A stretch of DNA of 64,000 nt from Planctomycetota bacterium (GTDB lineage: Bacteria > Planctomycetota > B15-G4 > SIAN01): NCBI GenBank assembly GCA_028289345.1, contig JANQQL010000018.1, forward strand, positions 86,030 through 150,029, read 5' to 3'. Of the stretch, positions 1-64,000 are shown piece by piece. The notes beneath the pieces are model-generated. The model saw nothing but the letters and a program-made list of their open reading frames with translations. It was not told the origin of the DNA and made no database searches. The stretch's first letter is position 1, and each line of letters begins with the position of its first letter. Made by a program: the position numbers and the translations under genes.

Positions 1-770
1 TGGTCGAGTGGTCACCCGAAGGCTCGTGGGCCGGGCGCATGGGTGCGCTGTTCCACGAACTCGCTCACCTGGTGCTGCGCGCCGGAGGACGGGTGGCGCA
101 GGTGCAAGCAGACCTCGACGGGGGGAGCCGCGAATCGTTCCTCGCCGCGGCCTTTTGGAACGAGTCCTTCTGCACGGCTTACGGCAATCTTTGGGTCCCG
201 ACGCAACTCGGCGAGCCGCCGCCTCCCCACGTGCCGCTGTACGATCACCCGGCGATCGACGCCCTTGCTCGAGGATTCGACGCCCAACCCTCCAAGTTCG
301 ACGAACCCCTGCGGCCGTCTTGGGCCGAAGCTTGGGTGACCCTCGTCGAAGACCTCTGGCCCGAGGAACGCTGGCGAATGGGAGACCTCTTCTTCCACCA
401 GCGTGCTCACGCCTGGGACGAAGCCAGCATGCGGGTCCTGGCGACCGGCCTCGGATCCGCCCACCTCGAAGGGGTCCTGCGTCCTCAGCGAGGCTTCTCC
501 GAAGATCGAGTTCCCGCTCTGCCCCAAGTGAGCTTGCTGGCCTTGACCACCGGGCACCGTCAGCCGCAAGTCTGGAAGCACCTCCCGGTGTCGAGGCAAG
601 AAGCGCAAGCGCGCCTGGACCAGGCGGACCAGGCATTCTGGTTCGACTGGTCTGCGGGAAAACCTCCGCAGCTGCTGATTCTCGCGCGAGACCTCGCAGG
701 TTTGCGGTCCGCCGCCGCCAAAGTTCGCGCCCAACGAAGAGTTCCCGACAACGGTTGGTTTCGTCCGTGA
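1..770 (+). CDS. Putative Zn-dependent peptidase-like protein (HExxH motif FHELAH), 5'-truncated at window edge
   Basis: Open frame runs from nt 3 to stop at 770 with no upstream stop, so the gene starts before the window. HELAH motif seen near the window start. No family assigned. Confidence 0.4.
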   Translation, partial: VEWSPEGSWAGRMGALFHELAHLVLRAGGRVAQVQADLDGGSRESFLAAAFWNESFCTAYGNLWVPTQLGEPPPPHVPLYDHPAIDALARGFDAQPSKFDEPLRPSWAEAWVTLVEDLWPEERWRMGDLFFHQRAHAWDEASMRVLATGLGSAHLEGVLRPQRGFSEDRVPALPQVSLLALTTGHRQPQVWKHLPVSRQEAQARLDQADQAFWFDWSAGKPPQLLILARDLAGLRSAAAKVRAQRRVPDNGWFRP

Positions 771-819
771 CAGCAATTCCTTACTTTGCTCGCCCGACCC
801 GTGTTGCCGAGGAAACTCC

Positions 820-1959
820 ATGAAGATCCACATCATCGGCGGGGGCCCGTCGGGCCTCTACTTCGCCGTCCTGATGAAAGCTCGTGATCCGTCCCACCAG
901 ATTCAGGTGTTCGAGCGCAACCCCGCCGGCAACACCTTTGGTTGGGGGGTGGTCTTTTCGCGGCGGACCATGCAGATCCTCGAAGACTCGGATCCGGAAA
1001 CCGCCAAGCGAATGCGGGCCGTGTGCGCAGAATGGGAAGACGTCGTCATTGCGCACAAAGACGCGACCTTGCACGTGGGCGGCAACCACTTCATCGGTGC
1101 CGAACGCATCCAGCTACTGAAACTGCTTCACGAACGGTGCTTGGAACTCGGTGTCGAGGTCGCCTTCGAGCAGTCCATTGACGGATTGGAGTCCTTGCGC
1201 GACGCGGACTTGGTGGTGGGCGCCGACGGTGTGAACAGCACGGTCCGCAGTGAGCTCGCCGAACACTTCGCCCCGACCCTCCGTCCCGGCTCGAATCGAT
1301 ACGTGTGGCTCGGCACCCACCAACCATTCGACGGATTGACGTTGACGTTTCGTCCCCACGAGTCCGGCGTCTTCATCGCTCATTCGTATCGCTACTCTCA
1401 GGACACCAGCACTTTCATCGTCGAATGTGACGAAGCCACTTTCGCGAAAGCTGGGCTGGACCAGCGTCCGGAATCCGAATCCCTTCAGCTTCTCGAGGAG
1501 GTCTTCGCCCAGGATTTGGGTGGTCACTCCTTGATGTCGAATCACTCCCGCTGGATCCAGTTTCTGCTGGTGAAGAATGAACACTGGTACCACGAAAACG
1601 TGGTGATCCTGGGAGATGCCTGTCACACGGCCCATTTCTCCATTGGCTCGGGAACCAAGCTCGCCATGGAAGACTCCATTGCACTCGCAGATTCCTTGAA
1701 CCGCTGCGGAGACGTGGCCCGTGGTCTGGAGGACTATCAGGCCCAACGCAAGCCGGTGGTGGACAGTCTTCAGGACGCCGCCCTCTCCAGCCTTGAATGG
1801 TTCGAGAAAGCACACACTCGGATGGACCTAGAGCCACTTCCCTTCGCCATGGAGTGCATGACCCGCAGCAACCGATTGGACCTGGAAAACGTCCGCAAGC
1901 GGGACCCGCAATTCGTTGCTGAATACGAGAAATACGTGGCGAGCGGCGGCGGCCCCTAA
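820..1959 (+). CDS. FAD-dependent monooxygenase (flavin hydroxylase family)
   Basis: N-terminal Rossmann dinucleotide-binding motif IIGGGPSGL. DG(x)NS and GDAxH motifs typical of class A flavoprotein hydroxylases. 379 aa with coherent codon usage. Confidence 0.8.
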   Translation: MKIHIIGGGPSGLYFAVLMKARDPSHQIQVFERNPAGNTFGWGVVFSRRTMQILEDSDPETAKRMRAVCAEWEDVVIAHKDATLHVGGNHFIGAERIQLLKLLHERCLELGVEVAFEQSIDGLESLRDADLVVGADGVNSTVRSELAEHFAPTLRPGSNRYVWLGTHQPFDGLTLTFRPHESGVFIAHSYRYSQDTSTFIVECDEATFAKAGLDQRPESESLQLLEEVFAQDLGGHSLMSNHSRWIQFLLVKNEHWYHENVVILGDACHTAHFSIGSGTKLAMEDSIALADSLNRCGDVARGLEDYQAQRKPVVDSLQDAALSSLEWFEKAHTRMDLEPLPFAMECMTRSNRLDLENVRKRDPQFVAEYEKYVASGGGP

Positions 1960-2069
1960 GTCGCGGCCCCTAACAAGTCGATGTGACGAGGCCAGAAACC
2001 GTTTGGGTCAATCGCTGCACGCTCTTGTCATCCGGCCCCTGGTTGCAGTGCGAAGTCATGGCGGCGCGA

Positions 2070-3566
2070 TCAGAAGCTTTGTCGCCAGAGGTCCCCCTCT
2101 TGGCGAGCCTTCCCTTCCTCTTGTAGTTTGTCCAACCCGGCTCGCAGCGAACGAGAAGCCAAGGCGTGCAAGTCCTTGGGCACATCGGAATACACCGGTG
2201 CCACCAGCTGTTCGATGGTCTGCGGCTCCGGAGTCAGCGCCTGAAGGAGCGCGTCCTCTCGCTGCTGACGATGCTCCAAGTAGCGTCGGAGGACCCCGCT
2301 TCCGTCCCGAACGGCGGGCCCATGAGCCGGGTAGAGGGTTTCGATCGACTCGCCGAGCATTCGCTGCAAACTCTCGAGATAGGTGGCGAGATGTCCTTCC
2401 GGAGGATCGATCACGATGGTCGACACGGTCGAAACCAAATCGCCAACGATCGCGGATCGGTAGCGGCTCTCCACGAACGCCAGGTGCCCTTGATCATGCC
2501 CCGGAGTGTGGAACGCCTGGAGGAACCAAGGCGAGGTGCCATCCGGTGCCGTTCCCAAGTCCAAGCGATCTCCGTCTTCGACCTCTCGCAAGGACGCGGC
2601 ACCCGGGGGAAGCCGCTCGAGGGTTCGAGGGTGAGCGAGCACTGGCATCTGGTAGCGCTGAGACGTCGGAACCACGGCTCCGACATGATCCGCGTGATGG
2701 TGCGTGACCAAGATCCCTTTCAGCTCACGACCTTGGGCCTGCCACTCGTCGAGGATCTGGAACAAGCGTTGCTGCTCGCCCCCTTCGCCACTGGCCGGGT
2801 CCACGATGTAGACCTGTTGTTCGCCGACCAAGAGGCAATTGGTGGTCGTCGCCGGTGGCAAGGTCGGAGTCCGCAACGGAGCCAACAAGATTCCCGGATT
2901 GAAGTACACCGGATGAAGGCGCCCCGCCCGCAGCTGGGCCGCGTGGTTGCGCGCGGCGGCCAGGAACGCCTGCCAGTCTCGCACTTTGGGGTCGGCAAGG
3001 ACCTCGAGCAGAAACAGGACCGGGGGAACAATCAACAGGTCCCCCGCCCGCCACTTCTCCAACGCTGCCCGCGGATCGAAGAAGCCGCCTCCTACGAGTT
3101 CCCCCACTTCGATGGTCGGTTCCTGACCCGGAGGAAGCTTGGCGTGCAAGAAACGGGTTCGATAGCGAACCGGAGCGAACTCCGGAGTCGTCAGTTCAAG
3201 CACGTCCTCCATCCAACCCGGATCGAACTCCACGTGGGCCCAGGATTGGTTCTCGGCGTTGTCAGAACTCGGGGTTTCGAGAAGCGCACGGCGCATCGCC
3301 AGACACCACGCTTCGTCTCGCTGGTCCCGCACGGTTGGCGGCAAAACTCCGGTTTCTTCGAACAGCTCTCGGATTGCCGCTCGCTGAAAGGCCTCGACCT
3401 CGGGAGCATCCGGCCGCTGATCCGCATCATCCAGAACCCCACCCGGCATCGCCCAGTAACCGCCGAAAAATCGCAGCTTCGGGGAACGCTCGACGAGATA
3501 GACCTGCAACCCATGGGAAGTTTCCCGGGTCAGGATCACCGCGGAGGCCTGGCGAAGTCGACTCAT
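2070..3566 (-). CDS. NUDIX hydrolase fused to an MBL-fold metallo-hydrolase domain
   Basis: NUDIX box GGVLDDADQRPDAPEVEAFQRAAIRELFEETGV near the N-terminus. C-terminal half has the HHHADH metal-binding motif of metallo-beta-lactamase fold proteins. Start chosen at MSRLRQ (ATG at 3566), where the NUDIX domain begins. The track ORF extends further, to 3692. Confidence 0.7.
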   Translation of the reverse strand: MSRLRQASAVILTRETSHGLQVYLVERSPKLRFFGGYWAMPGGVLDDADQRPDAPEVEAFQRAAIRELFEETGVLPPTVRDQRDEAWCLAMRRALLETPSSDNAENQSWAHVEFDPGWMEDVLELTTPEFAPVRYRTRFLHAKLPPGQEPTIEVGELVGGGFFDPRAALEKWRAGDLLIVPPVLFLLEVLADPKVRDWQAFLAAARNHAAQLRAGRLHPVYFNPGILLAPLRTPTLPPATTTNCLLVGEQQVYIVDPASGEGGEQQRLFQILDEWQAQGRELKGILVTHHHADHVGAVVPTSQRYQMPVLAHPRTLERLPPGAASLREVEDGDRLDLGTAPDGTSPWFLQAFHTPGHDQGHLAFVESRYRSAIVGDLVSTVSTIVIDPPEGHLATYLESLQRMLGESIETLYPAHGPAVRDGSGVLRRYLEHRQQREDALLQALTPEPQTIEQLVAPVYSDVPKDLHALASRSLRAGLDKLQEEGKARQEGDLWRQSF

Positions 3567-3612
3567 GGGGTTCTCTCGAGGGAAAAGAGAGGACCATGAT
3601 ACGATTCCGTCC

Positions 3613-4398
3613 ATGGCCGCGCTGCTTCTCACGGTACTGGTTTCTCTGAGCCCCTCGATGCCGGACGGGGAACCAACCGCGGTCCCTCCCATTCGCGGGC
3701 TGATGCTGCTCGGCGGAGAGTTCCATCACTACGAGGCCAACTCAGCGATCTTGGCCGAAGCCCTGGCCCCCCGCGGAATCCAGGTGGACCGGATCCGAAT
3801 CGATCATCCCCCCGACGGGCGGCCCCTGGCCGAAGCGGCCACTCTCCCTTCCCGTCCTCAGTTGTTGGAAAGCCGGGAAGAGCTCCATCAGTACGACCTG
3901 ATCATCGCCTACACCCAAGAGATGTATTTGGAGCTGAACGAAGCTCAGCAGCAAGGGGTGCTGCAATTCGTGGCATCCGGCCGGGGTTGGGTCGGCATTC
4001 ACTGTGCTGCGGACACTTGGAAAGAGTGCGACGAATACATCACCATGGTCGGTGGCAAGTTCGAGTCCCACCCGCCGTTCAGCGAATATCTGGTGCAACG
4101 CGTCCAAGGTGCCCATCCAGTCCTCGACGGCATCGATGATTTCAAGGTGCAAGATGAGTTCTACCACTTGGCCGACACGAGCTTGGCCGACAAGCAGCTT
4201 CTGTTGGTCGGGACCAGTCCCGGGGACGGCAAGACGCGTCCGATCGCTTGGACCAAGAACCATGGCGCGGGTCGAGTGTTCTACACCATCCTCGGTCACG
4301 GGCCCGAAACCTTCGCTCACCCACGGTTCCAACAGCTCATCAGCCAGGCGGCACACTGGGTGGTTGGGCGAGAACCGAAAGAAGAGCAGAACAGATGA
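3613..4398 (+). CDS. ThuA-like (trehalose utilisation / class I glutamine amidotransferase-like) protein
   Basis: Motifs LLGGEFHHYE and ILGHGPETF match the ThuA family. Start placed at MAALLL. The start lies only ~46 nt from the divergent NUDIX start. Confidence 0.65.
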   Translation: MAALLLTVLVSLSPSMPDGEPTAVPPIRGLMLLGGEFHHYEANSAILAEALAPRGIQVDRIRIDHPPDGRPLAEAATLPSRPQLLESREELHQYDLIIAYTQEMYLELNEAQQQGVLQFVASGRGWVGIHCAADTWKECDEYITMVGGKFESHPPFSEYLVQRVQGAHPVLDGIDDFKVQDEFYHLADTSLADKQLLLVGTSPGDGKTRPIAWTKNHGAGRVFYTILGHGPETFAHPRFQQLISQAAHWVVGREPKEEQNR

Positions 4399-6005
4399 GC
4401 GTTCGTTTTCGCCTCTCGGTCATGATGTTTCTGCAGTACGCCATCTGGGGCGCGTGGCTGCCCATCCTGTGGCCGTTCCTCGCCGGCGCGCGAGACTTCA
4501 CGGCCTCACAGATCGGCAACATCTTCGCCGTCGGTGCTCTTGGAGCCATCGCCGCGCCGTTCGTGGTGGGCCAAATCGCCGACCGCCATGTCGCCACAGA
4601 AAAGATTCTTGCCGTCAGCCACCTACTCGGAGCCATCTTGGTGTGGATCCTTGCCACGGTGGATTCCTACTCCGGATTTCTGGCGTTCTCCTTGCTCTAT
4701 TCGCTGATTTACGCGCCCACGCTCCCGCTCACCAACTCCATCGCCTTTCATCATCTGGCGGACCGCGACACCGAATTCGGCAAGGTTCGGGTTTGGGGCA
4801 CGGTCGGCTGGGTGGTGGTTGGGATCGCGGTGGGCCACTGGCTGTTGTCACAACACACTCCCGCTTCGGACATCGCCACCGCGGCGTTTGTCGAAGAGCG
4901 CGTTCTGAACGAAGAACAGCGACTCCGTCTGCGGAGCGAGTCGGAGATCACTCTCGAAGATGGCTCGGTTCTGACCGGGACCTCACGGCAAGAAGGCGAC
5001 GAAATCGTCGTCATGACGGAAGGCAGCGAACGACGACTCGCGGAGCAAGAAGTGGCCCTCGTCCGACCGTTGAGCGAAACCTTCGCGGCCGACGGAAAGG
5101 CCGAGGAGTTTCAGACCTTCTTGACCACGGTGGACAGCACCGATGACTCGCAGGCCCTCGCTTCGGATCTGATCGCCCGAGGCCTGCTGGCCGAGACGGC
5201 CTTGCAGGGACCGATCCAACAAGCACAGAACCGCGGGCGGGCCGATGCGTTTCGACTCTCCGCGATCCTTGGAGTTTTGCTGGCCCTGTTCTGCCTAGTG
5301 CTGCCCCACACGCCACCCCAGAAGGGAGAACAATCCTCCGCCACCCGAGAAGCACTTCGCGAGATCAAGAAGAGTCCGCTGCTGATCCTGTTTCTTTTGG
5401 CGGTCCCAGTCAGCTGCATTCACCAGTTCTACTTCGTTCATACCGCCGGTTTCCTGAGCGGGTTCGAGTTCGAGACGGGATGGATCGATGCGGTGTTCGG
5501 AGTCGGCGGTGGCGGCCTCATGACCGTCGGCCAAGTGTCGGAGATCCTCGTTCTGGCCGTGATTCCCCTGGTCGCGAAGAAGGTGTCTCGAAAAGTTTTT
5601 CTCGGCCTCGGACTGCTCGCCTACGCCTTGCGTATGGCAGGCTTCGCCTACGTAGAACAGCTCGCCGAGCTCGGCATCCCTCCCGCGCTGACGCTGATCG
5701 CCAGTCTCGCTCTCCACGGTTTGTGTTTCGGCTGCTTCATCTTTGTTTCGTTCATGATCGTCGATGAAGAAACGACCGGAGATGTACGGGCTAGCGCCCA
5801 GAGCCTCTACAACTTAGTCATCATTGGCATTGGCATCATCGTGGGGAGCAAGTTGGCGGGAATCGTCCAGGAATGGGCGACGCCAGATTCCGCGGTCAAC
5901 TATTCCAAGCTGTTTGCCGTGCCCTTGTGGGCAAGTCTGGTTTGCCTTGTGCTACTTTCGGTGTTCTATCCCGCGAAGCGCCAAACTCGGAGTTCGACCC
6001 CGTGA
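4395..6005 (+). CDS. MFS transporter, NupG/XapB-like nucleoside:H+ symporter family, with long central hydrophilic insertion
   Basis: FLQYAIWGAWLP motif matches the NHS-family FLQFCLWGSWL. About 12 predicted TM helices. ATG at 4395 overlaps the ThuA stop (ATGA). A roughly 115-aa charged loop sits between the two halves. Confidence 0.75.
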   Translation: MSVRFRLSVMMFLQYAIWGAWLPILWPFLAGARDFTASQIGNIFAVGALGAIAAPFVVGQIADRHVATEKILAVSHLLGAILVWILATVDSYSGFLAFSLLYSLIYAPTLPLTNSIAFHHLADRDTEFGKVRVWGTVGWVVVGIAVGHWLLSQHTPASDIATAAFVEERVLNEEQRLRLRSESEITLEDGSVLTGTSRQEGDEIVVMTEGSERRLAEQEVALVRPLSETFAADGKAEEFQTFLTTVDSTDDSQALASDLIARGLLAETALQGPIQQAQNRGRADAFRLSAILGVLLALFCLVLPHTPPQKGEQSSATREALREIKKSPLLILFLLAVPVSCIHQFYFVHTAGFLSGFEFETGWIDAVFGVGGGGLMTVGQVSEILVLAVIPLVAKKVSRKVFLGLGLLAYALRMAGFAYVEQLAELGIPPALTLIASLALHGLCFGCFIFVSFMIVDEETTGDVRASAQSLYNLVIIGIGIIVGSKLAGIVQEWATPDSAVNYSKLFAVPLWASLVCLVLLSVFYPAKRQTRSSTP

Positions 6006-6028
6006 ACCTCTCCACTTCCCTCTCGGGA

Positions 6029-6916
6029 ATGTTGTTCTTGGTGGTGTCCACCTTCCCGGCTTGTGCCGAGGACGAATCCGCCGCGGCCTCCCACGACGAG
6101 TCCGATTTCCTGCGATTCGTTCGCCACGCGGACGATCACGCCACTTTGGAAACCTCGGTGGCGACCTACGTCGATGAGAACAACCGAAGGGTGGACTTGG
6201 TCGGTGCCGTGCACGTGGCGGACACCTCGTACTACGAGACCCTGAACCTGCTGTTCGGCGGCTACGACGCGGTGCTTTACGAACTGGTCGCCGACGCGGA
6301 CACCCGTCCCACTCCAGGCCAAGGCGGGGACTCCATGGTGAGCGTCTTTCAACGCGCCATGAAAGACACCCTCGATCTGGACTTTCAGCTGGATGCCATC
6401 GACTATCACGCCAAGAACTTCGTGCATGCCGACCTGGATCCCGCGACGTTCGTGCGCTTGCAAGAAGAGTCGGGAGAGAGCCTGATCAGCCTCATGCTGC
6501 AGTCGATGATGAGCGAGTTCTCGCGCACCGTCGAGAATCCCGAAGAATCCACGGCTCAATCCCTGTCGTGGCTGTTGGCACTCTTCTCCAAGAACCGGGC
6601 CTTCTCCTTGAAGTTCATCCTGGGCCAGCAGTTCGAAGACATGGAGCGGTTGGTCGCCGGCTTCGAACGCAACCTACAAGGAGAGGAGTCGGTGCTGCTC
6701 ATCAAGCGAAACAATGCCTGCCTGAAAGTCTTGGAAGATCAGCTCACCGAAGGCAAGAAGCGCGTCGCCATCTTCTATGGTGCGGCCCACCTTCCCGACC
6801 TCGAGCAACGCTTGATCGATGAGTTCGGGTTCGCCAAGACCCGCGAGACCTGGCTTCGGGCCTGGAACATCCAGCGGGAGCAGCTGGAGAAAGAAGCTCC
6901 GACGACCGACGAGTAG
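6029..6916 (+). CDS. TraB/GumN family protein
   Basis: Motifs VDLVGAVHVADTSYY and AIFYGAAHL are characteristic of the TraB/GumN (PrgY-like) family. An N-terminal hydrophobic segment is present. An alternative GTG start at 6002 would overlap the MFS stop. Confidence 0.65.
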   Translation: MLFLVVSTFPACAEDESAAASHDESDFLRFVRHADDHATLETSVATYVDENNRRVDLVGAVHVADTSYYETLNLLFGGYDAVLYELVADADTRPTPGQGGDSMVSVFQRAMKDTLDLDFQLDAIDYHAKNFVHADLDPATFVRLQEESGESLISLMLQSMMSEFSRTVENPEESTAQSLSWLLALFSKNRAFSLKFILGQQFEDMERLVAGFERNLQGEESVLLIKRNNACLKVLEDQLTEGKKRVAIFYGAAHLPDLEQRLIDEFGFAKTRETWLRAWNIQREQLEKEAPTTDE

Positions 6917-6963
6917 GACTTCGGACGGGAAAAGAACCCAACGTCCCCTCGACTCGTGAGGCC

Positions 6964-8487
6964 CTACTCGAAAGTGAGGGTCACCACCTCCGAAATTCCG
7001 GCCTTGCCACTGAACTGCTTGGCGATGACTTGGAAATCCATGGAGAGTCCGGAAAACGCCGGCGGCCCGAAGTAATCGAAGGTCCACTGTCCCTTCGCGT
7101 TGAACGGCGCGACAAACATGGTGATGTTGGCCGGGACTGCGTCGATCGCCACCAGACGCAGGATGTGCCAACCGCCCGGCTCCCCCCCCACGGTCCCCAT
7201 GGTCAGGGGCTGAAAGGTCTGCACCGTGGTCGGTGCGATCCGAAACGCCAGCTCGGGAATGCGAAACAGGTGGACGGCACCTAAGTTGCCGGCTTCCTGC
7301 CAGCTTCCCGTCACGACCTCGAGGCCCACCAGGGCAACCGAATGCCCGAGTTCCTCGCCCCCCGCGGCAGCGGTGGCCTCCAGAATGTGCTGCTCCACCC
7401 ACTCTTCGCCATATTGGCGAAAGACATAGGCTGCTCCCGAAAACGCGGGGGTGTTGGCCAGGGGGGCGCCGACGACCAGATTGCCGCGCTGCAAAGCGAC
7501 CGCGTGACCGAACTCTTCTCCTCCGACCGCGTCCGAGGCCTGCAATTTCTGCTCTGCTAGGTACTGATTGCCGTCCCACAGGTAGGTGAAGACTGCCCCG
7601 GAGTTGCTTGACGGCTCGCTGCGACCGACCGCTCCCCCAATCAAAGCGCAGTCGTCGAGCCCCACCGAGTGACCGAATCGATCATTGGAAGCCGAGTCAC
7701 TGGGCACCACCTTTTGCACCAATCCCCAGGTGATCCCGTCCCATTCGTAGACGTAGACCGCCCCCCCATCGAAGTTTCCGTCGTCGTCATTGGGAGAGCC
7801 GATGGCGATTCGATTGCCGTGAACGTCCACTGACGCGCCGAACCGATCGGCGGCGGCGGCGTCCGCGGGGGTGATCTTCTGCTCTTCTCTCCAGACGATC
7901 CCGTCGTAGCGATACACGTACACGGCGCCGGCCTGGGTGCCGTTCTCGGAATCCCACTTGGCGCCAATCACCGCGACATCGCCATCGACATCCAGGGCGC
8001 TGCCATACAACGCATTCGCCTGTCCGTCAGAGGCTGTCAGCTTGAACCCCTGGACCCAGTCAAAGCCGTTCCAGCGGAAGGTGTAGGCGGAACCGGCGTT
8101 GATCCCGTTGTCGTCGTCCCACAGCGCTCCGACCAATACGACGTCGCCACTCATCGCCACGGCAAGACCAAAGTTGTCGCCGGTCTGGCCATCGCTCGGG
8201 ATCAATTTCTTGACCAGAGACCACATGCCTGCGTCGCGTTGATAGAGGTACGCGGCGCCCGAAGCCGGACCGGAACTCGCGTCACCATTGGCACCGAGCA
8301 CCAGGAACTCCTGGTTCTCGTCCATGGCGACGGCGGCGCCGACTTGGTCTCCCGCCACTGCTCCGACCGGCACGATGCGGTCAGTTTCCGTCAGGATGTT
8401 CGTCGCCCCGGCGGTCGATGCAGCCAGGCTCACACTCAAGAAGACGAGTGATTGGACGACGACGGGGGGTGGACCCGCCCGTTCCAT
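6964..8487 (-). CDS. Secreted FG-GAP-like repeat protein (beta-propeller)
   Basis: Signal peptide after MERAG. At least five repeats of D(N/R)FG-x-(A/S)V-x-(G/A), e.g. DNFGLAVAMSGD, DRFGASVDVHGN, DRFGHSVGLDD, EEFGHAVALQRGN, EELGHSVALVG. Confidence 0.65.
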   Translation of the reverse strand: MERAGPPPVVVQSLVFLSVSLAASTAGATNILTETDRIVPVGAVAGDQVGAAVAMDENQEFLVLGANGDASSGPASGAAYLYQRDAGMWSLVKKLIPSDGQTGDNFGLAVAMSGDVVLVGALWDDDNGINAGSAYTFRWNGFDWVQGFKLTASDGQANALYGSALDVDGDVAVIGAKWDSENGTQAGAVYVYRYDGIVWREEQKITPADAAAADRFGASVDVHGNRIAIGSPNDDDGNFDGGAVYVYEWDGITWGLVQKVVPSDSASNDRFGHSVGLDDCALIGGAVGRSEPSSNSGAVFTYLWDGNQYLAEQKLQASDAVGGEEFGHAVALQRGNLVVGAPLANTPAFSGAAYVFRQYGEEWVEQHILEATAAAGGEELGHSVALVGLEVVTGSWQEAGNLGAVHLFRIPELAFRIAPTTVQTFQPLTMGTVGGEPGGWHILRLVAIDAVPANITMFVAPFNAKGQWTFDYFGPPAFSGLSMDFQVIAKQFSGKAGISEVVTLTFE

Positions 8488-8689
8488 GTTTGCACTTTCC
8501 GGGTGCCCGAGGCACTCTCCACTTCTTGTTCCGGTTCCCTCTACCCCACCCACGATAGGGGCCCGGACCGGTTCTCTCTAGCCCGGATCGTTCATGGAGG
8601 CCTGGTGCGGCCGCCGGGGAGATTCCTCCGCGTCCCGGAGAAAGGGGAGGGACCGCCCCCTTCCCTCTCGACGAAAGGTCGGCGAGTGC

Positions 8690-10426
8690 TCATTCCGACG
8701 CCCCCTCGGCTTCGGTGAGGGCATCCGCGAGGCGTTGTTCCAGCAGCCGCATTCGCTCCTCCGCCGCCGCTCTGGATTGGCGCAGTTCTTGGATTTCGCG
8801 CTGCTGTCGTTCGAAGAGTGCGTGCAAGCCCTGGATCGCGGCCATGGTCACCCCGCTGGTGTCCAGCGCCGAGACGTGACGTTCGTCCGCTCCCAGCCCG
8901 TAGGCCGAGTGAAAGTCCTGGGCCATCGGCCCCATGTGCCGCGGCCGGGATCCCTCATTGGCCCCCTTCTTGTAGGACCAGGTCATCACCGGAAGATCCA
9001 GCAACTGGGCCAACACTTGCGCCGGGTTCACCGGTTCCAGGTCCTGCTTGGCATGGGCATCGGACAATTGACTGAGGGTTCCGCTGATGGTGACGTTGCC
9101 ACCACTCGCCACCCGCAACTCGGTGTCTCCCCCCGCAAAATTCTTCAACACGAAGTCGGTCCCGGAAGTTCCCATCTGCCAAGCGTTGATGAGGTTCGCC
9201 GTCTTGTCCTGAAACAACACGCGAACCGGGCCATGATTCCTCATCTCCAGAAGCTGACGGGTCGCCGGGCTTGGCTCGAACTCCTCGAGGTGGAGTTTCA
9301 GGCTTCCCTGATCGCCAAGCAGGAACGTCTGGCCAATGACCGCGGCCGTTCCTGCGACGTGCAACTTCGCTTCCGGGAGAACTGTGCCGATCCCCACGTT
9401 TCCATTCCCACGCACCACCAAGCTGTTGCTCGGGGCCCCGGACTGGACCCGGAAAGGAGTGCTTCCCGCGGTCGCATCGCGCAAGAAGAAGTTGATCTGT
9501 CCGCCGGCCAGATCCCATGCCTGGGGAGGAAGACCGAGGGAGGCGTCTTGCTCGAGCCGGCACAGGGGTGTGTTGCCACGAACCAGATGAAGGTCGGCGA
9601 TGGGTGCCGAAGTTCCCAGGCCGAGCTGCCCCTGCCCATTCACGCGGAGGGCTCCCTCGGGCGCTCCGGCGTCGACTCGCAACGGAGAATTCCCCGTGCC
9701 GAGATCGACCACGGAGAAGTGATCCGCTCCCCCATTCACCATGTCGTTGATCCGCAGTTCCCAATCGTTCCCCGGAAACAGATTGGTGCTGGTGTCGTGG
9801 AAGCCAATGCGCAGGTTGTTTTCCTTGAGACGCAGCGTGTCGGCATCGAACACCTCGTCGACGACGCAGTCCAGCCCAATGCAGGAACTCCCGAACACGA
9901 TGTGATCATCGAGCACCGACACATCCTCGGACGGGCCATCGTCTTCCGAATCTGCAGCGTGGCCGGGAAGAACCAGCTGCCCTTGGCGAATCCAAAAGTG
10001 CCCGGATTGCTTGGCAACAGGCGTCGCCGACCACGAGTCGGTCAGAGCCCGGGCGGCCCGTTCATTCCCGGTTCGCAACAAGCTCTCGAGACGCCGTTGC
10101 TGCTTCGAAGTCGGCGCCACGACTCGAGTGAGTTCGAACGAGTACATTCCCTCGGAACGCGGCTGGCCCGAGTCGTCCAGTATTCGAAACAGTGGCCAGA
10201 CCCCCGGCGCAAAGCGACGTTGAACATGCTGCCCGCTCGGTCCCACCACGGTGAGGTCCAAAGCGCAGGTGGAGTCTTCGGGCCGCCACGCCACTTGACC
10301 GTGAGAACCCCCATCCATCGTCGCGACCTTGGGTCGCGACGGCTCGGCGGCGGCGCAAGGAGTGCCAGAAAGCAACAACACCGCAAGACAAGACAATGAC
10401 ACGGATCGACAATGACCAATCAGCAT
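8690..10426 (-). CDS. Tail-fibre-like secreted protein with C-terminal peptidase S74 intramolecular chaperone (CIMCD) domain
   Basis: Signal peptide MLIGHCRSVSLSCLAVLLLSGTPCAA. Repeated beta-helix-like segments (GNSPLRVDAGAPEGALRVNG / GSTPFRVQSGAPSNSLVVRG / GDTELRVASGGNVTISG). The C-terminus LSDAHAKQDLEPV...WSYKK...HMGPMAQDF, followed by a coiled coil, matches the S74 autoproteolytic chaperone domain of phage tail spikes. Confidence 0.7.
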   Translation of the reverse strand: MLIGHCRSVSLSCLAVLLLSGTPCAAAEPSRPKVATMDGGSHGQVAWRPEDSTCALDLTVVGPSGQHVQRRFAPGVWPLFRILDDSGQPRSEGMYSFELTRVVAPTSKQQRRLESLLRTGNERAARALTDSWSATPVAKQSGHFWIRQGQLVLPGHAADSEDDGPSEDVSVLDDHIVFGSSCIGLDCVVDEVFDADTLRLKENNLRIGFHDTSTNLFPGNDWELRINDMVNGGADHFSVVDLGTGNSPLRVDAGAPEGALRVNGQGQLGLGTSAPIADLHLVRGNTPLCRLEQDASLGLPPQAWDLAGGQINFFLRDATAGSTPFRVQSGAPSNSLVVRGNGNVGIGTVLPEAKLHVAGTAAVIGQTFLLGDQGSLKLHLEEFEPSPATRQLLEMRNHGPVRVLFQDKTANLINAWQMGTSGTDFVLKNFAGGDTELRVASGGNVTISGTLSQLSDAHAKQDLEPVNPAQVLAQLLDLPVMTWSYKKGANEGSRPRHMGPMAQDFHSAYGLGADERHVSALDTSGVTMAAIQGLHALFERQQREIQELRQSRAAAEERMRLLEQRLADALTEAEGASE

Positions 10427-10698
10427 GATCGACTTCCCAGATGAGTGAAACAGGGAGAACGGCACTGCGCAACGGGCAGTTGGTCGTCACCCCAGGGGCA
10501 CGGACAAACGGCATCTTCCTTAGCTTGAATTCCATGGAACGGTGGGGATGCAGAGCCCAAAGCAGCTTCCTCTGCGTCGATGGGAAACGAGTTCCCGATC
10601 TTGTTGCTCGGAATCCAACCGTACCGTCCAGGGAACGCGTTTCGGGGGTTGCTGTGAGGGACTGTTATGCTCCTTGACGACAGCCTCGTTTCCTTCCA

Positions 10699-13600
10699 TT
10701 GCTTGTTCCGTCCTCTTGCACTGGGTGCATTCTCATGGTGACCCTGCCCGCTTCATTCGGACTCGCGGCAATGCTGCTCTTGGTTCCACTCGACGAGTCG
10801 GCATCTGCGACCGATTGGGAAGCGGCGGGACTGTGTGCGCCGGCGAACTGCTGGACGATGAGAGACGGTTGCCCCGCTCGATCCGGATACAGCCTGACTC
10901 CGGGCCTCCGGGGGCCGTTGCAGACTTCATGGAGTTTCCAGACTCGCGGAGAGATCGAAGAAGAACCACGGATTTGGGACGAGTTCGTGTTGGTCAGCGA
11001 AAAGGTCAAGGAGGATCGAAGAGTCCTGCACGTCGTGGACCTGCTGCACGGCAATGTCGTGGCCAAGGAACCGGTTTCCTCCGAGGTGGCCCTTGGCCCG
11101 TCAGTCTGGAATCGCGTCGTCGTCCTCCGCACGGGACCTCGGTCGCTGTCGGCCTTTCGCATCTACGCGACCAATCTCAAGCTGCTGTACCGATGGGAGC
11201 TTCCCGGAGATTGCTCGGAACCGGTGCTGCTTGGCAGAAGGTTCTTCCTGCGCGTCGGAAGCGAGATTCATGGGTACCGTCTTGGTCGAGCGGAACCTCT
11301 CTGGACCACCCCCGGCAACTTTCGTGGCGAAGTCTCCGTTTTGGGAGATCATTTGTTCGCGGTGGACTACCGCGGGCGCATGGGGGAGCTGGTTTGGCTG
11401 GATCGCGAGACCGGCGAGGAGTCCCGGAGCTTTTTCGTCGGGCAGCACGGTGGTCAGCAACCGTCGCGCTCATCGTCGACCTGTGTTTCGCTCACTCCGT
11501 GGAATTCGATCGTGCGGCACAGCCTTCCCATCGAAACGAACCTGGACCGGGATGACGCGAACTGCGTGTTCCTCCAAGGAAGCCCGGTCCCCCCACCGAA
11601 AGAGGACCCGGCCAGCGGCGTCTTGTCATTGGAACGCGGCCCGGTGCTGTGGGAACAGGGATTCCTCTCCCTGATGCAGAGTGAGCAGGGACCAGCGATG
11701 TTGATCCTTGACGAGGTCGGAGACGGACGGGTCCTCGCGTCGAAAACGTGGCACTCGGATTTCCTGAATCAGCCGGTTCCGTACACGCGAACCAAGGACG
11801 TCTTGTACGCAGGAATGCGAGGAATCGACAGCGAGACGTTCGAGATTCTTTGGAACGAGCCCGAAACTCCGCCACACTTTCGGGTAGTTCCGGGGAGGGA
11901 AACGGCATTGGTCGTGGACCGACCGAACCAGTTGACCGCTTGGCGACCGGCGGCCTCCGTCAAGAGACCGCGGTTTCATGAACTGCCGGAGGCTTCGAGC
12001 GAAGGAGCTGGCTCCACGAACTGGAAAGGCACCTTGGTGTTTCGGGACGGTTCGGTCCACCAAGGCGAGTTCACCGTCTCGCCATGGAAACCCAAGTTGC
12101 GAGAAGTGGTCATCCGCGCTCGCTCCAAGAAATCCTCCGCCTCGCGCTGGACCTTGGAAGAATTGCTGGTGGCGATCGATGACGACCATCGCTTGCTCTA
12201 TGCCGGCCCCGAGGACGACTTTTTGTGGGGCCTGGAACTGCTGGTCGAGTCACGAACCGCGGATGCCTACGCCGAGCTCGCTGCCGAGGCCGCGGGTGCG
12301 AACGACCCGGAACTCTTGGAGCGATTGCTGGGAGAAGCAACCCGACGCGGCACCCAGGAGTGGCTGACCGTCTCGCGAGCAGAAACCAAGCTCTCGAAGA
12401 TGCACGAGTCGATCGACAAGGGCCGCCCTCCCAAACGCAAGGACCGGGTGGCCGAGTCTGTCGAGAACAAAGAGTCGGAGGTCACACGCCTCCCCATCGA
12501 TTTCTTGTGGAAAGAGATCGAAGCGCTTCCCGAGAGCGCGCCCGACACCGTCCTTCTCGACTTGCTCCGAACTCTGGTGGAGCGCGAACCCGATCATGAG
12601 GGGGCCGCGACGCGAGTGCGGGAACAACTTCCCGATGACACCGAGCCGCCCCAGGGCTTCGATGCTCTCGAATGGATCGATTTCCTGGAAGCCATTCGCC
12701 ACACTCAGATCACCATGCTGCATCCTGATCTCCAGGCGTCTGGATGGGAAACCGAGCAAGCATTGCTTCAGCAAGCGCAGCAGGAATGGCGCACGGATTT
12801 GGTCGGGATTCGAAGCCCGCGACTGCTTGTCATCACTCCTTTGCACAATCCCGGACGCATCGCTCGTTGTCTGGCGATGGGAGAGCTGGTGTGTGAGTCG
12901 CTGGAAGAGCTGTTCATTTCTTCATCCGAGGAGCTGCGCGGGACCGACCGGCCGATGACGCTCTACTTGTACGAGTCCCAGCAAGAGTATCTGGGGAACG
13001 CGGGAGCATCGGCGGCCTTCCTCGAGTGGTCTTCTGGCCACTATTCCCCGACGGAAGGCCTCGAGAAGATCTTCCTCCCCACCGACAAGGATGCCTTCGA
13101 GCGCGTCATGGACACCTACGCTCACGAACTCACCCACCACTGGATCTTGGAACGTTGTCCGACCGTGACGAACCCCGATCCTCGAGCGGCATTCCATCAA
13201 CCGGGCTTCTGGATCGTGGAGGGACTCGCTTCCTTGTTGGGCTCTTTTGACTTCCGCCCTCGCGAGAAGAGCTACCGGTTCGATGCGTTGCCGGAATGCC
13301 TGGACTTGCTGGCCAACGCCCCAAGCGGCGATCTGATTGCTTGGAACGACTTGTTTCAGATGTCCCAGAAAGACTTTGCGATGCTCCCGAGCGGCGAGGA
13401 GAACAGTCTTCGAATTCCCTTGGCTCGCTCCCTTGGCCTTGGGCGGCAGATCGATCGCAAATCCCTTTTCTACGTCCAGGCAGAGGCGGCGTGCCAGTAT
13501 CTGTTCCACCACAGTCGCGGGACGAGAAACCAGCTACTCCAGTACATCGGGGACTACTACGGCGCCCGGACCGAGCGGACCACGATCTCGGGCGCATTTG

Positions 13601-13710
13601 GCACAAGCGGCAGCAAACTCGGCACGCAGGTCGAAGACTTCGCTCGGACCGCGCGCGACCAATTTCGGATCAGCGGAGCTGCCTTCGAATCTGCTCCCGA
13701 TAGTCGCTGA
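10699..13710 (+). CDS. Large secreted protein: N-terminal PQQ-like beta-propeller region plus C-terminal DUF1570-like HExxH metallopeptidase-like domain
   Basis: N-terminal signal-like hydrophobic segment. The C-terminal region has YAHELTHHW (HExxH), as in planctomycete DUF1570-type proteins. 1003-aa ORF with normal composition. Confidence 0.6.
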   Translation: MLVPSSCTGCILMVTLPASFGLAAMLLLVPLDESASATDWEAAGLCAPANCWTMRDGCPARSGYSLTPGLRGPLQTSWSFQTRGEIEEEPRIWDEFVLVSEKVKEDRRVLHVVDLLHGNVVAKEPVSSEVALGPSVWNRVVVLRTGPRSLSAFRIYATNLKLLYRWELPGDCSEPVLLGRRFFLRVGSEIHGYRLGRAEPLWTTPGNFRGEVSVLGDHLFAVDYRGRMGELVWLDRETGEESRSFFVGQHGGQQPSRSSSTCVSLTPWNSIVRHSLPIETNLDRDDANCVFLQGSPVPPPKEDPASGVLSLERGPVLWEQGFLSLMQSEQGPAMLILDEVGDGRVLASKTWHSDFLNQPVPYTRTKDVLYAGMRGIDSETFEILWNEPETPPHFRVVPGRETALVVDRPNQLTAWRPAASVKRPRFHELPEASSEGAGSTNWKGTLVFRDGSVHQGEFTVSPWKPKLREVVIRARSKKSSASRWTLEELLVAIDDDHRLLYAGPEDDFLWGLELLVESRTADAYAELAAEAAGANDPELLERLLGEATRRGTQEWLTVSRAETKLSKMHESIDKGRPPKRKDRVAESVENKESEVTRLPIDFLWKEIEALPESAPDTVLLDLLRTLVEREPDHEGAATRVREQLPDDTEPPQGFDALEWIDFLEAIRHTQITMLHPDLQASGWETEQALLQQAQQEWRTDLVGIRSPRLLVITPLHNPGRIARCLAMGELVCESLEELFISSSEELRGTDRPMTLYLYESQQEYLGNAGASAAFLEWSSGHYSPTEGLEKIFLPTDKDAFERVMDTYAHELTHHWILERCPTVTNPDPRAAFHQPGFWIVEGLASLLGSFDFRPREKSYRFDALPECLDLLANAPSGDLIAWNDLFQMSQKDFAMLPSGEENSLRIPLARSLGLGRQIDRKSLFYVQAEAACQYLFHHSRGTRNQLLQYIGDYYGARTERTTISGAFGTSGSKLGTQVEDFARTARDQFRISGAAFESAPDSR

Positions 13711-14179
13711 AGTCCGTGTAGTCGGTGTGCTCCAGCACTTTGTCTCCGTCGATGCGAAGCACCATGACAAGAGACATGTTCACTTCAAAATCTTCCCCGG
13801 GACGTCCGAACAGATCTCCCACCATGCGGTAGCCGAATGCTCCCCGCGTGACCACGTATCCTCCCGAAGCGAACTGCTCCTCCACGTCCAGGTGGCACTC
13901 GATCAAGCCTTGGGTCTCCTGCTTCAGCCGCTGCAGGATCTTTTCGCCGCCGGTCTCAGGAGTCCCTCGGGCGCCGATCTCTTTCGAGGTCGGATCGCAC
14001 CAAACCGATTCCTCGGTGAAGAACGGAGCGAGAGCTTCCTGGTCCAGGGACAAATAAGCTTCGATGTAGCGATTGGCGATGTCGATTGCGGACTCCGGGG
14101 AGCGAGGGGCGGGACTCGCCTGCCCGAGGCACCACAGCCCAGCCACCACCATGACAAGGGTTCGAATGGGTCTCATTGC
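13670..14179 (-). CDS. SnoaL-like / NTF2-like domain protein, secreted
   Basis: Signal peptide MRPIRTLVMVVAGLWCLG. An NTF2-fold pattern of about 150 aa. Start chosen at the internal Met that begins the signal peptide. Confidence 0.5.
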   Translation of the reverse strand, partial: AMRPIRTLVMVVAGLWCLGQASPAPRSPESAIDIANRYIEAYLSLDQEALAPFFTEESVWCDPTSKEIGARGTPETGGEKILQRLKQETQGLIECHLDVEEQFASGGYVVTRGAFGYRMVGDLFGRPGEDFEVNMSLVMVLRIDGDKVLEHTDYTDFSDYREQIRRQLR

Positions 14180-14377
14180 TCTGCTTCCGTCCTTACGACG
14201 CTTTCCATCCTCAACGGATCGTCCGGTCCACCGCTGGCCCGACCTGGGCAAGCTGCTCGCTGAAAACCACCGGAGCCCTCGCCGGGAACAACGTTGACTC
14301 ATTCTCGCGAGAGCTTTCATGAATCCTCCGAGCGAGATCTTTTCAAGGCCTTGCGCAGCGCCAGCGTGTGTCCGCTC

Positions 14378-15373
14378 TCACTCCGATCGACGGCTGTTCT
14401 CCATGCGCGCGAGCTGAGCCCGGAGCTGCTCGCCGACCGCCGCAGCCTGTTCGCGGATCTCGTCCTCCAGCCCTTCCCTCCCCTCAAGAGCGGCCACCTC
14501 GTCCAAGGCCACATCGAGGAGGGCCGGATCTTGGCTCTTCTCGGCGGCAAAGCTCACGAAGTACCAAAACATGAGGCACTGCTTGGCAGGCACCACGCGA
14601 GACGCGGTGACTTCCAAGAACCGGTCGACGAGGGCGTCGGCGGGTTGCTCGGCGATCTGCAACTCGGCCGTGAGGGCAGCCACCTCGATCTCGGTCACGA
14701 GCCCTCGCAAGTACTTCGAGCGTTTGGGCGCCAAACCATTCATCGAGTCCAGGATCCGCCGGGCCTGCTCGGGCTCGAGGTTGCCAAGTTCGGCTTGTTT
14801 CTCGAACAGGGTCGCTCGAGCCTCGAGACTTCCTTGGCCGACCTGTTCCGCCAGCGCTTGCAGTTCTTCCCGAGTCCCGTTTGCCCGAACCCGGGTCTCT
14901 TCCAATCCCGCCACCGTCACCGGCCCTTGGTGAACCGCGAGGGTCTCCCCATCGGAGTCGAGAAAAGCCACATGGGGAAGGTTCTCGATCCTCTTTCGAA
15001 ACGGGAGAGAGCGATGCGGCTCGTCTTTCAAGAATGAGATGACGTGGCAGTAGAGCACGACTTTTTCGCCGAACTCGGCGAAGTCACTCTCGAGAAGCAC
15101 GCTCTTCTCGAGAGCCAGGCAAGGCGGTCACTTCTCGTAGCTGCGGGTGAAGTAGGCGAGGATCAGTCGGTCCGGGTTCCGAGCCGCCTCCTTCGCCTGG
15201 TCGAAGTCGGTAAGCCACGGGTTGGCCTGCAAAAAAGCCGACTCGAGCTTCCCGGCATGGCGCCGGCGGAGTTCTTCTTGGTCCGCAAGTTGCAAGGCTC
15301 CCCGGACAGTCGATCCGGCACTGCCAAAGACGATCGTGGCAACGAGCAAGCGGGAAAACGAAGCGAGCTTCAT
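14378..15373 (-). CDS. Candidate selenoprotein: secreted thioredoxin-fold (Thioredoxin_7-like) protein with in-frame UGA (Sec) in a UxxC redox motif
   Basis: Two track ORFs (15128..15400 and 14378..15100) are in the same frame and separated by a single TGA at 15128..15130. Read-through gives ...ILAYFTRSYEK-U-PPCLAL..., i.e. the WCxxC position of Thioredoxin_7 proteins with U replacing the first Cys. There is a signal peptide, and AAGGA sits 6-7 nt upstream of ATG 15373. A perfect hairpin lies 13 nt downstream of the UGA. Confidence 0.55.
15087..15114 (-). promoter_or_regulatory. Putative bacterial SECIS-like hairpin (11-bp perfect stem, 6-nt loop) downstream of the in-frame UGA
   Basis: mRNA reads UGA-CCGCCUUGCCUGG-[CUCUCGAGAAG]-AGCGUG-[CUUCUCGAGAG]. 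The stem starts 14 nt after the UGA and the loop about 24 nt after it. This is within the spacing reported for bacterial SECIS elements, and the loop contains G. Confidence 0.45.
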
Positions 15374-15507
15374 GAACGTTCCTTTCGCTGGACAAAACAA
15401 GTACGGCGTCCTCCCCCTACCCGATGGAAATTCTCGAGGCTCACGGTTCTCCCCGCCGACTCGCCACTGTTGAAAAATGAACTGCGTTCTCTTTTGGAGC
15501 CTGAACC

Positions 15508-15888
15508 TTGACCGCCCCCGCCCAGTTTCTCGCCGTTCACCCGATCCTGCCGACCAAGGACGTCCTCACCTCGATCGATTTCTACGTGCAGAAACTCGGC
15601 TTCGAGCTGCGCTTCCAGGACTCTGCGGAGAAACCGGGGTATGCCGGAGTTGCGAGAGGAAACGTCGAGATCCACCTCCAATGGCATGATCCGTCGGAGT
15701 GGGAAAGCGTGGAGCGCCCCCAGATTCGATTCTCGATCGAGGGAGTGGATTCCTTGTTCGAAGAGTATCGAGACAAGGGCGTCTTCCACGCGAACACCGA
15801 CCTGCGTGACACTGGTTGGGGTACTCGAGAGTTCGCGTTCTTCGATCCGTCCATGAACGGGCTGGTGTTCTTCACCGACCTTTCATGA
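15508..15888 (+). CDS. VOC family protein (glyoxalase/bleomycin-resistance/dioxygenase fold)
   Basis: 126 aa with a typical VOC pattern (HPILPTKDVLTSIDFY..LGFEL....EIHLQ). Apparent TTG start. Confidence 0.65.
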   Translation: MTAPAQFLAVHPILPTKDVLTSIDFYVQKLGFELRFQDSAEKPGYAGVARGNVEIHLQWHDPSEWESVERPQIRFSIEGVDSLFEEYRDKGVFHANTDLRDTGWGTREFAFFDPSMNGLVFFTDLS

Positions 15889-15936
15889 CCCGAACGTTGT
15901 CTCGCAGGCCACGCTCCAGACTTGACCAGCGGGGAC

Positions 15937-17226
15937 TCATCCGGCGTCATCGACCAGCACCACACACTTCATCTGATCCTGGCTCCGCATGATCAGCCGT
16001 CCCTTGCAGAACGCCAGTGGCGCCCACATTTGGTGATCGCCTCCGAGGGACCCGAAAACCGGACGCTCCCCCAACAACCGATATCCGTCGGGAGATGCCT
16101 CGACGAGACGCAGCGTTCCGTTGTCGCCGTCCTGGGTCAACAGCACTCCATCGACCAACAACACGGAGCCGCGGCCGAAGTAGGGCTGGTCCGCAGTGCG
16201 CCATTGCTCTTTTCCGTCGAGCGAGAGACACATCAGCCCTCCTTTGCTTCGATCCCGCTTCTTGTCAGTCGCGTTCTCGTTGGCCAGGAAGTAGAGATGG
16301 TCCTCATGGCGAACCGGCACGTGAATCTGGGAGCCGCGCTTGACGCGGAACAGCTCTTCGACTTGGTACTCGGCCGCTTCCCGTTTCACACTCAACATCA
16401 ACGACCCGGCCCGGTAGCCCCCGGTCAGAAACAGACGTTGCTCGTCGATCTTGATTGGTGGTGGAATCGGGTAGCTGCACCGATAGGCCGTGCTTCGCCA
16501 CAGCAAGCGCCCCTCTTCCGGCGCGAAGCTGGAAAGCAGTCCTTCTTCGCCCTGGGTCGTGAGAATCAGGATTTGTGGGACCCCGTCGAGTTCGAGCAAG
16601 ACCGGGGTCGAGTGGGTCGTTCCGATTCCCTCGGTCCGCCACACTTCTTCGCCGGTGAAGCGATCCACCGCCCACAATCCCACGGACTCGGAGAGAACCG
16701 CAACCACAAGCAAGTCCTGAATCACCAACGGCGACTGGGACCATCCCCACCGCGGAGGATCGGTCGCGAACTCTTCCCGGAGATCCACGGCCCACTGCGG
16801 CTCATGGGTTCCTCGGTCAACACAGGTCAGGTGCCCGAATCCGCCGAGGGTGTAGACAAGTTCCTCTTCGACGGTAGGCACCATTCGAGAGCCCGGATAG
16901 CTCAGCCGACCTCGCGCGGGGTACTCGAAAGACCATTGCTGCGTTCCGGACCCCAAGTCGAGGCACCGAAGCACGTCTTTCTCCTCGGCGACACGGTCGA
17001 GAAAGTACACCTGCCCGTCGCGGATCGCGGCACCGCCGAAGCCAGGACCGACCGAGACTTCCCACGCCACCTTGACGTCCTGGGCCGCCCACTCCTCCGG
17101 AAGCGGGTACGAATGGTCGGTTGCATCCCCGGACGTTCCCAGGAACGTCGGCCATTCGGCCCCGTCGCCCCCGAGCAACACGAAACAGCACCACCAAAGG
17201 TGACTCAGCACTCCTTCCATGACCAT
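15937..17226 (-). CDS. PQQ-like beta-propeller repeat protein (BamB-like), secreted
   Basis: Signal peptide MVMEGVLSHLWWCCFVLLGG. Repeated W-x-x-hydrophobic beta-propeller blades (e.g. GQVYFLDR, EVWRTE, LLWRST). The track ORF is longer, but the start was moved to the Met preceding the signal peptide. Confidence 0.65.
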   Translation of the reverse strand: MVMEGVLSHLWWCCFVLLGGDGAEWPTFLGTSGDATDHSYPLPEEWAAQDVKVAWEVSVGPGFGGAAIRDGQVYFLDRVAEEKDVLRCLDLGSGTQQWSFEYPARGRLSYPGSRMVPTVEEELVYTLGGFGHLTCVDRGTHEPQWAVDLREEFATDPPRWGWSQSPLVIQDLLVVAVLSESVGLWAVDRFTGEEVWRTEGIGTTHSTPVLLELDGVPQILILTTQGEEGLLSSFAPEEGRLLWRSTAYRCSYPIPPPIKIDEQRLFLTGGYRAGSLMLSVKREAAEYQVEELFRVKRGSQIHVPVRHEDHLYFLANENATDKKRDRSKGGLMCLSLDGKEQWRTADQPYFGRGSVLLVDGVLLTQDGDNGTLRLVEASPDGYRLLGERPVFGSLGGDHQMWAPLAFCKGRLIMRSQDQMKCVVLVDDAG

Positions 17227-17453
17227 TTCCTCCGCCGACCATTGCGGCCGAGCTGTGGTCGCCTCCCTGCTCTCTCCTTCGCTTATGGGAAAGCTCTCAC
17301 GGGAGTTCAATGAAGCGTCGCCAATGGTCGGTGGTTCGGCGTCAACGGGGATTGTTCGACGTCTTTCCAGCTCGCTCCATCCCGGAGGCAAATGGGGACC
17401 CGGAAGAATCGACCAGCACTTGGCTCACGACCGTGAAGCCGAGACAAAAGAAA

Positions 17454-17531
17454 TGGCGCGCCCGAGAGGATTCGAACCTCTGACTCCCTGCTTCGGAGGC
17501 AGGTACTCTATCCAGGCTGAGCTACGGGCGC
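17454..17531 (-). tRNA. tRNA-Arg (anticodon CCG)
   Basis: Reverse complement GCGCCCGTAGCTCAGCCTGGATAGAGTACCTGCCTCCGAAGCAGGGAGTCAGAGGTTCGAATCCTCTCGGGCGCGCCA folds as a cloverleaf. Anticodon loop CUCCGAA. Near-identical to canonical bacterial tRNA-Arg(CCG). Encoded CCA. Confidence 0.85.
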
Positions 17532-17576
17532 TGGGTCGAGACCAGCACACTGTCCTCCCCAGGGGCTCGAGTCAAG

Positions 17577-19049
17577 TCAGTTCCCGTACCCCAGGGCTTC
17601 CAGCTGCCGGAGGGTTTCGTCGTCCAACTCGACCGGCGTGGCCTGGAACGCCTCGCTCTCGAGCTTGTCGAAAAGTTCGCGGAGCGTCTGACCGAGCACC
17701 TGGGCGTCGGCCTGCCGTTGGCGGGCCAGGTTGTGCTGCTGGCCAGGATCCTGGGACGAGTCGTAGAGTTCGGTCGTCTGCAAGCGTCCACTGTAGTCCT
17801 CCTCCACCTCGACATAGAGGTAGGGCCACTGGCGAAGGCTGAGAAGCTTGCCTTGCTTGACCCGGTGGACCTGTCCGATCAGCATCCGCTCCTGCTCCCG
17901 CGAGGCTCCCCCCATCAGCGGAGCAAAGCTCCAGCCATCGCAAAACGCCCCCTCCTGATCGCTCGCCGGAATTCCCAGCAAGTCAAGCAAGGTGCTGGGA
18001 ACGTCGACCAAACCCACCCTTGCATCGATGCGCTGCTCCCCTTGGGTACCACCGGGCGGGCGGACCAGAAGGGGGACGCGCAACACCTCATCGTAGAGGG
18101 TGAATCCATGGCCAAAGCCCTGGTGGTCGAACAGCTCTTCACCATGGTCCGAGGTGACGATCAGGTAGCTCGCGTCCAACAAACCGGAGACGCGCAGTTC
18201 CTCGAAAAACGTTTCGAGCACTTCGTCCGTGTAAGCGATGGCCGCGTCGTACCGGGCTCGAAGCTCGTTGCGATGGCCTTCTGCGAACTCGGCCCGACGG
18301 TGAACCTTGCGTCGCTGCATGATGTCCATCCAAAGATCGCAGCGAAACTCGAAGTCCTCGCGAGGTGGCTCCAAGAAGCGTTCGAAGTAGCCCTCGGGGG
18401 AGAGATAAGGACCGTGCACGTTCATCACGTGCAAGTACAAGAACAGCGGCCGCTCCCGGTCCTCTTGCAACCAAGCCCGGGCCGGTTCGAGAAGTTCGGT
18501 GATGTCGGGGTACTCTCGGGCCACTTCGTTCTGACTGAAATGGAACCGCTCGAACCCCTGGTCCATGCCAAAGGTCGGCGACGCGTTCGGGTTGCCGGAC
18601 ACTCCCCAACACGCGTAGCCCTGTTCCGTCAGGTGCTCGGCAAGAAAGGTGAGTTCGGGAGCCGCCGGGGAATTCTGATCGTGGGCGCCATGACGGGCTG
18701 GGTAGAGCCCGGTCAGCAAGCTCACAGTGCTCGGTTTGGTCCAAGAGCTGGCGGCGTAGCAATGGTCGAACACGAAGGATTCGCGGGCCAGCCGGGACAG
18801 CCCCGGGCTGGTCGGACGGGAATAGCCGTACAGGTTCAGGTGATCCCTACGGAGCGTGTCGATCAGCACCAGAATCACCGACGGACGCTCCTTCGCGTTG
18901 GTCGTGGGCGGAATGCTGGCGACCGGCGATTCCTCCCCGGCGCAGCCGGCCAGGAGCATCAAGAATGCCGCGGTCAGCAGCGCCCCTCCCGACGACTGGC
19001 GCCCGCCGCCTGGCCCATTCTTCGTCGCCCCGAGCATTGCCTGATTCAT
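17577..19049 (-). CDS. Sulfatase-like hydrolase/transferase (alkaline phosphatase superfamily) lipoprotein, non-canonical active-site motif
   Basis: Lipobox LLAGC. LIDTLRRDHLNLYGY metal-binding region. The position equivalent to the CxPSR formylglycine motif reads TKPST(VSLLTG), so Cys and Arg are both replaced. Start placed at the Met before the signal peptide. Confidence 0.7.
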   Translation of the reverse strand: MNQAMLGATKNGPGGGRQSSGGALLTAAFLMLLAGCAGEESPVASIPPTTNAKERPSVILVLIDTLRRDHLNLYGYSRPTSPGLSRLARESFVFDHCYAASSWTKPSTVSLLTGLYPARHGAHDQNSPAAPELTFLAEHLTEQGYACWGVSGNPNASPTFGMDQGFERFHFSQNEVAREYPDITELLEPARAWLQEDRERPLFLYLHVMNVHGPYLSPEGYFERFLEPPREDFEFRCDLWMDIMQRRKVHRRAEFAEGHRNELRARYDAAIAYTDEVLETFFEELRVSGLLDASYLIVTSDHGEELFDHQGFGHGFTLYDEVLRVPLLVRPPGGTQGEQRIDARVGLVDVPSTLLDLLGIPASDQEGAFCDGWSFAPLMGGASREQERMLIGQVHRVKQGKLLSLRQWPYLYVEVEEDYSGRLQTTELYDSSQDPGQQHNLARQRQADAQVLGQTLRELFDKLESEAFQATPVELDDETLRQLEALGYGN

Positions 19050-19200
19050 GTTTCGCGTTCCGGTCATCGAGTTGTGGCGGGAGAGCCCTATCATGACGAC
19101 CTGGGGCCGGGTGGCCAGCATCCCTCGCCGACGCTGGGTTTTCTCCTTCCTTGCCCCGACTCCCGCGGCGGGGCCCCCTCCCAGAATCGAAGGAAAGTTC

Positions 19201-19683
19201 GTGTCCGAACCGTTTCGCGCTCCCCTGGACGGCAGCGATTTGCATGTTGCCGTCGTCCGTAGCCGCTTCACCGAAGAGGTGACCGAACGGCTTCTGGCCG
19301 GAGCCTTGGAGGGCCTGCACGAGCACGGCGTCGAAGTCGCCCGGATCCAGGTGGTGGAAGTTCCGGGATCCGTGGAACTCCCGGTGGCAGCCCGCTGGAT
19401 CGCGGAGCGGGGCCAAGTGGACGCGATTGTCTGCTTGGGAACGGTCATCCGTGGCGAGACCGATCACTACGACTATGTGTGCCAGATGGCGGCAGAGGGA
19501 ATTCTGCAGGTGAATCTCCAGTCGGACATCCCGGTGAGCTTCGGGGTGCTGACCTGCCAGAACCGGGATCAGGCCATGGCCCGCTCCGCGCCCGGGAAGA
19601 ACCGTGGCAAAGATGCCGCCTTGGTGGCCCTCGAGATGGCCAACTTGCGGCGCCGCCTCTCTCCTTCTTCCAACTCCGACTGA
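19201..19683 (+). CDS. ribH: 6,7-dimethyl-8-ribityllumazine synthase
   Basis: FRAPLDGSDLHVAVVRSRFTEEV...GVLT are clear RibH motifs. A GTG start at 19201 is preceded by GAAGGAAAG. The track ORF is longer, running 19048..19683. Confidence 0.8.
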   Translation: MSEPFRAPLDGSDLHVAVVRSRFTEEVTERLLAGALEGLHEHGVEVARIQVVEVPGSVELPVAARWIAERGQVDAIVCLGTVIRGETDHYDYVCQMAAEGILQVNLQSDIPVSFGVLTCQNRDQAMARSAPGKNRGKDAALVALEMANLRRRLSPSSNSD

Positions 19684-19695
19684 GAAAGACCGCCC

Positions 19696-20124
19696 GTGCG
19701 CCGAAGGACTCGATCTCGCGAGCTTGCTCTGCAGTTCCTCTACACCTTGGAGGTGCGCGGAGACACTGCCATGCAAGAGCTGGAAACCTTCCTCAAGGAT
19801 TCCAAAGCGTCCCGGGTACACCGGGAATACACAACGTTCTTGCTGGAAGGCGTTCACCGTCATCGTCAGACCATCGATGGACACATCCAGAAGCTCGCCA
19901 AGAACTGGGACTTGAGCCGCATCGCTCTCGTGGACCGCAACATCCTTCGCCTGGGAGCCTTCGAGATCCTCTACAGCGGCGACGTGCCTGCGTCCGTGGC
20001 CATCAACGAAGCGGTCGAGTTGGGCAAGCGCTACTCGACCAAACAATCCGGCGGTTTCATCAACGGCATTCTGGACCAGGTGAAGCAGTTCCGCTCGGAA
20101 TCGAGTCAGGGAGACTCCTCATGA
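19696..20124 (+). CDS. nusB: Transcription antitermination factor NusB
   Basis: RRTRSRELALQFLYTLEV...ALVDRNILRLGAFEIL...EAVELGKRYSTKQSGGFINGILD matches the NusB consensus. Conserved ribH-nusB synteny. Confidence 0.8.
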   Translation: MRRRTRSRELALQFLYTLEVRGDTAMQELETFLKDSKASRVHREYTTFLLEGVHRHRQTIDGHIQKLAKNWDLSRIALVDRNILRLGAFEILYSGDVPASVAINEAVELGKRYSTKQSGGFINGILDQVKQFRSESSQGDSS

Positions 20125-21041
20125 TCTTTCGCAAGCTCCGCGAAGGGCTGCGCAAGACCCGCGAGAAACTGACTTCGGGTCTCAGCAAGCTGTTCGGCGT
20201 CAACCGGGATTTGGACGACGCGTTCTTGATGGAGCTGGAAGAAGTTTTGTACGGCGCGGACCTGGGCGGCACCGGACTCCGTATCCTCAACGAACTGCGC
20301 GAAGAGTTCAAAGCTCGCGAGCTGAAAACCACCGACGACGTGCGCCAGCGTCTGCGCTCCAAGCTCTCGGACTGTTTGGGGGAGGAGTTCCCCGACCTGA
20401 CCAAGCGAACCGATGGACCGATGGTGGTGATGTTCGTCGGGGTGAATGGAACCGGAAAGACCACCTCCATCGCCAAGTTCACGCAGCACTTGAAAGACCA
20501 AGGACATCAGGTCGTGCTGGGAGCCTGCGACACTTACCGCGCGGCGGCGGTGGAGCAGCTTTCGATCTGGGCCGAACGCCTGTCCGTCGAGATCGCCAAG
20601 AAGGAAGAGGGCAGCGACCCTGCCTCGGTCGCCTTTGATGCGGCGGACCTGGCTCTGGAGAAAAACGCGGACTTCTTGCTGGTGGACACCGCCGGTCGCC
20701 TGCACACCCGGGAAGATTTGATGGCCGAGCTCGGCAAGATCCGCCGAGTCCTGGACAAACGCATCCCGGGCGCCCCCCACGAATCCTTCTTGGTCCTGGA
20801 TGCGACCACCGGCCAGAACGCCATTCGACAAGCCGAACAGTTCAAGGAGTACGTGCCCTTGAGCGGCGTCATGCTGGCCAAGCTGGACGGGACCGCCCGC
20901 GGTGGCGCCGTCATCTCGATCCGCGACCAGCTCGATCTGCCGGTGCGCTACGTCGGGCTTGGAGAACAAGCCGGAGACCTGGAACGCTTCGATCCCCAGC
21001 GCTTCTTGAACGCGATCTTGCAGGAAGATGCCGAGGAGTAA
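20121..21041 (+). CDS. ftsY: Signal recognition particle receptor FtsY
   Basis: GVNGTGKTT, DTAGR and TKLDGTARGG are SRP GTPase motifs. ATG 20121 overlaps the nusB stop (ATGA). 306 aa. Confidence 0.85.
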   Translation: MIFRKLREGLRKTREKLTSGLSKLFGVNRDLDDAFLMELEEVLYGADLGGTGLRILNELREEFKARELKTTDDVRQRLRSKLSDCLGEEFPDLTKRTDGPMVVMFVGVNGTGKTTSIAKFTQHLKDQGHQVVLGACDTYRAAAVEQLSIWAERLSVEIAKKEEGSDPASVAFDAADLALEKNADFLLVDTAGRLHTREDLMAELGKIRRVLDKRIPGAPHESFLVLDATTGQNAIRQAEQFKEYVPLSGVMLAKLDGTARGGAVISIRDQLDLPVRYVGLGEQAGDLERFDPQRFLNAILQEDAEE

Positions 21042-23208
21042 CCCGAGGACACTCGCCGTCGGTCTCGCGGCGGCATGGATCGCACTGCTGTTCTGGGTGA
21101 ATCCCGTGGCGTTCGCCCTTCCCCCGTTCAAGGCGGCGTTCTTGTTGCTGGTGACGGGACTGTTGTTACTGATGCCCACGGTTCGCCAGGCATTGGCCCG
21201 GCCCCTGGGTGGACCGGCTCGATGGATCGGCCCCCTGCTTCTTGCCTACGGCTGGAGCGCTCTGATCAGCGACGGCCATTGGTTCCCGTCGACCCGAAGT
21301 TTCCTGTTGTTGGTGGTTCCCGTGGTTTGGTTGCTGGCAACCCGGGAGTGCTTTTGGAACCACGGCGAAACCATCCTGCGCGCACTCCTGGCAAGCGCCG
21401 CGGTTCTCGGGCTGATCGCCGTCCTCCAAGTGTTCGGGATCGATCTCATCTATGGTCGAGTGAGTCGCGGCGTCGCGGTGGCGACCCTTGGCAACGCCAA
21501 TGCCTTCGCCGCGGTCGCCGCTCCACTCTGGGTGTTGGCCCTGGTCGGTTCGACGGAACCCGGACGGTGGCAATGGATGGCGTGGTCAGCCTTGGCCACC
21601 TTGACCCCGGCCTTGCTGCTTGCCCGCAGTCGAGGGGGATGGCTCGGGGCTTTGATCGGCGCGGCCGTGACTGTGGTGACCAGTTCTCACGAGCAACGGC
21701 GTGCCCTGATCCGACCAGCAGTCTTTTGCCTGTTGTTCGCCGGGATCGCCTGGTTGCCGACTCCGGAAGGCTCGGAGGCCAATCGAACCGGATTCGCGCT
21801 GACCCACGGATCGGACCCGGTGCGTCTCGCGGTGGCTCGCTCCAGCGGACGATTGATTGCGGACGCCCCCTGGTTTGGCCACGGACCGGGCCAGTTCCGG
21901 GTGGAATTCCCCCGGTTTCGGGAGGAACGGGAGGCCACGACCGAGACCCGCGGAGGAGCCGAATCGATCGTCGACCACCCCCACAACACGCTTCTTCGCC
22001 TGGCCGCAGAAGGTGGCGGGATCGCGACCCTGTGCTTGATCCTTCTCGCAGGGTCCATTGCCTGGCATTTGTGGCGAACAGATCGTACTCATGCCGGTGA
22101 TTCAGGGTTGCACCGCATCGCGCTACTCGGAATGGGAGCCGCTCTCGCCACCGGAGCAATGACTTGGTCTCACCTGAACGACCCGGTCACTGCTGCATTG
22201 CTGGGTCTTTGGGGAGGCATGGCCCTGGCCTCGTTCCTCGACGCCGACGCGGCAACCCCCGCGCGCTGGTGGCGTTGGGCCGTTCAAGGAGGAGTCCTGG
22301 TGGCCACCCTCGGTGTCGCCGTCCCGTCCCTCCTGGGAGAGTCCTTGCAGAGCCAGGCGGTCTGGTCAAGGATGCGCGGACACGATTCGCGATCCCTGGG
22401 TCCGAGCGAGGTCGAGGATCTGCGCCGCGCGGCGCGAGTTGACCCCTTCGACATCGATCGCCAGACGCTGATCGGGTCGATGTTCCTCGAAGGAGCCGAG
22501 CCGGGATCCCCCACTTCCCGGGAACTGCTCGACGATGCTCGCGCCTGCTTCGACCGTGCGCTTGTCGTTCATCCTCACGAGGTCCGCTCTCTGGAAGCGA
22601 GCGCTGAAATTGCCGTCCGTTCGCGCAAGCCCGAGCGGGCACGAAATCTCTTATCACGGGCTCACGCTCTGGAGCCATGGGGGCCGCCGGCTGCCAATCG
22701 CTTGCGGGACTTGCAGTGGAGCCATCAGCAATTCCTCAACGCGACTCGAAGCGCCTGGGAGGCCCAGGGCAAAGCGGCCCTTCCGGGTCTCTTGTCCCGG
22801 CTCGAAGCGCTGCCCGAACGGCACTTGCAGCAGTCCGCTCAGTGCTTCGATTACCTGTCTCAAGTCGCCGGTGAGGTGGCTGACGTTCACCGACTCGGGG
22901 CCCGCGCTTTTCGAGACATCGGCGACGACATCGGCTACGCCCACGCTCGTCGCCAGGAACAGTGGTGCTACGCGTTGGAGTCGATGGATCTCGGGGAGTT
23001 CGACACCGCTCGCCGCAGCCTACGCCTCGCCCGTCGCTTTTCGAAAGATGCCGGGGGCCCGGAGCAGTGGATCGAAGCGCTCTTGTTGGACGAGCAGGGT
23101 GCAGTCGACGCAGCTCGAGCGCTCCGCAACACTCTCCCCGAGGACACTCACCTGCCGGAATGGCTGCAGGCGTACTCCCCCAAATCGCGCGCACCGAAAG
23201 ACGGGTGA
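21028..23208 (+). CDS. O-antigen ligase (Wzy_C)-like polytopic membrane protein with C-terminal TPR-like domain
   Basis: About 12 TM helices. A LLARSRGGWLGALIGAAV region is typical of the O-antigen ligase family. The C-terminal ~250 aa are helical-repeat and soluble. Confidence 0.6.
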   Translation: MPRSNPRTLAVGLAAAWIALLFWVNPVAFALPPFKAAFLLLVTGLLLLMPTVRQALARPLGGPARWIGPLLLAYGWSALISDGHWFPSTRSFLLLVVPVVWLLATRECFWNHGETILRALLASAAVLGLIAVLQVFGIDLIYGRVSRGVAVATLGNANAFAAVAAPLWVLALVGSTEPGRWQWMAWSALATLTPALLLARSRGGWLGALIGAAVTVVTSSHEQRRALIRPAVFCLLFAGIAWLPTPEGSEANRTGFALTHGSDPVRLAVARSSGRLIADAPWFGHGPGQFRVEFPRFREEREATTETRGGAESIVDHPHNTLLRLAAEGGGIATLCLILLAGSIAWHLWRTDRTHAGDSGLHRIALLGMGAALATGAMTWSHLNDPVTAALLGLWGGMALASFLDADAATPARWWRWAVQGGVLVATLGVAVPSLLGESLQSQAVWSRMRGHDSRSLGPSEVEDLRRAARVDPFDIDRQTLIGSMFLEGAEPGSPTSRELLDDARACFDRALVVHPHEVRSLEASAEIAVRSRKPERARNLLSRAHALEPWGPPAANRLRDLQWSHQQFLNATRSAWEAQGKAALPGLLSRLEALPERHLQQSAQCFDYLSQVAGEVADVHRLGARAFRDIGDDIGYAHARRQEQWCYALESMDLGEFDTARRSLRLARRFSKDAGGPEQWIEALLLDEQGAVDAARALRNTLPEDTHLPEWLQAYSPKSRAPKDG

Positions 23209-23227
23209 AGCCTCTCCTCCGACGCGC

Positions 23228-23752
23228 CTAATGAGGGGGACGTTGGGGCGCTTTGCCGTCCAGCTTCTGGTGGCAGTCGGCGCAGTGTCCGAACAAGCGC
23301 AGCGAGTGATAAGTGATGTGGAAGCCATGCTCCTCCACCACTCGCTCTTGAAGCTCTTCGATGCGGGGCTCTTGGAACTCGACGATCTTGTTGCACTGCA
23401 GGCAGATGATGTGGTCATGGTGCTCGTGACCGAGCACGTGTTCGTAGTACTTGCGATCCTGTCCCAGATCGAGGATGTCGAGGAACCCACCTTCGACCAA
23501 AAGTGAGAGGGTCCGGTAGACCGTGGCGCGGGAGATCCGATCCCGGGAGCGCCGGAACATCTCGTGCACTTCGTCAGCAGTGAAATGATGGTGTGCGGTG
23601 AACACCTTCTTCAGGATGCGGCGCCGCTGGGACGTGAGCTTCAGTCCTTTGGTGCGGATGAACTCTTCGAACGATCGCTCGACTCGTTCGAAGCGCGGCT
23701 CCTTGCCGCCCAGCGGAAAGTGTCCGCGAGTCTGCTTCGGCTCAGGCACCCC
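23228..23752 (-). CDS. fur: Fur family transcriptional regulator
   Basis: ATVYRTL DNA-recognition helix. HHDHIICLQCNKIVEF metal site plus C-terminal CxxC. Start uncertain: a GTG at 23752 avoids overlap with the upstream GT2 gene, while the alternative ATG at 23842 gives a ~30-aa Gly/Pro-rich extension. Confidence 0.65.
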   Translation of the reverse strand, partial: GVPEPKQTRGHFPLGGKEPRFERVERSFEEFIRTKGLKLTSQRRRILKKVFTAHHHFTADEVHEMFRRSRDRISRATVYRTLSLLVEGGFLDILDLGQDRKYYEHVLGHEHHDHIICLQCNKIVEFQEPRIEELQERVVEEHGFHITYHSLRLFGHCADCHQKLDGKAPQRPPH

Positions 23753-24548
23753 AGTCCCCTGTCCTGCTTGCCCCCGCACTGCTGGCCCCGTTTGATCTTG
23801 TCGAACTGGCCTTGCCCGAGGTCCCAGGGTTGCCGAGGGCATCGGATGCGCTCGACGTCCCGGTCTCTGGCAAAGCTTCTCCATAATAGGTGCGGTACAG
23901 ACGTCGGGGCGACACCCCGAGTCCGAAGGAAATCGCGACGAACCAGTTCAGAACGGTCGTTCTGGTCACCCCTTTCTCCTGCCAACGTCGCGGACTCAAG
24001 TGAACTCGGCTCTCGGCCAGGACCAGCTTGCCGATCCGACGCAAGCGTCGAGCGATGCCCAAGTCTTCGCAGAGAGGGATGTCCGGAAAGCCGCCCGCAC
24101 GATCGAACATTTCTCGCCGCAGGAACAGCCCGGAGTCGCCGTACGGCAGGCCGAGCCACCGAGAACGGAGACTGGCGGCTTGCTCGATCCAGCGAAACAA
24201 ACGGCCGTCACCCTCGATGCGCTGTCGGAACACGCCCGCCGCCACTCCCTCTTCACCCAGCAAACGCTCGACCTCTTGGACGGCGCCTGATTCCAACCAA
24301 GAATCCGCGTGCAGGAACAATAGCACGTCTCCGGCAGCCTCGTCGGCACCTCGGTTCATTTGAGTCCCGCGTCCGGGTGGCGAGTGGATCACCTTTGCAC
24401 CGAGCCGGCGCGCGACGTCGACACTGTCGTCGGTGCTCCCGCCGTCCACCACCAGGACCTCATGAATCCCCGGGAGCGCCATCACCCGTGGCAGATGGCA
24501 CTGGAGCTCCGGGCCTTCCTGGAGGACCGGAATCACGAGACTGATCAC
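23742..24548 (-). CDS. Family 2 glycosyltransferase (TIGR04283-like)
   Basis: VIPVLQE...VVDGGSTD...LFLHADS are GT-A DxD-type motifs. GTG start. Low-complexity C-terminal tail. Confidence 0.7.
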   Translation of the reverse strand: MISLVIPVLQEGPELQCHLPRVMALPGIHEVLVVDGGSTDDSVDVARRLGAKVIHSPPGRGTQMNRGADEAAGDVLLFLHADSWLESGAVQEVERLLGEEGVAAGVFRQRIEGDGRLFRWIEQAASLRSRWLGLPYGDSGLFLRREMFDRAGGFPDIPLCEDLGIARRLRRIGKLVLAESRVHLSPRRWQEKGVTRTTVLNWFVAISFGLGVSPRRLYRTYYGEALPETGTSSASDALGNPGTSGKASSTRSNGASSAGASRTGDWGA

Positions 24549-24552
24549 CCGG

Positions 24553-25821
24553 CTAGCCTCGGGCGATTCCGATGTCGCGGCGGTAGTGCATTCCGGCGAA
24601 TTCGATGGCGTTCACCGCTTGGTACGCCCTCTGACGAGCCTCCTCCAAGGTGGCTCCCTTGGCCGTCACCCCAAGGACTCGACCGCCCGAGGTGACCCAG
24701 TGCTGTCCCTCCCGGCGGGTTCCCGAATGGTAGAGGGACACCCCCGGGACCTCGGCCGCTTGATCCAGCCCGGTGATTTTCTGGCCCGTGGTCGGCTTTC
24801 CGGGATAGCCCTGAGAGGCCAGCACCACGACGAGGGCCGGATCCTCCGCGAACGCCAGAGCCTCCAACTCTTCGAGGCGGCCGTCACAGGTCTTCTCGCA
24901 CAGTTCGACGAAGTCGGTTTCCAGTCGCGGCAGAATCACCTGCGCTTCGGGATCGCCGAAGCGGACGTTGAATTCCAACACCTTGGGTCCCGTGTCCGTC
25001 AGCATCAAGCCCGCGTAAAGGACGCCTTGATAGGGACGTCCTTCCCGGCTCAAGGCATGAATGATCGGAATCAGGACCGTCTGTTCGATCTTGGCCTGGA
25101 GATCCCCCTGGAACGGCGAAGGACAGAACGCGCCCATGCCGCCGGTGTTCGGTCCAGCGCCGCCGTCGAACACCGCCTTGTGGTCGCGCGCCGGGTCCAA
25201 GGTGACGATCGTCTTCCCATCGGTGATGGCCAACAGCGACACTTCTTCCCCGGTGAGGAATTCTTCGACCAACACGCGCGTGCCCGATTTGCCGAACTCT
25301 TGACGAACCATGATGCGATCGAGGGCGGCTCGCGCGGCCTCGAGCGTCTCCGCAATGATCACCCCTTTCCCGGCGGCCAAGCCGTCGGCCTTGATCACCA
25401 CCGGAAACTGGCCGCGCTGCTCGATGGACAACAAGGCCGTCTTGGGATCGTCGAAGGTCTGGTAGTCGCCGGTCGGAATTCGGTACTTGCGAAGCAGGTT
25501 TTTGGTGAAGACCTTGCTTCCTTCCAAAGCAGCCGCGCGCTGAGTCGGGCCGAACACCTTCAGGCCCTCTTCCGCGAAGCGATCCACCAGCCCCGCAACG
25601 AGGGGAGCTTCGGGCCCCACCACGGTCATGCCAATGGACTGGTCTTTCGCAAAGCGCACCAGCCCCTCGACGTCATCCCCAGAGATGTCCACCCTCTCCG
25701 CCAAAGCGTCGATGGCGTCGCTGCCGGGCGCGCAAAACAGCTTCTCTGTGCGAGGCGAACGAGCCAGGGCATCCGCCATGGCATGCTCCCTTCCACCACT
25801 TCCAATGAGCAAGATTCGCAT
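24553..25821 (-). CDS. purD: Phosphoribosylamine--glycine ligase
   Basis: MRILLIGSGGREHA N-terminus, an ATP-grasp region and the GGMGA motif. 422 aa, matching PurD along the full length. Confidence 0.9.
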   Translation of the reverse strand: MRILLIGSGGREHAMADALARSPRTEKLFCAPGSDAIDALAERVDISGDDVEGLVRFAKDQSIGMTVVGPEAPLVAGLVDRFAEEGLKVFGPTQRAAALEGSKVFTKNLLRKYRIPTGDYQTFDDPKTALLSIEQRGQFPVVIKADGLAAGKGVIIAETLEAARAALDRIMVRQEFGKSGTRVLVEEFLTGEEVSLLAITDGKTIVTLDPARDHKAVFDGGAGPNTGGMGAFCPSPFQGDLQAKIEQTVLIPIIHALSREGRPYQGVLYAGLMLTDTGPKVLEFNVRFGDPEAQVILPRLETDFVELCEKTCDGRLEELEALAFAEDPALVVVLASQGYPGKPTTGQKITGLDQAAEVPGVSLYHSGTRREGQHWVTSGGRVLGVTAKGATLEEARQRAYQAVNAIEFAGMHYRRDIGIARG

Positions 25822-26141
25822 GGCGACGACGCGGCACTCCGACGTGAACTCGTGGACCCCTCCTGACGCAGATCACGTTAGGTAGGCGGTCCGAGCCGGT
25901 CAAGAATGCGTAGGACGGGGAGCGATGCCTGGGTGACCCCCTCCTGTCAGGAAAACAGTCCCATGAACGGCTCCGGGCAGCAGGGGTTGATCTTCGGAGG
26001 AAACGGAATCAAGCCCTTGTGATTCGAACAGCAGACAATCTCTGTCGCCCGGCCGCACCTCGGTCGACGGACGCGAATCCGCCCCCGACGGCTGTCAACT
26101 CTGTGCCAGGGATCCGCGGGCTCCTCCTTCGGATGGCTCCG

Positions 26142-27263
26142 CTACTGTCCCGCGTACATCCAAATCGCCGATGGGCGGCCCAAGTACTTCTCTCCGCCGG
26201 CATCGAAATGAACCGGCTGCATCACGTATGGGAGGAATGACAGCTCGGGAAAATCGGGAACGTTGATCGGCGGGACGGACATCGTTCCCGTCGCCGGGAT
26301 GACCCCGACTCGGGAATTCAAGAAGGAGGAAAGATCAATCGCGAAGACCCCTCGGAACTTCCGAAACGGTCCGAATCCAGCTTCCACGCTCCGCGGCAAC
26401 AGGACCACGTCACCGGGAGTCCCCTGAAACTCGAGTGCGAGGGTGTTGGTCCCGTAGACCACGGGACCGTCGACGACCAGCGACCGAGCCTCTCCTTCGA
26501 AGAACTCGACCACTCCGTTTGGGTCGTGGATCGAAACAGAACCCGTCGATCCCGAGACGATGGCGCAATCCAGAACCTGACCAGAGTTTCCTTCCGGACC
26601 AACCCACAGTCCGAACCCCGAGAGAAACGAACGTCCTCCCTCGAAGCGACAACCGGACGCAAACAGGAAACTGCTGTCATTCACCACGACCCCATGACCT
26701 CCGAATCCCCCGGAAGGATGAGCGACCGATCCCCCCTCGAATTCACAGTCATAGGCGGCGACCCGCGAGTTTTGGACCGAGAGCCCTGTCTCGCCCGTTG
26801 TGGTGCCAGTCCCAGAGCACCCCACGAGAACCACTTGATCCGAGTTCAAAACGGAGAACGAACCAAAGTCGAAAGTGCAGTCCTCGATCCACACCAAGCC
26901 TTCACAATCCCCGATGAAGATGCCGGTGGACTGCTGAAACTCGAGGCCGCGAATGATCAACTGTTCGTCTGCAGGAATCCCTGAGACGTACACTTCCACC
27001 GGCTTCACCACCGGAGTGGTGCCGCGCTTGGCAAAGATCCCCACTCCCTTCGTGATCGTGCTCAACCAGAAGTCGTCAATGGTGTCGTAGATCCCGTGCT
27101 TGACCAACACCATGTCACCGGCTTCTGCGGTCACAATGGCCTCATTGAGTGTGGGTAGGTCTCCGGGTCCCCCATTGTCATCGACCACAAGGATGTTGCC
27201 TTGCCCCGACAATGGCGCGGCAAAGAGGCTCATCAGAATCGGAACGAGTCGAGCGTTGACCAT
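26142..27263 (-). CDS. Secreted right-handed parallel beta-helix repeat protein
   Basis: Signal peptide MVNARLVPILMSLFAAPLSGQG. Repeated G-x-G/CxFEGG segments consistent with a pectin-lyase-like fold. Confidence 0.55.
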   Translation of the reverse strand: MVNARLVPILMSLFAAPLSGQGNILVVDDNGGPGDLPTLNEAIVTAEAGDMVLVKHGIYDTIDDFWLSTITKGVGIFAKRGTTPVVKPVEVYVSGIPADEQLIIRGLEFQQSTGIFIGDCEGLVWIEDCTFDFGSFSVLNSDQVVLVGCSGTGTTTGETGLSVQNSRVAAYDCEFEGGSVAHPSGGFGGHGVVVNDSSFLFASGCRFEGGRSFLSGFGLWVGPEGNSGQVLDCAIVSGSTGSVSIHDPNGVVEFFEGEARSLVVDGPVVYGTNTLALEFQGTPGDVVLLPRSVEAGFGPFRKFRGVFAIDLSSFLNSRVGVIPATGTMSVPPINVPDFPELSFLPYVMQPVHFDAGGEKYLGRPSAIWMYAGQ

Positions 27264-27746
27264 TGATCACACCTCCTCAAGGAGATCGCCTCACGAATTC
27301 GGAAACACTGCCGCCATCCTTCGACGGTCATCACCGTGCCTCGACTGTCCCCCAGCGCCCGAACAGGGATCATAGTCGGACCGAATTCCCCCGCAAGCAA
27401 TGAGCCACCGCGATCGCGCACATTCCAGGAGAATGAAACCCGAGGAGAGTCCGAACATCCCACGAATTCACCACCAATCCCCTCATGGAACATCGACGGA
27501 GACGAAAGTCGTTCGAAACCGATGGCATGAATGCGCCGCGGAGATCGACTGCCAGAAATCGCCCGGCGCCGCCACCGGACATGGTCCCGATTCCGCGATT
27601 GCCATTCGCGAGAGAACCAGACAACGCACAGCGGCCCTGCCAAAGTCGGCTTCCCTCCGCTCCAACCTCGGCCTAGACAATGCGGGCATCAAGACTTGAT
27701 CTCATTGTCCGGACCCGTTGTGATGGCTCTCCTCACGCACCGCAAA

Positions 27747-27823
27747 GCGCCCGTAGCTCAGCTGGATAGAGCAGCGGATTTCTAATCCGCTGGTCGCAGG
27801 TTCGAGTCCTGCCGGGCGTGCCA
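27747..27823 (+). tRNA. tRNA-Arg (anticodon TCT)
   Basis: GCGCCCGTAGCTCAGCTGGATAGAGCAGCGGATTTCTAATCCGCTGGTCGCAGGTTCGAGTCCTGCCGGGCGTGCCA folds as a cloverleaf with anticodon loop UUUCUAA, a T-loop TTCGAGT and encoded CCA. Confidence 0.85.
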
Positions 27824-27854
27824 TCGTCGCGAAACCGAGCCGCCTCCCCCGGCC

Positions 27855-28808
27855 TCATCGCCTCAGCTGGATCGGCTCCTCGGTCTCTCGATGGAACTGG
27901 ATGCGATTGTTCTTCTGGTCGATCGTCACCTCGAACTGCTCCATGACGCGGCTACCGATGTTTGCGGCCTGATAGAGTTCGGTGAAGGTGATCCTCGGTG
28001 TGGCGATCACGTGGCGGCCTAGCTTCAGATCCTCGCGAAGTGTCGCGGCCAGGATCGGGATGACGTTGAACTGGGTGCGGGCCTCGCCGACCTTGGCCGG
28101 CTCGCCGTCCAGGGGAAGCTTGTCGGCCAACGACTGTGGCACCATGATCGCGCCCATGTTTCGGGCGTCCACGTGGGCGCGGACGGTCTTGCCGCCAAGG
28201 GTCCACTCGATCGTCGGAACCGCCTCCTCGGCATCCATCGCGAAAATCTCTTCCCCATCGGGTTCAGGCAAGGCCTGACGACTGATCCGGACCTCCTGTC
28301 CGGGGTAATCGAGGGTGAAGGTGAGGCCGTTGAACAATCCGATGCCGAGGATCCCGTCGATGGGTTCGCTCCCCAGCGAACCCCGGTTGTAGTCGCCGGA
28401 GATCGACTGCAGGTCAACGAATTCGCTATCGCCAATCCAAAGCGACGGCACTTCGTAGACGGCTCGGGTCGCCATGTTGCGGCCGGTGCCATCGGAAACG
28501 GTGATCTCGTCGATGGCGTTCAGCGCCAAGTCAAGCGCGAGGTCGGTGCTCACGGAAAGCTGGCCGGAAGCTCCGGTGTCGATCCCAAAGCGGTAGGGAC
28601 CATCCTCGCCGATCATGACCTCGACGACCGGAAGGTGAAGCTGGGACTCCATCCTCACCTTGACCCCGTCGTCCGGGAGGTCGACCTCGGCGGGATGGGG
28701 CCGAACAGCCCCCAGACCTTGCTCCGTGCGGCTCTCCTGCGGCTGCCCTCGAGCTGGGGCGGCCAACCCAAAGACAACAACGAGAAGGACGGCGATCTTC
28801 GAAATCAT
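27855..28808 (-). CDS. Retropepsin-like aspartyl protease (clan AA), secreted
   Basis: Signal peptide MISKIAVLLVVVFGLAAPARG. Catalytic FGIDTGAS (D-T/S-G-A) motif. Start moved to the Met that begins the signal peptide. Confidence 0.7.
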   Translation of the reverse strand: MISKIAVLLVVVFGLAAPARGQPQESRTEQGLGAVRPHPAEVDLPDDGVKVRMESQLHLPVVEVMIGEDGPYRFGIDTGASGQLSVSTDLALDLALNAIDEITVSDGTGRNMATRAVYEVPSLWIGDSEFVDLQSISGDYNRGSLGSEPIDGILGIGLFNGLTFTLDYPGQEVRISRQALPEPDGEEIFAMDAEEAVPTIEWTLGGKTVRAHVDARNMGAIMVPQSLADKLPLDGEPAKVGEARTQFNVIPILAATLREDLKLGRHVIATPRITFTELYQAANIGSRVMEQFEVTIDQKNNRIQFHRETEEPIQLRR

Positions 28809-28913
28809 TGGGGACTCCTTTCGCCCTGACAGTACGAATCGTACCATTGTGTGTTGGAGTCGATTCGACCTTCTCTGAAGGAGTCTCGCTCATTGCCCGA
28901 GCCAGGAGCCTCC

Positions 28914-29450
28914 GTGGACACACTAACCGAGTTGGACCACATGATCCTGGGCGTCGTCGGGCTCTACGGCCCCTGCACCGGTTACCGGGTGCGAAGGGTG
29001 TTCCTCGAATCGCTCTCGCCCCACTGGAGCGGCTCCGCGGGCGCGATCTATCCAGCACTCGAACGCCTGACACGACTCGAGTTGGTCGACAGCAAGGATG
29101 ACCACACAACCCGGCGACAAGGCAAGTTGCTCTCGCTGTCACAAGCGGGAAAGAAAGCGGTGGCGACGTGGCTCAAGCCCCCGCTCGATGCCGGAGCGCT
29201 CCTCGACCTCGACCCGCTTCGCACCCGAGTTCGCGTGCTGGGCCTGGTGCCCCCGGCCCAACGCCAGCGCTTCGTCGCTTCCGCGCTCGAACAGCTGGCC
29301 GCCCTCGAGCAGGAGACCCGGTCGATGCTGCGGGACTCCGAGGCCGGGGACGACCCCTATCACACACTGGTTTGCAAGGGCGCGCTGAAGTCCCTTCAAG
29401 CACGCCGGCGTTGGCTGGCCGAGGTCGCCGCGGAGGTGGCCTCGAAGTAG
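28914..29450 (+). CDS. PadR family transcriptional regulator
   Basis: LTELDHMILGVVGLYGPCTGYRV is the PadR winged-helix signature. GTG start at 28914 with AGGAG 5 nt upstream. Divergent from the protease gene. Confidence 0.65.
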   Translation: MDTLTELDHMILGVVGLYGPCTGYRVRRVFLESLSPHWSGSAGAIYPALERLTRLELVDSKDDHTTRRQGKLLSLSQAGKKAVATWLKPPLDAGALLDLDPLRTRVRVLGLVPPAQRQRFVASALEQLAALEQETRSMLRDSEAGDDPYHTLVCKGALKSLQARRRWLAEVAAEVASK

Positions 29451-29930
29451 TCGGCAGGGAACCGCGCCGGCACAAGAGCCGTCCCATTCCGCGAACGAAG
29501 ATGTCCCGGACCACAGGTCAATCAGCGCCGCGAGCACGACAGAGTGATGGGCTGGATACTCACACCCTCGGGCAACGAGCCCCCCCGCCGCATCTTGGGA
29601 CCGTTGCACCGACTTCAACTTCGTGCTGCCATGGGAAGAACCCATAAGCTGGCTTTGGCGACCCTGAGTCATCCGTTCTCCGCCCGGACTCAATGCGAGA
29701 GTTGAACCCTACCCAGGCGCGAACCGTGCGGGTTAAGCACACACACTCTTTGGTTCAATGGTGTGGTCAGACAGTCAGGCTTGTCCTTCGCGGAGCGCGC
29801 GTTTCCACCTCCATCGGAGCCGGTAGCCTTTGGGGGCATTCATCCGTGGTCCCCAGCGCGAACTCTGGAAAGATCACTTCACGGGTAACCCGCACTTCAC
29901 ACCCAGGGCAACGTCTGAGAGACGAGAGCA

Positions 29931-30866
29931 TTGGAATCATCCCTCCTTGTATTGGTCCATGTGCTCTCGAGTGGGCTCTTTGGCATTTTTCAGCATCAGG
30001 TCGGCCGGAATCGGTGTGACCGCCTGTTGTTCATGCAGGTGGTCTCCCTAGTAACGTGCCTCGTCAACAGCACTCTCTTTGTTCGGTGGGCTGGAACGAA
30101 CGGAGCGCGGTGGTCGTTTCCACTGGAAAACCTGCGGTTAACCTTCGTGATGTTGCTGCTCGGAGGTCTTTTCTTTGCCCTGTTTTTCTCGCGCCTCTTA
30201 GTGAAAGAGTTTCTTCCCTCGTTCGTTTTTGCGCCTCTCTACCGACTGCAAATGCCAATCGTAGTCCTTGTCGCCATCTTCTACTTGCATGAGGAGGCAT
30301 CAGTCATTCATACGATTGGACTCTTCTGCGCATTCGTCCCTCTCATCCTTGTTGCCACTCCTCCTCGCGTTCAGACAAATCAGCGTCGATTCAACCATCG
30401 ATCAAAGCCACCTCGGTACGGACCCAGGTGGATTCGGGGTGCCGCACTCATGATGGTGGTCGTTGCGCTCGCGGCTTGCCTCCAACTCTCCACAAAAGTG
30501 CTGACCGCTCACGATCTATTTGCAGTGCCTCCTCTGACGTATGCAATGCTGCTGAATATCGGAACATTGTTCGTTGGCCTGATTCTTCTCATTTCGAGAA
30601 CAATTCGAAGCAGAAGCATCCGCGAACCTCGTCTGGCGATCGTCCTTGGCCTAGCAGCAGGCCTTGTCAACGCCGTGACTTTGCTCAGTTTGGCAGTGTA
30701 TCTCGTCGACGGGCGAGCAAGTGTGATCTACCCTGCCGGCGCGATGTCCCTATTCATCCCAATGATCGCCTTCGGCTATCTGGGCACCGAGCCACGGCCG
30801 TCCCCGGTGCAAATTCTGTCCATTACTCTCGCCACGGCGGCAACCCTACTACTGATGGGCTCTTGA
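29931..30866 (+). CDS. EamA/DMT-like polytopic membrane protein (within low-GC island)
   Basis: About 10 TM segments with internal duplication. The C-terminal LGTEPRPSPVQILSITLATAATLLLMG resembles the EamA repeat end. TTG start at 29931, with an alternative ATG at 30033. Lower GC than its surroundings. Confidence 0.45.
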   Translation: MESSLLVLVHVLSSGLFGIFQHQVGRNRCDRLLFMQVVSLVTCLVNSTLFVRWAGTNGARWSFPLENLRLTFVMLLLGGLFFALFFSRLLVKEFLPSFVFAPLYRLQMPIVVLVAIFYLHEEASVIHTIGLFCAFVPLILVATPPRVQTNQRRFNHRSKPPRYGPRWIRGAALMMVVVALAACLQLSTKVLTAHDLFAVPPLTYAMLLNIGTLFVGLILLISRTIRSRSIREPRLAIVLGLAAGLVNAVTLLSLAVYLVDGRASVIYPAGAMSLFIPMIAFGYLGTEPRPSPVQILSITLATAATLLLMGS

Positions 30867-30881
30867 TGAAGGAGTGCCTGA

Positions 30882-33380
30882 ATGATCCAGCGATGGTCGG
30901 CTGCGATGTACTTATTTGCCCATCTGGGTACGCAAACGCCAGAGGCTGGGCCACTGGTCACGATCAGCGTACCCGATGACCAATCTGATTGGAGTGAGCT
31001 GAACAGATACCTCAATGAAGAACTTCGCACACTGAATGCGTCGATCCGCATCAAGTTCACAAAGCGTGACATCGACTCGGCGCTCCATGAATTGGCGAAT
31101 CCGAGTGACAACAACGTCGGTGCCTTACTCCCACCGTTTCGCTATGTAGTCGCCGACCTCGTCGTGAATGACCTCGAGCTCGTCGCACGCATCCGACGTG
31201 CAGGACGTTTCGTCGTACCCCAGAGTGACTGGGACAACAACAAGCGTCCCGACTCTGACCCAGAGTATGCCGAGTACAACGCACCAGAGCCTCTTGATCA
31301 CTACCGGAGCCTGGTGGTGATGCACCGCAACTCAGGAGTGTGGCCACCTCCCCTCCCGCGTGACCTTTTCCGTGCACAGTCGATTCAAGAACGAAACCTC
31401 GACAAGGTAACCATCTCTTTTTCCGGTTACCGATCGACTTCTGAGTTCGTTTACCCCTTCGCTCATATCACGCGAAAGGGCTGGCGCGATCGCATCGTAG
31501 AAAGTCCGCGACGTACGGCCGGCCGACGTGAGGACGCCTGGAAGTTAAAGATGGTGTCCGTGGATAGCGCTCACTACGGAGACAAACGGGAAATCGCGGA
31601 ACGCAAGCAGCTCACGGAGAGTCTCGCATCGGAAACCGGCGACTTTCAACTTTTCTGTACAAGCGACCATAAGTTCTACGCCTCGTATCCGAACGAAAAA
31701 GCTCGCCATGCGAGATTTGAGGAGGTGTACCGCTCCCCTCCGATTCCCTTTGATGCACTGGTTGTTCGAAAATCCGCCCTCGGGCTCGTGGAACTTCAGA
31801 AGCTCAGGCGAGCTTTCCTCTCGACCCGCGACATGGCCCCGAAAGAGCGAGCAGAGTGTTTTCCATGGAGTCCTACTGAAGATGACAACCAGTCATTTCT
31901 GCGCTCTCCGGATGTCCACGATTTCGTCGAAGCCGATGATGCGGAGTACGACAAGATTCGCCAGGAAGCCGCGGTAGCATTTGGTGGAGCAATCGTGCGA
32001 GTTGCGGTCGCGAAGCAAGTGCACCGCAGCGAATCCCGAGACATGATGTTCTTTCGCCAGTGGATGAAGGACGTTCTGAAAGCACAACCGGATTCACCGG
32101 TGTTCCTTGACTTCGTGTACTACGACAGTTTCGACGAGATCGCGACAGATCTCAAAGACGGCAGAGTGCACCTCGGAGAGCTCAACGTAACTCGAGCCGC
32201 CACTCTCCTGGGACGTGAGGAGGGTGTACTGCTAGGACGCTCCGTCTTTGGCGGCGAGGACTTCTATCGATTCGTAATCGTGACGGCTGAGCCGAACAAG
32301 AAGACGGTCGATAGCATTCAAACGGCCGGCCCTTTCGCGATCACCTCGCGGGCATCTGGCTCCGGCTTCGTGTATCCCGTCGAATACCTTCAATCCAGAG
32401 GCCGAAGCCCGAAAGAACGAATTGAAGTCGGAAATGCTGACAACGTCCTCGACGCAGTTCTACGCTATGCCAACGAAAGCCAAGATCCAAAGTCTGCACT
32501 TTACGGCTTCATGGCCGACTTCGAATTCGAGAAAATCAGGAGACGCTGGCCCGAAAAAGCCATCGAAAAGATCGGAACCATTGAAGTTCATGAAGAGCAA
32601 GCGAGAATTCCCAACGCAATGCTCATTGCCTCAAAGGGCGCGTTCCCGATGGTCGGCACTTGGTTTCAGCGCTTGTCAACCGGGCACGAAAAGGATGAGA
32701 GCTCTGATGGGCGAAACGCAACTGCCGTTGAACAACCGCTGTCCACGAAGACCACTGACATCCTACGCGATGCAATCATCGCGAACCTGTCGTCGGAGGC
32801 ATTCGGAGGCTACCGACGGGCGACGCAAGATGACGTGGATGAGCTCAGCGAGCTCTACTGGAAAACTGCGAAGCGACCAGTCGCCATTATCGTCGGTGTC
32901 CTAGCCGTCGGAATCATCGCCTCCACATTGTGCGTCATCTGGGTCTATCGACGGGGCGTCTCATCTTCGAGCGAAGATCAGCGGGTGGTTTCAATTCAGA
33001 GCATTTGGGACGTATTGAAAGGCGGTGTCCCAGACGATCGAATGGCCCGAGATCTCATTTGCATCGGTTTGCAGATTTTTGGGCAACTGAAAGACGACGA
33101 CGGGAAGCTCAAGAAAGTCTTCGGTTCTCCTGCAGCGCTTCGGAAAGAGCTGGGCGACGCCCTGCTAGCCGTACTGGTCCGCCATCAAAGTGATCGCACC
33201 TTGTCTGACGAGACATACTACTACACTCATCTAGACAGACTGGACAGGGTGGTCAGGAAAGCCACGTCAGAGATCGATAACTACCTCAGTCGTGTTGATC
33301 GACCCGAGACTAGCGAATCGGCCGACTGGCTCTCAAAATGGGTGCGGACGCTGGATACCGTCAAGAAGCTAATTGACTGA
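30882..33380 (+). CDS. Large hypothetical protein: two tandem PhnD/SsuA-like (type-2 periplasmic-binding-fold) domains, single TM helix, unknown ~170-aa C-terminal domain
   Basis: AAGGAG 8 nt upstream of ATG 30882, and coupled to the upstream gene. Motifs TISFSGYRSTSEFVYPF and FAITSRASGSGFVYPVEYLQSRG resemble the PhnD substrate-binding fold. TM helix VAIIVGVLAVGIIASTLCVIWVY. No kinase, GGDEF or other known output domain. GC ~52-55%. Confidence 0.6.
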   Translation: MIQRWSAAMYLFAHLGTQTPEAGPLVTISVPDDQSDWSELNRYLNEELRTLNASIRIKFTKRDIDSALHELANPSDNNVGALLPPFRYVVADLVVNDLELVARIRRAGRFVVPQSDWDNNKRPDSDPEYAEYNAPEPLDHYRSLVVMHRNSGVWPPPLPRDLFRAQSIQERNLDKVTISFSGYRSTSEFVYPFAHITRKGWRDRIVESPRRTAGRREDAWKLKMVSVDSAHYGDKREIAERKQLTESLASETGDFQLFCTSDHKFYASYPNEKARHARFEEVYRSPPIPFDALVVRKSALGLVELQKLRRAFLSTRDMAPKERAECFPWSPTEDDNQSFLRSPDVHDFVEADDAEYDKIRQEAAVAFGGAIVRVAVAKQVHRSESRDMMFFRQWMKDVLKAQPDSPVFLDFVYYDSFDEIATDLKDGRVHLGELNVTRAATLLGREEGVLLGRSVFGGEDFYRFVIVTAEPNKKTVDSIQTAGPFAITSRASGSGFVYPVEYLQSRGRSPKERIEVGNADNVLDAVLRYANESQDPKSALYGFMADFEFEKIRRRWPEKAIEKIGTIEVHEEQARIPNAMLIASKGAFPMVGTWFQRLSTGHEKDESSDGRNATAVEQPLSTKTTDILRDAIIANLSSEAFGGYRRATQDDVDELSELYWKTAKRPVAIIVGVLAVGIIASTLCVIWVYRRGVSSSSEDQRVVSIQSIWDVLKGGVPDDRMARDLICIGLQIFGQLKDDDGKLKKVFGSPAALRKELGDALLAVLVRHQSDRTLSDETYYYTHLDRLDRVVRKATSEIDNYLSRVDRPETSESADWLSKWVRTLDTVKKLID

Positions 33381-33416
33381 CGACCTGCGTGATGGTCCCT
33401 CAAACATGCGAGGACC

Positions 33417-33803
33417 TTGGCGAACCGGCTCCTCAGGCTGATGAGCCGGCGCGACCAAGAACGATCCCGACAAGCTTTCTGGCTGAACGGGTGCCTGAGG
33501 CAGTCAGAGCGCGGCCCTTGGTGGAGTGGCTCATTGCCTGATTCGACAAGGCGTGGTCTACGGCTTGTCGAAGAAGAGGTCCGGCGAGCGCAATCTCGCC
33601 TCGCCCCGTCGGATCTGCAGCTCTCCGAGATCCACCATGGTGGCCAGCCGAGCAGTCCTTCTGCCTTGCTCGCCAGCCCTTGCTCGAGGCGTAGGTGTCC
33701 AAGAAGTCCGCAGGTCCGCGACGTCTCTGGATGGGAAGACTCGACTGGCGACCAAGTCGTGGATGTCGATGACCTGCTCGAGCTGCTTGCCGCTTGGAGC
33801 TAG
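33417..33803 (+). pseudogene. Possible gene remnant ending in a dockerin/EF-hand-like motif (GDQVVDVDDLLELLAAWS)
   Basis: The last ~25 codons match the D-x-D-G-x-V-x-V-x-DLL-x-LL-x-W-G C-terminal module common in planctomycete secreted proteins. No credible upstream domain, and it sits at the right edge of the low-GC island. Confidence 0.25.
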
Positions 33804-33834
33804 GCTTGGCGAGCTCGCGGTCATCCTAACTTGC

Positions 33835-35211
33835 CTAACACTCGGTCACGGACACCGCCAACCCCCCCTGGGACGTCTCCTTGTACCGCGCATGCATGTC
33901 CCGTCCGGTGTTGCGCATGGTGCGGATGACTTTGTCGAGAGAGATGTGGTGGGCCCCGTCCCCTCGCAGCGCCATGCGGGCCGCGTTGATGGCCTTGATG
34001 GAGCCCATGGCATTGCGCTCGATGCAGGGGATTTGCACGAGCCCTTTGACGGGATCGCAGGTCAAACCGAGGTTGTGCTCCATGCCGATCTCCGCCGCGT
34101 TCTCCACCTGCTCCGGAGTTCCGCCCAAGACTTCGGCCAATCCGGCGGCGGCCATGGAGCAAGCGACCCCAACTTCTCCCTGACAGCCAACCTCCGCCCC
34201 GGAAATCGAGGCATTCTCTTTGTACAGAACGCCGATCGCGCCCGCGGTCAGGAGGAACCGTGCGATGCCATCTTCGCTCGCGCTGGGACAGAATCGGTCG
34301 TAGTAGTGCATCACCGCCGGCACGATTCCCGCGGCCCCATTGGTTGGCGCCGTGACGACGCGACCGCCGGCCGCGTTCTCTTCATTCACAGCCAGGGCGT
34401 ACAGATTGACCCAGTCGACAATGGTCAACGGATCTCCCAGGGATCGCTCGAGCTGGCGAGAGAGCTGTTCGTGCAACTGGGAGGCGCGCCGCGGGACGCT
34501 CAGACCGCCAGGCAGGACCCCCTCCTGCTCACAACCACGACGCACGCATGACTGCATGGCGCGCCAGATCTCGGCAAGGCCCGCCCGGACTTCTTCGGAG
34601 CTGCGCCTTGCCAACTCGTTCGCCATCTGGACATCGGAGATTCGGCACTGATCGGACTGGGCCGCCGCGAGCAGCTCGGCGCCGCTTCGAAACGGATACG
34701 GAACGCTCGTCGAGTCCGCGGTCAGATGATCTTCCGCCGCCTGGTCCTCGTCGACGACGAATCCCCCGCCGATCGAATAGTAGGTCCGTTGCCCGAGCAA
34801 CGATCCTGCTTCGTAGGCTTGGAAACGCAGCCCATTGACGTGGTAGGGTAAGACTTCCTGCTTGTGCAGAACCAAATCTGTTTGGGGGTCGAACGCGATC
34901 TCGTAGCGAGCATTGAGGTTCAACCGCTTGTGAGCGGAAATCTCCGCGACTCGGCGCTCGAGGTGATCGGGCTCGACCGTCTCCGGGGCCGCTCCTTCAA
35001 GTCCGAGCATCAAGGCCCGATCCGTCCCATGCCCGTGGCCAGTGAGCGCCAAGGACCCGAACAAGTGAACCTCGACTCGCGTGACCCGGGAAAGCCTCTG
35101 TTGCCGCACGAGTCGGTCGGCGAAACGGTGCGCCGCACGCATCGGTCCCACCGTGTGAGAACTCGAAGGCCCGATGCCGATGCGAAAGAGATCGAAAACG
35201 CTGAGAGCCAC
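33835..35211 (-). CDS. sdaA: L-serine ammonia-lyase (L-serine dehydratase), single-chain
   Basis: [22 protein letters not shown] matches the SdaA N-terminus. Conserved C-terminal Fe-S region. Start placed at GTG 35211, where homology begins. The track ORF begins at TTG 35298. Confidence 0.8.
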
Positions 35212-35398
35212 GACCCAACCCCGGAGAGAAACGAGGGGCGCCAAGCGCCGCAATTTTCCCTGTGATGGTTCCTGTCGGAGCGAACCATCGTAGGACAATG
35301 CGCGCTCATGAGGCGAAGATTCTTAGGAGGCCCCAACTCTGAAAAAGTTTGCCTAGCCAGAGGATGACAAGACGGGCCTCCAGATCCCCCACGGGACC

Positions 35399-37003
35399 TC
35401 AGAACAAAGCCGTCTCACTCTCTTCTGTGGTCGGCTCGTCCTCGAACTCCATCACCACACTGTCGGCGGTACTCGCCTCCTCTCCCGAAGGAGAGAACGT
35501 GTGGCCAGCATCGCCACGAACTCGTCGGACCAGCGAGTCCAGATCAAAGATCATCGTGGTCGATTCGAAAGAGCCATCGTCACCCGCAGTCACGTACTCT
35601 TTGATGTCGCACTTGAGTTCGCTGTTCGTGGGCGGCCGGAGCATCGATGGCACGTTCTGCTTCTGGTGAGCGTCGATGTGGATCAAACCGTCCACTCGGT
35701 CCACCATGAAGCCGAATACGTCTTTCCCCGAATCCACGATCAAGACCTGGGTCGACGCTTCATTCTCAAAGGGCTCGAGACCGTAGGTCCTCCTCAAATC
35801 GACGACCGAAACCAGTTTGCCGCGAAGGTTGAACACCCCACGAATGTGCTCCGGAGTTCCTGGCGTGTGGGTCAAGCTCTCGGGGAATTCGATGATTTCG
35901 CGGACGTCCAGTACCGGCAAGGCGGCCCGGTGCCCGAGTGAGAAGGTGATGTACGAGAAGCGTTCGCCGCTCCCGGTGGAACGAGTCTCTACTTCGACGA
36001 GGGACTCACCTTGATACAGGGCCTGATGGCTCTGCGTGACACCGACAATGCCCTCATCTTCGAGGATGCGTCCATGATCCAGGAGCAACACCTCCGAGCC
36101 ATCTGACGGAACAATGCACCCTCGAACCAGCGACTCCTTTTCCTGGTTGTAGTCCGGGATCGGCAACATCTGTTGATCGGTGTAGGCCAAGATACTGGTG
36201 ACCTCGTCGACCACAAGCCCAAATCGATCCGATCCGTGGTGCATGACGATGACTTTCTTCGAGTCAAGCCCCTCGTCTTCGTCGGAGCGATCGCCGTCAA
36301 GCATCTTCGAAAGTCGCAGCAGCGGCATCACGACGCCGCGCAAGGTCGTCATTCCCAAACACAGTTCGTCCGCAAGACTCGATTCTTGGTAGTCCGGCAT
36401 CGGAATGATCTCGCTGACCGCTGTCATTTCCAACGCAAGAAGATGATCCTCTACCTGAAAAGTGATGCATTGTTTGCGGATGCCTCCGGGAGAGCCCCCT
36501 TTGTCCGAAACTGGGTTCTTGGGATCCACAATGCGCGGGAGATTCTCGATGCGGGCCAATCGCCGGGCGTGGATGACGTCAACCAGCCGATTGCCGTCAT
36601 CCAACCGCAAAACTCCGGCAACCACCCGACGCCCGGGAGTCACAGGCTCCGAGTCGTCGGCCTCGTAGGAGAATGATTTCAGCGCGGAGTCGTCCACTCG
36701 CACGATTTCCTTCGTGCTGTCAAAGACCAGTCCGTAGCGGACCCCTTGGTCCTCCAGAATGGCAACTTTCCGATTCTCTTCCTGGTCCGCGTGGATCCCC
36801 AAGAGCTCTCCGACGTCGAGAATCGGGATGATCATTCCACGCAAGTTGAAGACACCGAGCATGAACGGCGGGGAAAGGGGAACAGGCACCACATCTTCTG
36901 GGGCGTTGACCACCTCCAAGATCTCGTTGACATCGATGCCGATCTCGGTCGTTCCCAGACCGAATGTTCCAAAGAGCCTGTTTCCGAGAGCCTTCTCTGT
37001 CAT
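35399..37003 (-). CDS. Chemotaxis protein with three tandem CheW-like domains
   Basis: Three repeats of the CheW pattern (...VVNAPEDVVPVPLSPPFMLGVFNLRGMIIPILD..., ...PMPDYQESSLADELCLGMTTLRGVVMPLL..., ...PESLTHTPGTPEHIRGVFNLRGKLVSVVDLR...). 534 aa. Confidence 0.8.
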   Translation of the reverse strand: MTEKALGNRLFGTFGLGTTEIGIDVNEILEVVNAPEDVVPVPLSPPFMLGVFNLRGMIIPILDVGELLGIHADQEENRKVAILEDQGVRYGLVFDSTKEIVRVDDSALKSFSYEADDSEPVTPGRRVVAGVLRLDDGNRLVDVIHARRLARIENLPRIVDPKNPVSDKGGSPGGIRKQCITFQVEDHLLALEMTAVSEIIPMPDYQESSLADELCLGMTTLRGVVMPLLRLSKMLDGDRSDEDEGLDSKKVIVMHHGSDRFGLVVDEVTSILAYTDQQMLPIPDYNQEKESLVRGCIVPSDGSEVLLLDHGRILEDEGIVGVTQSHQALYQGESLVEVETRSTGSGERFSYITFSLGHRAALPVLDVREIIEFPESLTHTPGTPEHIRGVFNLRGKLVSVVDLRRTYGLEPFENEASTQVLIVDSGKDVFGFMVDRVDGLIHIDAHQKQNVPSMLRPPTNSELKCDIKEYVTAGDDGSFESTTMIFDLDSLVRRVRGDAGHTFSPSGEEASTADSVVMEFEDEPTTEESETALF

Positions 37004-37006
37004 GAC

Positions 37007-37480
37007 CTACTCTCTGACGATCTTCTGGACTTCGAACTCACCGGTGTGACCGTGGATGAGCATCTGGCGCCCGAAGTGATCTCCGCATTCCTGGGAGATG
37101 ATCCTGATGCCCAGTTTCCGCAACGCGGCCCGGGCGGCACGGACATTGCCCTCGCCCACCTTGCCTCCGGGCGCCGCATCTCCGGGGCGCATCATCGACG
37201 CACCTCCGGCGACGACAGCTTTCACCGCGCGGAGTTCTGAGGGAGGGATTCCCATGCGACGGACCAACTCGGGGACGCCCCGGTCCACGTACTTGGCTTC
37301 GGCTTCCTCAGCCTTTTCACCGCTTGATTGGGGTAGCAGACAGTGCGCCAGTCCGTAGACCTCTCGGTCCTTCCAGAGGAGACCGATGCCCACGCAAGAG
37401 CCGAGGATGGTTTGCAGAGTCTCGCCCGCGGAGGCAACGCCGATGCGCCCCATGTGAACCCGCACGATCACCGAGTCCAT
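37007..37480 (-). CDS. cheD: Chemoreceptor glutamine deamidase CheD
   Basis: ILGSCVGIGL catalytic Cys region and overall CheD-like 157 aa. Confidence 0.8.
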   Translation of the reverse strand: MDSVIVRVHMGRIGVASAGETLQTILGSCVGIGLLWKDREVYGLAHCLLPQSSGEKAEEAEAKYVDRGVPELVRRMGIPPSELRAVKAVVAGGASMMRPGDAAPGGKVGEGNVRAARAALRKLGIRIISQECGDHFGRQMLIHGHTGEFEVQKIVRE

Positions 37481-38307
37481 CAGTCGGACCCTTTGCTGGT
37501 GTAAACGAGCGGTTGAATGAACTCCATTCGGGTATCCAAGCGAGCCAGAGATTCGGACTCGCCGATCACCAGGATGCCCCCCGGATTCAGGGATCGTCGC
37601 ACCGCTTCCACCACGGATTCTTGATCGGTCTGATCAAAGTAAATGAGAACGTTTCGAAGCAGCGCAATGTCGAACCGCTCTCGCGGAGTCCCCTGGCGAA
37701 GAAGATTGTGCTGGCGAAAGGTGATGTTCGCGCGAATCGTGGGAGCGACTTCCATCACTTCTTCATCCACCGGACGCAGGTAGTTGCGAAGGAATCCAGG
37801 ACTGGCTTTGCTCAACGCCTCGAGGGTTCGCCCCTGGTACCGGCCCGCCTCGGCCATCGCGAGGACCCCGGCAGAAATGTCCGTGGCGAGGACCGAAAAC
37901 TGAAACCCGCCGTGAGTTCGGCGGAACTCCTCGCCATACATGGCCAGGGTGTAGGCCTCTTCGCCCGTCGAGCATGCCGCGGACCAGATCCGCAATGGAC
38001 GGCTCGGCTCCCTCCTCCAAAACTCGGGAAGGAACTCACTCGCAAAGTAGCTCCAAACCCGCGGAGTCCGGTGAAAGTAGGTTTCATGGGTAGTGACCAA
38101 GTCGATGAACTGGTCCAACTCTCCTCGATCCGACTCGATCAGGTCCCAGTAGTCCGACCACTCAGAGATCTCTCTTGCCCGGAGTCGCCGCTCGAGACGT
38201 CCATGGATCAACGCCCGCTTCTTGGCGCTCATCCGGACCCCCGTGTGCTGGTACACCAACGCCAAGGCTTGCTTTAGGTCCGCATCGCACAACTCGAGAG
38301 TCGTCAT
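37480..38307 (-). CDS. cheR: Chemotaxis protein methyltransferase CheR
   Basis: IWSAACSTGEEAYTLA and VIGESE SAM-MTase motifs. Stop overlaps the cheD start (ATGA). Confidence 0.85.
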   Translation of the reverse strand: MTTLELCDADLKQALALVYQHTGVRMSAKKRALIHGRLERRLRAREISEWSDYWDLIESDRGELDQFIDLVTTHETYFHRTPRVWSYFASEFLPEFWRREPSRPLRIWSAACSTGEEAYTLAMYGEEFRRTHGGFQFSVLATDISAGVLAMAEAGRYQGRTLEALSKASPGFLRNYLRPVDEEVMEVAPTIRANITFRQHNLLRQGTPRERFDIALLRNVLIYFDQTDQESVVEAVRRSLNPGGILVIGESESLARLDTRMEFIQPLVYTSKGSD

Positions 38308-38316
38308 CGGACCGCC

Positions 38317-41013
38317 CTACTCGACCGTCGAACCGGCGAGGTTGGCTTTCAGTTCCTCGGCACCGTCCAGCAGGGCTTTCGTCGATCGAGCGATCGAGTC
38401 ACACGCGCCGGCGGATTTCTCCGTCTCTTCGGCGACATGTTGAATCGCCACGCTCACCTCGGTCGCCGCCGCCTTCTGCTCTTGCGTCGAAAGAGCGATT
38501 TCGGAGATCGCGTTGGTGGTGCGACTCACGCCATCGATGATCTTCTGGAACGCCGTTCCAGCCTCTCGGGAAACCTGGCTTCCGAGCGCCACTCGCTTGG
38601 TCGACTCCGCGATGAGCTTGGAGATCTCATTCGTTGCCTGGGCCGACCGCTCCGCCAGTTTCCGAACCTCGTCCGCGACCACAGAGAAACCGAGTCCATG
38701 CTCGCCGGCTCTCGCCGCCTCGATCGCAGCATTGAAGGCCAACAGATTCGTCTGGGAGGCGATCTCGTTGATCACTTTCACGATCTCTGCAATTTCCTCG
38801 GAGGACTTGTTGATCAACTCCATCGACTCGATCGACTGGTTGATCAACGACGTCCCCGACTCCCCTTCCGACTGGGTCGACTTGGCAAGGTTGTCCGCGT
38901 TCTGAGTATTCTGGGCGATCGCCTGGATCGCTTGGGTCAGCTCTTCGACCGACGCGCTCATTTCTTCCGTCGTGGCACCCAAGGCTTGAGCACCCTGGGC
39001 CACACTCGAGGACCGTGCCGCAATGTCCTTGGAGGAATTCGCGACATCGGTGGCGAGTCCGCTGACCGTGTCCGCCATTTCCTGCCGTTCTCGAACCTCG
39101 CGGGTGATGTCGGTGGCAAACTTGACCACTTTGCATGGGTTGCCATTGGCATCGAAGATCGGGTTGTAGTTGGCCTGAATCCAAACGGGGTCACCGTTCT
39201 TGGCCACTCTTCGGAAGCGGTCAGAGATGGATTCGCCGGAAGCCAATCGGTCCCAGAAGGCGCGGTACTCACTGGACCCCACAAAGTCCTTGTCGCAGAA
39301 CATCCGGTGGTGCTTGCCGACGATTTCGTCCAGAGAGTAACCCAGTGCGTTGAGGAAGTTTTCATTTGCAGTGACGACTTTGCCATCGAGTTCGAACTCG
39401 ATCACTGCTTGAGCGCGGCTGATTCCGTCCAGCTTCCCTTCGAAATCTGCGTTCTTCAGTTTGCGTTCCGTCACGTCGGACGCGAACTTCACCACCTTGA
39501 TCGGCCGCCCATTCATGTCGAAGATCGGATTGTACGTCGCCTGGATCCAGATCTCGCGTCCCCCCTTGCCGACACGCTTGTACTCCCCGGAATGGAACTC
39601 CCCTTTGGCGAGCGACTTCCAGAATTCCGCGTACTCCTCCGAGCGAGCTAGCTCGTCCTCGCAGAACATGCGGTGATGACGACCTCGGATTTCATCGAGG
39701 GTGTATCCCAGGGCCCGAAGGAAGTTGTCGTTCGCGTGAAGAATATTCCCTTCCAGGTCGAACTCGATCACGGCCTGGGCTCTTCCAATCGCACTCACCT
39801 TGCCCTCGAACTCAGCCCCTTGAAGTTTCGCCGCAGTGATGTCGGAAGCGAACTTCACCACCTTGTAAGGCCGACCGTTCATGTCTACGACAGGGTTGTA
39901 GGAGGCATGGATCCAGACGTCCCGGCCATCCTTGGCAACTCGGCGGTACTCACCGCTGTCGTATTCGCCGCGAGCCAGCTTGTCCCAGAATGCCGCATAG
40001 GCACTGGAGCTCGCGTACTCTTCGTCGCAGAAAATCCGGTGATGACGTCCCTGAACCTCCTCCAGCGAATAGCCCAGGGTTTGGAGGAAATTGTCGTTGG
40101 CGGAGAGAATGGTCCCGTCGAGATTGAACTCAATCACCGCCTGAGATCGGTTCAACGCAGACAGTTTGCTGTCGATCTCGGCGCTCGCCAGCTTTGCCTG
40201 GGTGATCTCCGACGCAAACTTGACGACCTTCACTGGGTTCCCACCGAGATCAAGAACGGGGTTGTAGGTCGCCTGGATCCAGACCTCGGTTCCGTCCTTG
40301 GCTCGGCGTGAGAACTCTCCGGAGGCGAACTCTCCCCGCGCCAGCGAGGCCCAGAACTCCTTGTACTCCGCGGACTTGGCATACTCGGGTTCGCAGAAGA
40401 TCCGATGGTGCTTCCCTCGGACCTCCTCCAGCCGGTAGCCAAGCGTGTCGAGAAAGTTCTCATTGGCGTCCAAGACGTGCCCGCTGAGATCAAACTCAAT
40501 CACCGCCTGGGATCGGCCGATGGCCTCGAGCTTTCCCTGACTCTCCGCTGCTTGGAGCTTCGCCTCGGTCACATCCGTCGCAAATTTGACGATCCGACAC
40601 GGCTTGCCGTGATCATCGAGGATCGGGTTGTAGGAAGCGTTGATCCAGATCTCTCGCCCCCCTTTCCCGAAGCGCATGTACTCCCCTTGGTCGAACTCCC
40701 CTCGGCCCAGCTTCTGCCAGAACTCACGGTACTCAGCGCTTGCCACGTAGCCCGGCTCACAGAAGATCCGGTGATGCTTGCCAACGATCTCTTCCAGTGA
40801 GTAGCCGACCGCGTTGAGGAAGTTGTTGTTCGCGTGGAGAATGGTCCCGTTGGGATCGAACTCGATGATTGCCTGGACTCGATTCAGAGCTTCCACGTAG
40901 GCCGAGTCGTCGGCAGCAGCGTTTTCCGGCCTCGCGCCATTCATTGCCTCGACGTAGCCGTTCGTGTCCAGTGATTTCGAAACTTCGTCCCGGTTGTTCT
41001 TCTTGGTTGCCAT
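38317..41013 (-). CDS. Cytoplasmic methyl-accepting chemotaxis protein with five tandem PAS domains
   Basis: Five ~123-aa repeats beginning (R)(S/A)QAVIEFD...HHR(I/M)FC..., followed by a C-terminal MCP signalling domain ([33 protein letters not shown]). No TM segments. Confidence 0.85.
39040..40884 (-). repeat. Five tandem ~369-bp coding repeats (PAS-domain units) inside the MCP gene
   Basis: Recurrent nucleotide blocks of the form cttcaccaccttg...ccgttcatgtc...gggttgta..gc.tggatccaga at a ~369-bp period, corresponding to the five PAS units. Confidence 0.6.
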
Positions 41014-41193
41014 TCTCTGTCACCCGTGATTGATGAAAAAGTCGTGCAAACCGAATCGGACGCTCCGCAGACAGGCTTGAAGGTTTCGAGGTGAAAACCT
41101 GTCCCGGCAATTTTGTCGTTGGGGGTCCTTCCTCAGGTGTTTCCCCCAACAGAAAGCTGCCCACGAAGCGCGCGCGAAGGTAACCTGCGTTCC

Positions 41194-41934
41194 ATGATCG
41201 TGACCCACAAGCTGACCCGCAGATTCGGAGCATCGGAGGCGGTGACCGATCTGAATCTTTCGGTTTCAGCGGGAGAGATCTACGGGTTCCTGGGTCCCAA
41301 CGGTGCTGGCAAGACGACCACCATCCGAATGCTGTGCGGGTTGCTACGGCCCAGCAGCGGCCGCATCGAGATCAACGGCGTTGACTTGGTGTCGCGACCC
41401 GCAGAAGTTCGCGCGATCACCGGCCTGGTGCCGGACACTCCGCCGATCTACGAATATCTCTCGGGCCGCGAGTACATCGGATTCGTGGCAAGCCTGTACG
41501 GGATCGATCCACGAAGAAGGGACGAGCTTGCGGAGCACTACCTCGAGGCATTCGACCTGGCCCACCGTGCCGACGAACTCTGCAAGAGCTACTCCCACGG
41601 AATGCGCAAAAAGATCCACATCGCCGCGGTACTCGTCACCTCTCCCCGGGTCCTGTTTCTCGACGAGCCGACCAATGGACTCGATCCCGCGAGCGCGCGC
41701 AAGCTGAAGGACGTCTTGGCAGTGGTTCGAGACGGCGGAACGGCGGTTTTTCTGAGCACCCATCTCCTCGACACCGCGGAAGAAGTCTGTGACCGGGTCG
41801 GGATCCTGACCGCGGGGAAGCTGCGCGCCGAAGGCACGATGTCCGAGTTGCGCGATGGCGGCGATGCGTCGCTCGAAGAGATCTTCCTCCAGTTGACGGA
41901 AGGTCCCGGCATTGATGCCAATGCTGCGAAGTGA
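41194..41934 (+). CDS. ABC transporter ATP-binding protein
   Basis: Walker A GPNGAGKTT. ABC signature YSHGMRKK. Walker B LFLDEPTNGLD. Start at MIVTHK, which is internal to the track ORF. Confidence 0.85.
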   Translation: MIVTHKLTRRFGASEAVTDLNLSVSAGEIYGFLGPNGAGKTTTIRMLCGLLRPSSGRIEINGVDLVSRPAEVRAITGLVPDTPPIYEYLSGREYIGFVASLYGIDPRRRDELAEHYLEAFDLAHRADELCKSYSHGMRKKIHIAAVLVTSPRVLFLDEPTNGLDPASARKLKDVLAVVRDGGTAVFLSTHLLDTAEEVCDRVGILTAGKLRAEGTMSELRDGGDASLEEIFLQLTEGPGIDANAAK

Positions 41935-43573
41935 CCTTCAGACCCTCAAGAATCTGGTCTCCACCCGCGAGGGTCGGAGCGTGCTCCTTGGGCAAGCGAT
42001 CGTCACCACCTGCGTCGTGGTCGGCTCCGTTGCACTGACCGGCGGTGTGCTTCTGGATGAGAAACTGCTGGACGCAGTACGCAATGATACGACCGGCGAG
42101 ATGGCTCACTTCTGCTACGCGACCGCATTGGTGCTTCCCATCTTGGTGGTTTTGGGAATGGGCTTCGCAGGATCCAACAACGAACTCTTTCAGGCCCCGC
42201 AACTCCCCACCCTCCTCAGCGCACCCATCAGCAGCTTCGCCATCGTGGGACGGTCTTTTCTGCGCATGGGAATGGGCTGCACGATGTTTTCTTTGGCGAT
42301 CACGATCCCTCCCATTCTGGGCTTGGCAGCACGCACAGAGCTTCCGGCAACCCCTGTGCTCATGGCCCCGGTCGCGGTGGCATTGCTCGTCGCACCAACT
42401 CTCGCGGCTCAATGCCTACTGAAAGTGGTGTTCGTTCGCTGGTGCTCCGGACTTCGAGTGCGACAGATCTTCCTACTCCTCAACGTCTTGTTTCTCACCG
42501 GACTGACGCTGTTGGCCGGGTTCGGTCTCGTCAAGGGATCGGATTTGGCGGCGCGGCTGACCGAGGTCATGCAGAACGCGCGCAGCCTCCCATGGTACCT
42601 GGACGCTCCTGCGGGCTTGTTGTCATGGAGCGCGGGCTTGGCAGCCACCGAAGACCTGGCCAGAAGGAGCGTTGGGCTGGCAACGATTGCGGTGGGGCTC
42701 TTGGGATTCACCGCCTTTCTCTACCGAGCCGCCGTTGAGGCCTTCTGGGTGGCGGGGACCGCAACCCCTCCGGCCAAAACTCTCTCGGGCCCACGCGCCT
42801 GGCCCGGCCGCCCGCTTCCTTCTCTCTTGAAGAAGACGTTCCTTGAATCACTCCGTGTCCGGTCGAACGTGATTGGGTACGGGTTGATCGCGTTCCTCAT
42901 GGTTCTGACCCTGTCGGTCAGCGGGGAGGTTCAGCCTCACGAACTCGACCGGACCCCGCGAGTTCTGAGTGAGCTATTCCACGTCTGGCTCCCATGGCAT
43001 GGACTGATCCTGCTCATCTCCTGCATCTCTTTCCTCGCCGTCATTGGCGAGGAACAGAAGCAGATCGCTCTCCTCGCCATGGCGCCCGTATCGCGCCGGC
43101 TCCTGCTCTGGAGCAAGATCCTCTCCGTCGCCGCCCCTTTCTTGGCCTGCGCCGCCATTGTCCTGGTGGCTTCCTCCCCACTGCAGGCAACCTCCTGGAG
43201 CGCACTTGGGCTCTTTGCACTCGTTTCCCTCCCCATCGTGCTCTTCACCCTCGGCCTGCTCGCGATGGTGGGAACCTGGCCGGCGTTCACCCAGATCCAT
43301 CGCGACGTTCCCCTGGCCAGCAACCTGCGCTCGGTCATTCCTGTCCTGGTGATTGGGGGAACGATGTCCGGAGCAATGCTCGGCCTGATCAAGATCAAGT
43401 ATGCGCTGAAGGGCTGCTACAACGGACACGGGTGGTTGTCAGGGATGGACCCAACCCAGGCCGGGATAACCATCCTCGCACTCCTGTGGGTGATCGGTGG
43501 CCTGTCATTTGCCCTTTTCTGCCGACTGGGACGACGCAACTTGGACCAACTTCTGGGCCCTCAATCGAGTTAG
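41912..43573 (+). CDS. Putative ABC-2-type permease-like polytopic membrane protein
   Basis: Overlaps the ATPase stop by 23 nt. More than 12 hydrophobic segments. No recognisable family motif. Confidence 0.55.
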   Translation: MMPMLRSDLQTLKNLVSTREGRSVLLGQAIVTTCVVVGSVALTGGVLLDEKLLDAVRNDTTGEMAHFCYATALVLPILVVLGMGFAGSNNELFQAPQLPTLLSAPISSFAIVGRSFLRMGMGCTMFSLAITIPPILGLAARTELPATPVLMAPVAVALLVAPTLAAQCLLKVVFVRWCSGLRVRQIFLLLNVLFLTGLTLLAGFGLVKGSDLAARLTEVMQNARSLPWYLDAPAGLLSWSAGLAATEDLARRSVGLATIAVGLLGFTAFLYRAAVEAFWVAGTATPPAKTLSGPRAWPGRPLPSLLKKTFLESLRVRSNVIGYGLIAFLMVLTLSVSGEVQPHELDRTPRVLSELFHVWLPWHGLILLISCISFLAVIGEEQKQIALLAMAPVSRRLLLWSKILSVAAPFLACAAIVLVASSPLQATSWSALGLFALVSLPIVLFTLGLLAMVGTWPAFTQIHRDVPLASNLRSVIPVLVIGGTMSGAMLGLIKIKYALKGCYNGHGWLSGMDPTQAGITILALLWVIGGLSFALFCRLGRRNLDQLLGPQSS

Positions 43574-43785
43574 GAGCCGCGGCACGGGACCCTCGGCTGC
43601 CCCTCGAGCGGGGCCCCCCAAGACAAGCGCGTGACGAGGGACCGGCACAACGCGGAGACACCGCTCCTCCCGGTAGTCTCAATGAGTCGGCCCGCCGGCC
43701 CGTAGCACGCGGACCCGAGGATCCGCCGTGACCTGTCGTAATCGACTTTTAGAAAATAACTTATGCCTGCAATGAAGGCGCAGGC

Positions 43786-43814
43786 TTGAGCATGCAAGAG
43801 AGTTCGTAGATAAT
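43786..43814 (+). promoter_or_regulatory. Putative sigma70-type promoter (TTGAGC-17 nt-GATAAT) with AT-rich upstream tract
   Basis: Located in an unusually AT-rich 450-nt intergenic region. Good -35/-10 match with 17-nt spacing. Would produce a ~210-nt leader ahead of the 44032 gene. Confidence 0.35.
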
Positions 43815-44031
43815 GAGACTCAACTTCATAAACACCCTGCTATGCTCGCGTGGGACGGTTGACGGAGAGCCAAGGCTCAGGCAAACGCCAGGGAGCTGAC
43901 AACCTCGGCCGAGTCCTCGCTCCTAGGATTCGTGTCTCGGAGCGAGGGGGCGGCACCAACGAAGCCACGCCTGCACCGCGAAATGGCAACTGAAATCGAA
44001 ACCCCTGTCGATCAACGAAGAGGAGAAATGT

Positions 44032-45669
44032 GTGGTCCGTACCCTAGTGCTGTCGCTGCTCACGATCGCGTGCGCTTCTGGAGTCGCTCAAGGACACTAC
44101 ATCTGGTTGCTCGGCGACGACAAAGCGCCCGCGGTTCACGTCGGATTCTCTGAGGATGGCGACATCGGAGACCTGTCCTTTTTGGCTGACGTCGACCTGG
44201 GAACCCTTCGCTGTCTTTCCACCCACGGAAAGCTGACCGAACTCTCGCTCACCGAGAAAGACTCATCGCTCGTTGCTGCCTGTCCCGACAGCCAAGGCGT
44301 GTTTGCCGCTCTGGGGGAAATCACCTTCGGAACCCTGACACGCGGCGACTCAACGTTTCTGCTGAAGTACTGGCCCAAGACCGTTTGCGGAAGCAGCCAG
44401 GAGTGGAGCAAGCTTCCTCGTGCCGCCGAGCAGCGTTTCGAGTTATTGCCGCGAGTGAGCGGCAACCAGCTCATTGTCCAGGCGGTTTGGGAAGGGAAAC
44501 CGCTTGCGGGCGCGGAGGTCAAGGTCCGTGGTGCTGCCCCGAGCATGGAGTCAATCACCGATGGGAATGGTGAAGTGTCCATCCCCTTTACCAAAGACGG
44601 TCGCTACGCGATTCGCGCACGCCATGTGGAAGATGCGTCCGGCGTGCACGGCGAGGAAGAGTACAGTGACACTCGCCACTACAGCACGCTCACCGTGGAG
44701 CGATCACACACCTCGCCAGTTTCCGAAATGGCTCAAGGACCAACCACGTTTGCTCCCCTCCCGGAAGCAATCACGAGTTTCGGTGCAGCGGTCTGTGATG
44801 GATGGCTGTACGTCTACGGTGGGCACAAGGGCCAACCGCATCGGTACCTGAAGGAAGACCAATCGAACGCATTCCAGCGACTCGATCTGAGCGACGCCGC
44901 GCAATGGGAGCCTCTTCCTTCGGGCCCGCGACTTCAGGGCCTGGCTCTGGTCTCCCACCAGGGAAAGCTCTATCGCGTCGGCGGGTTCACGGCCATGAAC
45001 GAAACCGAAGAAGACGAGAACCTGGAGTCCCAGTCAGAATTCGCGCGCTATGACCCGGAGCGAGGTGTTTGGGAAGACCTCCCGCCGATGCCAACGGGAC
45101 GGTCCTCCTTTGACGCCACGGTCATGGGGAATCACTTGTTCGTGGTCGGCGGCTGGAACATGCACGAGGGGGAAACCAGTTGGCTGGATTCGGCTCTCGT
45201 TGTCGACCTGGCCGAGAGTCCGCTGCAGTGGCAAGAACTTCCCAAGCCGCCTTTCCTTCATCGCGCGCTGGCGGTGACTGCATGCAATGGGGTGGTCTAT
45301 GCCATTGGCGGGATGACCCAAAATGGCCCCACCACCGCGGTCTACAGTTTTGACACCAACAGCGAGGTCTGGTCCGAGGAGCCCGACTTGCCAGACTCCG
45401 GGGAACTGGCTGGATTCGGCTCTGCCGCTTGCACAATCAACGACGACGTGTTCGTGACCGCTTACGATGGAGTGCTCCGGAAACTCAGGGCCGATCGCTC
45501 GGGTTGGGACGAAGTTTACGAGATGCCCACGGGACGGTTCTTCCACCAGATGCTTGCGCTGGATTCGCAGAACCTGTTGGTCGTCGCCGGAGCGAACATG
45601 AGTACTGGGTCTTTCGACGATCTGATCTTGGTCCCGACCCAGGCTGACAACAGGGTATCGACGGAATAG
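44032..45669 (+). CDS. Secreted fusion protein: N-terminal DUF4198-like domain plus C-terminal Kelch-repeat beta-propeller
   Basis: GTG start with GAGGAG 6 nt upstream. Signal peptide. The HYIWL...LKYWPK region resembles DUF4198. C-terminal Kelch blades (WLYVYGG, KLYRVGG, HLFVVGG, VVYAIGG). Confidence 0.7.
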   Translation: MVRTLVLSLLTIACASGVAQGHYIWLLGDDKAPAVHVGFSEDGDIGDLSFLADVDLGTLRCLSTHGKLTELSLTEKDSSLVAACPDSQGVFAALGEITFGTLTRGDSTFLLKYWPKTVCGSSQEWSKLPRAAEQRFELLPRVSGNQLIVQAVWEGKPLAGAEVKVRGAAPSMESITDGNGEVSIPFTKDGRYAIRARHVEDASGVHGEEEYSDTRHYSTLTVERSHTSPVSEMAQGPTTFAPLPEAITSFGAAVCDGWLYVYGGHKGQPHRYLKEDQSNAFQRLDLSDAAQWEPLPSGPRLQGLALVSHQGKLYRVGGFTAMNETEEDENLESQSEFARYDPERGVWEDLPPMPTGRSSFDATVMGNHLFVVGGWNMHEGETSWLDSALVVDLAESPLQWQELPKPPFLHRALAVTACNGVVYAIGGMTQNGPTTAVYSFDTNSEVWSEEPDLPDSGELAGFGSAACTINDDVFVTAYDGVLRKLRADRSGWDEVYEMPTGRFFHQMLALDSQNLLVVAGANMSTGSFDDLILVPTQADNRVSTE

Positions 45670-45693
45670 GCAACCATCACGATCGTCACACCT

Positions 45694-45729
45694 CCGTCCC
45701 CGGTGTGCAAACCACCGGGGACGGTTTTG
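45694..45729 (+). terminator. Rho-independent terminator (12-bp GC-rich stem, 7-nt loop, TTTTG tail)
   Basis: ccgtccccggtg-tgcaaac-caccggggacgg followed by ttttg, 25 nt after the stop at 45669. Confidence 0.55.
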
Positions 45730-45979
45730 CATTGTCCCTCGATCTCATCGCGAGTGGGCGCAACGGGAAAGCTCCATCAGAGAACGAATGACGCCTTCTC
45801 CGTTCTCGGGATCGCTCATTCGGCAGTCTTCATCGGTGGAAGACCAACGTCGGTCACTCCGCCGCAGCCCGGTCGATCTTCGAGCAAAGGCTTGCCAGCA
45901 CGCCCTGCCAGGCGGCGTGAAAGTATGCTCGGACCTTCTTCCATTCCTCCGCGTGCTGGGGAGATTGGTCCGCTCGCTC

Positions 45980-46414
45980 CTAGAACCCGAAATGCCGAAA
46001 CCGAAGCCGAGTTTGATCCGCCCCGTGGTCGAAGAACTGAATGACGACCCAAGTGTGACGCGGCCGAGCATGAGCAAAGTGCATGGGCGCGTTCCAGTCG
46101 AAGGAGAGCATCTCCCCCGGTACATAGCTCAACACCCTGCAAGTGTCGGCACCCCGTTGTCCCTCGGGGTTGTCCGGCAAGAAGTAGATCTGGTAAGGGC
46201 CGCCAATTTCGAGTTCGACGCGGCAGTCGGGAGCGAAGAAACGTCGCACGCCGGCATCGGTCGTCCACGCCTGGAACACATCGCCGCGCGGAGCATCGAC
46301 CAGCGCTTCGAACTCGAGGACCGCGAGGGGCTGATCCACACCGGATCGGTCCCGGACGGGTTCGCCCGGGATTCCCGCCAAAGTCGTCATCGCAAGTAGC
46401 AAGCACCCATGCAT
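45980..46414 (-). CDS. SRPBCC / AHSA1-like (Activator of Hsp90 ATPase homologue) domain protein, secreted
   Basis: Signal peptide MHGCLLLAMTTLAG. VFQAWTTDAGVRRFFAP...CRVLSYVPGEMLSFDWNAP matches the AHSA1/START-like fold. Confidence 0.5.
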   Translation of the reverse strand: MHGCLLLAMTTLAGIPGEPVRDRSGVDQPLAVLEFEALVDAPRGDVFQAWTTDAGVRRFFAPDCRVELEIGGPYQIYFLPDNPEGQRGADTCRVLSYVPGEMLSFDWNAPMHFAHARPRHTWVVIQFFDHGADQTRLRFRHFGF

Positions 46415-46558
46415 GGGATTCTCCCGAGTCGGAGTTGCAGAAACGGAGTGAGCGATCCTTCTGAACGCCTGCTTCGAGCCTCACCGGCTCCTCGTCTCGA
46501 CGAATCTCGGAGATTTTGGTGGGACCGGACAACGGGCGAGGAAACCGTCAGGCTGCCC

Positions 46559-48157
46559 CTACGCGGGGGGATACGCCAGCTCGCCCTGTTCGAGGCACTG
46601 CCACAAAATCCGGTCGAGAACCGCCGCGGGATCGGGAGACTCCGACACCGCAACCACCATCTCCGCGGGCAGCTCCCGGGGAGCCTCGAACTCACGGCTC
46701 AACTGCTGAAAGACTCGAAAGTCCGCGTCAGAAGGCTCCTCCGAATCGGTCCTTCGGTCACGCAGCCGTGCTTTCACCACCGACTCCGAGGCGTCACAAT
46801 GCACGACCAGGAACCGGGCGCTGGTTCCTTGCGCGATCTCTCGGAACGCCTCTCTCTGGCTCGCAAGGGTGCAAGCAGCATCGACCACCACCGTTTGGCC
46901 CTGATGCAATCGCTCCTTCGCTTGTCGACATAGATCCGCATAGACGGCCGTCGACATCTGCTTGCTGTACAGGCGATCGGACTGAGTGTGATCGGTGGGT
47001 CGGATCCCCACGAGCTGCTTGCGCCGGAGATCGCTGCGCAGGATCGGGGCCCCGAGAAGAGCGGAAAGCCGCTGAGAGATCCAGCTCTTGCCCGTTCCCG
47101 GAAGACCACACATCACGATCAACGTCGGGCCCAGGAGAGACGATGCGGCGAGTCGTTGGTAGCGACGTAGCTCGCCGACAGCTTCCCTGGCGGCTTCGCC
47201 GGAGCTGCTCTGAACTCGAATCGCGGCGACCAGTGCGCGAACACAGGCACGGTAGACCTTGTAGAACCCGAGAACCTTGTCGAGCTCCCGATCCCCACTG
47301 TCCTGACGGTAAGCCCTCACCAGCTCGCGAGCAAAATCCCACGCGCCTCTCGACTCCAGATCCATGGCGAGGAAAGCAAGGTCCGAAGCAACATCGCAGC
47401 AACGCAAGGATGGGCTGAACTCCAGACAGTCGTAGATGAAAAGCTGGTCCCCCGCCACGCACACATTCTGCGCGTGCAGGTCGCCATGCCCATCGCGAAC
47501 TCTCCTTTCCCGATGGCGTCGTCGCAAGAGTTCGCCGTGGTCCTGGAGGAAGCGGACGTCCGCCCGACGAATCCCCTCCCAAATGCGAGCCGTGGCTCCA
47601 CTCTCGTTGCGAGCCAAGAGTCGATCGACGGTCTCCAAGACGACTCGCTCCACCGCCTCGAGAGTGCCGTGACGGGCGACCTCGGGTCCCGACGAAGCCG
47701 TCCGATGAAACTCGACCAGCACCCGACTCAAACGACCAGAAAGGGATGGCTCGACCTCCCCCCGCTCGAGGAGCTGATCGAGCATCCCATCGGCGGGAAG
47801 TCGATGCATCTCGACGGCGAACTCGATGGGTTCCCCCCCTCCGTCCACCCGGATCCTCCCTTGCGAGTCGCGAGTGATCGCCACCACTCCCCGGTAGACC
47901 GGAGCCGCAAGCCGGCGATTGAGGCGAACCTCCTCCTCGCAAAAGTGACGTCGTTGGGAAAGGGTCCGGAAGTCCACGAAACCCAAGTCCACCGGTTTCT
48001 TGAACTTGTAGACCCGCTCACCGACGAACGCGAGGTGCGAGATATGGGTTTCCCGGAACTCCAAGTCCGACCACGAAACCCCGCCTCCGACATGATCGAT
48101 CAACGCCTTTCGAAAGTCTCTGGAAAGGCAAGGGGACTCTCGTTCTGCGGCGATCAC
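46559..48157 (-). CDS. Bifunctional aminoglycoside-phosphotransferase-like kinase / P-loop (AAA-type) kinase fusion
   Basis: N-terminal APH/protein-kinase-like region (HGDLHAQNV catalytic loop, YDCLEF). C-terminal P-loop VMCGLPGTGKS. Start overlaps the DUF4404 stop. Confidence 0.7.
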   Translation of the reverse strand: MIAAERESPCLSRDFRKALIDHVGGGVSWSDLEFRETHISHLAFVGERVYKFKKPVDLGFVDFRTLSQRRHFCEEEVRLNRRLAAPVYRGVVAITRDSQGRIRVDGGGEPIEFAVEMHRLPADGMLDQLLERGEVEPSLSGRLSRVLVEFHRTASSGPEVARHGTLEAVERVVLETVDRLLARNESGATARIWEGIRRADVRFLQDHGELLRRRHRERRVRDGHGDLHAQNVCVAGDQLFIYDCLEFSPSLRCCDVASDLAFLAMDLESRGAWDFARELVRAYRQDSGDRELDKVLGFYKVYRACVRALVAAIRVQSSSGEAAREAVGELRRYQRLAASSLLGPTLIVMCGLPGTGKSWISQRLSALLGAPILRSDLRRKQLVGIRPTDHTQSDRLYSKQMSTAVYADLCRQAKERLHQGQTVVVDAACTLASQREAFREIAQGTSARFLVVHCDASESVVKARLRDRRTDSEEPSDADFRVFQQLSREFEAPRELPAEMVVAVSESPDPAAVLDRILWQCLEQGELAYPPA

Positions 48158-48417
48158 AACCCCATCCCGGCCAACACTTCCGAGAAGCGACCGATCGCCC
48201 AGGCCACCTGAGGGTGGTCCGCCTCGAACTCTTCCGCGGCCGATCGCACTCGTTCGAGGAGCGAAGAATCCGCCGGCGAGCCCTCGGAAATCGCCAGCGA
48301 TTCGAGCTCTTGCTGAATCTCCTCGGCCCGACGGCGAGCTTCCTCGCTCATCTCCGGAAGACCTGCCAGCTCGGATCGGAGTTCCTCGAGGAGCTGACGC
48401 AAATGCTCTCGACTCAT
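48154..48417 (-). CDS. DUF4404 family protein
   Basis: MSREHLRQLLEELRSELAGL...HPQVAWAIGRFSEVLAGMGL follows the DUF4404 pattern. Start moved to the internal Met to avoid overlap with the upstream gene. Confidence 0.5.
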   Translation of the reverse strand: MSREHLRQLLEELRSELAGLPEMSEEARRRAEEIQQELESLAISEGSPADSSLLERVRSAAEEFEADHPQVAWAIGRFSEVLAGMGL

Positions 48418-48451
48418 GATTGTCGCCTCTGCAGCCCAGGGAAGTCCTCGG

Positions 48452-48853
48452 TCAACGGCCGGGTACGACTCCACGCATCGCCTGGTGACAGGCAAAGCAT
48501 TGGTTCACCAGCTCGCCATACTTCAGGGTGACTGCTTCGTAGTTTTCTTCTCTCGCCATCTCGGCCAGCTGATCCGCCACTCGCTGGAACTGCTTGGTCC
48601 GGTCCGCGTACTCCATGGTCTGGATCACCGACCAGGATTCGTCCATGCACAGCACACTGATGTCTTGGGCACTCTTGGCGACCATCGCGTAGTCCGCGAC
48701 CACGATGCCCTCGAGGGCCTCTTGAGTGCGCGTGAGCTTCTGCCGCATGAAGTACCGTCGATCCGGTTTCTGCTCGGCAAATTCTTGCCCCCCCGGCGCC
48801 GACAGCCCCAGGAGCATGATCATCCCGAACAAGATCGCGACAAGCTTTCTCAT
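48452..48853 (-). CDS. Class II cytochrome c (cytochrome c'-like four-helix bundle), secreted
   Basis: Signal peptide MRKLVAILFGMIMLLGLSAPG. C-terminal CFACH haem-binding motif (CxxCH) about 10 residues from the C-terminus. 133 aa. Confidence 0.6.
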   Translation of the reverse strand: MRKLVAILFGMIMLLGLSAPGGQEFAEQKPDRRYFMRQKLTRTQEALEGIVVADYAMVAKSAQDISVLCMDESWSVIQTMEYADRTKQFQRVADQLAEMAREENYEAVTLKYGELVNQCFACHQAMRGVVPGR

Positions 48854-49125
48854 GACGACCTCCTTTGCGGATCCGCGTCCTTCTGCGCATCGATCCGGCA
48901 GGGATGGGAGGTTGCAACCGTCGTGCCAGGGGCGCCCCTATGAGTGGGGAGCGAGGCGCAAGGGACCGCGCAAGCGCCGACCGTGGCATTCTCACCATTG
49001 ACTGGGAAGAGCTTCCCGAGCCCTTGACCAGGTTCGGGGGAACCATCGGGACAATCTTCTTTGGCACTTCTTTGGCAAAGCGATTGCGATGGACGCGTCG
49101 GGAGCCCCTGCAAGGAGCCAGTGCC

Positions 49126-50043
49126 ATGTCCCGATTCGAAACACTGTTGGTCGGGTTGAGTCACAGCGATCAGGACGATTCGACCCTTGCCTATGCGGCG
49201 ATGCTGCAGCGGCGAGATGGCTCCGGGAGCCTTCACTGCATCCACGTCATGCGGCCTTTCCATCTCCCGAAGGAACTCGAGCACATCGTTCCGGGCCCTG
49301 AAGAAACCCAGCAAGCCCTCAAACAGGTCCTCGACAAGTACTTCGAGGCTGGCCCGAGGCCCGGCGTGCAGCTGCTCGTCAAACACGGGGCACCGGCAGT
49401 CGAACTCTCTCGAGCGGCACGCGACCTCGAGGTCGATCTAGTGATCGTCGGAGCGAAGAAACATGGACGGCATGTGGCAACGAACGCGGAACAAGTCGCG
49501 CGAAACGCTCCCTGCTCCGTCCTGGTCGTTCCTGAAGGGTCGAAGCCGACAATCACCAAGATCCTGGTGCCGGTGGACTATTCGAATCACTCGGTCGATG
49601 CGTTGAACCTTGCCGTCGAGCTGTCCCGAACCCGGCAATCCAAACCGCAGATTCTGGCACTTCACGTCACCGAGGTCCCACTCGGGTACCACAAAGCGGG
49701 GAAAACCTACGAAGAGTTCGCGGACGCACTTCGCGGACATGCCCAAGCTTCCCACGAGGAGCTGTTGGCTTCGGTGAAGGCGCCACCCGACGTGCCGATT
49801 CAGCATCTGTGCGAACTCGACGACGCCCCCCATCGTGCCATCTGCCGCGTCGCGGACCGGGAAAATGCCGACTTGATGATCATTGGTTCGCGCGGTCGAA
49901 CCAATGCGGCCGCCACCATTCTCGGCAGCGTCGCCGAGCGGGTCATCTTCGAGTCCGCCACGCCGGTCATCGCGGTGAAGCAGAAAGGTGAAACCTTGAC
50001 CTTCCTGCAAGCACTACTGAGCCGAGTAGGCGCGAAGTACTAG
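49126..50043 (+). CDS. Universal stress protein, tandem UspA domains
   Basis: Two UspA-like halves (LVGLSHSDQD...LVIVGAKKHG / ILVPVDYSNHS...MIIGSRGRT). Start at MSRFETL, internal to the track ORF. Confidence 0.75.
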   Translation: MSRFETLLVGLSHSDQDDSTLAYAAMLQRRDGSGSLHCIHVMRPFHLPKELEHIVPGPEETQQALKQVLDKYFEAGPRPGVQLLVKHGAPAVELSRAARDLEVDLVIVGAKKHGRHVATNAEQVARNAPCSVLVVPEGSKPTITKILVPVDYSNHSVDALNLAVELSRTRQSKPQILALHVTEVPLGYHKAGKTYEEFADALRGHAQASHEELLASVKAPPDVPIQHLCELDDAPHRAICRVADRENADLMIIGSRGRTNAAATILGSVAERVIFESATPVIAVKQKGETLTFLQALLSRVGAKY

Positions 50044-51485
50044 AAGTTCAGGGTGACCTGGGCGTATCCGAAGGCCGCATCGTCTTGGGAGAACAGTCGG
50101 CGAAACACCGTTCCTCCCCAGAAGTGGGAGTAACCAAAGCTCACGGTGACCGAATCGATGGCCCGAATTCGAAGAAACCAGTCGATCTCTTGACCGAGTC
50201 GCCGACCACCCGGGATCGGTCGCGAGGCAAATCCCAGAGAGTCGTCGTCGAACGCACCGGCCCCGCCGAAACTCGGCGCCGAGCTAGAAGCCAGGTCGAA
50301 CAGGTGGAAGCGCAGTGACGTGTCCACCTTGGCGTGCGGTTCGAGGCGGATCTCCGCATAGGTATCCCGAAGGTTCGAAAACGAGAACAGGTCGAGCTGG
50401 CCGTGATTCGGGTGAATCGCCGGGAACCCGTTGTAGAAGTTCTGATTCTTGGAGTCCGTGGGGTCCCCATCTCCTTGGGCGCGGGCGTGGCCGATGCGAA
50501 TCCACGGCTTCCACGTGCACTCGGCGAATCGATAACCGGTTTCCAAGACCCAAGCCGCCGATCGATGGGAGGCCGAGCCAAAATCGCCGGACTGGGTCGC
50601 CCACCAGAAGTATCCGTCCCAGGTCCCCTCCCCCACTTCCACCATCGTGGCGAGTTGCAGCCCCGCGGTCACAATGTCGATTTCGTCGCCGAGGGTCGAC
50701 TCAACCAGAGTTCTGCCATCCCGGAACGACATGGCGAACGCACGCAGCTCGGTGAAAGGAATCGGCGTGCCGCGGAGGAACACGAGTTCCATCCCTGCCA
50801 CCCGGGTGTCATCGAGAGAGTTTCCGGTTTCCTCGACAGCGAAAGCATGTTTGTTCACTTCTGCGCCGTAGGCGTGAAAATGGCTGATGTCTGTCTCGTG
50901 GCGAAACGAAACTCCGTCGAGAGTCCGGCCGCCGCCAGGCCAATCGCGGATGCCGACCAAGCGGTTGTTTCCGCGATCCCGAACGAACTGAAACGCTCGA
51001 TCGCCATAAACCGGACCGGAGCCGTCGATGATGACCAGACGTCCGACTCGAAACGATGCCTCGGAGCTGAGAGAAACTTCCCCGAAGAGCTGGCGAACAT
51101 TGATGTGCTCGGGAGATCGCTCGCCGTTCGCTGCGAAGTAGGCCGCTCCGGGACCTCCGACCGCGTTGCGAGGCGCTCCGAAGACCTGCACGTGCTGGAC
51201 TTCCAGCCCCACGGCGACCTGTTCGTTTCGCCACTCCGCCCCGAGACGAGTGCGGACGTGTTGGAACCCGTACCGAGAATCGGCCGAGCTCGCACCGTGG
51301 GGCAGCGAGAAACGCTCCGCCCGGGCCCGAACCCGAGCCCAGTACCTCAGATCCCCAGGAATCTGATCTCGCCAGCTTTCGTCCTCGGGCGTCGTCTCTT
51401 CGGACGATGCGGCTTCCTGCCCATGGACAGTTCGACTTCCCACGATTGCCAACAACAGGAAGACAGCACACCCCGAAATCTTCAT
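50040..51485 (-). CDS. Alginate-export (AlgE-like) family outer-membrane beta-barrel protein
   Basis: Signal peptide MKISGCAVFLLLAIVGSRTVHG. Alternating amphipathic beta-strand pattern. C-terminal F (GYAQVTLNF) typical of OM barrels. Confidence 0.65.
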   Translation of the reverse strand: MKISGCAVFLLLAIVGSRTVHGQEAASSEETTPEDESWRDQIPGDLRYWARVRARAERFSLPHGASSADSRYGFQHVRTRLGAEWRNEQVAVGLEVQHVQVFGAPRNAVGGPGAAYFAANGERSPEHINVRQLFGEVSLSSEASFRVGRLVIIDGSGPVYGDRAFQFVRDRGNNRLVGIRDWPGGGRTLDGVSFRHETDISHFHAYGAEVNKHAFAVEETGNSLDDTRVAGMELVFLRGTPIPFTELRAFAMSFRDGRTLVESTLGDEIDIVTAGLQLATMVEVGEGTWDGYFWWATQSGDFGSASHRSAAWVLETGYRFAECTWKPWIRIGHARAQGDGDPTDSKNQNFYNGFPAIHPNHGQLDLFSFSNLRDTYAEIRLEPHAKVDTSLRFHLFDLASSSAPSFGGAGAFDDDSLGFASRPIPGGRRLGQEIDWFLRIRAIDSVTVSFGYSHFWGGTVFRRLFSQDDAAFGYAQVTLNF

Positions 51486-51811
51486 GCATTCCCCCAAGGA
51501 AGGCCTGGCACTTCCGCGAAGAGATCCCCGGAGCGCATTGTGGCGTCCGATCGAGCACTCGTCGAAGTTTCTCTTTGACGAACCTCCATGATCCTCAGAA
51601 CGACGGGAACATGGCCTGTGAGATCTCTGATCTCACGAGCGATCGGGGCTTGCAGGCCGGTGAAAAAGGCCTCGGATGGCCGATCGAGAGATTCTCGTCC
51701 CCGTCGAGGAGTCGGACCGCAGGCGAATCGTTGGATTCGTCGAGGATCTGAGGACGAAAGACGGCGGCGAAACGGTTCGGTCGGACGCCGAAAGACGACT
51801 TCACCCGCCTG

Positions 51812-54754
51812 CTAAGGAGTTCCCCCGGCTCCTCGGCCTCGTGCCTTTTCTGGGAACACCTCGCGAATGGCTTCGGCGAGGTCTCGGATGCGGAATGGTT
51901 TCTTCAGCATCCCCTCGAACCCTTGCGACCGATACTTGGCCAGAATCCCTTCGTCGGAGTAGCCGCTGGTGAGGATGGCATGAATGGACGGTTGCGCCGA
52001 TCGAAGCTGATCGAGGGCAGCCTTTCCGCCAGTGCCCCCGGGGATCGTGGCATCGATGACCGCGAGATCGAACGGACCGCGTTCTCCCCACTCTCGAATG
52101 GCCGCTTGGCCGTCGGGGACCGCGGTCACGTCATAACCAAGCTTGATGAGCATGAGGCGAAACGCCGCGCGAACCATGGGCTCATCGTCGATGACCAGAA
52201 CGTGGCCGCGTCCCTGAGGAAGGCGCTCGGGCTCCGTTGGCATCTCCCATTCCGAACCGGGATGGGCCGGGATGAAGATTTCGAACGTGGCCCCGCGCCC
52301 AGGACCCGGCTCTGAGGACAACCGAAGCACTCCTTCGTGGCGTTTCAAGACCGCATACGAAGTGGCCAGTCCCAATCCACGATTCTCGTTCTTGGTCGAA
52401 AAATACGGGGTGAAGATTTTCTTGCGCAACGCCGAAGCGACGCCAGGACCAGAGTCGTTGATGACAACGCGAACGTAATTGCCGGCCTGCAGATCGGGCC
52501 ATTCTCCTTCCTTCACCACGACGTTCTTGGCGGAAACGTGGAGGGTGCCCTGCCCCCCCATCGCTTCTTGGGCATTCAAAACCAAGTTGGAAAGGACCTG
52601 GGCGAGCTGTCCTTCGTCGTACTTCGCCGGCCACAGTTCCTTTTGCAAGTCGAAGCACACGTTCACCGCGGATCCCGATCGCGAGAATGAAACCCAACGT
52701 TCAATCTGCGAGTCCAGGCGGTGAATCTTGAGGACCGGGGTCCCTCCACGGGCGAATCCGAGCAGTTGATTGGCCAGCTGTCCCGCCCGAAGCGCCGCAT
52801 CCTCCGCCTCTTCGAGGAGCTCGTCCGTGTCCTCTTCCTTACCGATGCTTCGCGCCGCGCTCACGTGGCCCAGGATTGCGGTGAGTGCATTGTTGAAGTC
52901 ATGGGCGATCCCTGCCGCCAGCAGGCTCAACGAGTCCAGAGTTTGGGCTCGCGACTGTTCTTCCTCGAGTCGACGCTGGGTGGTGACATCGCGCAATGTG
53001 ACCAGATTCACCGGACCTCGCTCGATCACCACCTCGCTCGAGGACACCTCGATCTGCGACTCGTCCCCAAGGTCGTTCCGGGTTTGCCAAGAAGTGGAGG
53101 ACGAGTTCAGCGGCAGATCCGGAGCCAGCTCCCGTAGGTTTTTTCCTTCAAGAGCCGTGGAGCCGTCGCCGAGCCATTGGACGGCGAGACGGTTGGCCTG
53201 CAGGATGGAGCCAGTCGATGGGTCGACGAGAACGCGACCACTCGACTCGTCTTCGAACAAGCACCGGTAGAGACGTTCCGATTTCCGGGATCGCTGCAGC
53301 AATCGAGCGCGGGTTCGCGAGAACCAGACCAGACTCACGCAGAACAACGCGAGAATGGAACAGCCGGCCACCAGAACGAAGACCTTTGCGCGCTGTTCTC
53401 CCCTCTCGACAAGCTGTTGGGAACGCAGGCGGTCGAGTTCGCTCTCCTTTTCCGCAAGTTCAAACTGGCGAGTGAGTTCGTCGATGGCTTGATCGGTGCG
53501 TTCCCGCTCCTTCGCGCTCTGCGCCGCTGCGAGTTCGAAGCGGGTCGCCAACTCGGCGTTCTTGGCGGTCAGATCGGCGGAGGTGAGCTCTCTTTCCACC
53601 GCGACGAAGTGGCGGAAGGCCCGCGCTGCTTTCGCTTCCTCTCCCAACTCCAGGTAAGTTTCGACCAAGACCTGGTAGATGTCGCGCTCCAGGATTCCGC
53701 GGACTTCCCCGAGGGAATCCCGGGCTTCTTCCAGGAGCACCAGGGCTTCTTCCGGCTCCCCCCCATCGAGGAGGATCTTTCCCAAATCGAAGAGCGATCG
53801 GGAAAGAGATCCGATCAGGCCGACTTCGCGGCGCAACTCCAAGGCGAGGCGGAGTTCCTGAACCGCATCCTCATAGAGGTCCATGGCGGAAAGGGTGAGT
53901 CCCAACGCCGTGCGGTCCGAGACCTCCTCGACCCGGTTGCCTTGTTCGAGGTGATAGTCCAAAACCTGGGTGTGAAGCTCCAACGCCTCATCGAGATCGC
54001 CTTGCTCTCGCAACGCGCTCGCCAGGTGACGCAGGACCGACATGGCCGTGTCCTCGTCACCGATCTCCAGGAACAGTTCATGGGAGGCCCGATAGGCATC
54101 GCAAGCATCGCCCACACTGCCAAGGTTCTTGTAAACGATGCCCAAGTTGTTCCAGGCTCGGGCTTGGAGAGGCAAGTTGTCCGCTTCCTCTCCGAGCCGC
54201 AGAGACTCCTCATGCAGCGTCGTGGACTTGGCGTAGTCCCCTACGCGGAAGGCAATGCCCCCGCGGATCGAGATGGCGTTGGCGAGGCGAATGACGTCTT
54301 TCTGCGGGTTGTAACGGTCGACCGCGTTCTCCACCGCGCGATCCGCCAGGTCGAACTCACCGAGTTCGAAGGCAGTGAGACCTTCGGCCAGGTAGGCATC
54401 TCCCACCACGGCCTCGACGTCGGTCTGCTCCGCACACTCTCGCCACTGCCGCGCCGTGCTTCGAGCCTCGTCGAATCGGGCCAGACCTTGAAGCAATCGC
54501 CAATGCCATTCCCGAACCCCGCACTCCGAGGCCGGGTCGGGTTGAGATTGCAGTTGCCGCAACAACCCTTCGCAGACCGCAACCCGCGCTTCCAGGGAAC
54601 TCCCGGCGCTGGTCAGATGCGCTCCCAGTCGAGAGAGACGCGCTTCCGGATCGAGGGAAGACACCTCTTCGAGAATGGAGGAATTCGGGGCGGGCGCGAA
54701 CCAAGCAAGCGCCCAAACGATGACGGTGGAGCCGGCCCTGAGCATGACGGCCAT
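51812..54754 (-). CDS. Hybrid sensor histidine kinase/response regulator with N-terminal TPR sensor region
   Basis: TPR repeats, coiled coil, TM (VFVLVAGCSILALFCVSLVWF), PAS, HisKA H-box (IAHDFNN), HATPase_c (GLGLATSY) and a C-terminal receiver (VLVIDDE...D...). Confidence 0.85.
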   Translation of the reverse strand: MAVMLRAGSTVIVWALAWFAPAPNSSILEEVSSLDPEARLSRLGAHLTSAGSSLEARVAVCEGLLRQLQSQPDPASECGVREWHWRLLQGLARFDEARSTARQWRECAEQTDVEAVVGDAYLAEGLTAFELGEFDLADRAVENAVDRYNPQKDVIRLANAISIRGGIAFRVGDYAKSTTLHEESLRLGEEADNLPLQARAWNNLGIVYKNLGSVGDACDAYRASHELFLEIGDEDTAMSVLRHLASALREQGDLDEALELHTQVLDYHLEQGNRVEEVSDRTALGLTLSAMDLYEDAVQELRLALELRREVGLIGSLSRSLFDLGKILLDGGEPEEALVLLEEARDSLGEVRGILERDIYQVLVETYLELGEEAKAARAFRHFVAVERELTSADLTAKNAELATRFELAAAQSAKERERTDQAIDELTRQFELAEKESELDRLRSQQLVERGEQRAKVFVLVAGCSILALFCVSLVWFSRTRARLLQRSRKSERLYRCLFEDESSGRVLVDPSTGSILQANRLAVQWLGDGSTALEGKNLRELAPDLPLNSSSTSWQTRNDLGDESQIEVSSSEVVIERGPVNLVTLRDVTTQRRLEEEQSRAQTLDSLSLLAAGIAHDFNNALTAILGHVSAARSIGKEEDTDELLEEAEDAALRAGQLANQLLGFARGGTPVLKIHRLDSQIERWVSFSRSGSAVNVCFDLQKELWPAKYDEGQLAQVLSNLVLNAQEAMGGQGTLHVSAKNVVVKEGEWPDLQAGNYVRVVINDSGPGVASALRKKIFTPYFSTKNENRGLGLATSYAVLKRHEGVLRLSSEPGPGRGATFEIFIPAHPGSEWEMPTEPERLPQGRGHVLVIDDEPMVRAAFRLMLIKLGYDVTAVPDGQAAIREWGERGPFDLAVIDATIPGGTGGKAALDQLRSAQPSIHAILTSGYSDEGILAKYRSQGFEGMLKKPFRIRDLAEAIREVFPEKARGRGAGGTP

Positions 54755-55345
54755 GATACCGGGAGCCTCGAGGGGCTCTCGTTCAGCCCCTCCGGGATTT
54801 CCCTGCCCCCGGGAGAGCGCCATCGACTCCGCGGGGATTCCGCGTCATTCCAATCGGCGACCTCGCCAGGGTGATTGCGAGCCTCTTCCAGGCCGCCTCC
54901 ATTCGCTCGCCATTGATCACTCCATCGGCGCTTTCTCGCGCAAGCAATCCGGACTCGCGAAAGGCCGGACGGACCCGCCGTTCATATTGCTCCAGGATGG
55001 AGTTCAGCGACGCGCCCGATCGTGCTGATCCCGCCGGATCCGCCATCGCAACCGTTCAATCGTTGCCGACACAACACCAAGACTCCTTGGGTCGGTGCCC
55101 AGGCGAACAACAGGATTGGTTCAACCGACGAGACCAGGGAAACCGGGTGACAGTCCATGCGCAGGGCTCAGACCACCTGACCCAATGACGTGGCAAAAAC
55201 GAACGGAGCCGCCCCAGCCACCGGCCGTTCGGCCGATCGGATCGAGTGCTTGATTCCGGGGACGGCGCTTTCCCTTTTCTCCCACAATCTGATAGTCTTC
55301 GGTTATGAGACGCAGTCTCAATTTCATTCTAACCGAGGGGGTTCG

Positions 55346-58321
55346 ATGCCGTCTCTCCTGTCCCGTTCCTTCCTGGCGATCCCGGCGACCGCATTGCTGA
55401 TGGCATGCGGCGGAGGCGGTGGCGGCTCGTCTGAGCCGAGCGGGACGCCCGCGGAACTGCTTCGTGTGGTGTTTCCGGATCCGCAATCGGTCAACGAGGA
55501 AGCCCCGGACCACTCCCCACAAAACTGTCCGCTGAATCAAGAAGTGCGGTTCGAATTCGCCACCTCCCCTTCTCCATCGTCGATCGGTCCCGAAACCTTG
55601 CCAATCCTCGATGCCACGGGAAGACCGGTCGTCGGGACCTACCGGGTGGAACCCCGCGCGGCTGTGTTCTCCCCCCACCTGGTCGGATCCATGGAAGAGG
55701 TGGACACCTCCCCCGGCTTTCGGCCCGACATGGTTCACTCGATCCGACTCTCTTCCAACGCTGCCATTGCCGCCAAGAGTCCCGCCTTGCAATCCACGAG
55801 CGGTGCCCTGACTCTGTTCATAAGGACAACATCGGAGCCCTCTCGATTCTTCTTGGGGAGCCAGCCAAGAACTCCGCGGTTGGAGTTTTCCGATCCCTCC
55901 GACGGCGCCGTGGGGATCTCCCCCTTTCTATACACGGACCCTGACGGACACTTTCCGGGTCCGAAACCATTCCGGCTGCGCTTCGACGCCCCCCTGCATC
56001 CGGAAACATTGGACGGTTTTCAGTTGTTCGATCTGGACGATCGAACCGGAGCCGACCCCACCGGCCGACGCTTGGCGACCCTGGCACGAATCGTGGAGCA
56101 ATCCTCTGACCACTGTTTGGTCGAGGTGCGTCCCAGCGGAATCCTTCCTTTCGGCCACCTTCTCTCTCTCGAGTTTCCGCAACCGCTGCAAGGTTTGGCA
56201 CAACTCAAGACTGAAAGCGAGCGCACGCAAATCGCAGCAACGTTCACGGTGGCTTTTGCGACTTCCGAAACGATCCGTGACGAGCTGCGGGAGAACTTCC
56301 GTGGCAGCTCCGAACCCATGGAATCCGATGCCTCGGAGACCGAGTTCCGACAAGCCACATGGAACGCCCAGGAAGGTGGCGGCTTGGAGCCGACGATCTT
56401 GCTGACCGGGTCCGGCGAACTCGGCCGCTTCTCTCCCCTTCCCCCAGCCCCTCCCGAGGACCCGGACCTCCCGACCACACCTCGAGAGGTTCTCCTCGAT
56501 ACCGACTCTCAGTGGTTCCCATTGACCGACGGGTCGACGCCCGACCTGGCCGAGCGCGTCCACGTCGCGGGAGGCAAGTTCGCCTTCACGGACATCGAGA
56601 TCCCGGAAGGGGTGCGCGTACGGGCGCGCGGAACCAATCCGCTGTTTCTCACCGCCTCGGGCAGCGTGCGCATCGCCGGCGAGATTCACCTTTCGGGTGC
56701 AAACGGACGGGATGAATTCAACTTCGACTCTGCTGTCTCGTCGAACCCGGGCGGGCTGGGCGGACCGGGCGGCGGACGCGGCGGGGAAGGACAGCCTCTC
56801 CTCTACGCCCAAGGCAGCTCCGATGTTTCCGCCCTACTTTCCCCGCCCCGAGGGGGGCGCGGTTGGGGTGCCAGCAACCAATCACGAATCGGTGGACAGG
56901 GCGGACAGTCGGGAATCCTCGATCATCCGAACAGCCGCGGAAAGCTCGGCACCGATCACGAAATCAACTGTCATGAGTCCAACAGCGATCACAACAACGG
57001 TTACCGGCCCCCTGGCGGTGGCGGCGGCTCCTTCGCCGTTGCCGGAAAATCGCCTCAGAGGGATGGCATTGGCAACGTCATCACCGATGGCTTCGGCAAC
57101 TATCTCGTTCGCGAAGAAAGTGAGTTCGGCGACGAAGCCAATGTCCTGACACGAGGGCAGGGAGCTTCCCCTCTGTTCGACGACGAGGACCCGGACAACG
57201 ATTTCTTTGGAGCCCAAGGAGAGTTTCGGCAGGTCTTCGGCGGACAAGGAGGCGGGGCCGGGGGATCCGCCCTTGACGGTTACTACTGCGGACAATGGTG
57301 CAAGCTCGACTCCCTTGCACGCAACGACCGGCTGTGCGAACCAGAAGGGTTGTTCGAAAACAACCCCGACGCGGCGGATAGCTCTGTGGACGCTCGCGGC
57401 GGCGGCGGCGGTGGTGGTGGCGGAAGCCTTATCGTCGAAGCCATGGGCCCCGTTGTGTTGGAGACCACCGCGCGACTGGCAGCTCGCGGAGGAAACGGGG
57501 GAGGGGGCGAGCAACTCGGATGCAGCAACTGGGCCGGCTCCGGCGGCGGCGGTTCGGGCGGAGCCATTGTCCTGCGTTCCGCCACCTCGGTGGACGTCGA
57601 AGGGGAGGCCACGATCGATGTCAGCCGGGGAGAGGGCGCCCCTGCGGAAAAAGAAAACGACTGGGTTGGATTTCAATGTCAGCAACTCCGCGACAACGTC
57701 TCGGGAGCTGGGGGTCATGGCGGACGAGGCTTGATTCAGTTGCAAGTGCCACCCGGCAAAACGGCCCAAGTGGGAGCGTCCACCAACCTCACCAACAATG
57801 CGTGGGTCGATCCTTCCAACGAACGGAACCCGGTGGACTTTCACTCCACCAGCGGTGCAGTCTCCCATTGGTTTGATATGGGAAGAACGGTGAATCGCCC
57901 TCCTCACCAAGCAAACCCTCGGTTTCGATTTCGAGGTCTTGATCGAAACGGATTCGTTCGGACGGATGACTCCGGATTCGTTCCCAACCCAAGAGATGCC
58001 GACGCCCGTGTGAATTTCCTCGGGGTGAGAGACCCTCTCATTCCCACCCGCTTTCTCCCAGGTCTCGAACCCAAGGGAAACTTCGTGCCGCGGAACGCAT
58101 CGATTCGAATTGAGTTCCAAGGGGGCCACCCGCTTCGCGAAGGCGGCCGAGAAGTGGACCCCGAGTCAATGACGGATTGGCATGCCGACGCATCGATCGC
58201 GGACGGCCACCAATTCATTCGTTTCCGAGTGACCTTCGACGTCGGCAACTCGGACGAACCGCTCTCCCGGTTGACACCGATCCCCACGCTTCAGTGGATC
58301 AGGATCCGGACTGAGTTTTAG
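55346..58321 (+). CDS. Large lipoprotein with glycine-rich repeat blocks (hypothetical)
   Basis: Lipobox LLMACGGGGGGS. Recurrent GGxGGGG(S/A)..IVL/LIV blocks. About 990 aa and secreted. No assignable family. Confidence 0.55.
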   Translation: MPSLLSRSFLAIPATALLMACGGGGGGSSEPSGTPAELLRVVFPDPQSVNEEAPDHSPQNCPLNQEVRFEFATSPSPSSIGPETLPILDATGRPVVGTYRVEPRAAVFSPHLVGSMEEVDTSPGFRPDMVHSIRLSSNAAIAAKSPALQSTSGALTLFIRTTSEPSRFFLGSQPRTPRLEFSDPSDGAVGISPFLYTDPDGHFPGPKPFRLRFDAPLHPETLDGFQLFDLDDRTGADPTGRRLATLARIVEQSSDHCLVEVRPSGILPFGHLLSLEFPQPLQGLAQLKTESERTQIAATFTVAFATSETIRDELRENFRGSSEPMESDASETEFRQATWNAQEGGGLEPTILLTGSGELGRFSPLPPAPPEDPDLPTTPREVLLDTDSQWFPLTDGSTPDLAERVHVAGGKFAFTDIEIPEGVRVRARGTNPLFLTASGSVRIAGEIHLSGANGRDEFNFDSAVSSNPGGLGGPGGGRGGEGQPLLYAQGSSDVSALLSPPRGGRGWGASNQSRIGGQGGQSGILDHPNSRGKLGTDHEINCHESNSDHNNGYRPPGGGGGSFAVAGKSPQRDGIGNVITDGFGNYLVREESEFGDEANVLTRGQGASPLFDDEDPDNDFFGAQGEFRQVFGGQGGGAGGSALDGYYCGQWCKLDSLARNDRLCEPEGLFENNPDAADSSVDARGGGGGGGGGSLIVEAMGPVVLETTARLAARGGNGGGGEQLGCSNWAGSGGGGSGGAIVLRSATSVDVEGEATIDVSRGEGAPAEKENDWVGFQCQQLRDNVSGAGGHGGRGLIQLQVPPGKTAQVGASTNLTNNAWVDPSNERNPVDFHSTSGAVSHWFDMGRTVNRPPHQANPRFRFRGLDRNGFVRTDDSGFVPNPRDADARVNFLGVRDPLIPTRFLPGLEPKGNFVPRNASIRIEFQGGHPLREGGREVDPESMTDWHADASIADGHQFIRFRVTFDVGNSDEPLSRLTPIPTLQWIRIRTEF

Positions 58322-58555
58322 ACTGACCGGAGTACGTACCCCGACTGCGCCGCGCAGGAGATGCGTGGTTCCTTTTCCACAATCCCGCGGGCTTCTCTCG
58401 GAGACGATCCCAACCCATGGTTGCCTTGCAACGGTCCCTACTTCGCGGAGAGGATGCGACGCCACGTGATTTCTCCAACCAAGAATGGAACAAATCGAGG
58501 CAGGCGGCTTCGACAAGCCGCCCGCCCCGATCATGAGCCGACATCCAAAAGCAAG

Positions 58556-59518
58556 CTATGGAACCAAGGTCAACGGCACCGTGTCACTGGAAAACTCTGC
58601 CTTCCCCGTCAGATCATCGAACACGACGAACGCGTGATAGAACGTGACCCCGTCATTTTCCGAACCCACAGAGGGCAAAACGAAACTGCAGGCCCCCTGC
58701 CCGCTAGCATCCAGGGTGTCGCGAGAATTGGGAAGAATCGCGGTGTTGGCAAACTCGAGAGTAAACAAGAAATAGACGTCGAAGTTGAGTGGGATCGAAA
58801 CCCCTTGAAGGACGAGCCCTGGATTGGTTCCCAAAGAACCCAACAACCAGTAGCTGTCCCCAGCATGCTTCGCACCGGCATCCAGGCTGAACGACTGGCT
58901 GCCGCCCTCCGACCACGGAATCGTCAAGGTGTCGGCGACGAGAGCCTCTTTGTCGACCTGGGTATCGAGACGAATGGCATCCAGGCTGTGGTTCTCGGCC
59001 AACGCAGTGTAGCGAATGGTGTAGGACGTGATCTCGTCAGGGACGCTTGAAAGGTCCCACTCGAACATCCACTCGAGGTTTGCGGTGAGTTCCGTGGCGG
59101 TAGGAGCCAAAGCGACTCCTCCTGGGTATGTGAGTGAAACCGTCGCATTGTTGATCCCGACACCGAGGTAGCGAACCTGATACGTCACCTTGACCAGGTC
59201 GCCATCGACCGTATCGCTCATCACGAACGTGGAGGGCCCAGCAGGATTGTAGATATTGCAGGTCGAGGTGAGGATCGCACCGGGAACCGACTGGGTGATC
59301 GATGCGTCGTTGGAATTCGACCCCAGTTCATCCGGAGTATTCGGGCCGGAAAACGCGCTTGTGAATTGATCCCAACCGCTGAACTCTGCGCCCGTGCAAT
59401 TTCGATAGGATGGAACTTGCGCGTTGAGCCAAACCGCTCCCGAACCGGCGCGCACATTCGCCCCACCGCCGATCAAAACCCCGGTAATCGTCAACAACCA
59501 AACCTTCCGTGTGAACAT
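58556..59518 (-). CDS. Secreted hypothetical protein
   Basis: Start ATG 59518 with AAGGAGA 5 nt upstream. Signal peptide MFTRKVWLLTITGVLIGGGANVRAG. The track ORF extends upstream, but the internal start is supported by the RBS and by coupling to the upstream ORF. Confidence 0.55.
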   Translation of the reverse strand: MFTRKVWLLTITGVLIGGGANVRAGSGAVWLNAQVPSYRNCTGAEFSGWDQFTSAFSGPNTPDELGSNSNDASITQSVPGAILTSTCNIYNPAGPSTFVMSDTVDGDLVKVTYQVRYLGVGINNATVSLTYPGGVALAPTATELTANLEWMFEWDLSSVPDEITSYTIRYTALAENHSLDAIRLDTQVDKEALVADTLTIPWSEGGSQSFSLDAGAKHAGDSYWLLGSLGTNPGLVLQGVSIPLNFDVYFLFTLEFANTAILPNSRDTLDASGQGACSFVLPSVGSENDGVTFYHAFVVFDDLTGKAEFSSDTVPLTLVP

Positions 59519-60060
59519 CACTTCTCCTTTCCACTGCCTTCTTGATTCGTTGAACCCTGGTCCCTGGTGGTGCCAAGAAAGGAGCTGTCCCCCACAACTC
59601 CGCGCTGAAATGCTGAGTCGAGCGGCAAATCGAACGCCAGTCGCTGCAGTCCGCGCAACACGACGAGACCGGAAAGATAAGTTCTCACTTGATCGAGATC
59701 GGTACGAGCACTGCTGGCCACGGCCCAAACCAGTCCACCAACTCGACTCCCGCCCTTTCGAACGATCTCACTGACGCGCCCGAAGAGCTGGGCTGCCGCT
59801 TCCAACTCCACTTCCTCGACGAGATCGCCGTAGCAGAAACGCAGCCTCGACTCGACCCGTTCGGCGACCTTTCGATTCTCACGGCACAGTCGGTGGGCGT
59901 TCGCAAACACCGCATAATGAATGGCAATCTCGAAACTGGTGCATTCACTCTGGATTCGAGATGGGTCTGTGAGCAGAGCTATTTCGTGGCGGTCAAATGC
60001 CAGCGCCAAGATCAGAAACAGCGAGTGACAATCGAGCTCTTGGAGCGGTGTTTGGTTCAC
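59518..60060 (-). CDS. Hypothetical protein (translationally coupled, TGATG overlap with downstream gene)
   Basis: Stop TGA overlaps the ATG of the 58556..59518 gene by 1 nt. 180 aa with no recognisable domain. Antisense alternatives are Arg-rich shadows. Confidence 0.35.
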   Translation of the reverse strand: MNQTPLQELDCHSLFLILALAFDRHEIALLTDPSRIQSECTSFEIAIHYAVFANAHRLCRENRKVAERVESRLRFCYGDLVEEVELEAAAQLFGRVSEIVRKGGSRVGGLVWAVASSARTDLDQVRTYLSGLVVLRGLQRLAFDLPLDSAFQRGVVGDSSFLGTTRDQGSTNQEGSGKEK

Positions 60061-60821
60061 TTCTGGACTCCCGAAGTCACTTTGAGTCGAAAGGCGGACG
60101 GTTTGTGAAGAGCTCTTGTTCGAATCCTTCGCCGAAGTGCAACAAGCATGAACAAGGCTTCGGTGGAGCCGCAGATGACAGCGTGCTCCTCGACGGTCCA
60201 GAGAGGAACCCCGTCCACCCCTCTCAAGAGTTCCAAGTCAAGTTCGATCGAATCGTCGTTCGCGGAACGGTTCGTCCGGCTCCATTGGTCCAGCCGCTTG
60301 GGACAGGTCAGGGGTCGAAGTACCAGAAGAGCACCGAACAACGACAAACTGGATTGTTCCCACCACTGCTCCGTGCGGAGCACGAATCGCGAGCAGACGC
60401 CGTCATCCCCCACTCCGAAGTTCGACAACCGAGTTCGACAACTCAGGATGGTCGAACCACGGAACGCTCCCGGCGGAATCAACCGTCGGAGAGCCCCCGC
60501 CGAGGCCAGCTGGTCGAGGGACCTCTGCTTGCCACTCCAGCCCCCGGCGAGGATCCGCCCAATCTGGCGCTCCAACAACAGCTGGACGAAGATCAGCTCC
60601 TGACAGAAAACCGCGTGATCACCGCGATTCGCTCGCCCAGCAGCGGCGCCAATCTCTTCGGCGAGAGATCGGCGAGCGGCGGCGGTTTCGAGCTGGATGC
60701 GGCTCGCGATGGTGCCCAAGGGCCGCAAATTTGAGCCGCGAAATGCTTCAAACTGGGCCAGACGACCGCGTCCGTCGCAGCGAAAAGCCCTCCCCCTCTG
60801 CGAGACGACCATTCCAGGCAT
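60057..60821 (-). CDS. Hypothetical protein (first gene of a 3-gene coupled operon)
   Basis: 4-nt overlap with the next ORF. 254 aa with no recognisable domain. Confidence 0.3.
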   Translation of the reverse strand: MPGMVVSQRGRAFRCDGRGRLAQFEAFRGSNLRPLGTIASRIQLETAAARRSLAEEIGAAAGRANRGDHAVFCQELIFVQLLLERQIGRILAGGWSGKQRSLDQLASAGALRRLIPPGAFRGSTILSCRTRLSNFGVGDDGVCSRFVLRTEQWWEQSSLSLFGALLVLRPLTCPKRLDQWSRTNRSANDDSIELDLELLRGVDGVPLWTVEEHAVICGSTEALFMLVALRRRIRTRALHKPSAFRLKVTSGVQK

Positions 60822-61118
60822 TCCGAGTATTTCTCCGATCGCTTTCTACGACACAATTGAGACCGAGTCTCGATATCATCGAAAAGTGGAGCAACGATCA
60901 AGAGCAAAAAGGCTCAGGTACGGGAGATTTCACCGACGGCGTTCTCTGCTGCGAAACCCGCTCAGGCGCCCTCAGGCTTGCCTTCACAGCAAAATTGTCT
61001 TGACGAGTTGAAGCCTTTAACTACTTTGCGACTCATTCTCAGTTTCATCGTGCCGCGCGGGGACAGGGGGAAGCTTCCTCGCGGTCTCACTTCCCAATTC
61101 TCGAGGAGATCCGTACCC

Positions 61119-62810
61119 ATGGACCGCGTGTTCAAACGCACCATCCCCGCTCTGATCTTGCTGGCGGCAAGCGGGATCACTCAGGCCGACAACCGGGACG
61201 CCTCACGTCGAGGCATTCTGATGGGAGAGCCTCTCAACGCTTCGAGTCCTTTCGAAATCACACTGCGATCCACCGAAGTCGGGTCCACGGCGGTTCTGAT
61301 GACGAGCATCGGGCTCGGCCCCCACTTCATTGCGAGCGGTGTCCCGTTCCAGCTGGACATCGGCGCCGTCCCATTGACCACGGGTTCCATCGGCACCGAT
61401 GGAAAGATGGTCTACAGCGCAACCGCGCCCGCTTTGGCCGGCACAACCTTCTACTTGCAAGCCCTGATCTCCGGCAGCATGGGAGAAACGATTGTATCCA
61501 ACCTTGTGACTGCGGTTGTCGATGCCACGGACACCGTGGCCTTCACCGATCGGTCTTCCGCTCTTCCATTTCCACACGCCACGACCTTTGGAGGCGATGT
61601 GGACACCGCAGATGTGGATGGCGATGGCTTGCAAGACATCGCTGTTTCGCACGGGAACGGAGTGCTCCTTTCCATGAACAGGGGCAACGGTCGCTACCGA
61701 GAGCAGAGCACCTGGCGGCTGCGTGATCTTTATCAGGTCGATCGTTTTCAGACCGTGAGTGGCGGCGCTTCCAACAACGGCCCTCGTCCGGTGTCCGTCA
61801 TTGAGTTCGGTGACATCGACAACGATGGCGACATGGACTTGTTTGTCGGTGGCGGCGAGGGAACGGACATCCCGGTCACGAACAAGCTGCTCGAGAATGT
61901 CGGCGGTACCTTCCGGCTGATCAAGGGCTTCCCCGGAGGCAGGGGCCTCTGCACGGACGCGAAGTTCGGTGATTTCGACAACGATGGTGACCTGGACCTG
62001 CTCCTCGCAAACGGACAGGACAGTTCCCACTCCTCGGAAGACCCGGATCCGGACGCACTCCTCATCAATCAAGGCGGACTCCAAGGAGGCAAGCTCGGAA
62101 GGTTCTTCGAGGATGAGTTGTTTCGTACCGCTCCCTTCAACAGCTCCGTGACAAGCACCACCGGGATCGCTGTCGGTGACATTGACGACGATGGCGACCT
62201 CGACATTTTCCTCTGCACCAACGACTTTGCGGGCTCTGGATCACCCAATCTGTTGCTACGCAACAACGGTTTGCTGAGTTTCACGGACATCTCTTCGACC
62301 AACCTTCTCGCGGTGGACTCCGATGACAACTGTGCCGACGCCGAGTTGGCTGATCTCGATGCAGATGGGGACCTGGACTTGATTCTGGCCCAAACGCTGT
62401 TCTCCGCGGGGGGTGCCACGCTCTACCTGAACGATGGAACCGGCTTCTTCGGAGAAGATCCGACGTTTCCCCTTCCGGAGCACAACGGCGAGAAGATTCG
62501 ATTGGGGATGGACGTCGCCGACGTGGACAACGATGGCGATCTCGATGTCGCCTACGCGGTACACATGTTGTTCGACAACTTTGGCCAGCCCGCCAGCCAA
62601 ACACTTCTCTACCTAAACCAAGGGGGTGCCCAAGGTGGCTCGATTGGCAGCTTCGCCCTCGACTCAACGTTCATGCACGCCCCGACGATCGCCGCGGACG
62701 TCACGTTCTTGGACTACGACACGGACGGAGACTTGGACTTGTATGTCATCAATTCCGGCGACCTGCTTGGAGGACCACCGGAGGACTACTTGATTCGAAA
62801 CGACCTCTAG
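61119..62810 (+). CDS. Secreted FG-GAP/VCBS repeat protein (Ca-binding DxDxDG blades)
   Basis: GAGGAG 9 nt upstream of ATG 61119. Signal peptide MDRVFKRTIPALILLAASGITQA. Six repeats of D(I/V/L)D(N/D/A/T)DGD(L/M)D(L/I/V). Confidence 0.7.
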   Translation: MDRVFKRTIPALILLAASGITQADNRDASRRGILMGEPLNASSPFEITLRSTEVGSTAVLMTSIGLGPHFIASGVPFQLDIGAVPLTTGSIGTDGKMVYSATAPALAGTTFYLQALISGSMGETIVSNLVTAVVDATDTVAFTDRSSALPFPHATTFGGDVDTADVDGDGLQDIAVSHGNGVLLSMNRGNGRYREQSTWRLRDLYQVDRFQTVSGGASNNGPRPVSVIEFGDIDNDGDMDLFVGGGEGTDIPVTNKLLENVGGTFRLIKGFPGGRGLCTDAKFGDFDNDGDLDLLLANGQDSSHSSEDPDPDALLINQGGLQGGKLGRFFEDELFRTAPFNSSVTSTTGIAVGDIDDDGDLDIFLCTNDFAGSGSPNLLLRNNGLLSFTDISSTNLLAVDSDDNCADAELADLDADGDLDLILAQTLFSAGGATLYLNDGTGFFGEDPTFPLPEHNGEKIRLGMDVADVDNDGDLDVAYAVHMLFDNFGQPASQTLLYLNQGGAQGGSIGSFALDSTFMHAPTIAADVTFLDYDTDGDLDLYVINSGDLLGGPPEDYLIRNDL

Positions 62811-62919
62811 TAGAACTCGACGCACAACAGAGTTCCGCCGATGGCGCTCCTTCCCCCGTCCTTTCGAGGACATTGTGAGTCCATCGGCGGGACTCACTTT
62901 CGAGGATAACCTGATCACG

Positions 62920-64000
62920 ATGAAACTCCCGACTCTCTGCTTGATGGCCGCCTTGGCGACGCTCTCCACCGACTCGACCATGGCCGCCGAGGCTCCTTTG
63001 TTCGCCGCGCTCCGTGAAACTTCTTGGCCCCTTCTCCCTCAGGGCATCGCGAGCTTCGGCGCGGCAGTTCAAGGTCCATGGCTGTATGTGTACGGGGGAC
63101 ACACCGGACGACCGCACACCCATTCTACCGCCAACATTTCCCCAAGCTTTCGTCGCCTGAACCTTCTCGACCGGAGCACCTTCGAAGAACTTCCGTTTGG
63201 CACGCCCATGCAAAGCGTTGCACTCGTCTCGAACGGTAAGTTCCTCTACCGAATTGGCGGAATGGAACCGAGAAACCCTCCTGGCGAAGAAGAGAGTCTT
63301 CATTCATCCGTGGAGTTCCAACGCTTCGACACAGAACAACGGACGTGGGAAGCACTCCCCGATCTTCCCGAAGCCCGCTCCTCCCATGACGCAGTTGTCA
63401 TCGACCAGAAGATCTATGTCATCGGTGGATGGACGCTTGCCGGGAGCAGGCACTCCTGGTTGCAAACCGCGTGGGTAATTGACCTTGCCCAGCCGAATCC
63501 TACTTGGGAGGAACTCCCCCCTCCCCCCTTCCGGCGACGGGCGTTGGCCGTCGGACATCAGTCGGGACGCCTCATCGCGATGGGTGGGATCACACCAGAA
63601 GGTCAAGTTTCCCAGCAGGTCGACATTTTCGACTTGGAATCTCAGACCTGGTCTCGCGGACCCGAGTTTCCGGAAGGCGCCTTTGGCGTCTCGGCGTTCG
63701 CCACCAGAGACCGGCTGTACGCCAGCGGCATGAAAGGGGTTCTCTACGGTCTGGACGAGGCCCTCCAGCGATGGGAGTCCGTGGCGACTCTCGCGTTCCC
63801 TCGGTTTTTTCATCGACTCCTGGAAACTCGGCCGGGAGAACTCGTCGCGGTGGGTGGAGCCTGTCGTGGCGGCCACACACGGGTAATCGAGTCAATCGAT
63901 CTGGAGGCCGAAGCGCCCTCCGTCGTGCGCTGGCGTATCCCATTCCCGGACACGACCCGGAGCCGTCAAGGTGTTCTCGTTTGGGGTCACCAACTCTATG
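62920..64000 (+). CDS. Secreted Kelch-repeat beta-propeller protein, paralogue of the C-terminal half of the 44032..45669 gene. 3'-truncated at window end
   Basis: Open frame from ATG 62920 to the window end. Signal peptide MKLPTLCLMAALATLS. Blades WLYVYGGH, FLYRIGGM, KIYVIGGW and RLIAMGGI align residue-for-residue with the earlier Kelch domain. Confidence 0.65.
   Translation, partial: MKLPTLCLMAALATLSTDSTMAAEAPLFAALRETSWPLLPQGIASFGAAVQGPWLYVYGGHTGRPHTHSTANISPSFRRLNLLDRSTFEELPFGTPMQSVALVSNGKFLYRIGGMEPRNPPGEEESLHSSVEFQRFDTEQRTWEALPDLPEARSSHDAVVIDQKIYVIGGWTLAGSRHSWLQTAWVIDLAQPNPTWEELPPPPFRRRALAVGHQSGRLIAMGGITPEGQVSQQVDIFDLESQTWSRGPEFPEGAFGVSAFATRDRLYASGMKGVLYGLDEALQRWESVATLAFPRFFHRLLETRPGELVAVGGACRGGHTRVIESIDLEAEAPSVVRWRIPFPDTTRSRQGVLVWGHQLY

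Follow-up and report, generated by a model that had tools for sequence, protein, structure and literature searches.

AerC from Azospirillum brasilense (PAS_FAD2, cluster 9 of Xing, Gumerov & Zhulin 2023) is a soluble methyl-accepting chemotaxis protein (MCP) with N-terminal tandem PAS domains and without HAMP. It has a role in redox and energy taxis and binds FAD weakly. In FAD-binding PAS domains the Trp on F-alpha is the primary FAD determinant, a His is conserved across the clusters, and the combination of Trp and His without the Asn defines the AerC cluster 9 (PMC10468136). The heme ligand of Aer2-type PAS domains comes from the E-alpha region, the heme-ligating His of Aer2 (cluster 119) being located on E-eta (PMC10468136).

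BdlA (PA1423) and McpS (PA1930) from Pseudomonas aeruginosa are likewise soluble, with their PAS domains located directly N-terminal to the MCP domain. Both combine an MCP domain of unusually short length with two PAS domains, which in McpS begin at residues 17 and 139; FAD binding has been predicted for the PAS domains of both proteins (PMC8694187). BdlA is activated by proteolysis and exerts its output via phosphodiesterases. Two further FAD binders are the PAS domain of Aer from Escherichia coli (PDB: 8dik), a membrane-anchored receptor with one PAS domain and HAMP, and PAS-A of MmoS (PDB: 3ewk). For the signalling part, the reference is the cytoplasmic domain of the E. coli receptors Tsr and Tar, which belongs to the 36H class.

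The window, a 64-kb stretch of DNA from a planctomycete that was analysed as a whole, encodes a related receptor with five PAS units. We consider it reasonably probable that this protein is a class IV chemoreceptor in which a rod of five flavin-binding PAS modules, duplicated long ago, takes a redox input and signals in line to the hairpin.

Gene and domain architecture

The start codon of the receptor gene, an ATG, is set by an in-frame stop three codons upstream. Pfam assigned five PAS_3 domains (7e-92) and one MCPsignal domain (3.2e-47; PF00015, 161 bits against a cutoff of 34.6) to the protein of 898 amino acid residues, confirming that the open reading frame is real and, as originally predicted, encodes a soluble chemoreceptor whose five PAS domains are arranged in tandem. 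The predicted lack of transmembrane segments was borne out as well, since the highest Kyte-Doolittle mean over 19 residues is only 0.87. Without transmembrane segment and signal peptide the receptor has the class IV (cytoplasmic) topology. HAMP is absent and the PAS units run straight to the signalling hairpin (Table 1).

The motif HHR[IM]FC was found five times, at a spacing of exactly 122 residues or 366 bp. The tandem repeats foreseen from the DNA are thus real, with a period of 366 bp in place of about 369 bp; the trailing Tyr that had been attributed to the motif in each unit occurs in units 1–3 only and is replaced by Leu in unit 4 and Phe in unit 5. All 19 signature positions checked are kept in all five units, save conservative variation at positions 19 (D/N/E), 113 (D/E) and 114 (I/V). 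An AF2 model of unit 4 displays the canonical A-beta to I-beta order of the PAS fold, and a fold search with it retrieved 630 PDB PAS matches at E <= 0.001.

The PAS subtype and the 122-residue register are common to the window receptor, BdlA and McpS. The functionally mapped BdlA residues (PMC4047105) D14, N23, G31, E36, W60, R75, W84, I109 and W182 map at a constant offset of +5 onto conserved unit positions, W182 corresponding to W60 + 122. Unlike BdlA and McpS, the window receptor combines five PAS domains with a hairpin of 254 residues and 36H length and is encoded in a CheR-CheD-CheW operon; with this domain count and hairpin it was not classified as an ortholog of the two-PAS, short-MCP proteins.

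Table 1 Features of the receptor gene and its operon (positions within the window; aa, amino acid residues)
Feature	Position	Strand	Details
Soluble five-PAS methyl-accepting chemotaxis protein, complete CDS	38317..41013	-	898 aa + stop; ORF list, Pfam, identical public protein P0002
PAS unit 1	40546..40911	-	aa 35-156; H80/H81, C85, W99, R114
PAS unit 2	40180..40545	-	aa 157-278; H202/H203, C207, W221, R236
PAS unit 3	39814..40179	-	aa 279-400; H324/H325, C329, W343, R358
PAS unit 4	39448..39813	-	aa 401-522; H446/H447, C451, W465, R480; modelled, pLDDT 95.3
PAS unit 5	39082..39447	-	aa 523-644; H568/H569, C573, W587, R602; I-beta strand continues into signalling helix
Signalling (kinase-control) hairpin	38320..39081	-	aa 645-898; without HAMP; tip Glu771; Pfam, Foldseek
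Candidate methylation/deamidation-consensus site ATTEEMSA, N-arm	38953..38976	-	aa 680-687; pattern match, putative function
Candidate methylation/deamidation-consensus site STQEQKAA, C-arm	38467..38490	-	aa 842-849; pattern match, putative function
CheR methyltransferase	37480..38307	-	9 nt downstream of MCP stop; Pfam CheR_N + CheR
CheD	37007..37480	-	overlaps CheR stop by 1 nt; Pfam CheD
Coupling protein, three CheW domains, 534 aa	35399..37003	-	Pfam CheW, 3 stretches, 5.4e-76

Cofactor and input signal

The cofactor residues suggested for inspection were present: Trp (W65) on F-alpha and His (H47) on E-alpha, the signature of AerC-type FAD-binding PAS domains, occur in all five units. As in AerC, the G-beta Asn is missing, a residue that is not required in cluster 9. 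AerC, with two PAS domains from an alphaproteobacterium, and the five-PAS planctomycete receptor were compared by this signature only. Among 697 units of the family, W65 and H47 are each conserved in 97%, the two residues of the His-His pair of the E-alpha region in 93% and 97%, and the Asn position of other FAD-binding PAS domains is an Arg (Arg80) in 96%.

In a PDB sequence search the units were closest to PAS-A of MmoS and the PAS domain of Aer (E values of 1e-13 to 1e-16, 30% identity), both of which share the Trp and the His and are also among the best folds; the nearest folds to the modelled unit were LOV, MmoS, NifL and Aer. W65 aligns with W70 of Aer, the MmoS Trp and the phosphate-binding Arg of LOV domains, and H47 aligns with H53 of Aer and the adduct Cys of LOV. 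In contrast, the FAD-contact residues R57, H58, D60 and N85 of Aer are not kept, the units having Cys, Glu, a variable residue and Arg, respectively. With the F-alpha Trp and the E-alpha His kept in every unit, each PAS module probably holds a flavin; this assignment relies on the Trp and the His together with homology. As the units have the AerC-type signature and flavin-binding PAS domains as their nearest relatives of known structure, the redox or energy state inside the cell is the input with the best support, in keeping with the redox option among the cytoplasmic signals originally proposed.

A LOV-type photosensor was rejected because the position of the adduct Cys (GXNCRFLQ motif) is occupied by His47. 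The conserved Cys51 sits four residues after His47 and aligns with the Leu/Gln positions of LOV (PDB: 2z6c). This Cys of the HHRxFC motif was discarded as a family-defining redox thiol, being Cys in only 51% of the family units (Val in 32%, Ala in 11%). It is kept in all five units of the window receptor.

Signalling hairpin, operon and proposed mechanism

The arms of the hairpin comprise 126 and 127 residues on either side of Glu771 and thus have the 36H length, which reportedly stands for 18 heptads per arm in the length-class scheme of MCPs. The conserved tip motif is present around Glu771. In the AF2 model two antiparallel helices (237–372 and 375–497, model numbering) were obtained, the former spanning from PAS5 to the tip. 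Foldseek superposed the hairpin on the cytoplasmic domain of Tsr in a fusion protein (PDB: 3zx6) with 36% identity and an rmsd of 2.0 over 257 columns, and the NCBIfam models of Tar and Tsr align over about 250 residues. Unlike Tsr and Tar, the window receptor is devoid of transmembrane segments, periplasmic domain and HAMP, and its C-terminus (...LAGSTVE) lacks the NWETF-type pentapeptide. In a two-PAS AF2 model a helix (115–134, model numbering) joins PAS4 to PAS5. The rod and dimer geometry is a prediction, the models being of monomers, with a pTM of 0.36 for the two-PAS model.

The receptor gene heads an operon of the order MCP-CheR-CheD-triple CheW, and this order is kept in two other contigs, L002 and L083. 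A multi-PAS MCP together with CheR, CheD and a triple CheW protein is thereby known from a poorly sampled lineage of the Planctomycetota. Genes for CheA, CheY and CheB were not found in the 64-kb window. In one of the three contigs with conserved order, a flagellin-domain gene adjoins the operon.

We propose that in the sensor five AerC/BdlA-type PAS modules would form a rod with a fixed register of 122 residues, in which the flavin of each module may report the intracellular redox or energy state. A helix of about 20 residues would join consecutive modules, and the I-beta strand of the last module would run without HAMP into the N-arm helix of the 36H-length hairpin. The helical linkers and this strand-to-helix continuity suggest that a conformational change of the PAS array could be relayed in line as far as the tip of the hairpin. 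At the tip, the receptor would act together with the triple-CheW protein encoded downstream to control a CheA encoded elsewhere, and adaptation may take place at the two consensus sites through CheR and CheD of the same operon.

Both ends of this proposed pathway have a competing explanation. At the input, some or all PAS units might be heme-binding, direct sensors of O2 or NO, as stated for one of the relatives: PASa of BdlA is reportedly heme-binding and not FAD-binding. The near-invariant His-His pair is located in the region that supplies the ligand in Aer2-type domains (PMC10468136), and the heme PAS domains of DosP and FixL are among the fold matches of the unit model. Yet the top PDB sequence hits are FAD binders and include no Aer2 PAS chain at E <= 0.01. 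The main FAD determinant on F-alpha is conserved in 97% of the family units, H47 is aligned both with the Cys that faces the flavin in LOV domains and with the His of the FAD clusters, and FAD is the cofactor predicted for BdlA and McpS (PMC8694187). Heme in place of flavin appears unlikely. As to relatedness with Aer2, the NCBIfam Vibrio Aer2 model matches the signalling domain only (residues 635–888), but the units do have the conserved E-alpha His pair. At the output, the protein might not be a motility receptor and instead serve as a BdlA-like scaffold or regulator, e.g. of c-di-GMP enzymes, or feed a non-motility chemosensory pathway. BdlA, with the same PAS type, is cleaved between its PAS domains and then acts via the phosphodiesterases DipA and RbdA, the same PAS arrays are found on the GGDEF-EAL proteins P0057 and P0073, and the window holds neither CheA nor CheY. 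However, the full 36H length and canonical tip of the hairpin (a domain that is shortened in BdlA and McpS), the tight linkage to the CheR, CheD and triple-CheW genes in three contigs and the neighbouring flagellin-domain gene in one of them make such a role rather improbable. A flavin-PAS chemoreceptor acting on CheA is the reading that we retain.

Age and stability of the repeats

The third alternative concerns the origin of the units, which had been read as a recent tandem duplication of DNA still open to repeat-mediated expansion and contraction. Pairwise, the five units are 49–65% identical in protein (mean 58%, against an estimate of 50–60%) and 58–67% identical in DNA (mean 62%), and a self-comparison of the DNA revealed the expected in-register families at 366-nt spacing with 60–75% identity. 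High protein identity and recognisable nucleotide similarity had therefore been correctly noticed, and together with the perfect 366-bp register the latter speaks for a recent event. Very recent unit duplications are moreover known in the family: in homolog P0099, 3.2 copies of a 366-bp unit form an array with 98% identity, and for 159 of the 697 family units the most similar unit lies in the same protein.

For the window gene this reading is contradicted. Synonymous sites among the units are saturated (pS 0.65–0.82, dS 1.5 to infinity); at these decisive sites the DNA is much more divergent than it looks by eye, the outcome that had been named beforehand as a refutation. At identical residues the codons agree with a mean frequency of 0.485, compared to 0.486 expected from codon usage. 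Tandem Repeats Finder (TRF) detected no 366-bp array in positions 37500–42000, only trivial repeats of 8–10 nt, while the positive control in contig L083 yielded a score of 2228 with 98% identity. Hence, the DNA similarity of the units is due to protein constraint, and excess nucleotide identity, low dS and TRF detection, by which recent tandem repeats are recognized, are all lacking. Each unit is closer to the unit at the same position of the nearest ortholog, P0026 (71% identical), than to its own siblings (identities of 0.66–0.70 versus 0.49–0.65). None of the five has its closest relative inside the same protein among the 697 units compared (ungapped tail identities of about 0.1 in this comparison were disregarded as an offset artefact), and the top identity between units within the protein is 0.65 versus a family median of 0.72. 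Given the saturated dS, the codon sharing at expectation, the absence of a TRF array and the positional orthology with P0026, a recent duplication has next to no likelihood. In its present state the gene does not favour repeat-mediated expansion or contraction, since the longest in-register exact match between units is 18 nt; elsewhere in the family such changes clearly take place, the copy number shifting by whole units. The five modules were duplicated long ago and each was kept under purifying selection (dN 0.28–0.45 against saturated dS). A protein repeat can be perfectly periodic and about 62% identical in DNA without necessarily being recent or unstable, and a codon-level test decides the matter fast.

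Family and copy number

The single gene is of little weight: soluble chemoreceptors with PAS domains are a familiar class, and public data already contain thousands of comparable multi-PAS proteins. In a search of genome contigs the best matches were 35–63% identical and originated from many phyla. The window gene adds one more member to this very large, known kind of receptor.

A literature search returned no description of arrays of multiple PAS domains in chemoreceptors, which is weak negative evidence. It is conceivable, though doubtful, that AerC/BdlA-type PAS arrays with their near-invariant 122-residue register constitute a distinct, so far undescribed architecture, a "poly-PAS rod". 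It would resemble the poly-HAMP arrays of, e.g., Aer2 (PMC13446029), in which copies of a small signalling module follow one another in line on the backbone helices of a soluble receptor; the module there is HAMP and here PAS, and the likeness is one of analogy only. In a poly-PAS rod, linkers of constant length would keep every module in phase with the helix, and redox sensing would be tuned in its gain, range or cooperativity by how many flavin sites there are. Copy number would change in evolution by whole 366-bp units, and the window gene would represent a stable five-module case in the Planctomycetota.

The family-wide register of 122 residues along with the gain and loss of whole units points to a mechanical constraint on in-line signalling from PAS to PAS. 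This constraint is little studied, and AerC, BdlA and McpS are tractable models for it. Among the family proteins counted, those from genomes contain 1 to 10 units, and one from a metagenome reaches 29.

Five PAS units of the receptor

The best explanation of the data is a receptor made of five anciently duplicated, individually conserved modules, placed in line with a signalling hairpin of the 36H length class. The receptor belongs to a very large, already known kind. An in-frame stop lies three codons 5' of its ATG and hence the N-terminus cannot extend further. Pfam assigned five stretches to PAS_3 (7e-92) and one to MCPsignal (3.2e-47), and NCBIfam concurred with five sensory_box matches and Tar/Tsr/Aer2-like signalling domains. 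No transmembrane segment was found in the receptor, the top 19-residue Kyte-Doolittle window (0.87) being far under transmembrane values. The original prediction of a soluble chemoreceptor with five tandem PAS domains is thus borne out.

Pairwise protein identity among the units is 49–65% (mean 58%), in agreement with the 50–60% first estimated, and the similarity is recognisable in the DNA as well (58–67%, mean 62%), where a comparison of the gene with itself yielded in-register families at 366-nt spacing with 60–75% identity. The repeat had been described as ~369 bp long; it is indeed periodic, but the motif HHR[IM]FC recurs at residues 80, 202, 324, 446 and 568, a spacing of exactly 122 aa or 366 bp. 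This motif is present in all five units, whereas the trailing Tyr ascribed to each of them (HHR[IM]FC..Y) is limited to units 1–3.

Features of the receptor operon and of the rest of the window
Feature	Position	Strand	Remarks
Five-PAS MCP CDS	38317..41013	-	ORF, 898 aa
PAS units 1–5	aa 35-156, 157-278, 279-400, 401-522, 523-644		boundaries used for pairwise comparison
CheR			9 nt 3' of receptor gene
CheD			overlaps CheR stop by 1 nt
Triple-CheW protein	35399-37003	-	534 aa; 3 nt 3' of CheD; last gene of operon
ABC-transporter ATPase and 553-aa hydrophobic protein	41113-43573	+	no Pfam match for the hydrophobic protein; divergent from receptor gene
TPR hybrid histidine kinase	51812-54823	-	1003 aa; TPR repeats, HisKA, HATPase_c, receiver
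Protein with phosphonate-binding domain	30882-33380	+	832 aa
SRP54-type GTPase	19479-21041	+	520 aa; ~310-residue N-terminal extension
Predicted ORFs without Pfam match at 1e-5	8594-10399, 10699-13710, 15922-17313, 41912-43573, 55190-58321		463-1043 aa

Age of the unit duplication

The units had been attributed to recent tandem duplication, with repeat-mediated expansion and contraction considered plausible. At synonymous sites, the repeats are more divergent than they appear: these sites are saturated (Nei-Gojobori pS 0.65–0.82, dS 1.5 to undefined; dN 0.28–0.45), and third-codon-position identity between units is 31–45% compared with 32% expected from composition. Residues identical between two units share the same codon in 43–54% of cases (mean 0.485), and the frequency expected from the codon usage of the gene itself is 0.486. 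In register, exact matches between units reach at most 18 nt, the best 60-nt window (83% identical) lies within the conserved core, and Tandem Repeats Finder (TRF) detected no 366-bp array in the receptor gene. What a recent duplication looks like in this family is illustrated by the positive control P0099, a homolog with two units 100% identical in protein, at whose locus (L083, 4115-5277) TRF reported an array with a period of 366, 3.2 copies, 98% matches and a score of 2228. The P0099 array has the appearance of a genuinely recent duplication of PAS units, although it derives from a metagenome assembly and an assembly artefact is possible.

The closest ortholog among the matches listed, P0026 (71% identical), also has five units. 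Receptor units 1–5 each reached their top score with the same-position unit of P0026 (0.68, 0.66, 0.66, 0.70 and 0.66, respectively), unit 3 scoring equally with P0026 unit 1 (0.66). These scores of 0.66–0.70 compare with 0.49–0.65 among the receptor's own units, and none of the five has its nearest relative inside the receptor itself. The five-unit array is therefore older than the split from the P0026 lineage, and each unit has evolved under purifying selection since that split. Saturation, codon sharing at the expected level, the lack of a TRF array and positional orthology together contradict a recent tandem duplication; the short exact matches also argue against instability of the repeats in this gene. 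The soluble multi-PAS chemoreceptor with a probable redox input stands, but recency and instability do not.

Family size and copy-number change

A search with the full-length receptor gave at least 8000 matches, and the host phyla named among those listed include Actinomycetota, Pseudomonadota, Myxococcota, Acidobacteriota and Planctomycetota. In the best 120 of the at least 8000 matches, an HMM based on the five receptor units counted 4–9 units per protein, with a unit-to-unit spacing of exactly 122 aa in 521 of 577 cases. In representative genomes, unit counts range from 1 to 10. Among 1.84 billion cluster representatives, a profile search retrieved 4,981 proteins at E <= 1e-30, with 10–15 units in many of them; the homolog P0344 (4,799 aa) has 29 matched PAS stretches. 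P0300, P0254 and P0241 are also extreme poly-PAS arrays, with 13–15 matched units of the receptor's PAS subtype. In P0057 (nine units) and P0073, the same 122-aa units are joined to GGDEF and EAL instead of an MCP domain, which characterizes the array as a portable sensor module.

Copy number clearly changes over time, and gaining or losing entire units is characteristic of the family. The closest relative lies within the same protein for 159 of the 697 family units, near-identical pairs are almost always neighbours in the array, and the homologs with the receptor's 36H-length tail (n=21) carry 4, 5, 6, 7 or 8 units. Two species of Pandoraea have three units (L004/L005) versus two in ~25 others (L013–L033); between species, flanking units are 88–90% identical and tails 95%, and the additional middle unit is 70% identical to either neighbour. 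This difference is a whole-unit gain or loss. The anticipated variation in copy number thus holds for the relatives, but the window receptor represents the stable end of the family (highest sibling-unit identity 0.65 versus a family median of 0.72). The fixed-register poly-PAS array is a trait of the whole family and nothing special to the window; our literature search found no description of such an array with whole-unit copy-number evolution. In Tagaea, two adjoining two-PAS MCP paralogs (L073, 5959-7470 and 7556-9178; tails 249–250 aa) represent a duplication of the gene, not of the unit.

PAS type and probable cofactor

Of the chains with a solved structure, those closest in sequence are the FAD-binding MmoS PAS-A (3ewk; 1.3e-16) and E. 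coli Aer PAS (8dik; 1.3e-13), followed by LOV domains, DosP, TodS, HIF-2alpha and NifL. For unit 4, AF2 modelling with 70 other family units as input gave the canonical PAS topology with a helix at either terminus (pLDDT 95.3), and the best Foldseek matches of this model were LOV domains, MmoS, NifL and Aer. FAD-binding PAS clusters are defined by an F-alpha Trp, which is the main determinant, together with a His and an Asn, at the positions of the LOV Arg, Cys and Asn; the chemoreceptor-enriched AerC cluster (cluster 9) keeps Trp and His, but not Asn (Xing, Gumerov and Zhulin, PMC10468136). In our alignment, unit residue W65 corresponds to Aer W70 and the LOV Arg, H47 to Aer H53 and the LOV adduct Cys, and the Asn position is taken by Arg80. 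All three residues occur in five of five receptor units (a check for cofactor-binding residues, FAD or haem, had been proposed), and over 697 family units they are conserved at 97% (W65), 97% (H47) and 96% (R80). In contrast, Aer R57, H58, D60 and N85 are not conserved in the receptor units. The Cys of HHRxFC is a Cys in just 51% of family units and was thereby ruled out as a family-defining residue.

AerC, the founding member of PAS_FAD2, a mostly cytoplasmic class, is a soluble two-PAS receptor with weak FAD binding via the conserved Trp (2026 review, PMC13401364). P. aeruginosa BdlA and McpS, which cluster together, have two PAS domains and a short MCP domain, and FAD binding is predicted for both (PMC8694187). 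Residues addressed by mutagenesis in BdlA are D14, N23, G31, E36, W60, R75, W84, I109 and W182 (PMC4047105). With a constant offset of +5, the first eight correspond to D19, N28, G36, E41, W65, R80, W89 and I114 of the receptor units, all conserved, and W182 equals W60 + 122; BdlA thus has the PAS subtype and period of the receptor units, a specific albeit indirect link drawn from sequence. Heme in BdlA was reportedly described by Petrova and Sauer in 2012. Taken by its signature, the receptor is probably a flavin-based energy or redox sensor of the AerC/BdlA type; of the redox or metabolite signals originally proposed, redox is thus the probable input, given the AerC-type Trp/His signature in every unit and the FAD-binding nearest solved chains.

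Signalling hairpin and linkers

The tip motif sets the tip Glu of the hairpin at residue 771, which is 126 residues from the end of PAS5 and 127 from the C-terminus, i.e. 18 heptads per arm or the 36H length. Two matches to the methylation/deamidation consensus are predicted sites. The hairpin superimposes on the Tsr cytoplasmic domain (3zx6) with an rmsd of 2.0 over 257 columns at 36% identity, and no HAMP domain was found in the receptor. In a model of units 4–5 and the hairpin (pLDDT 84), PAS4 I-beta leads through a continuous helix (construct residues 115–134) to PAS5 A-beta, and PAS5 I-beta into one 136-residue helix to the tip, followed by the return helix. The near-invariant 122-residue period implies a fixed inter-PAS helix length, which would fit a dimeric helical spine carrying the signal in line and in phase.

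Genomic neighbourhood

The gene order receptor-CheR-CheD-CheW is also found around P0026 (L002) and P0099 (L083); the place of the triple-CheW gene is taken there by multi-CheW homologs of 506 and 480 aa. The triple-CheW protein is possibly an array scaffold for soluble receptors. No further CheW-like domain was found in the 64-kb window, and hence no CheA is encoded there; the sole receiver domain found belongs to the TPR hybrid histidine kinase. The ABC-transporter ATPase and the hydrophobic protein are neighbours of the receptor gene in Logan contig L001 as well. The identical receptor protein occurred only in one NCBI contig and one Logan assembly of SRR20820731.

The closest relatives of the window PurD are Planctomycetes MAG proteins, the best named matches being just 62–64% identical, and the window further encodes sulfatase and FG-GAP proteins as well as several large Pfam-less proteins; this distance and gene content fit a lineage of Planctomycetota that has been poorly sampled. 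Long ORFs on the opposite strand of this GC-rich DNA overlap some of the five Pfam-less predicted ORFs. At 30001-33000, the GC content falls to 0.55 versus ~0.61 elsewhere in the window; the dip spans the protein with the phosphonate-binding domain and may be acquired DNA. Candidate identities of the SRP54-type GTPase are FtsY and the flagellar regulator FlhF.
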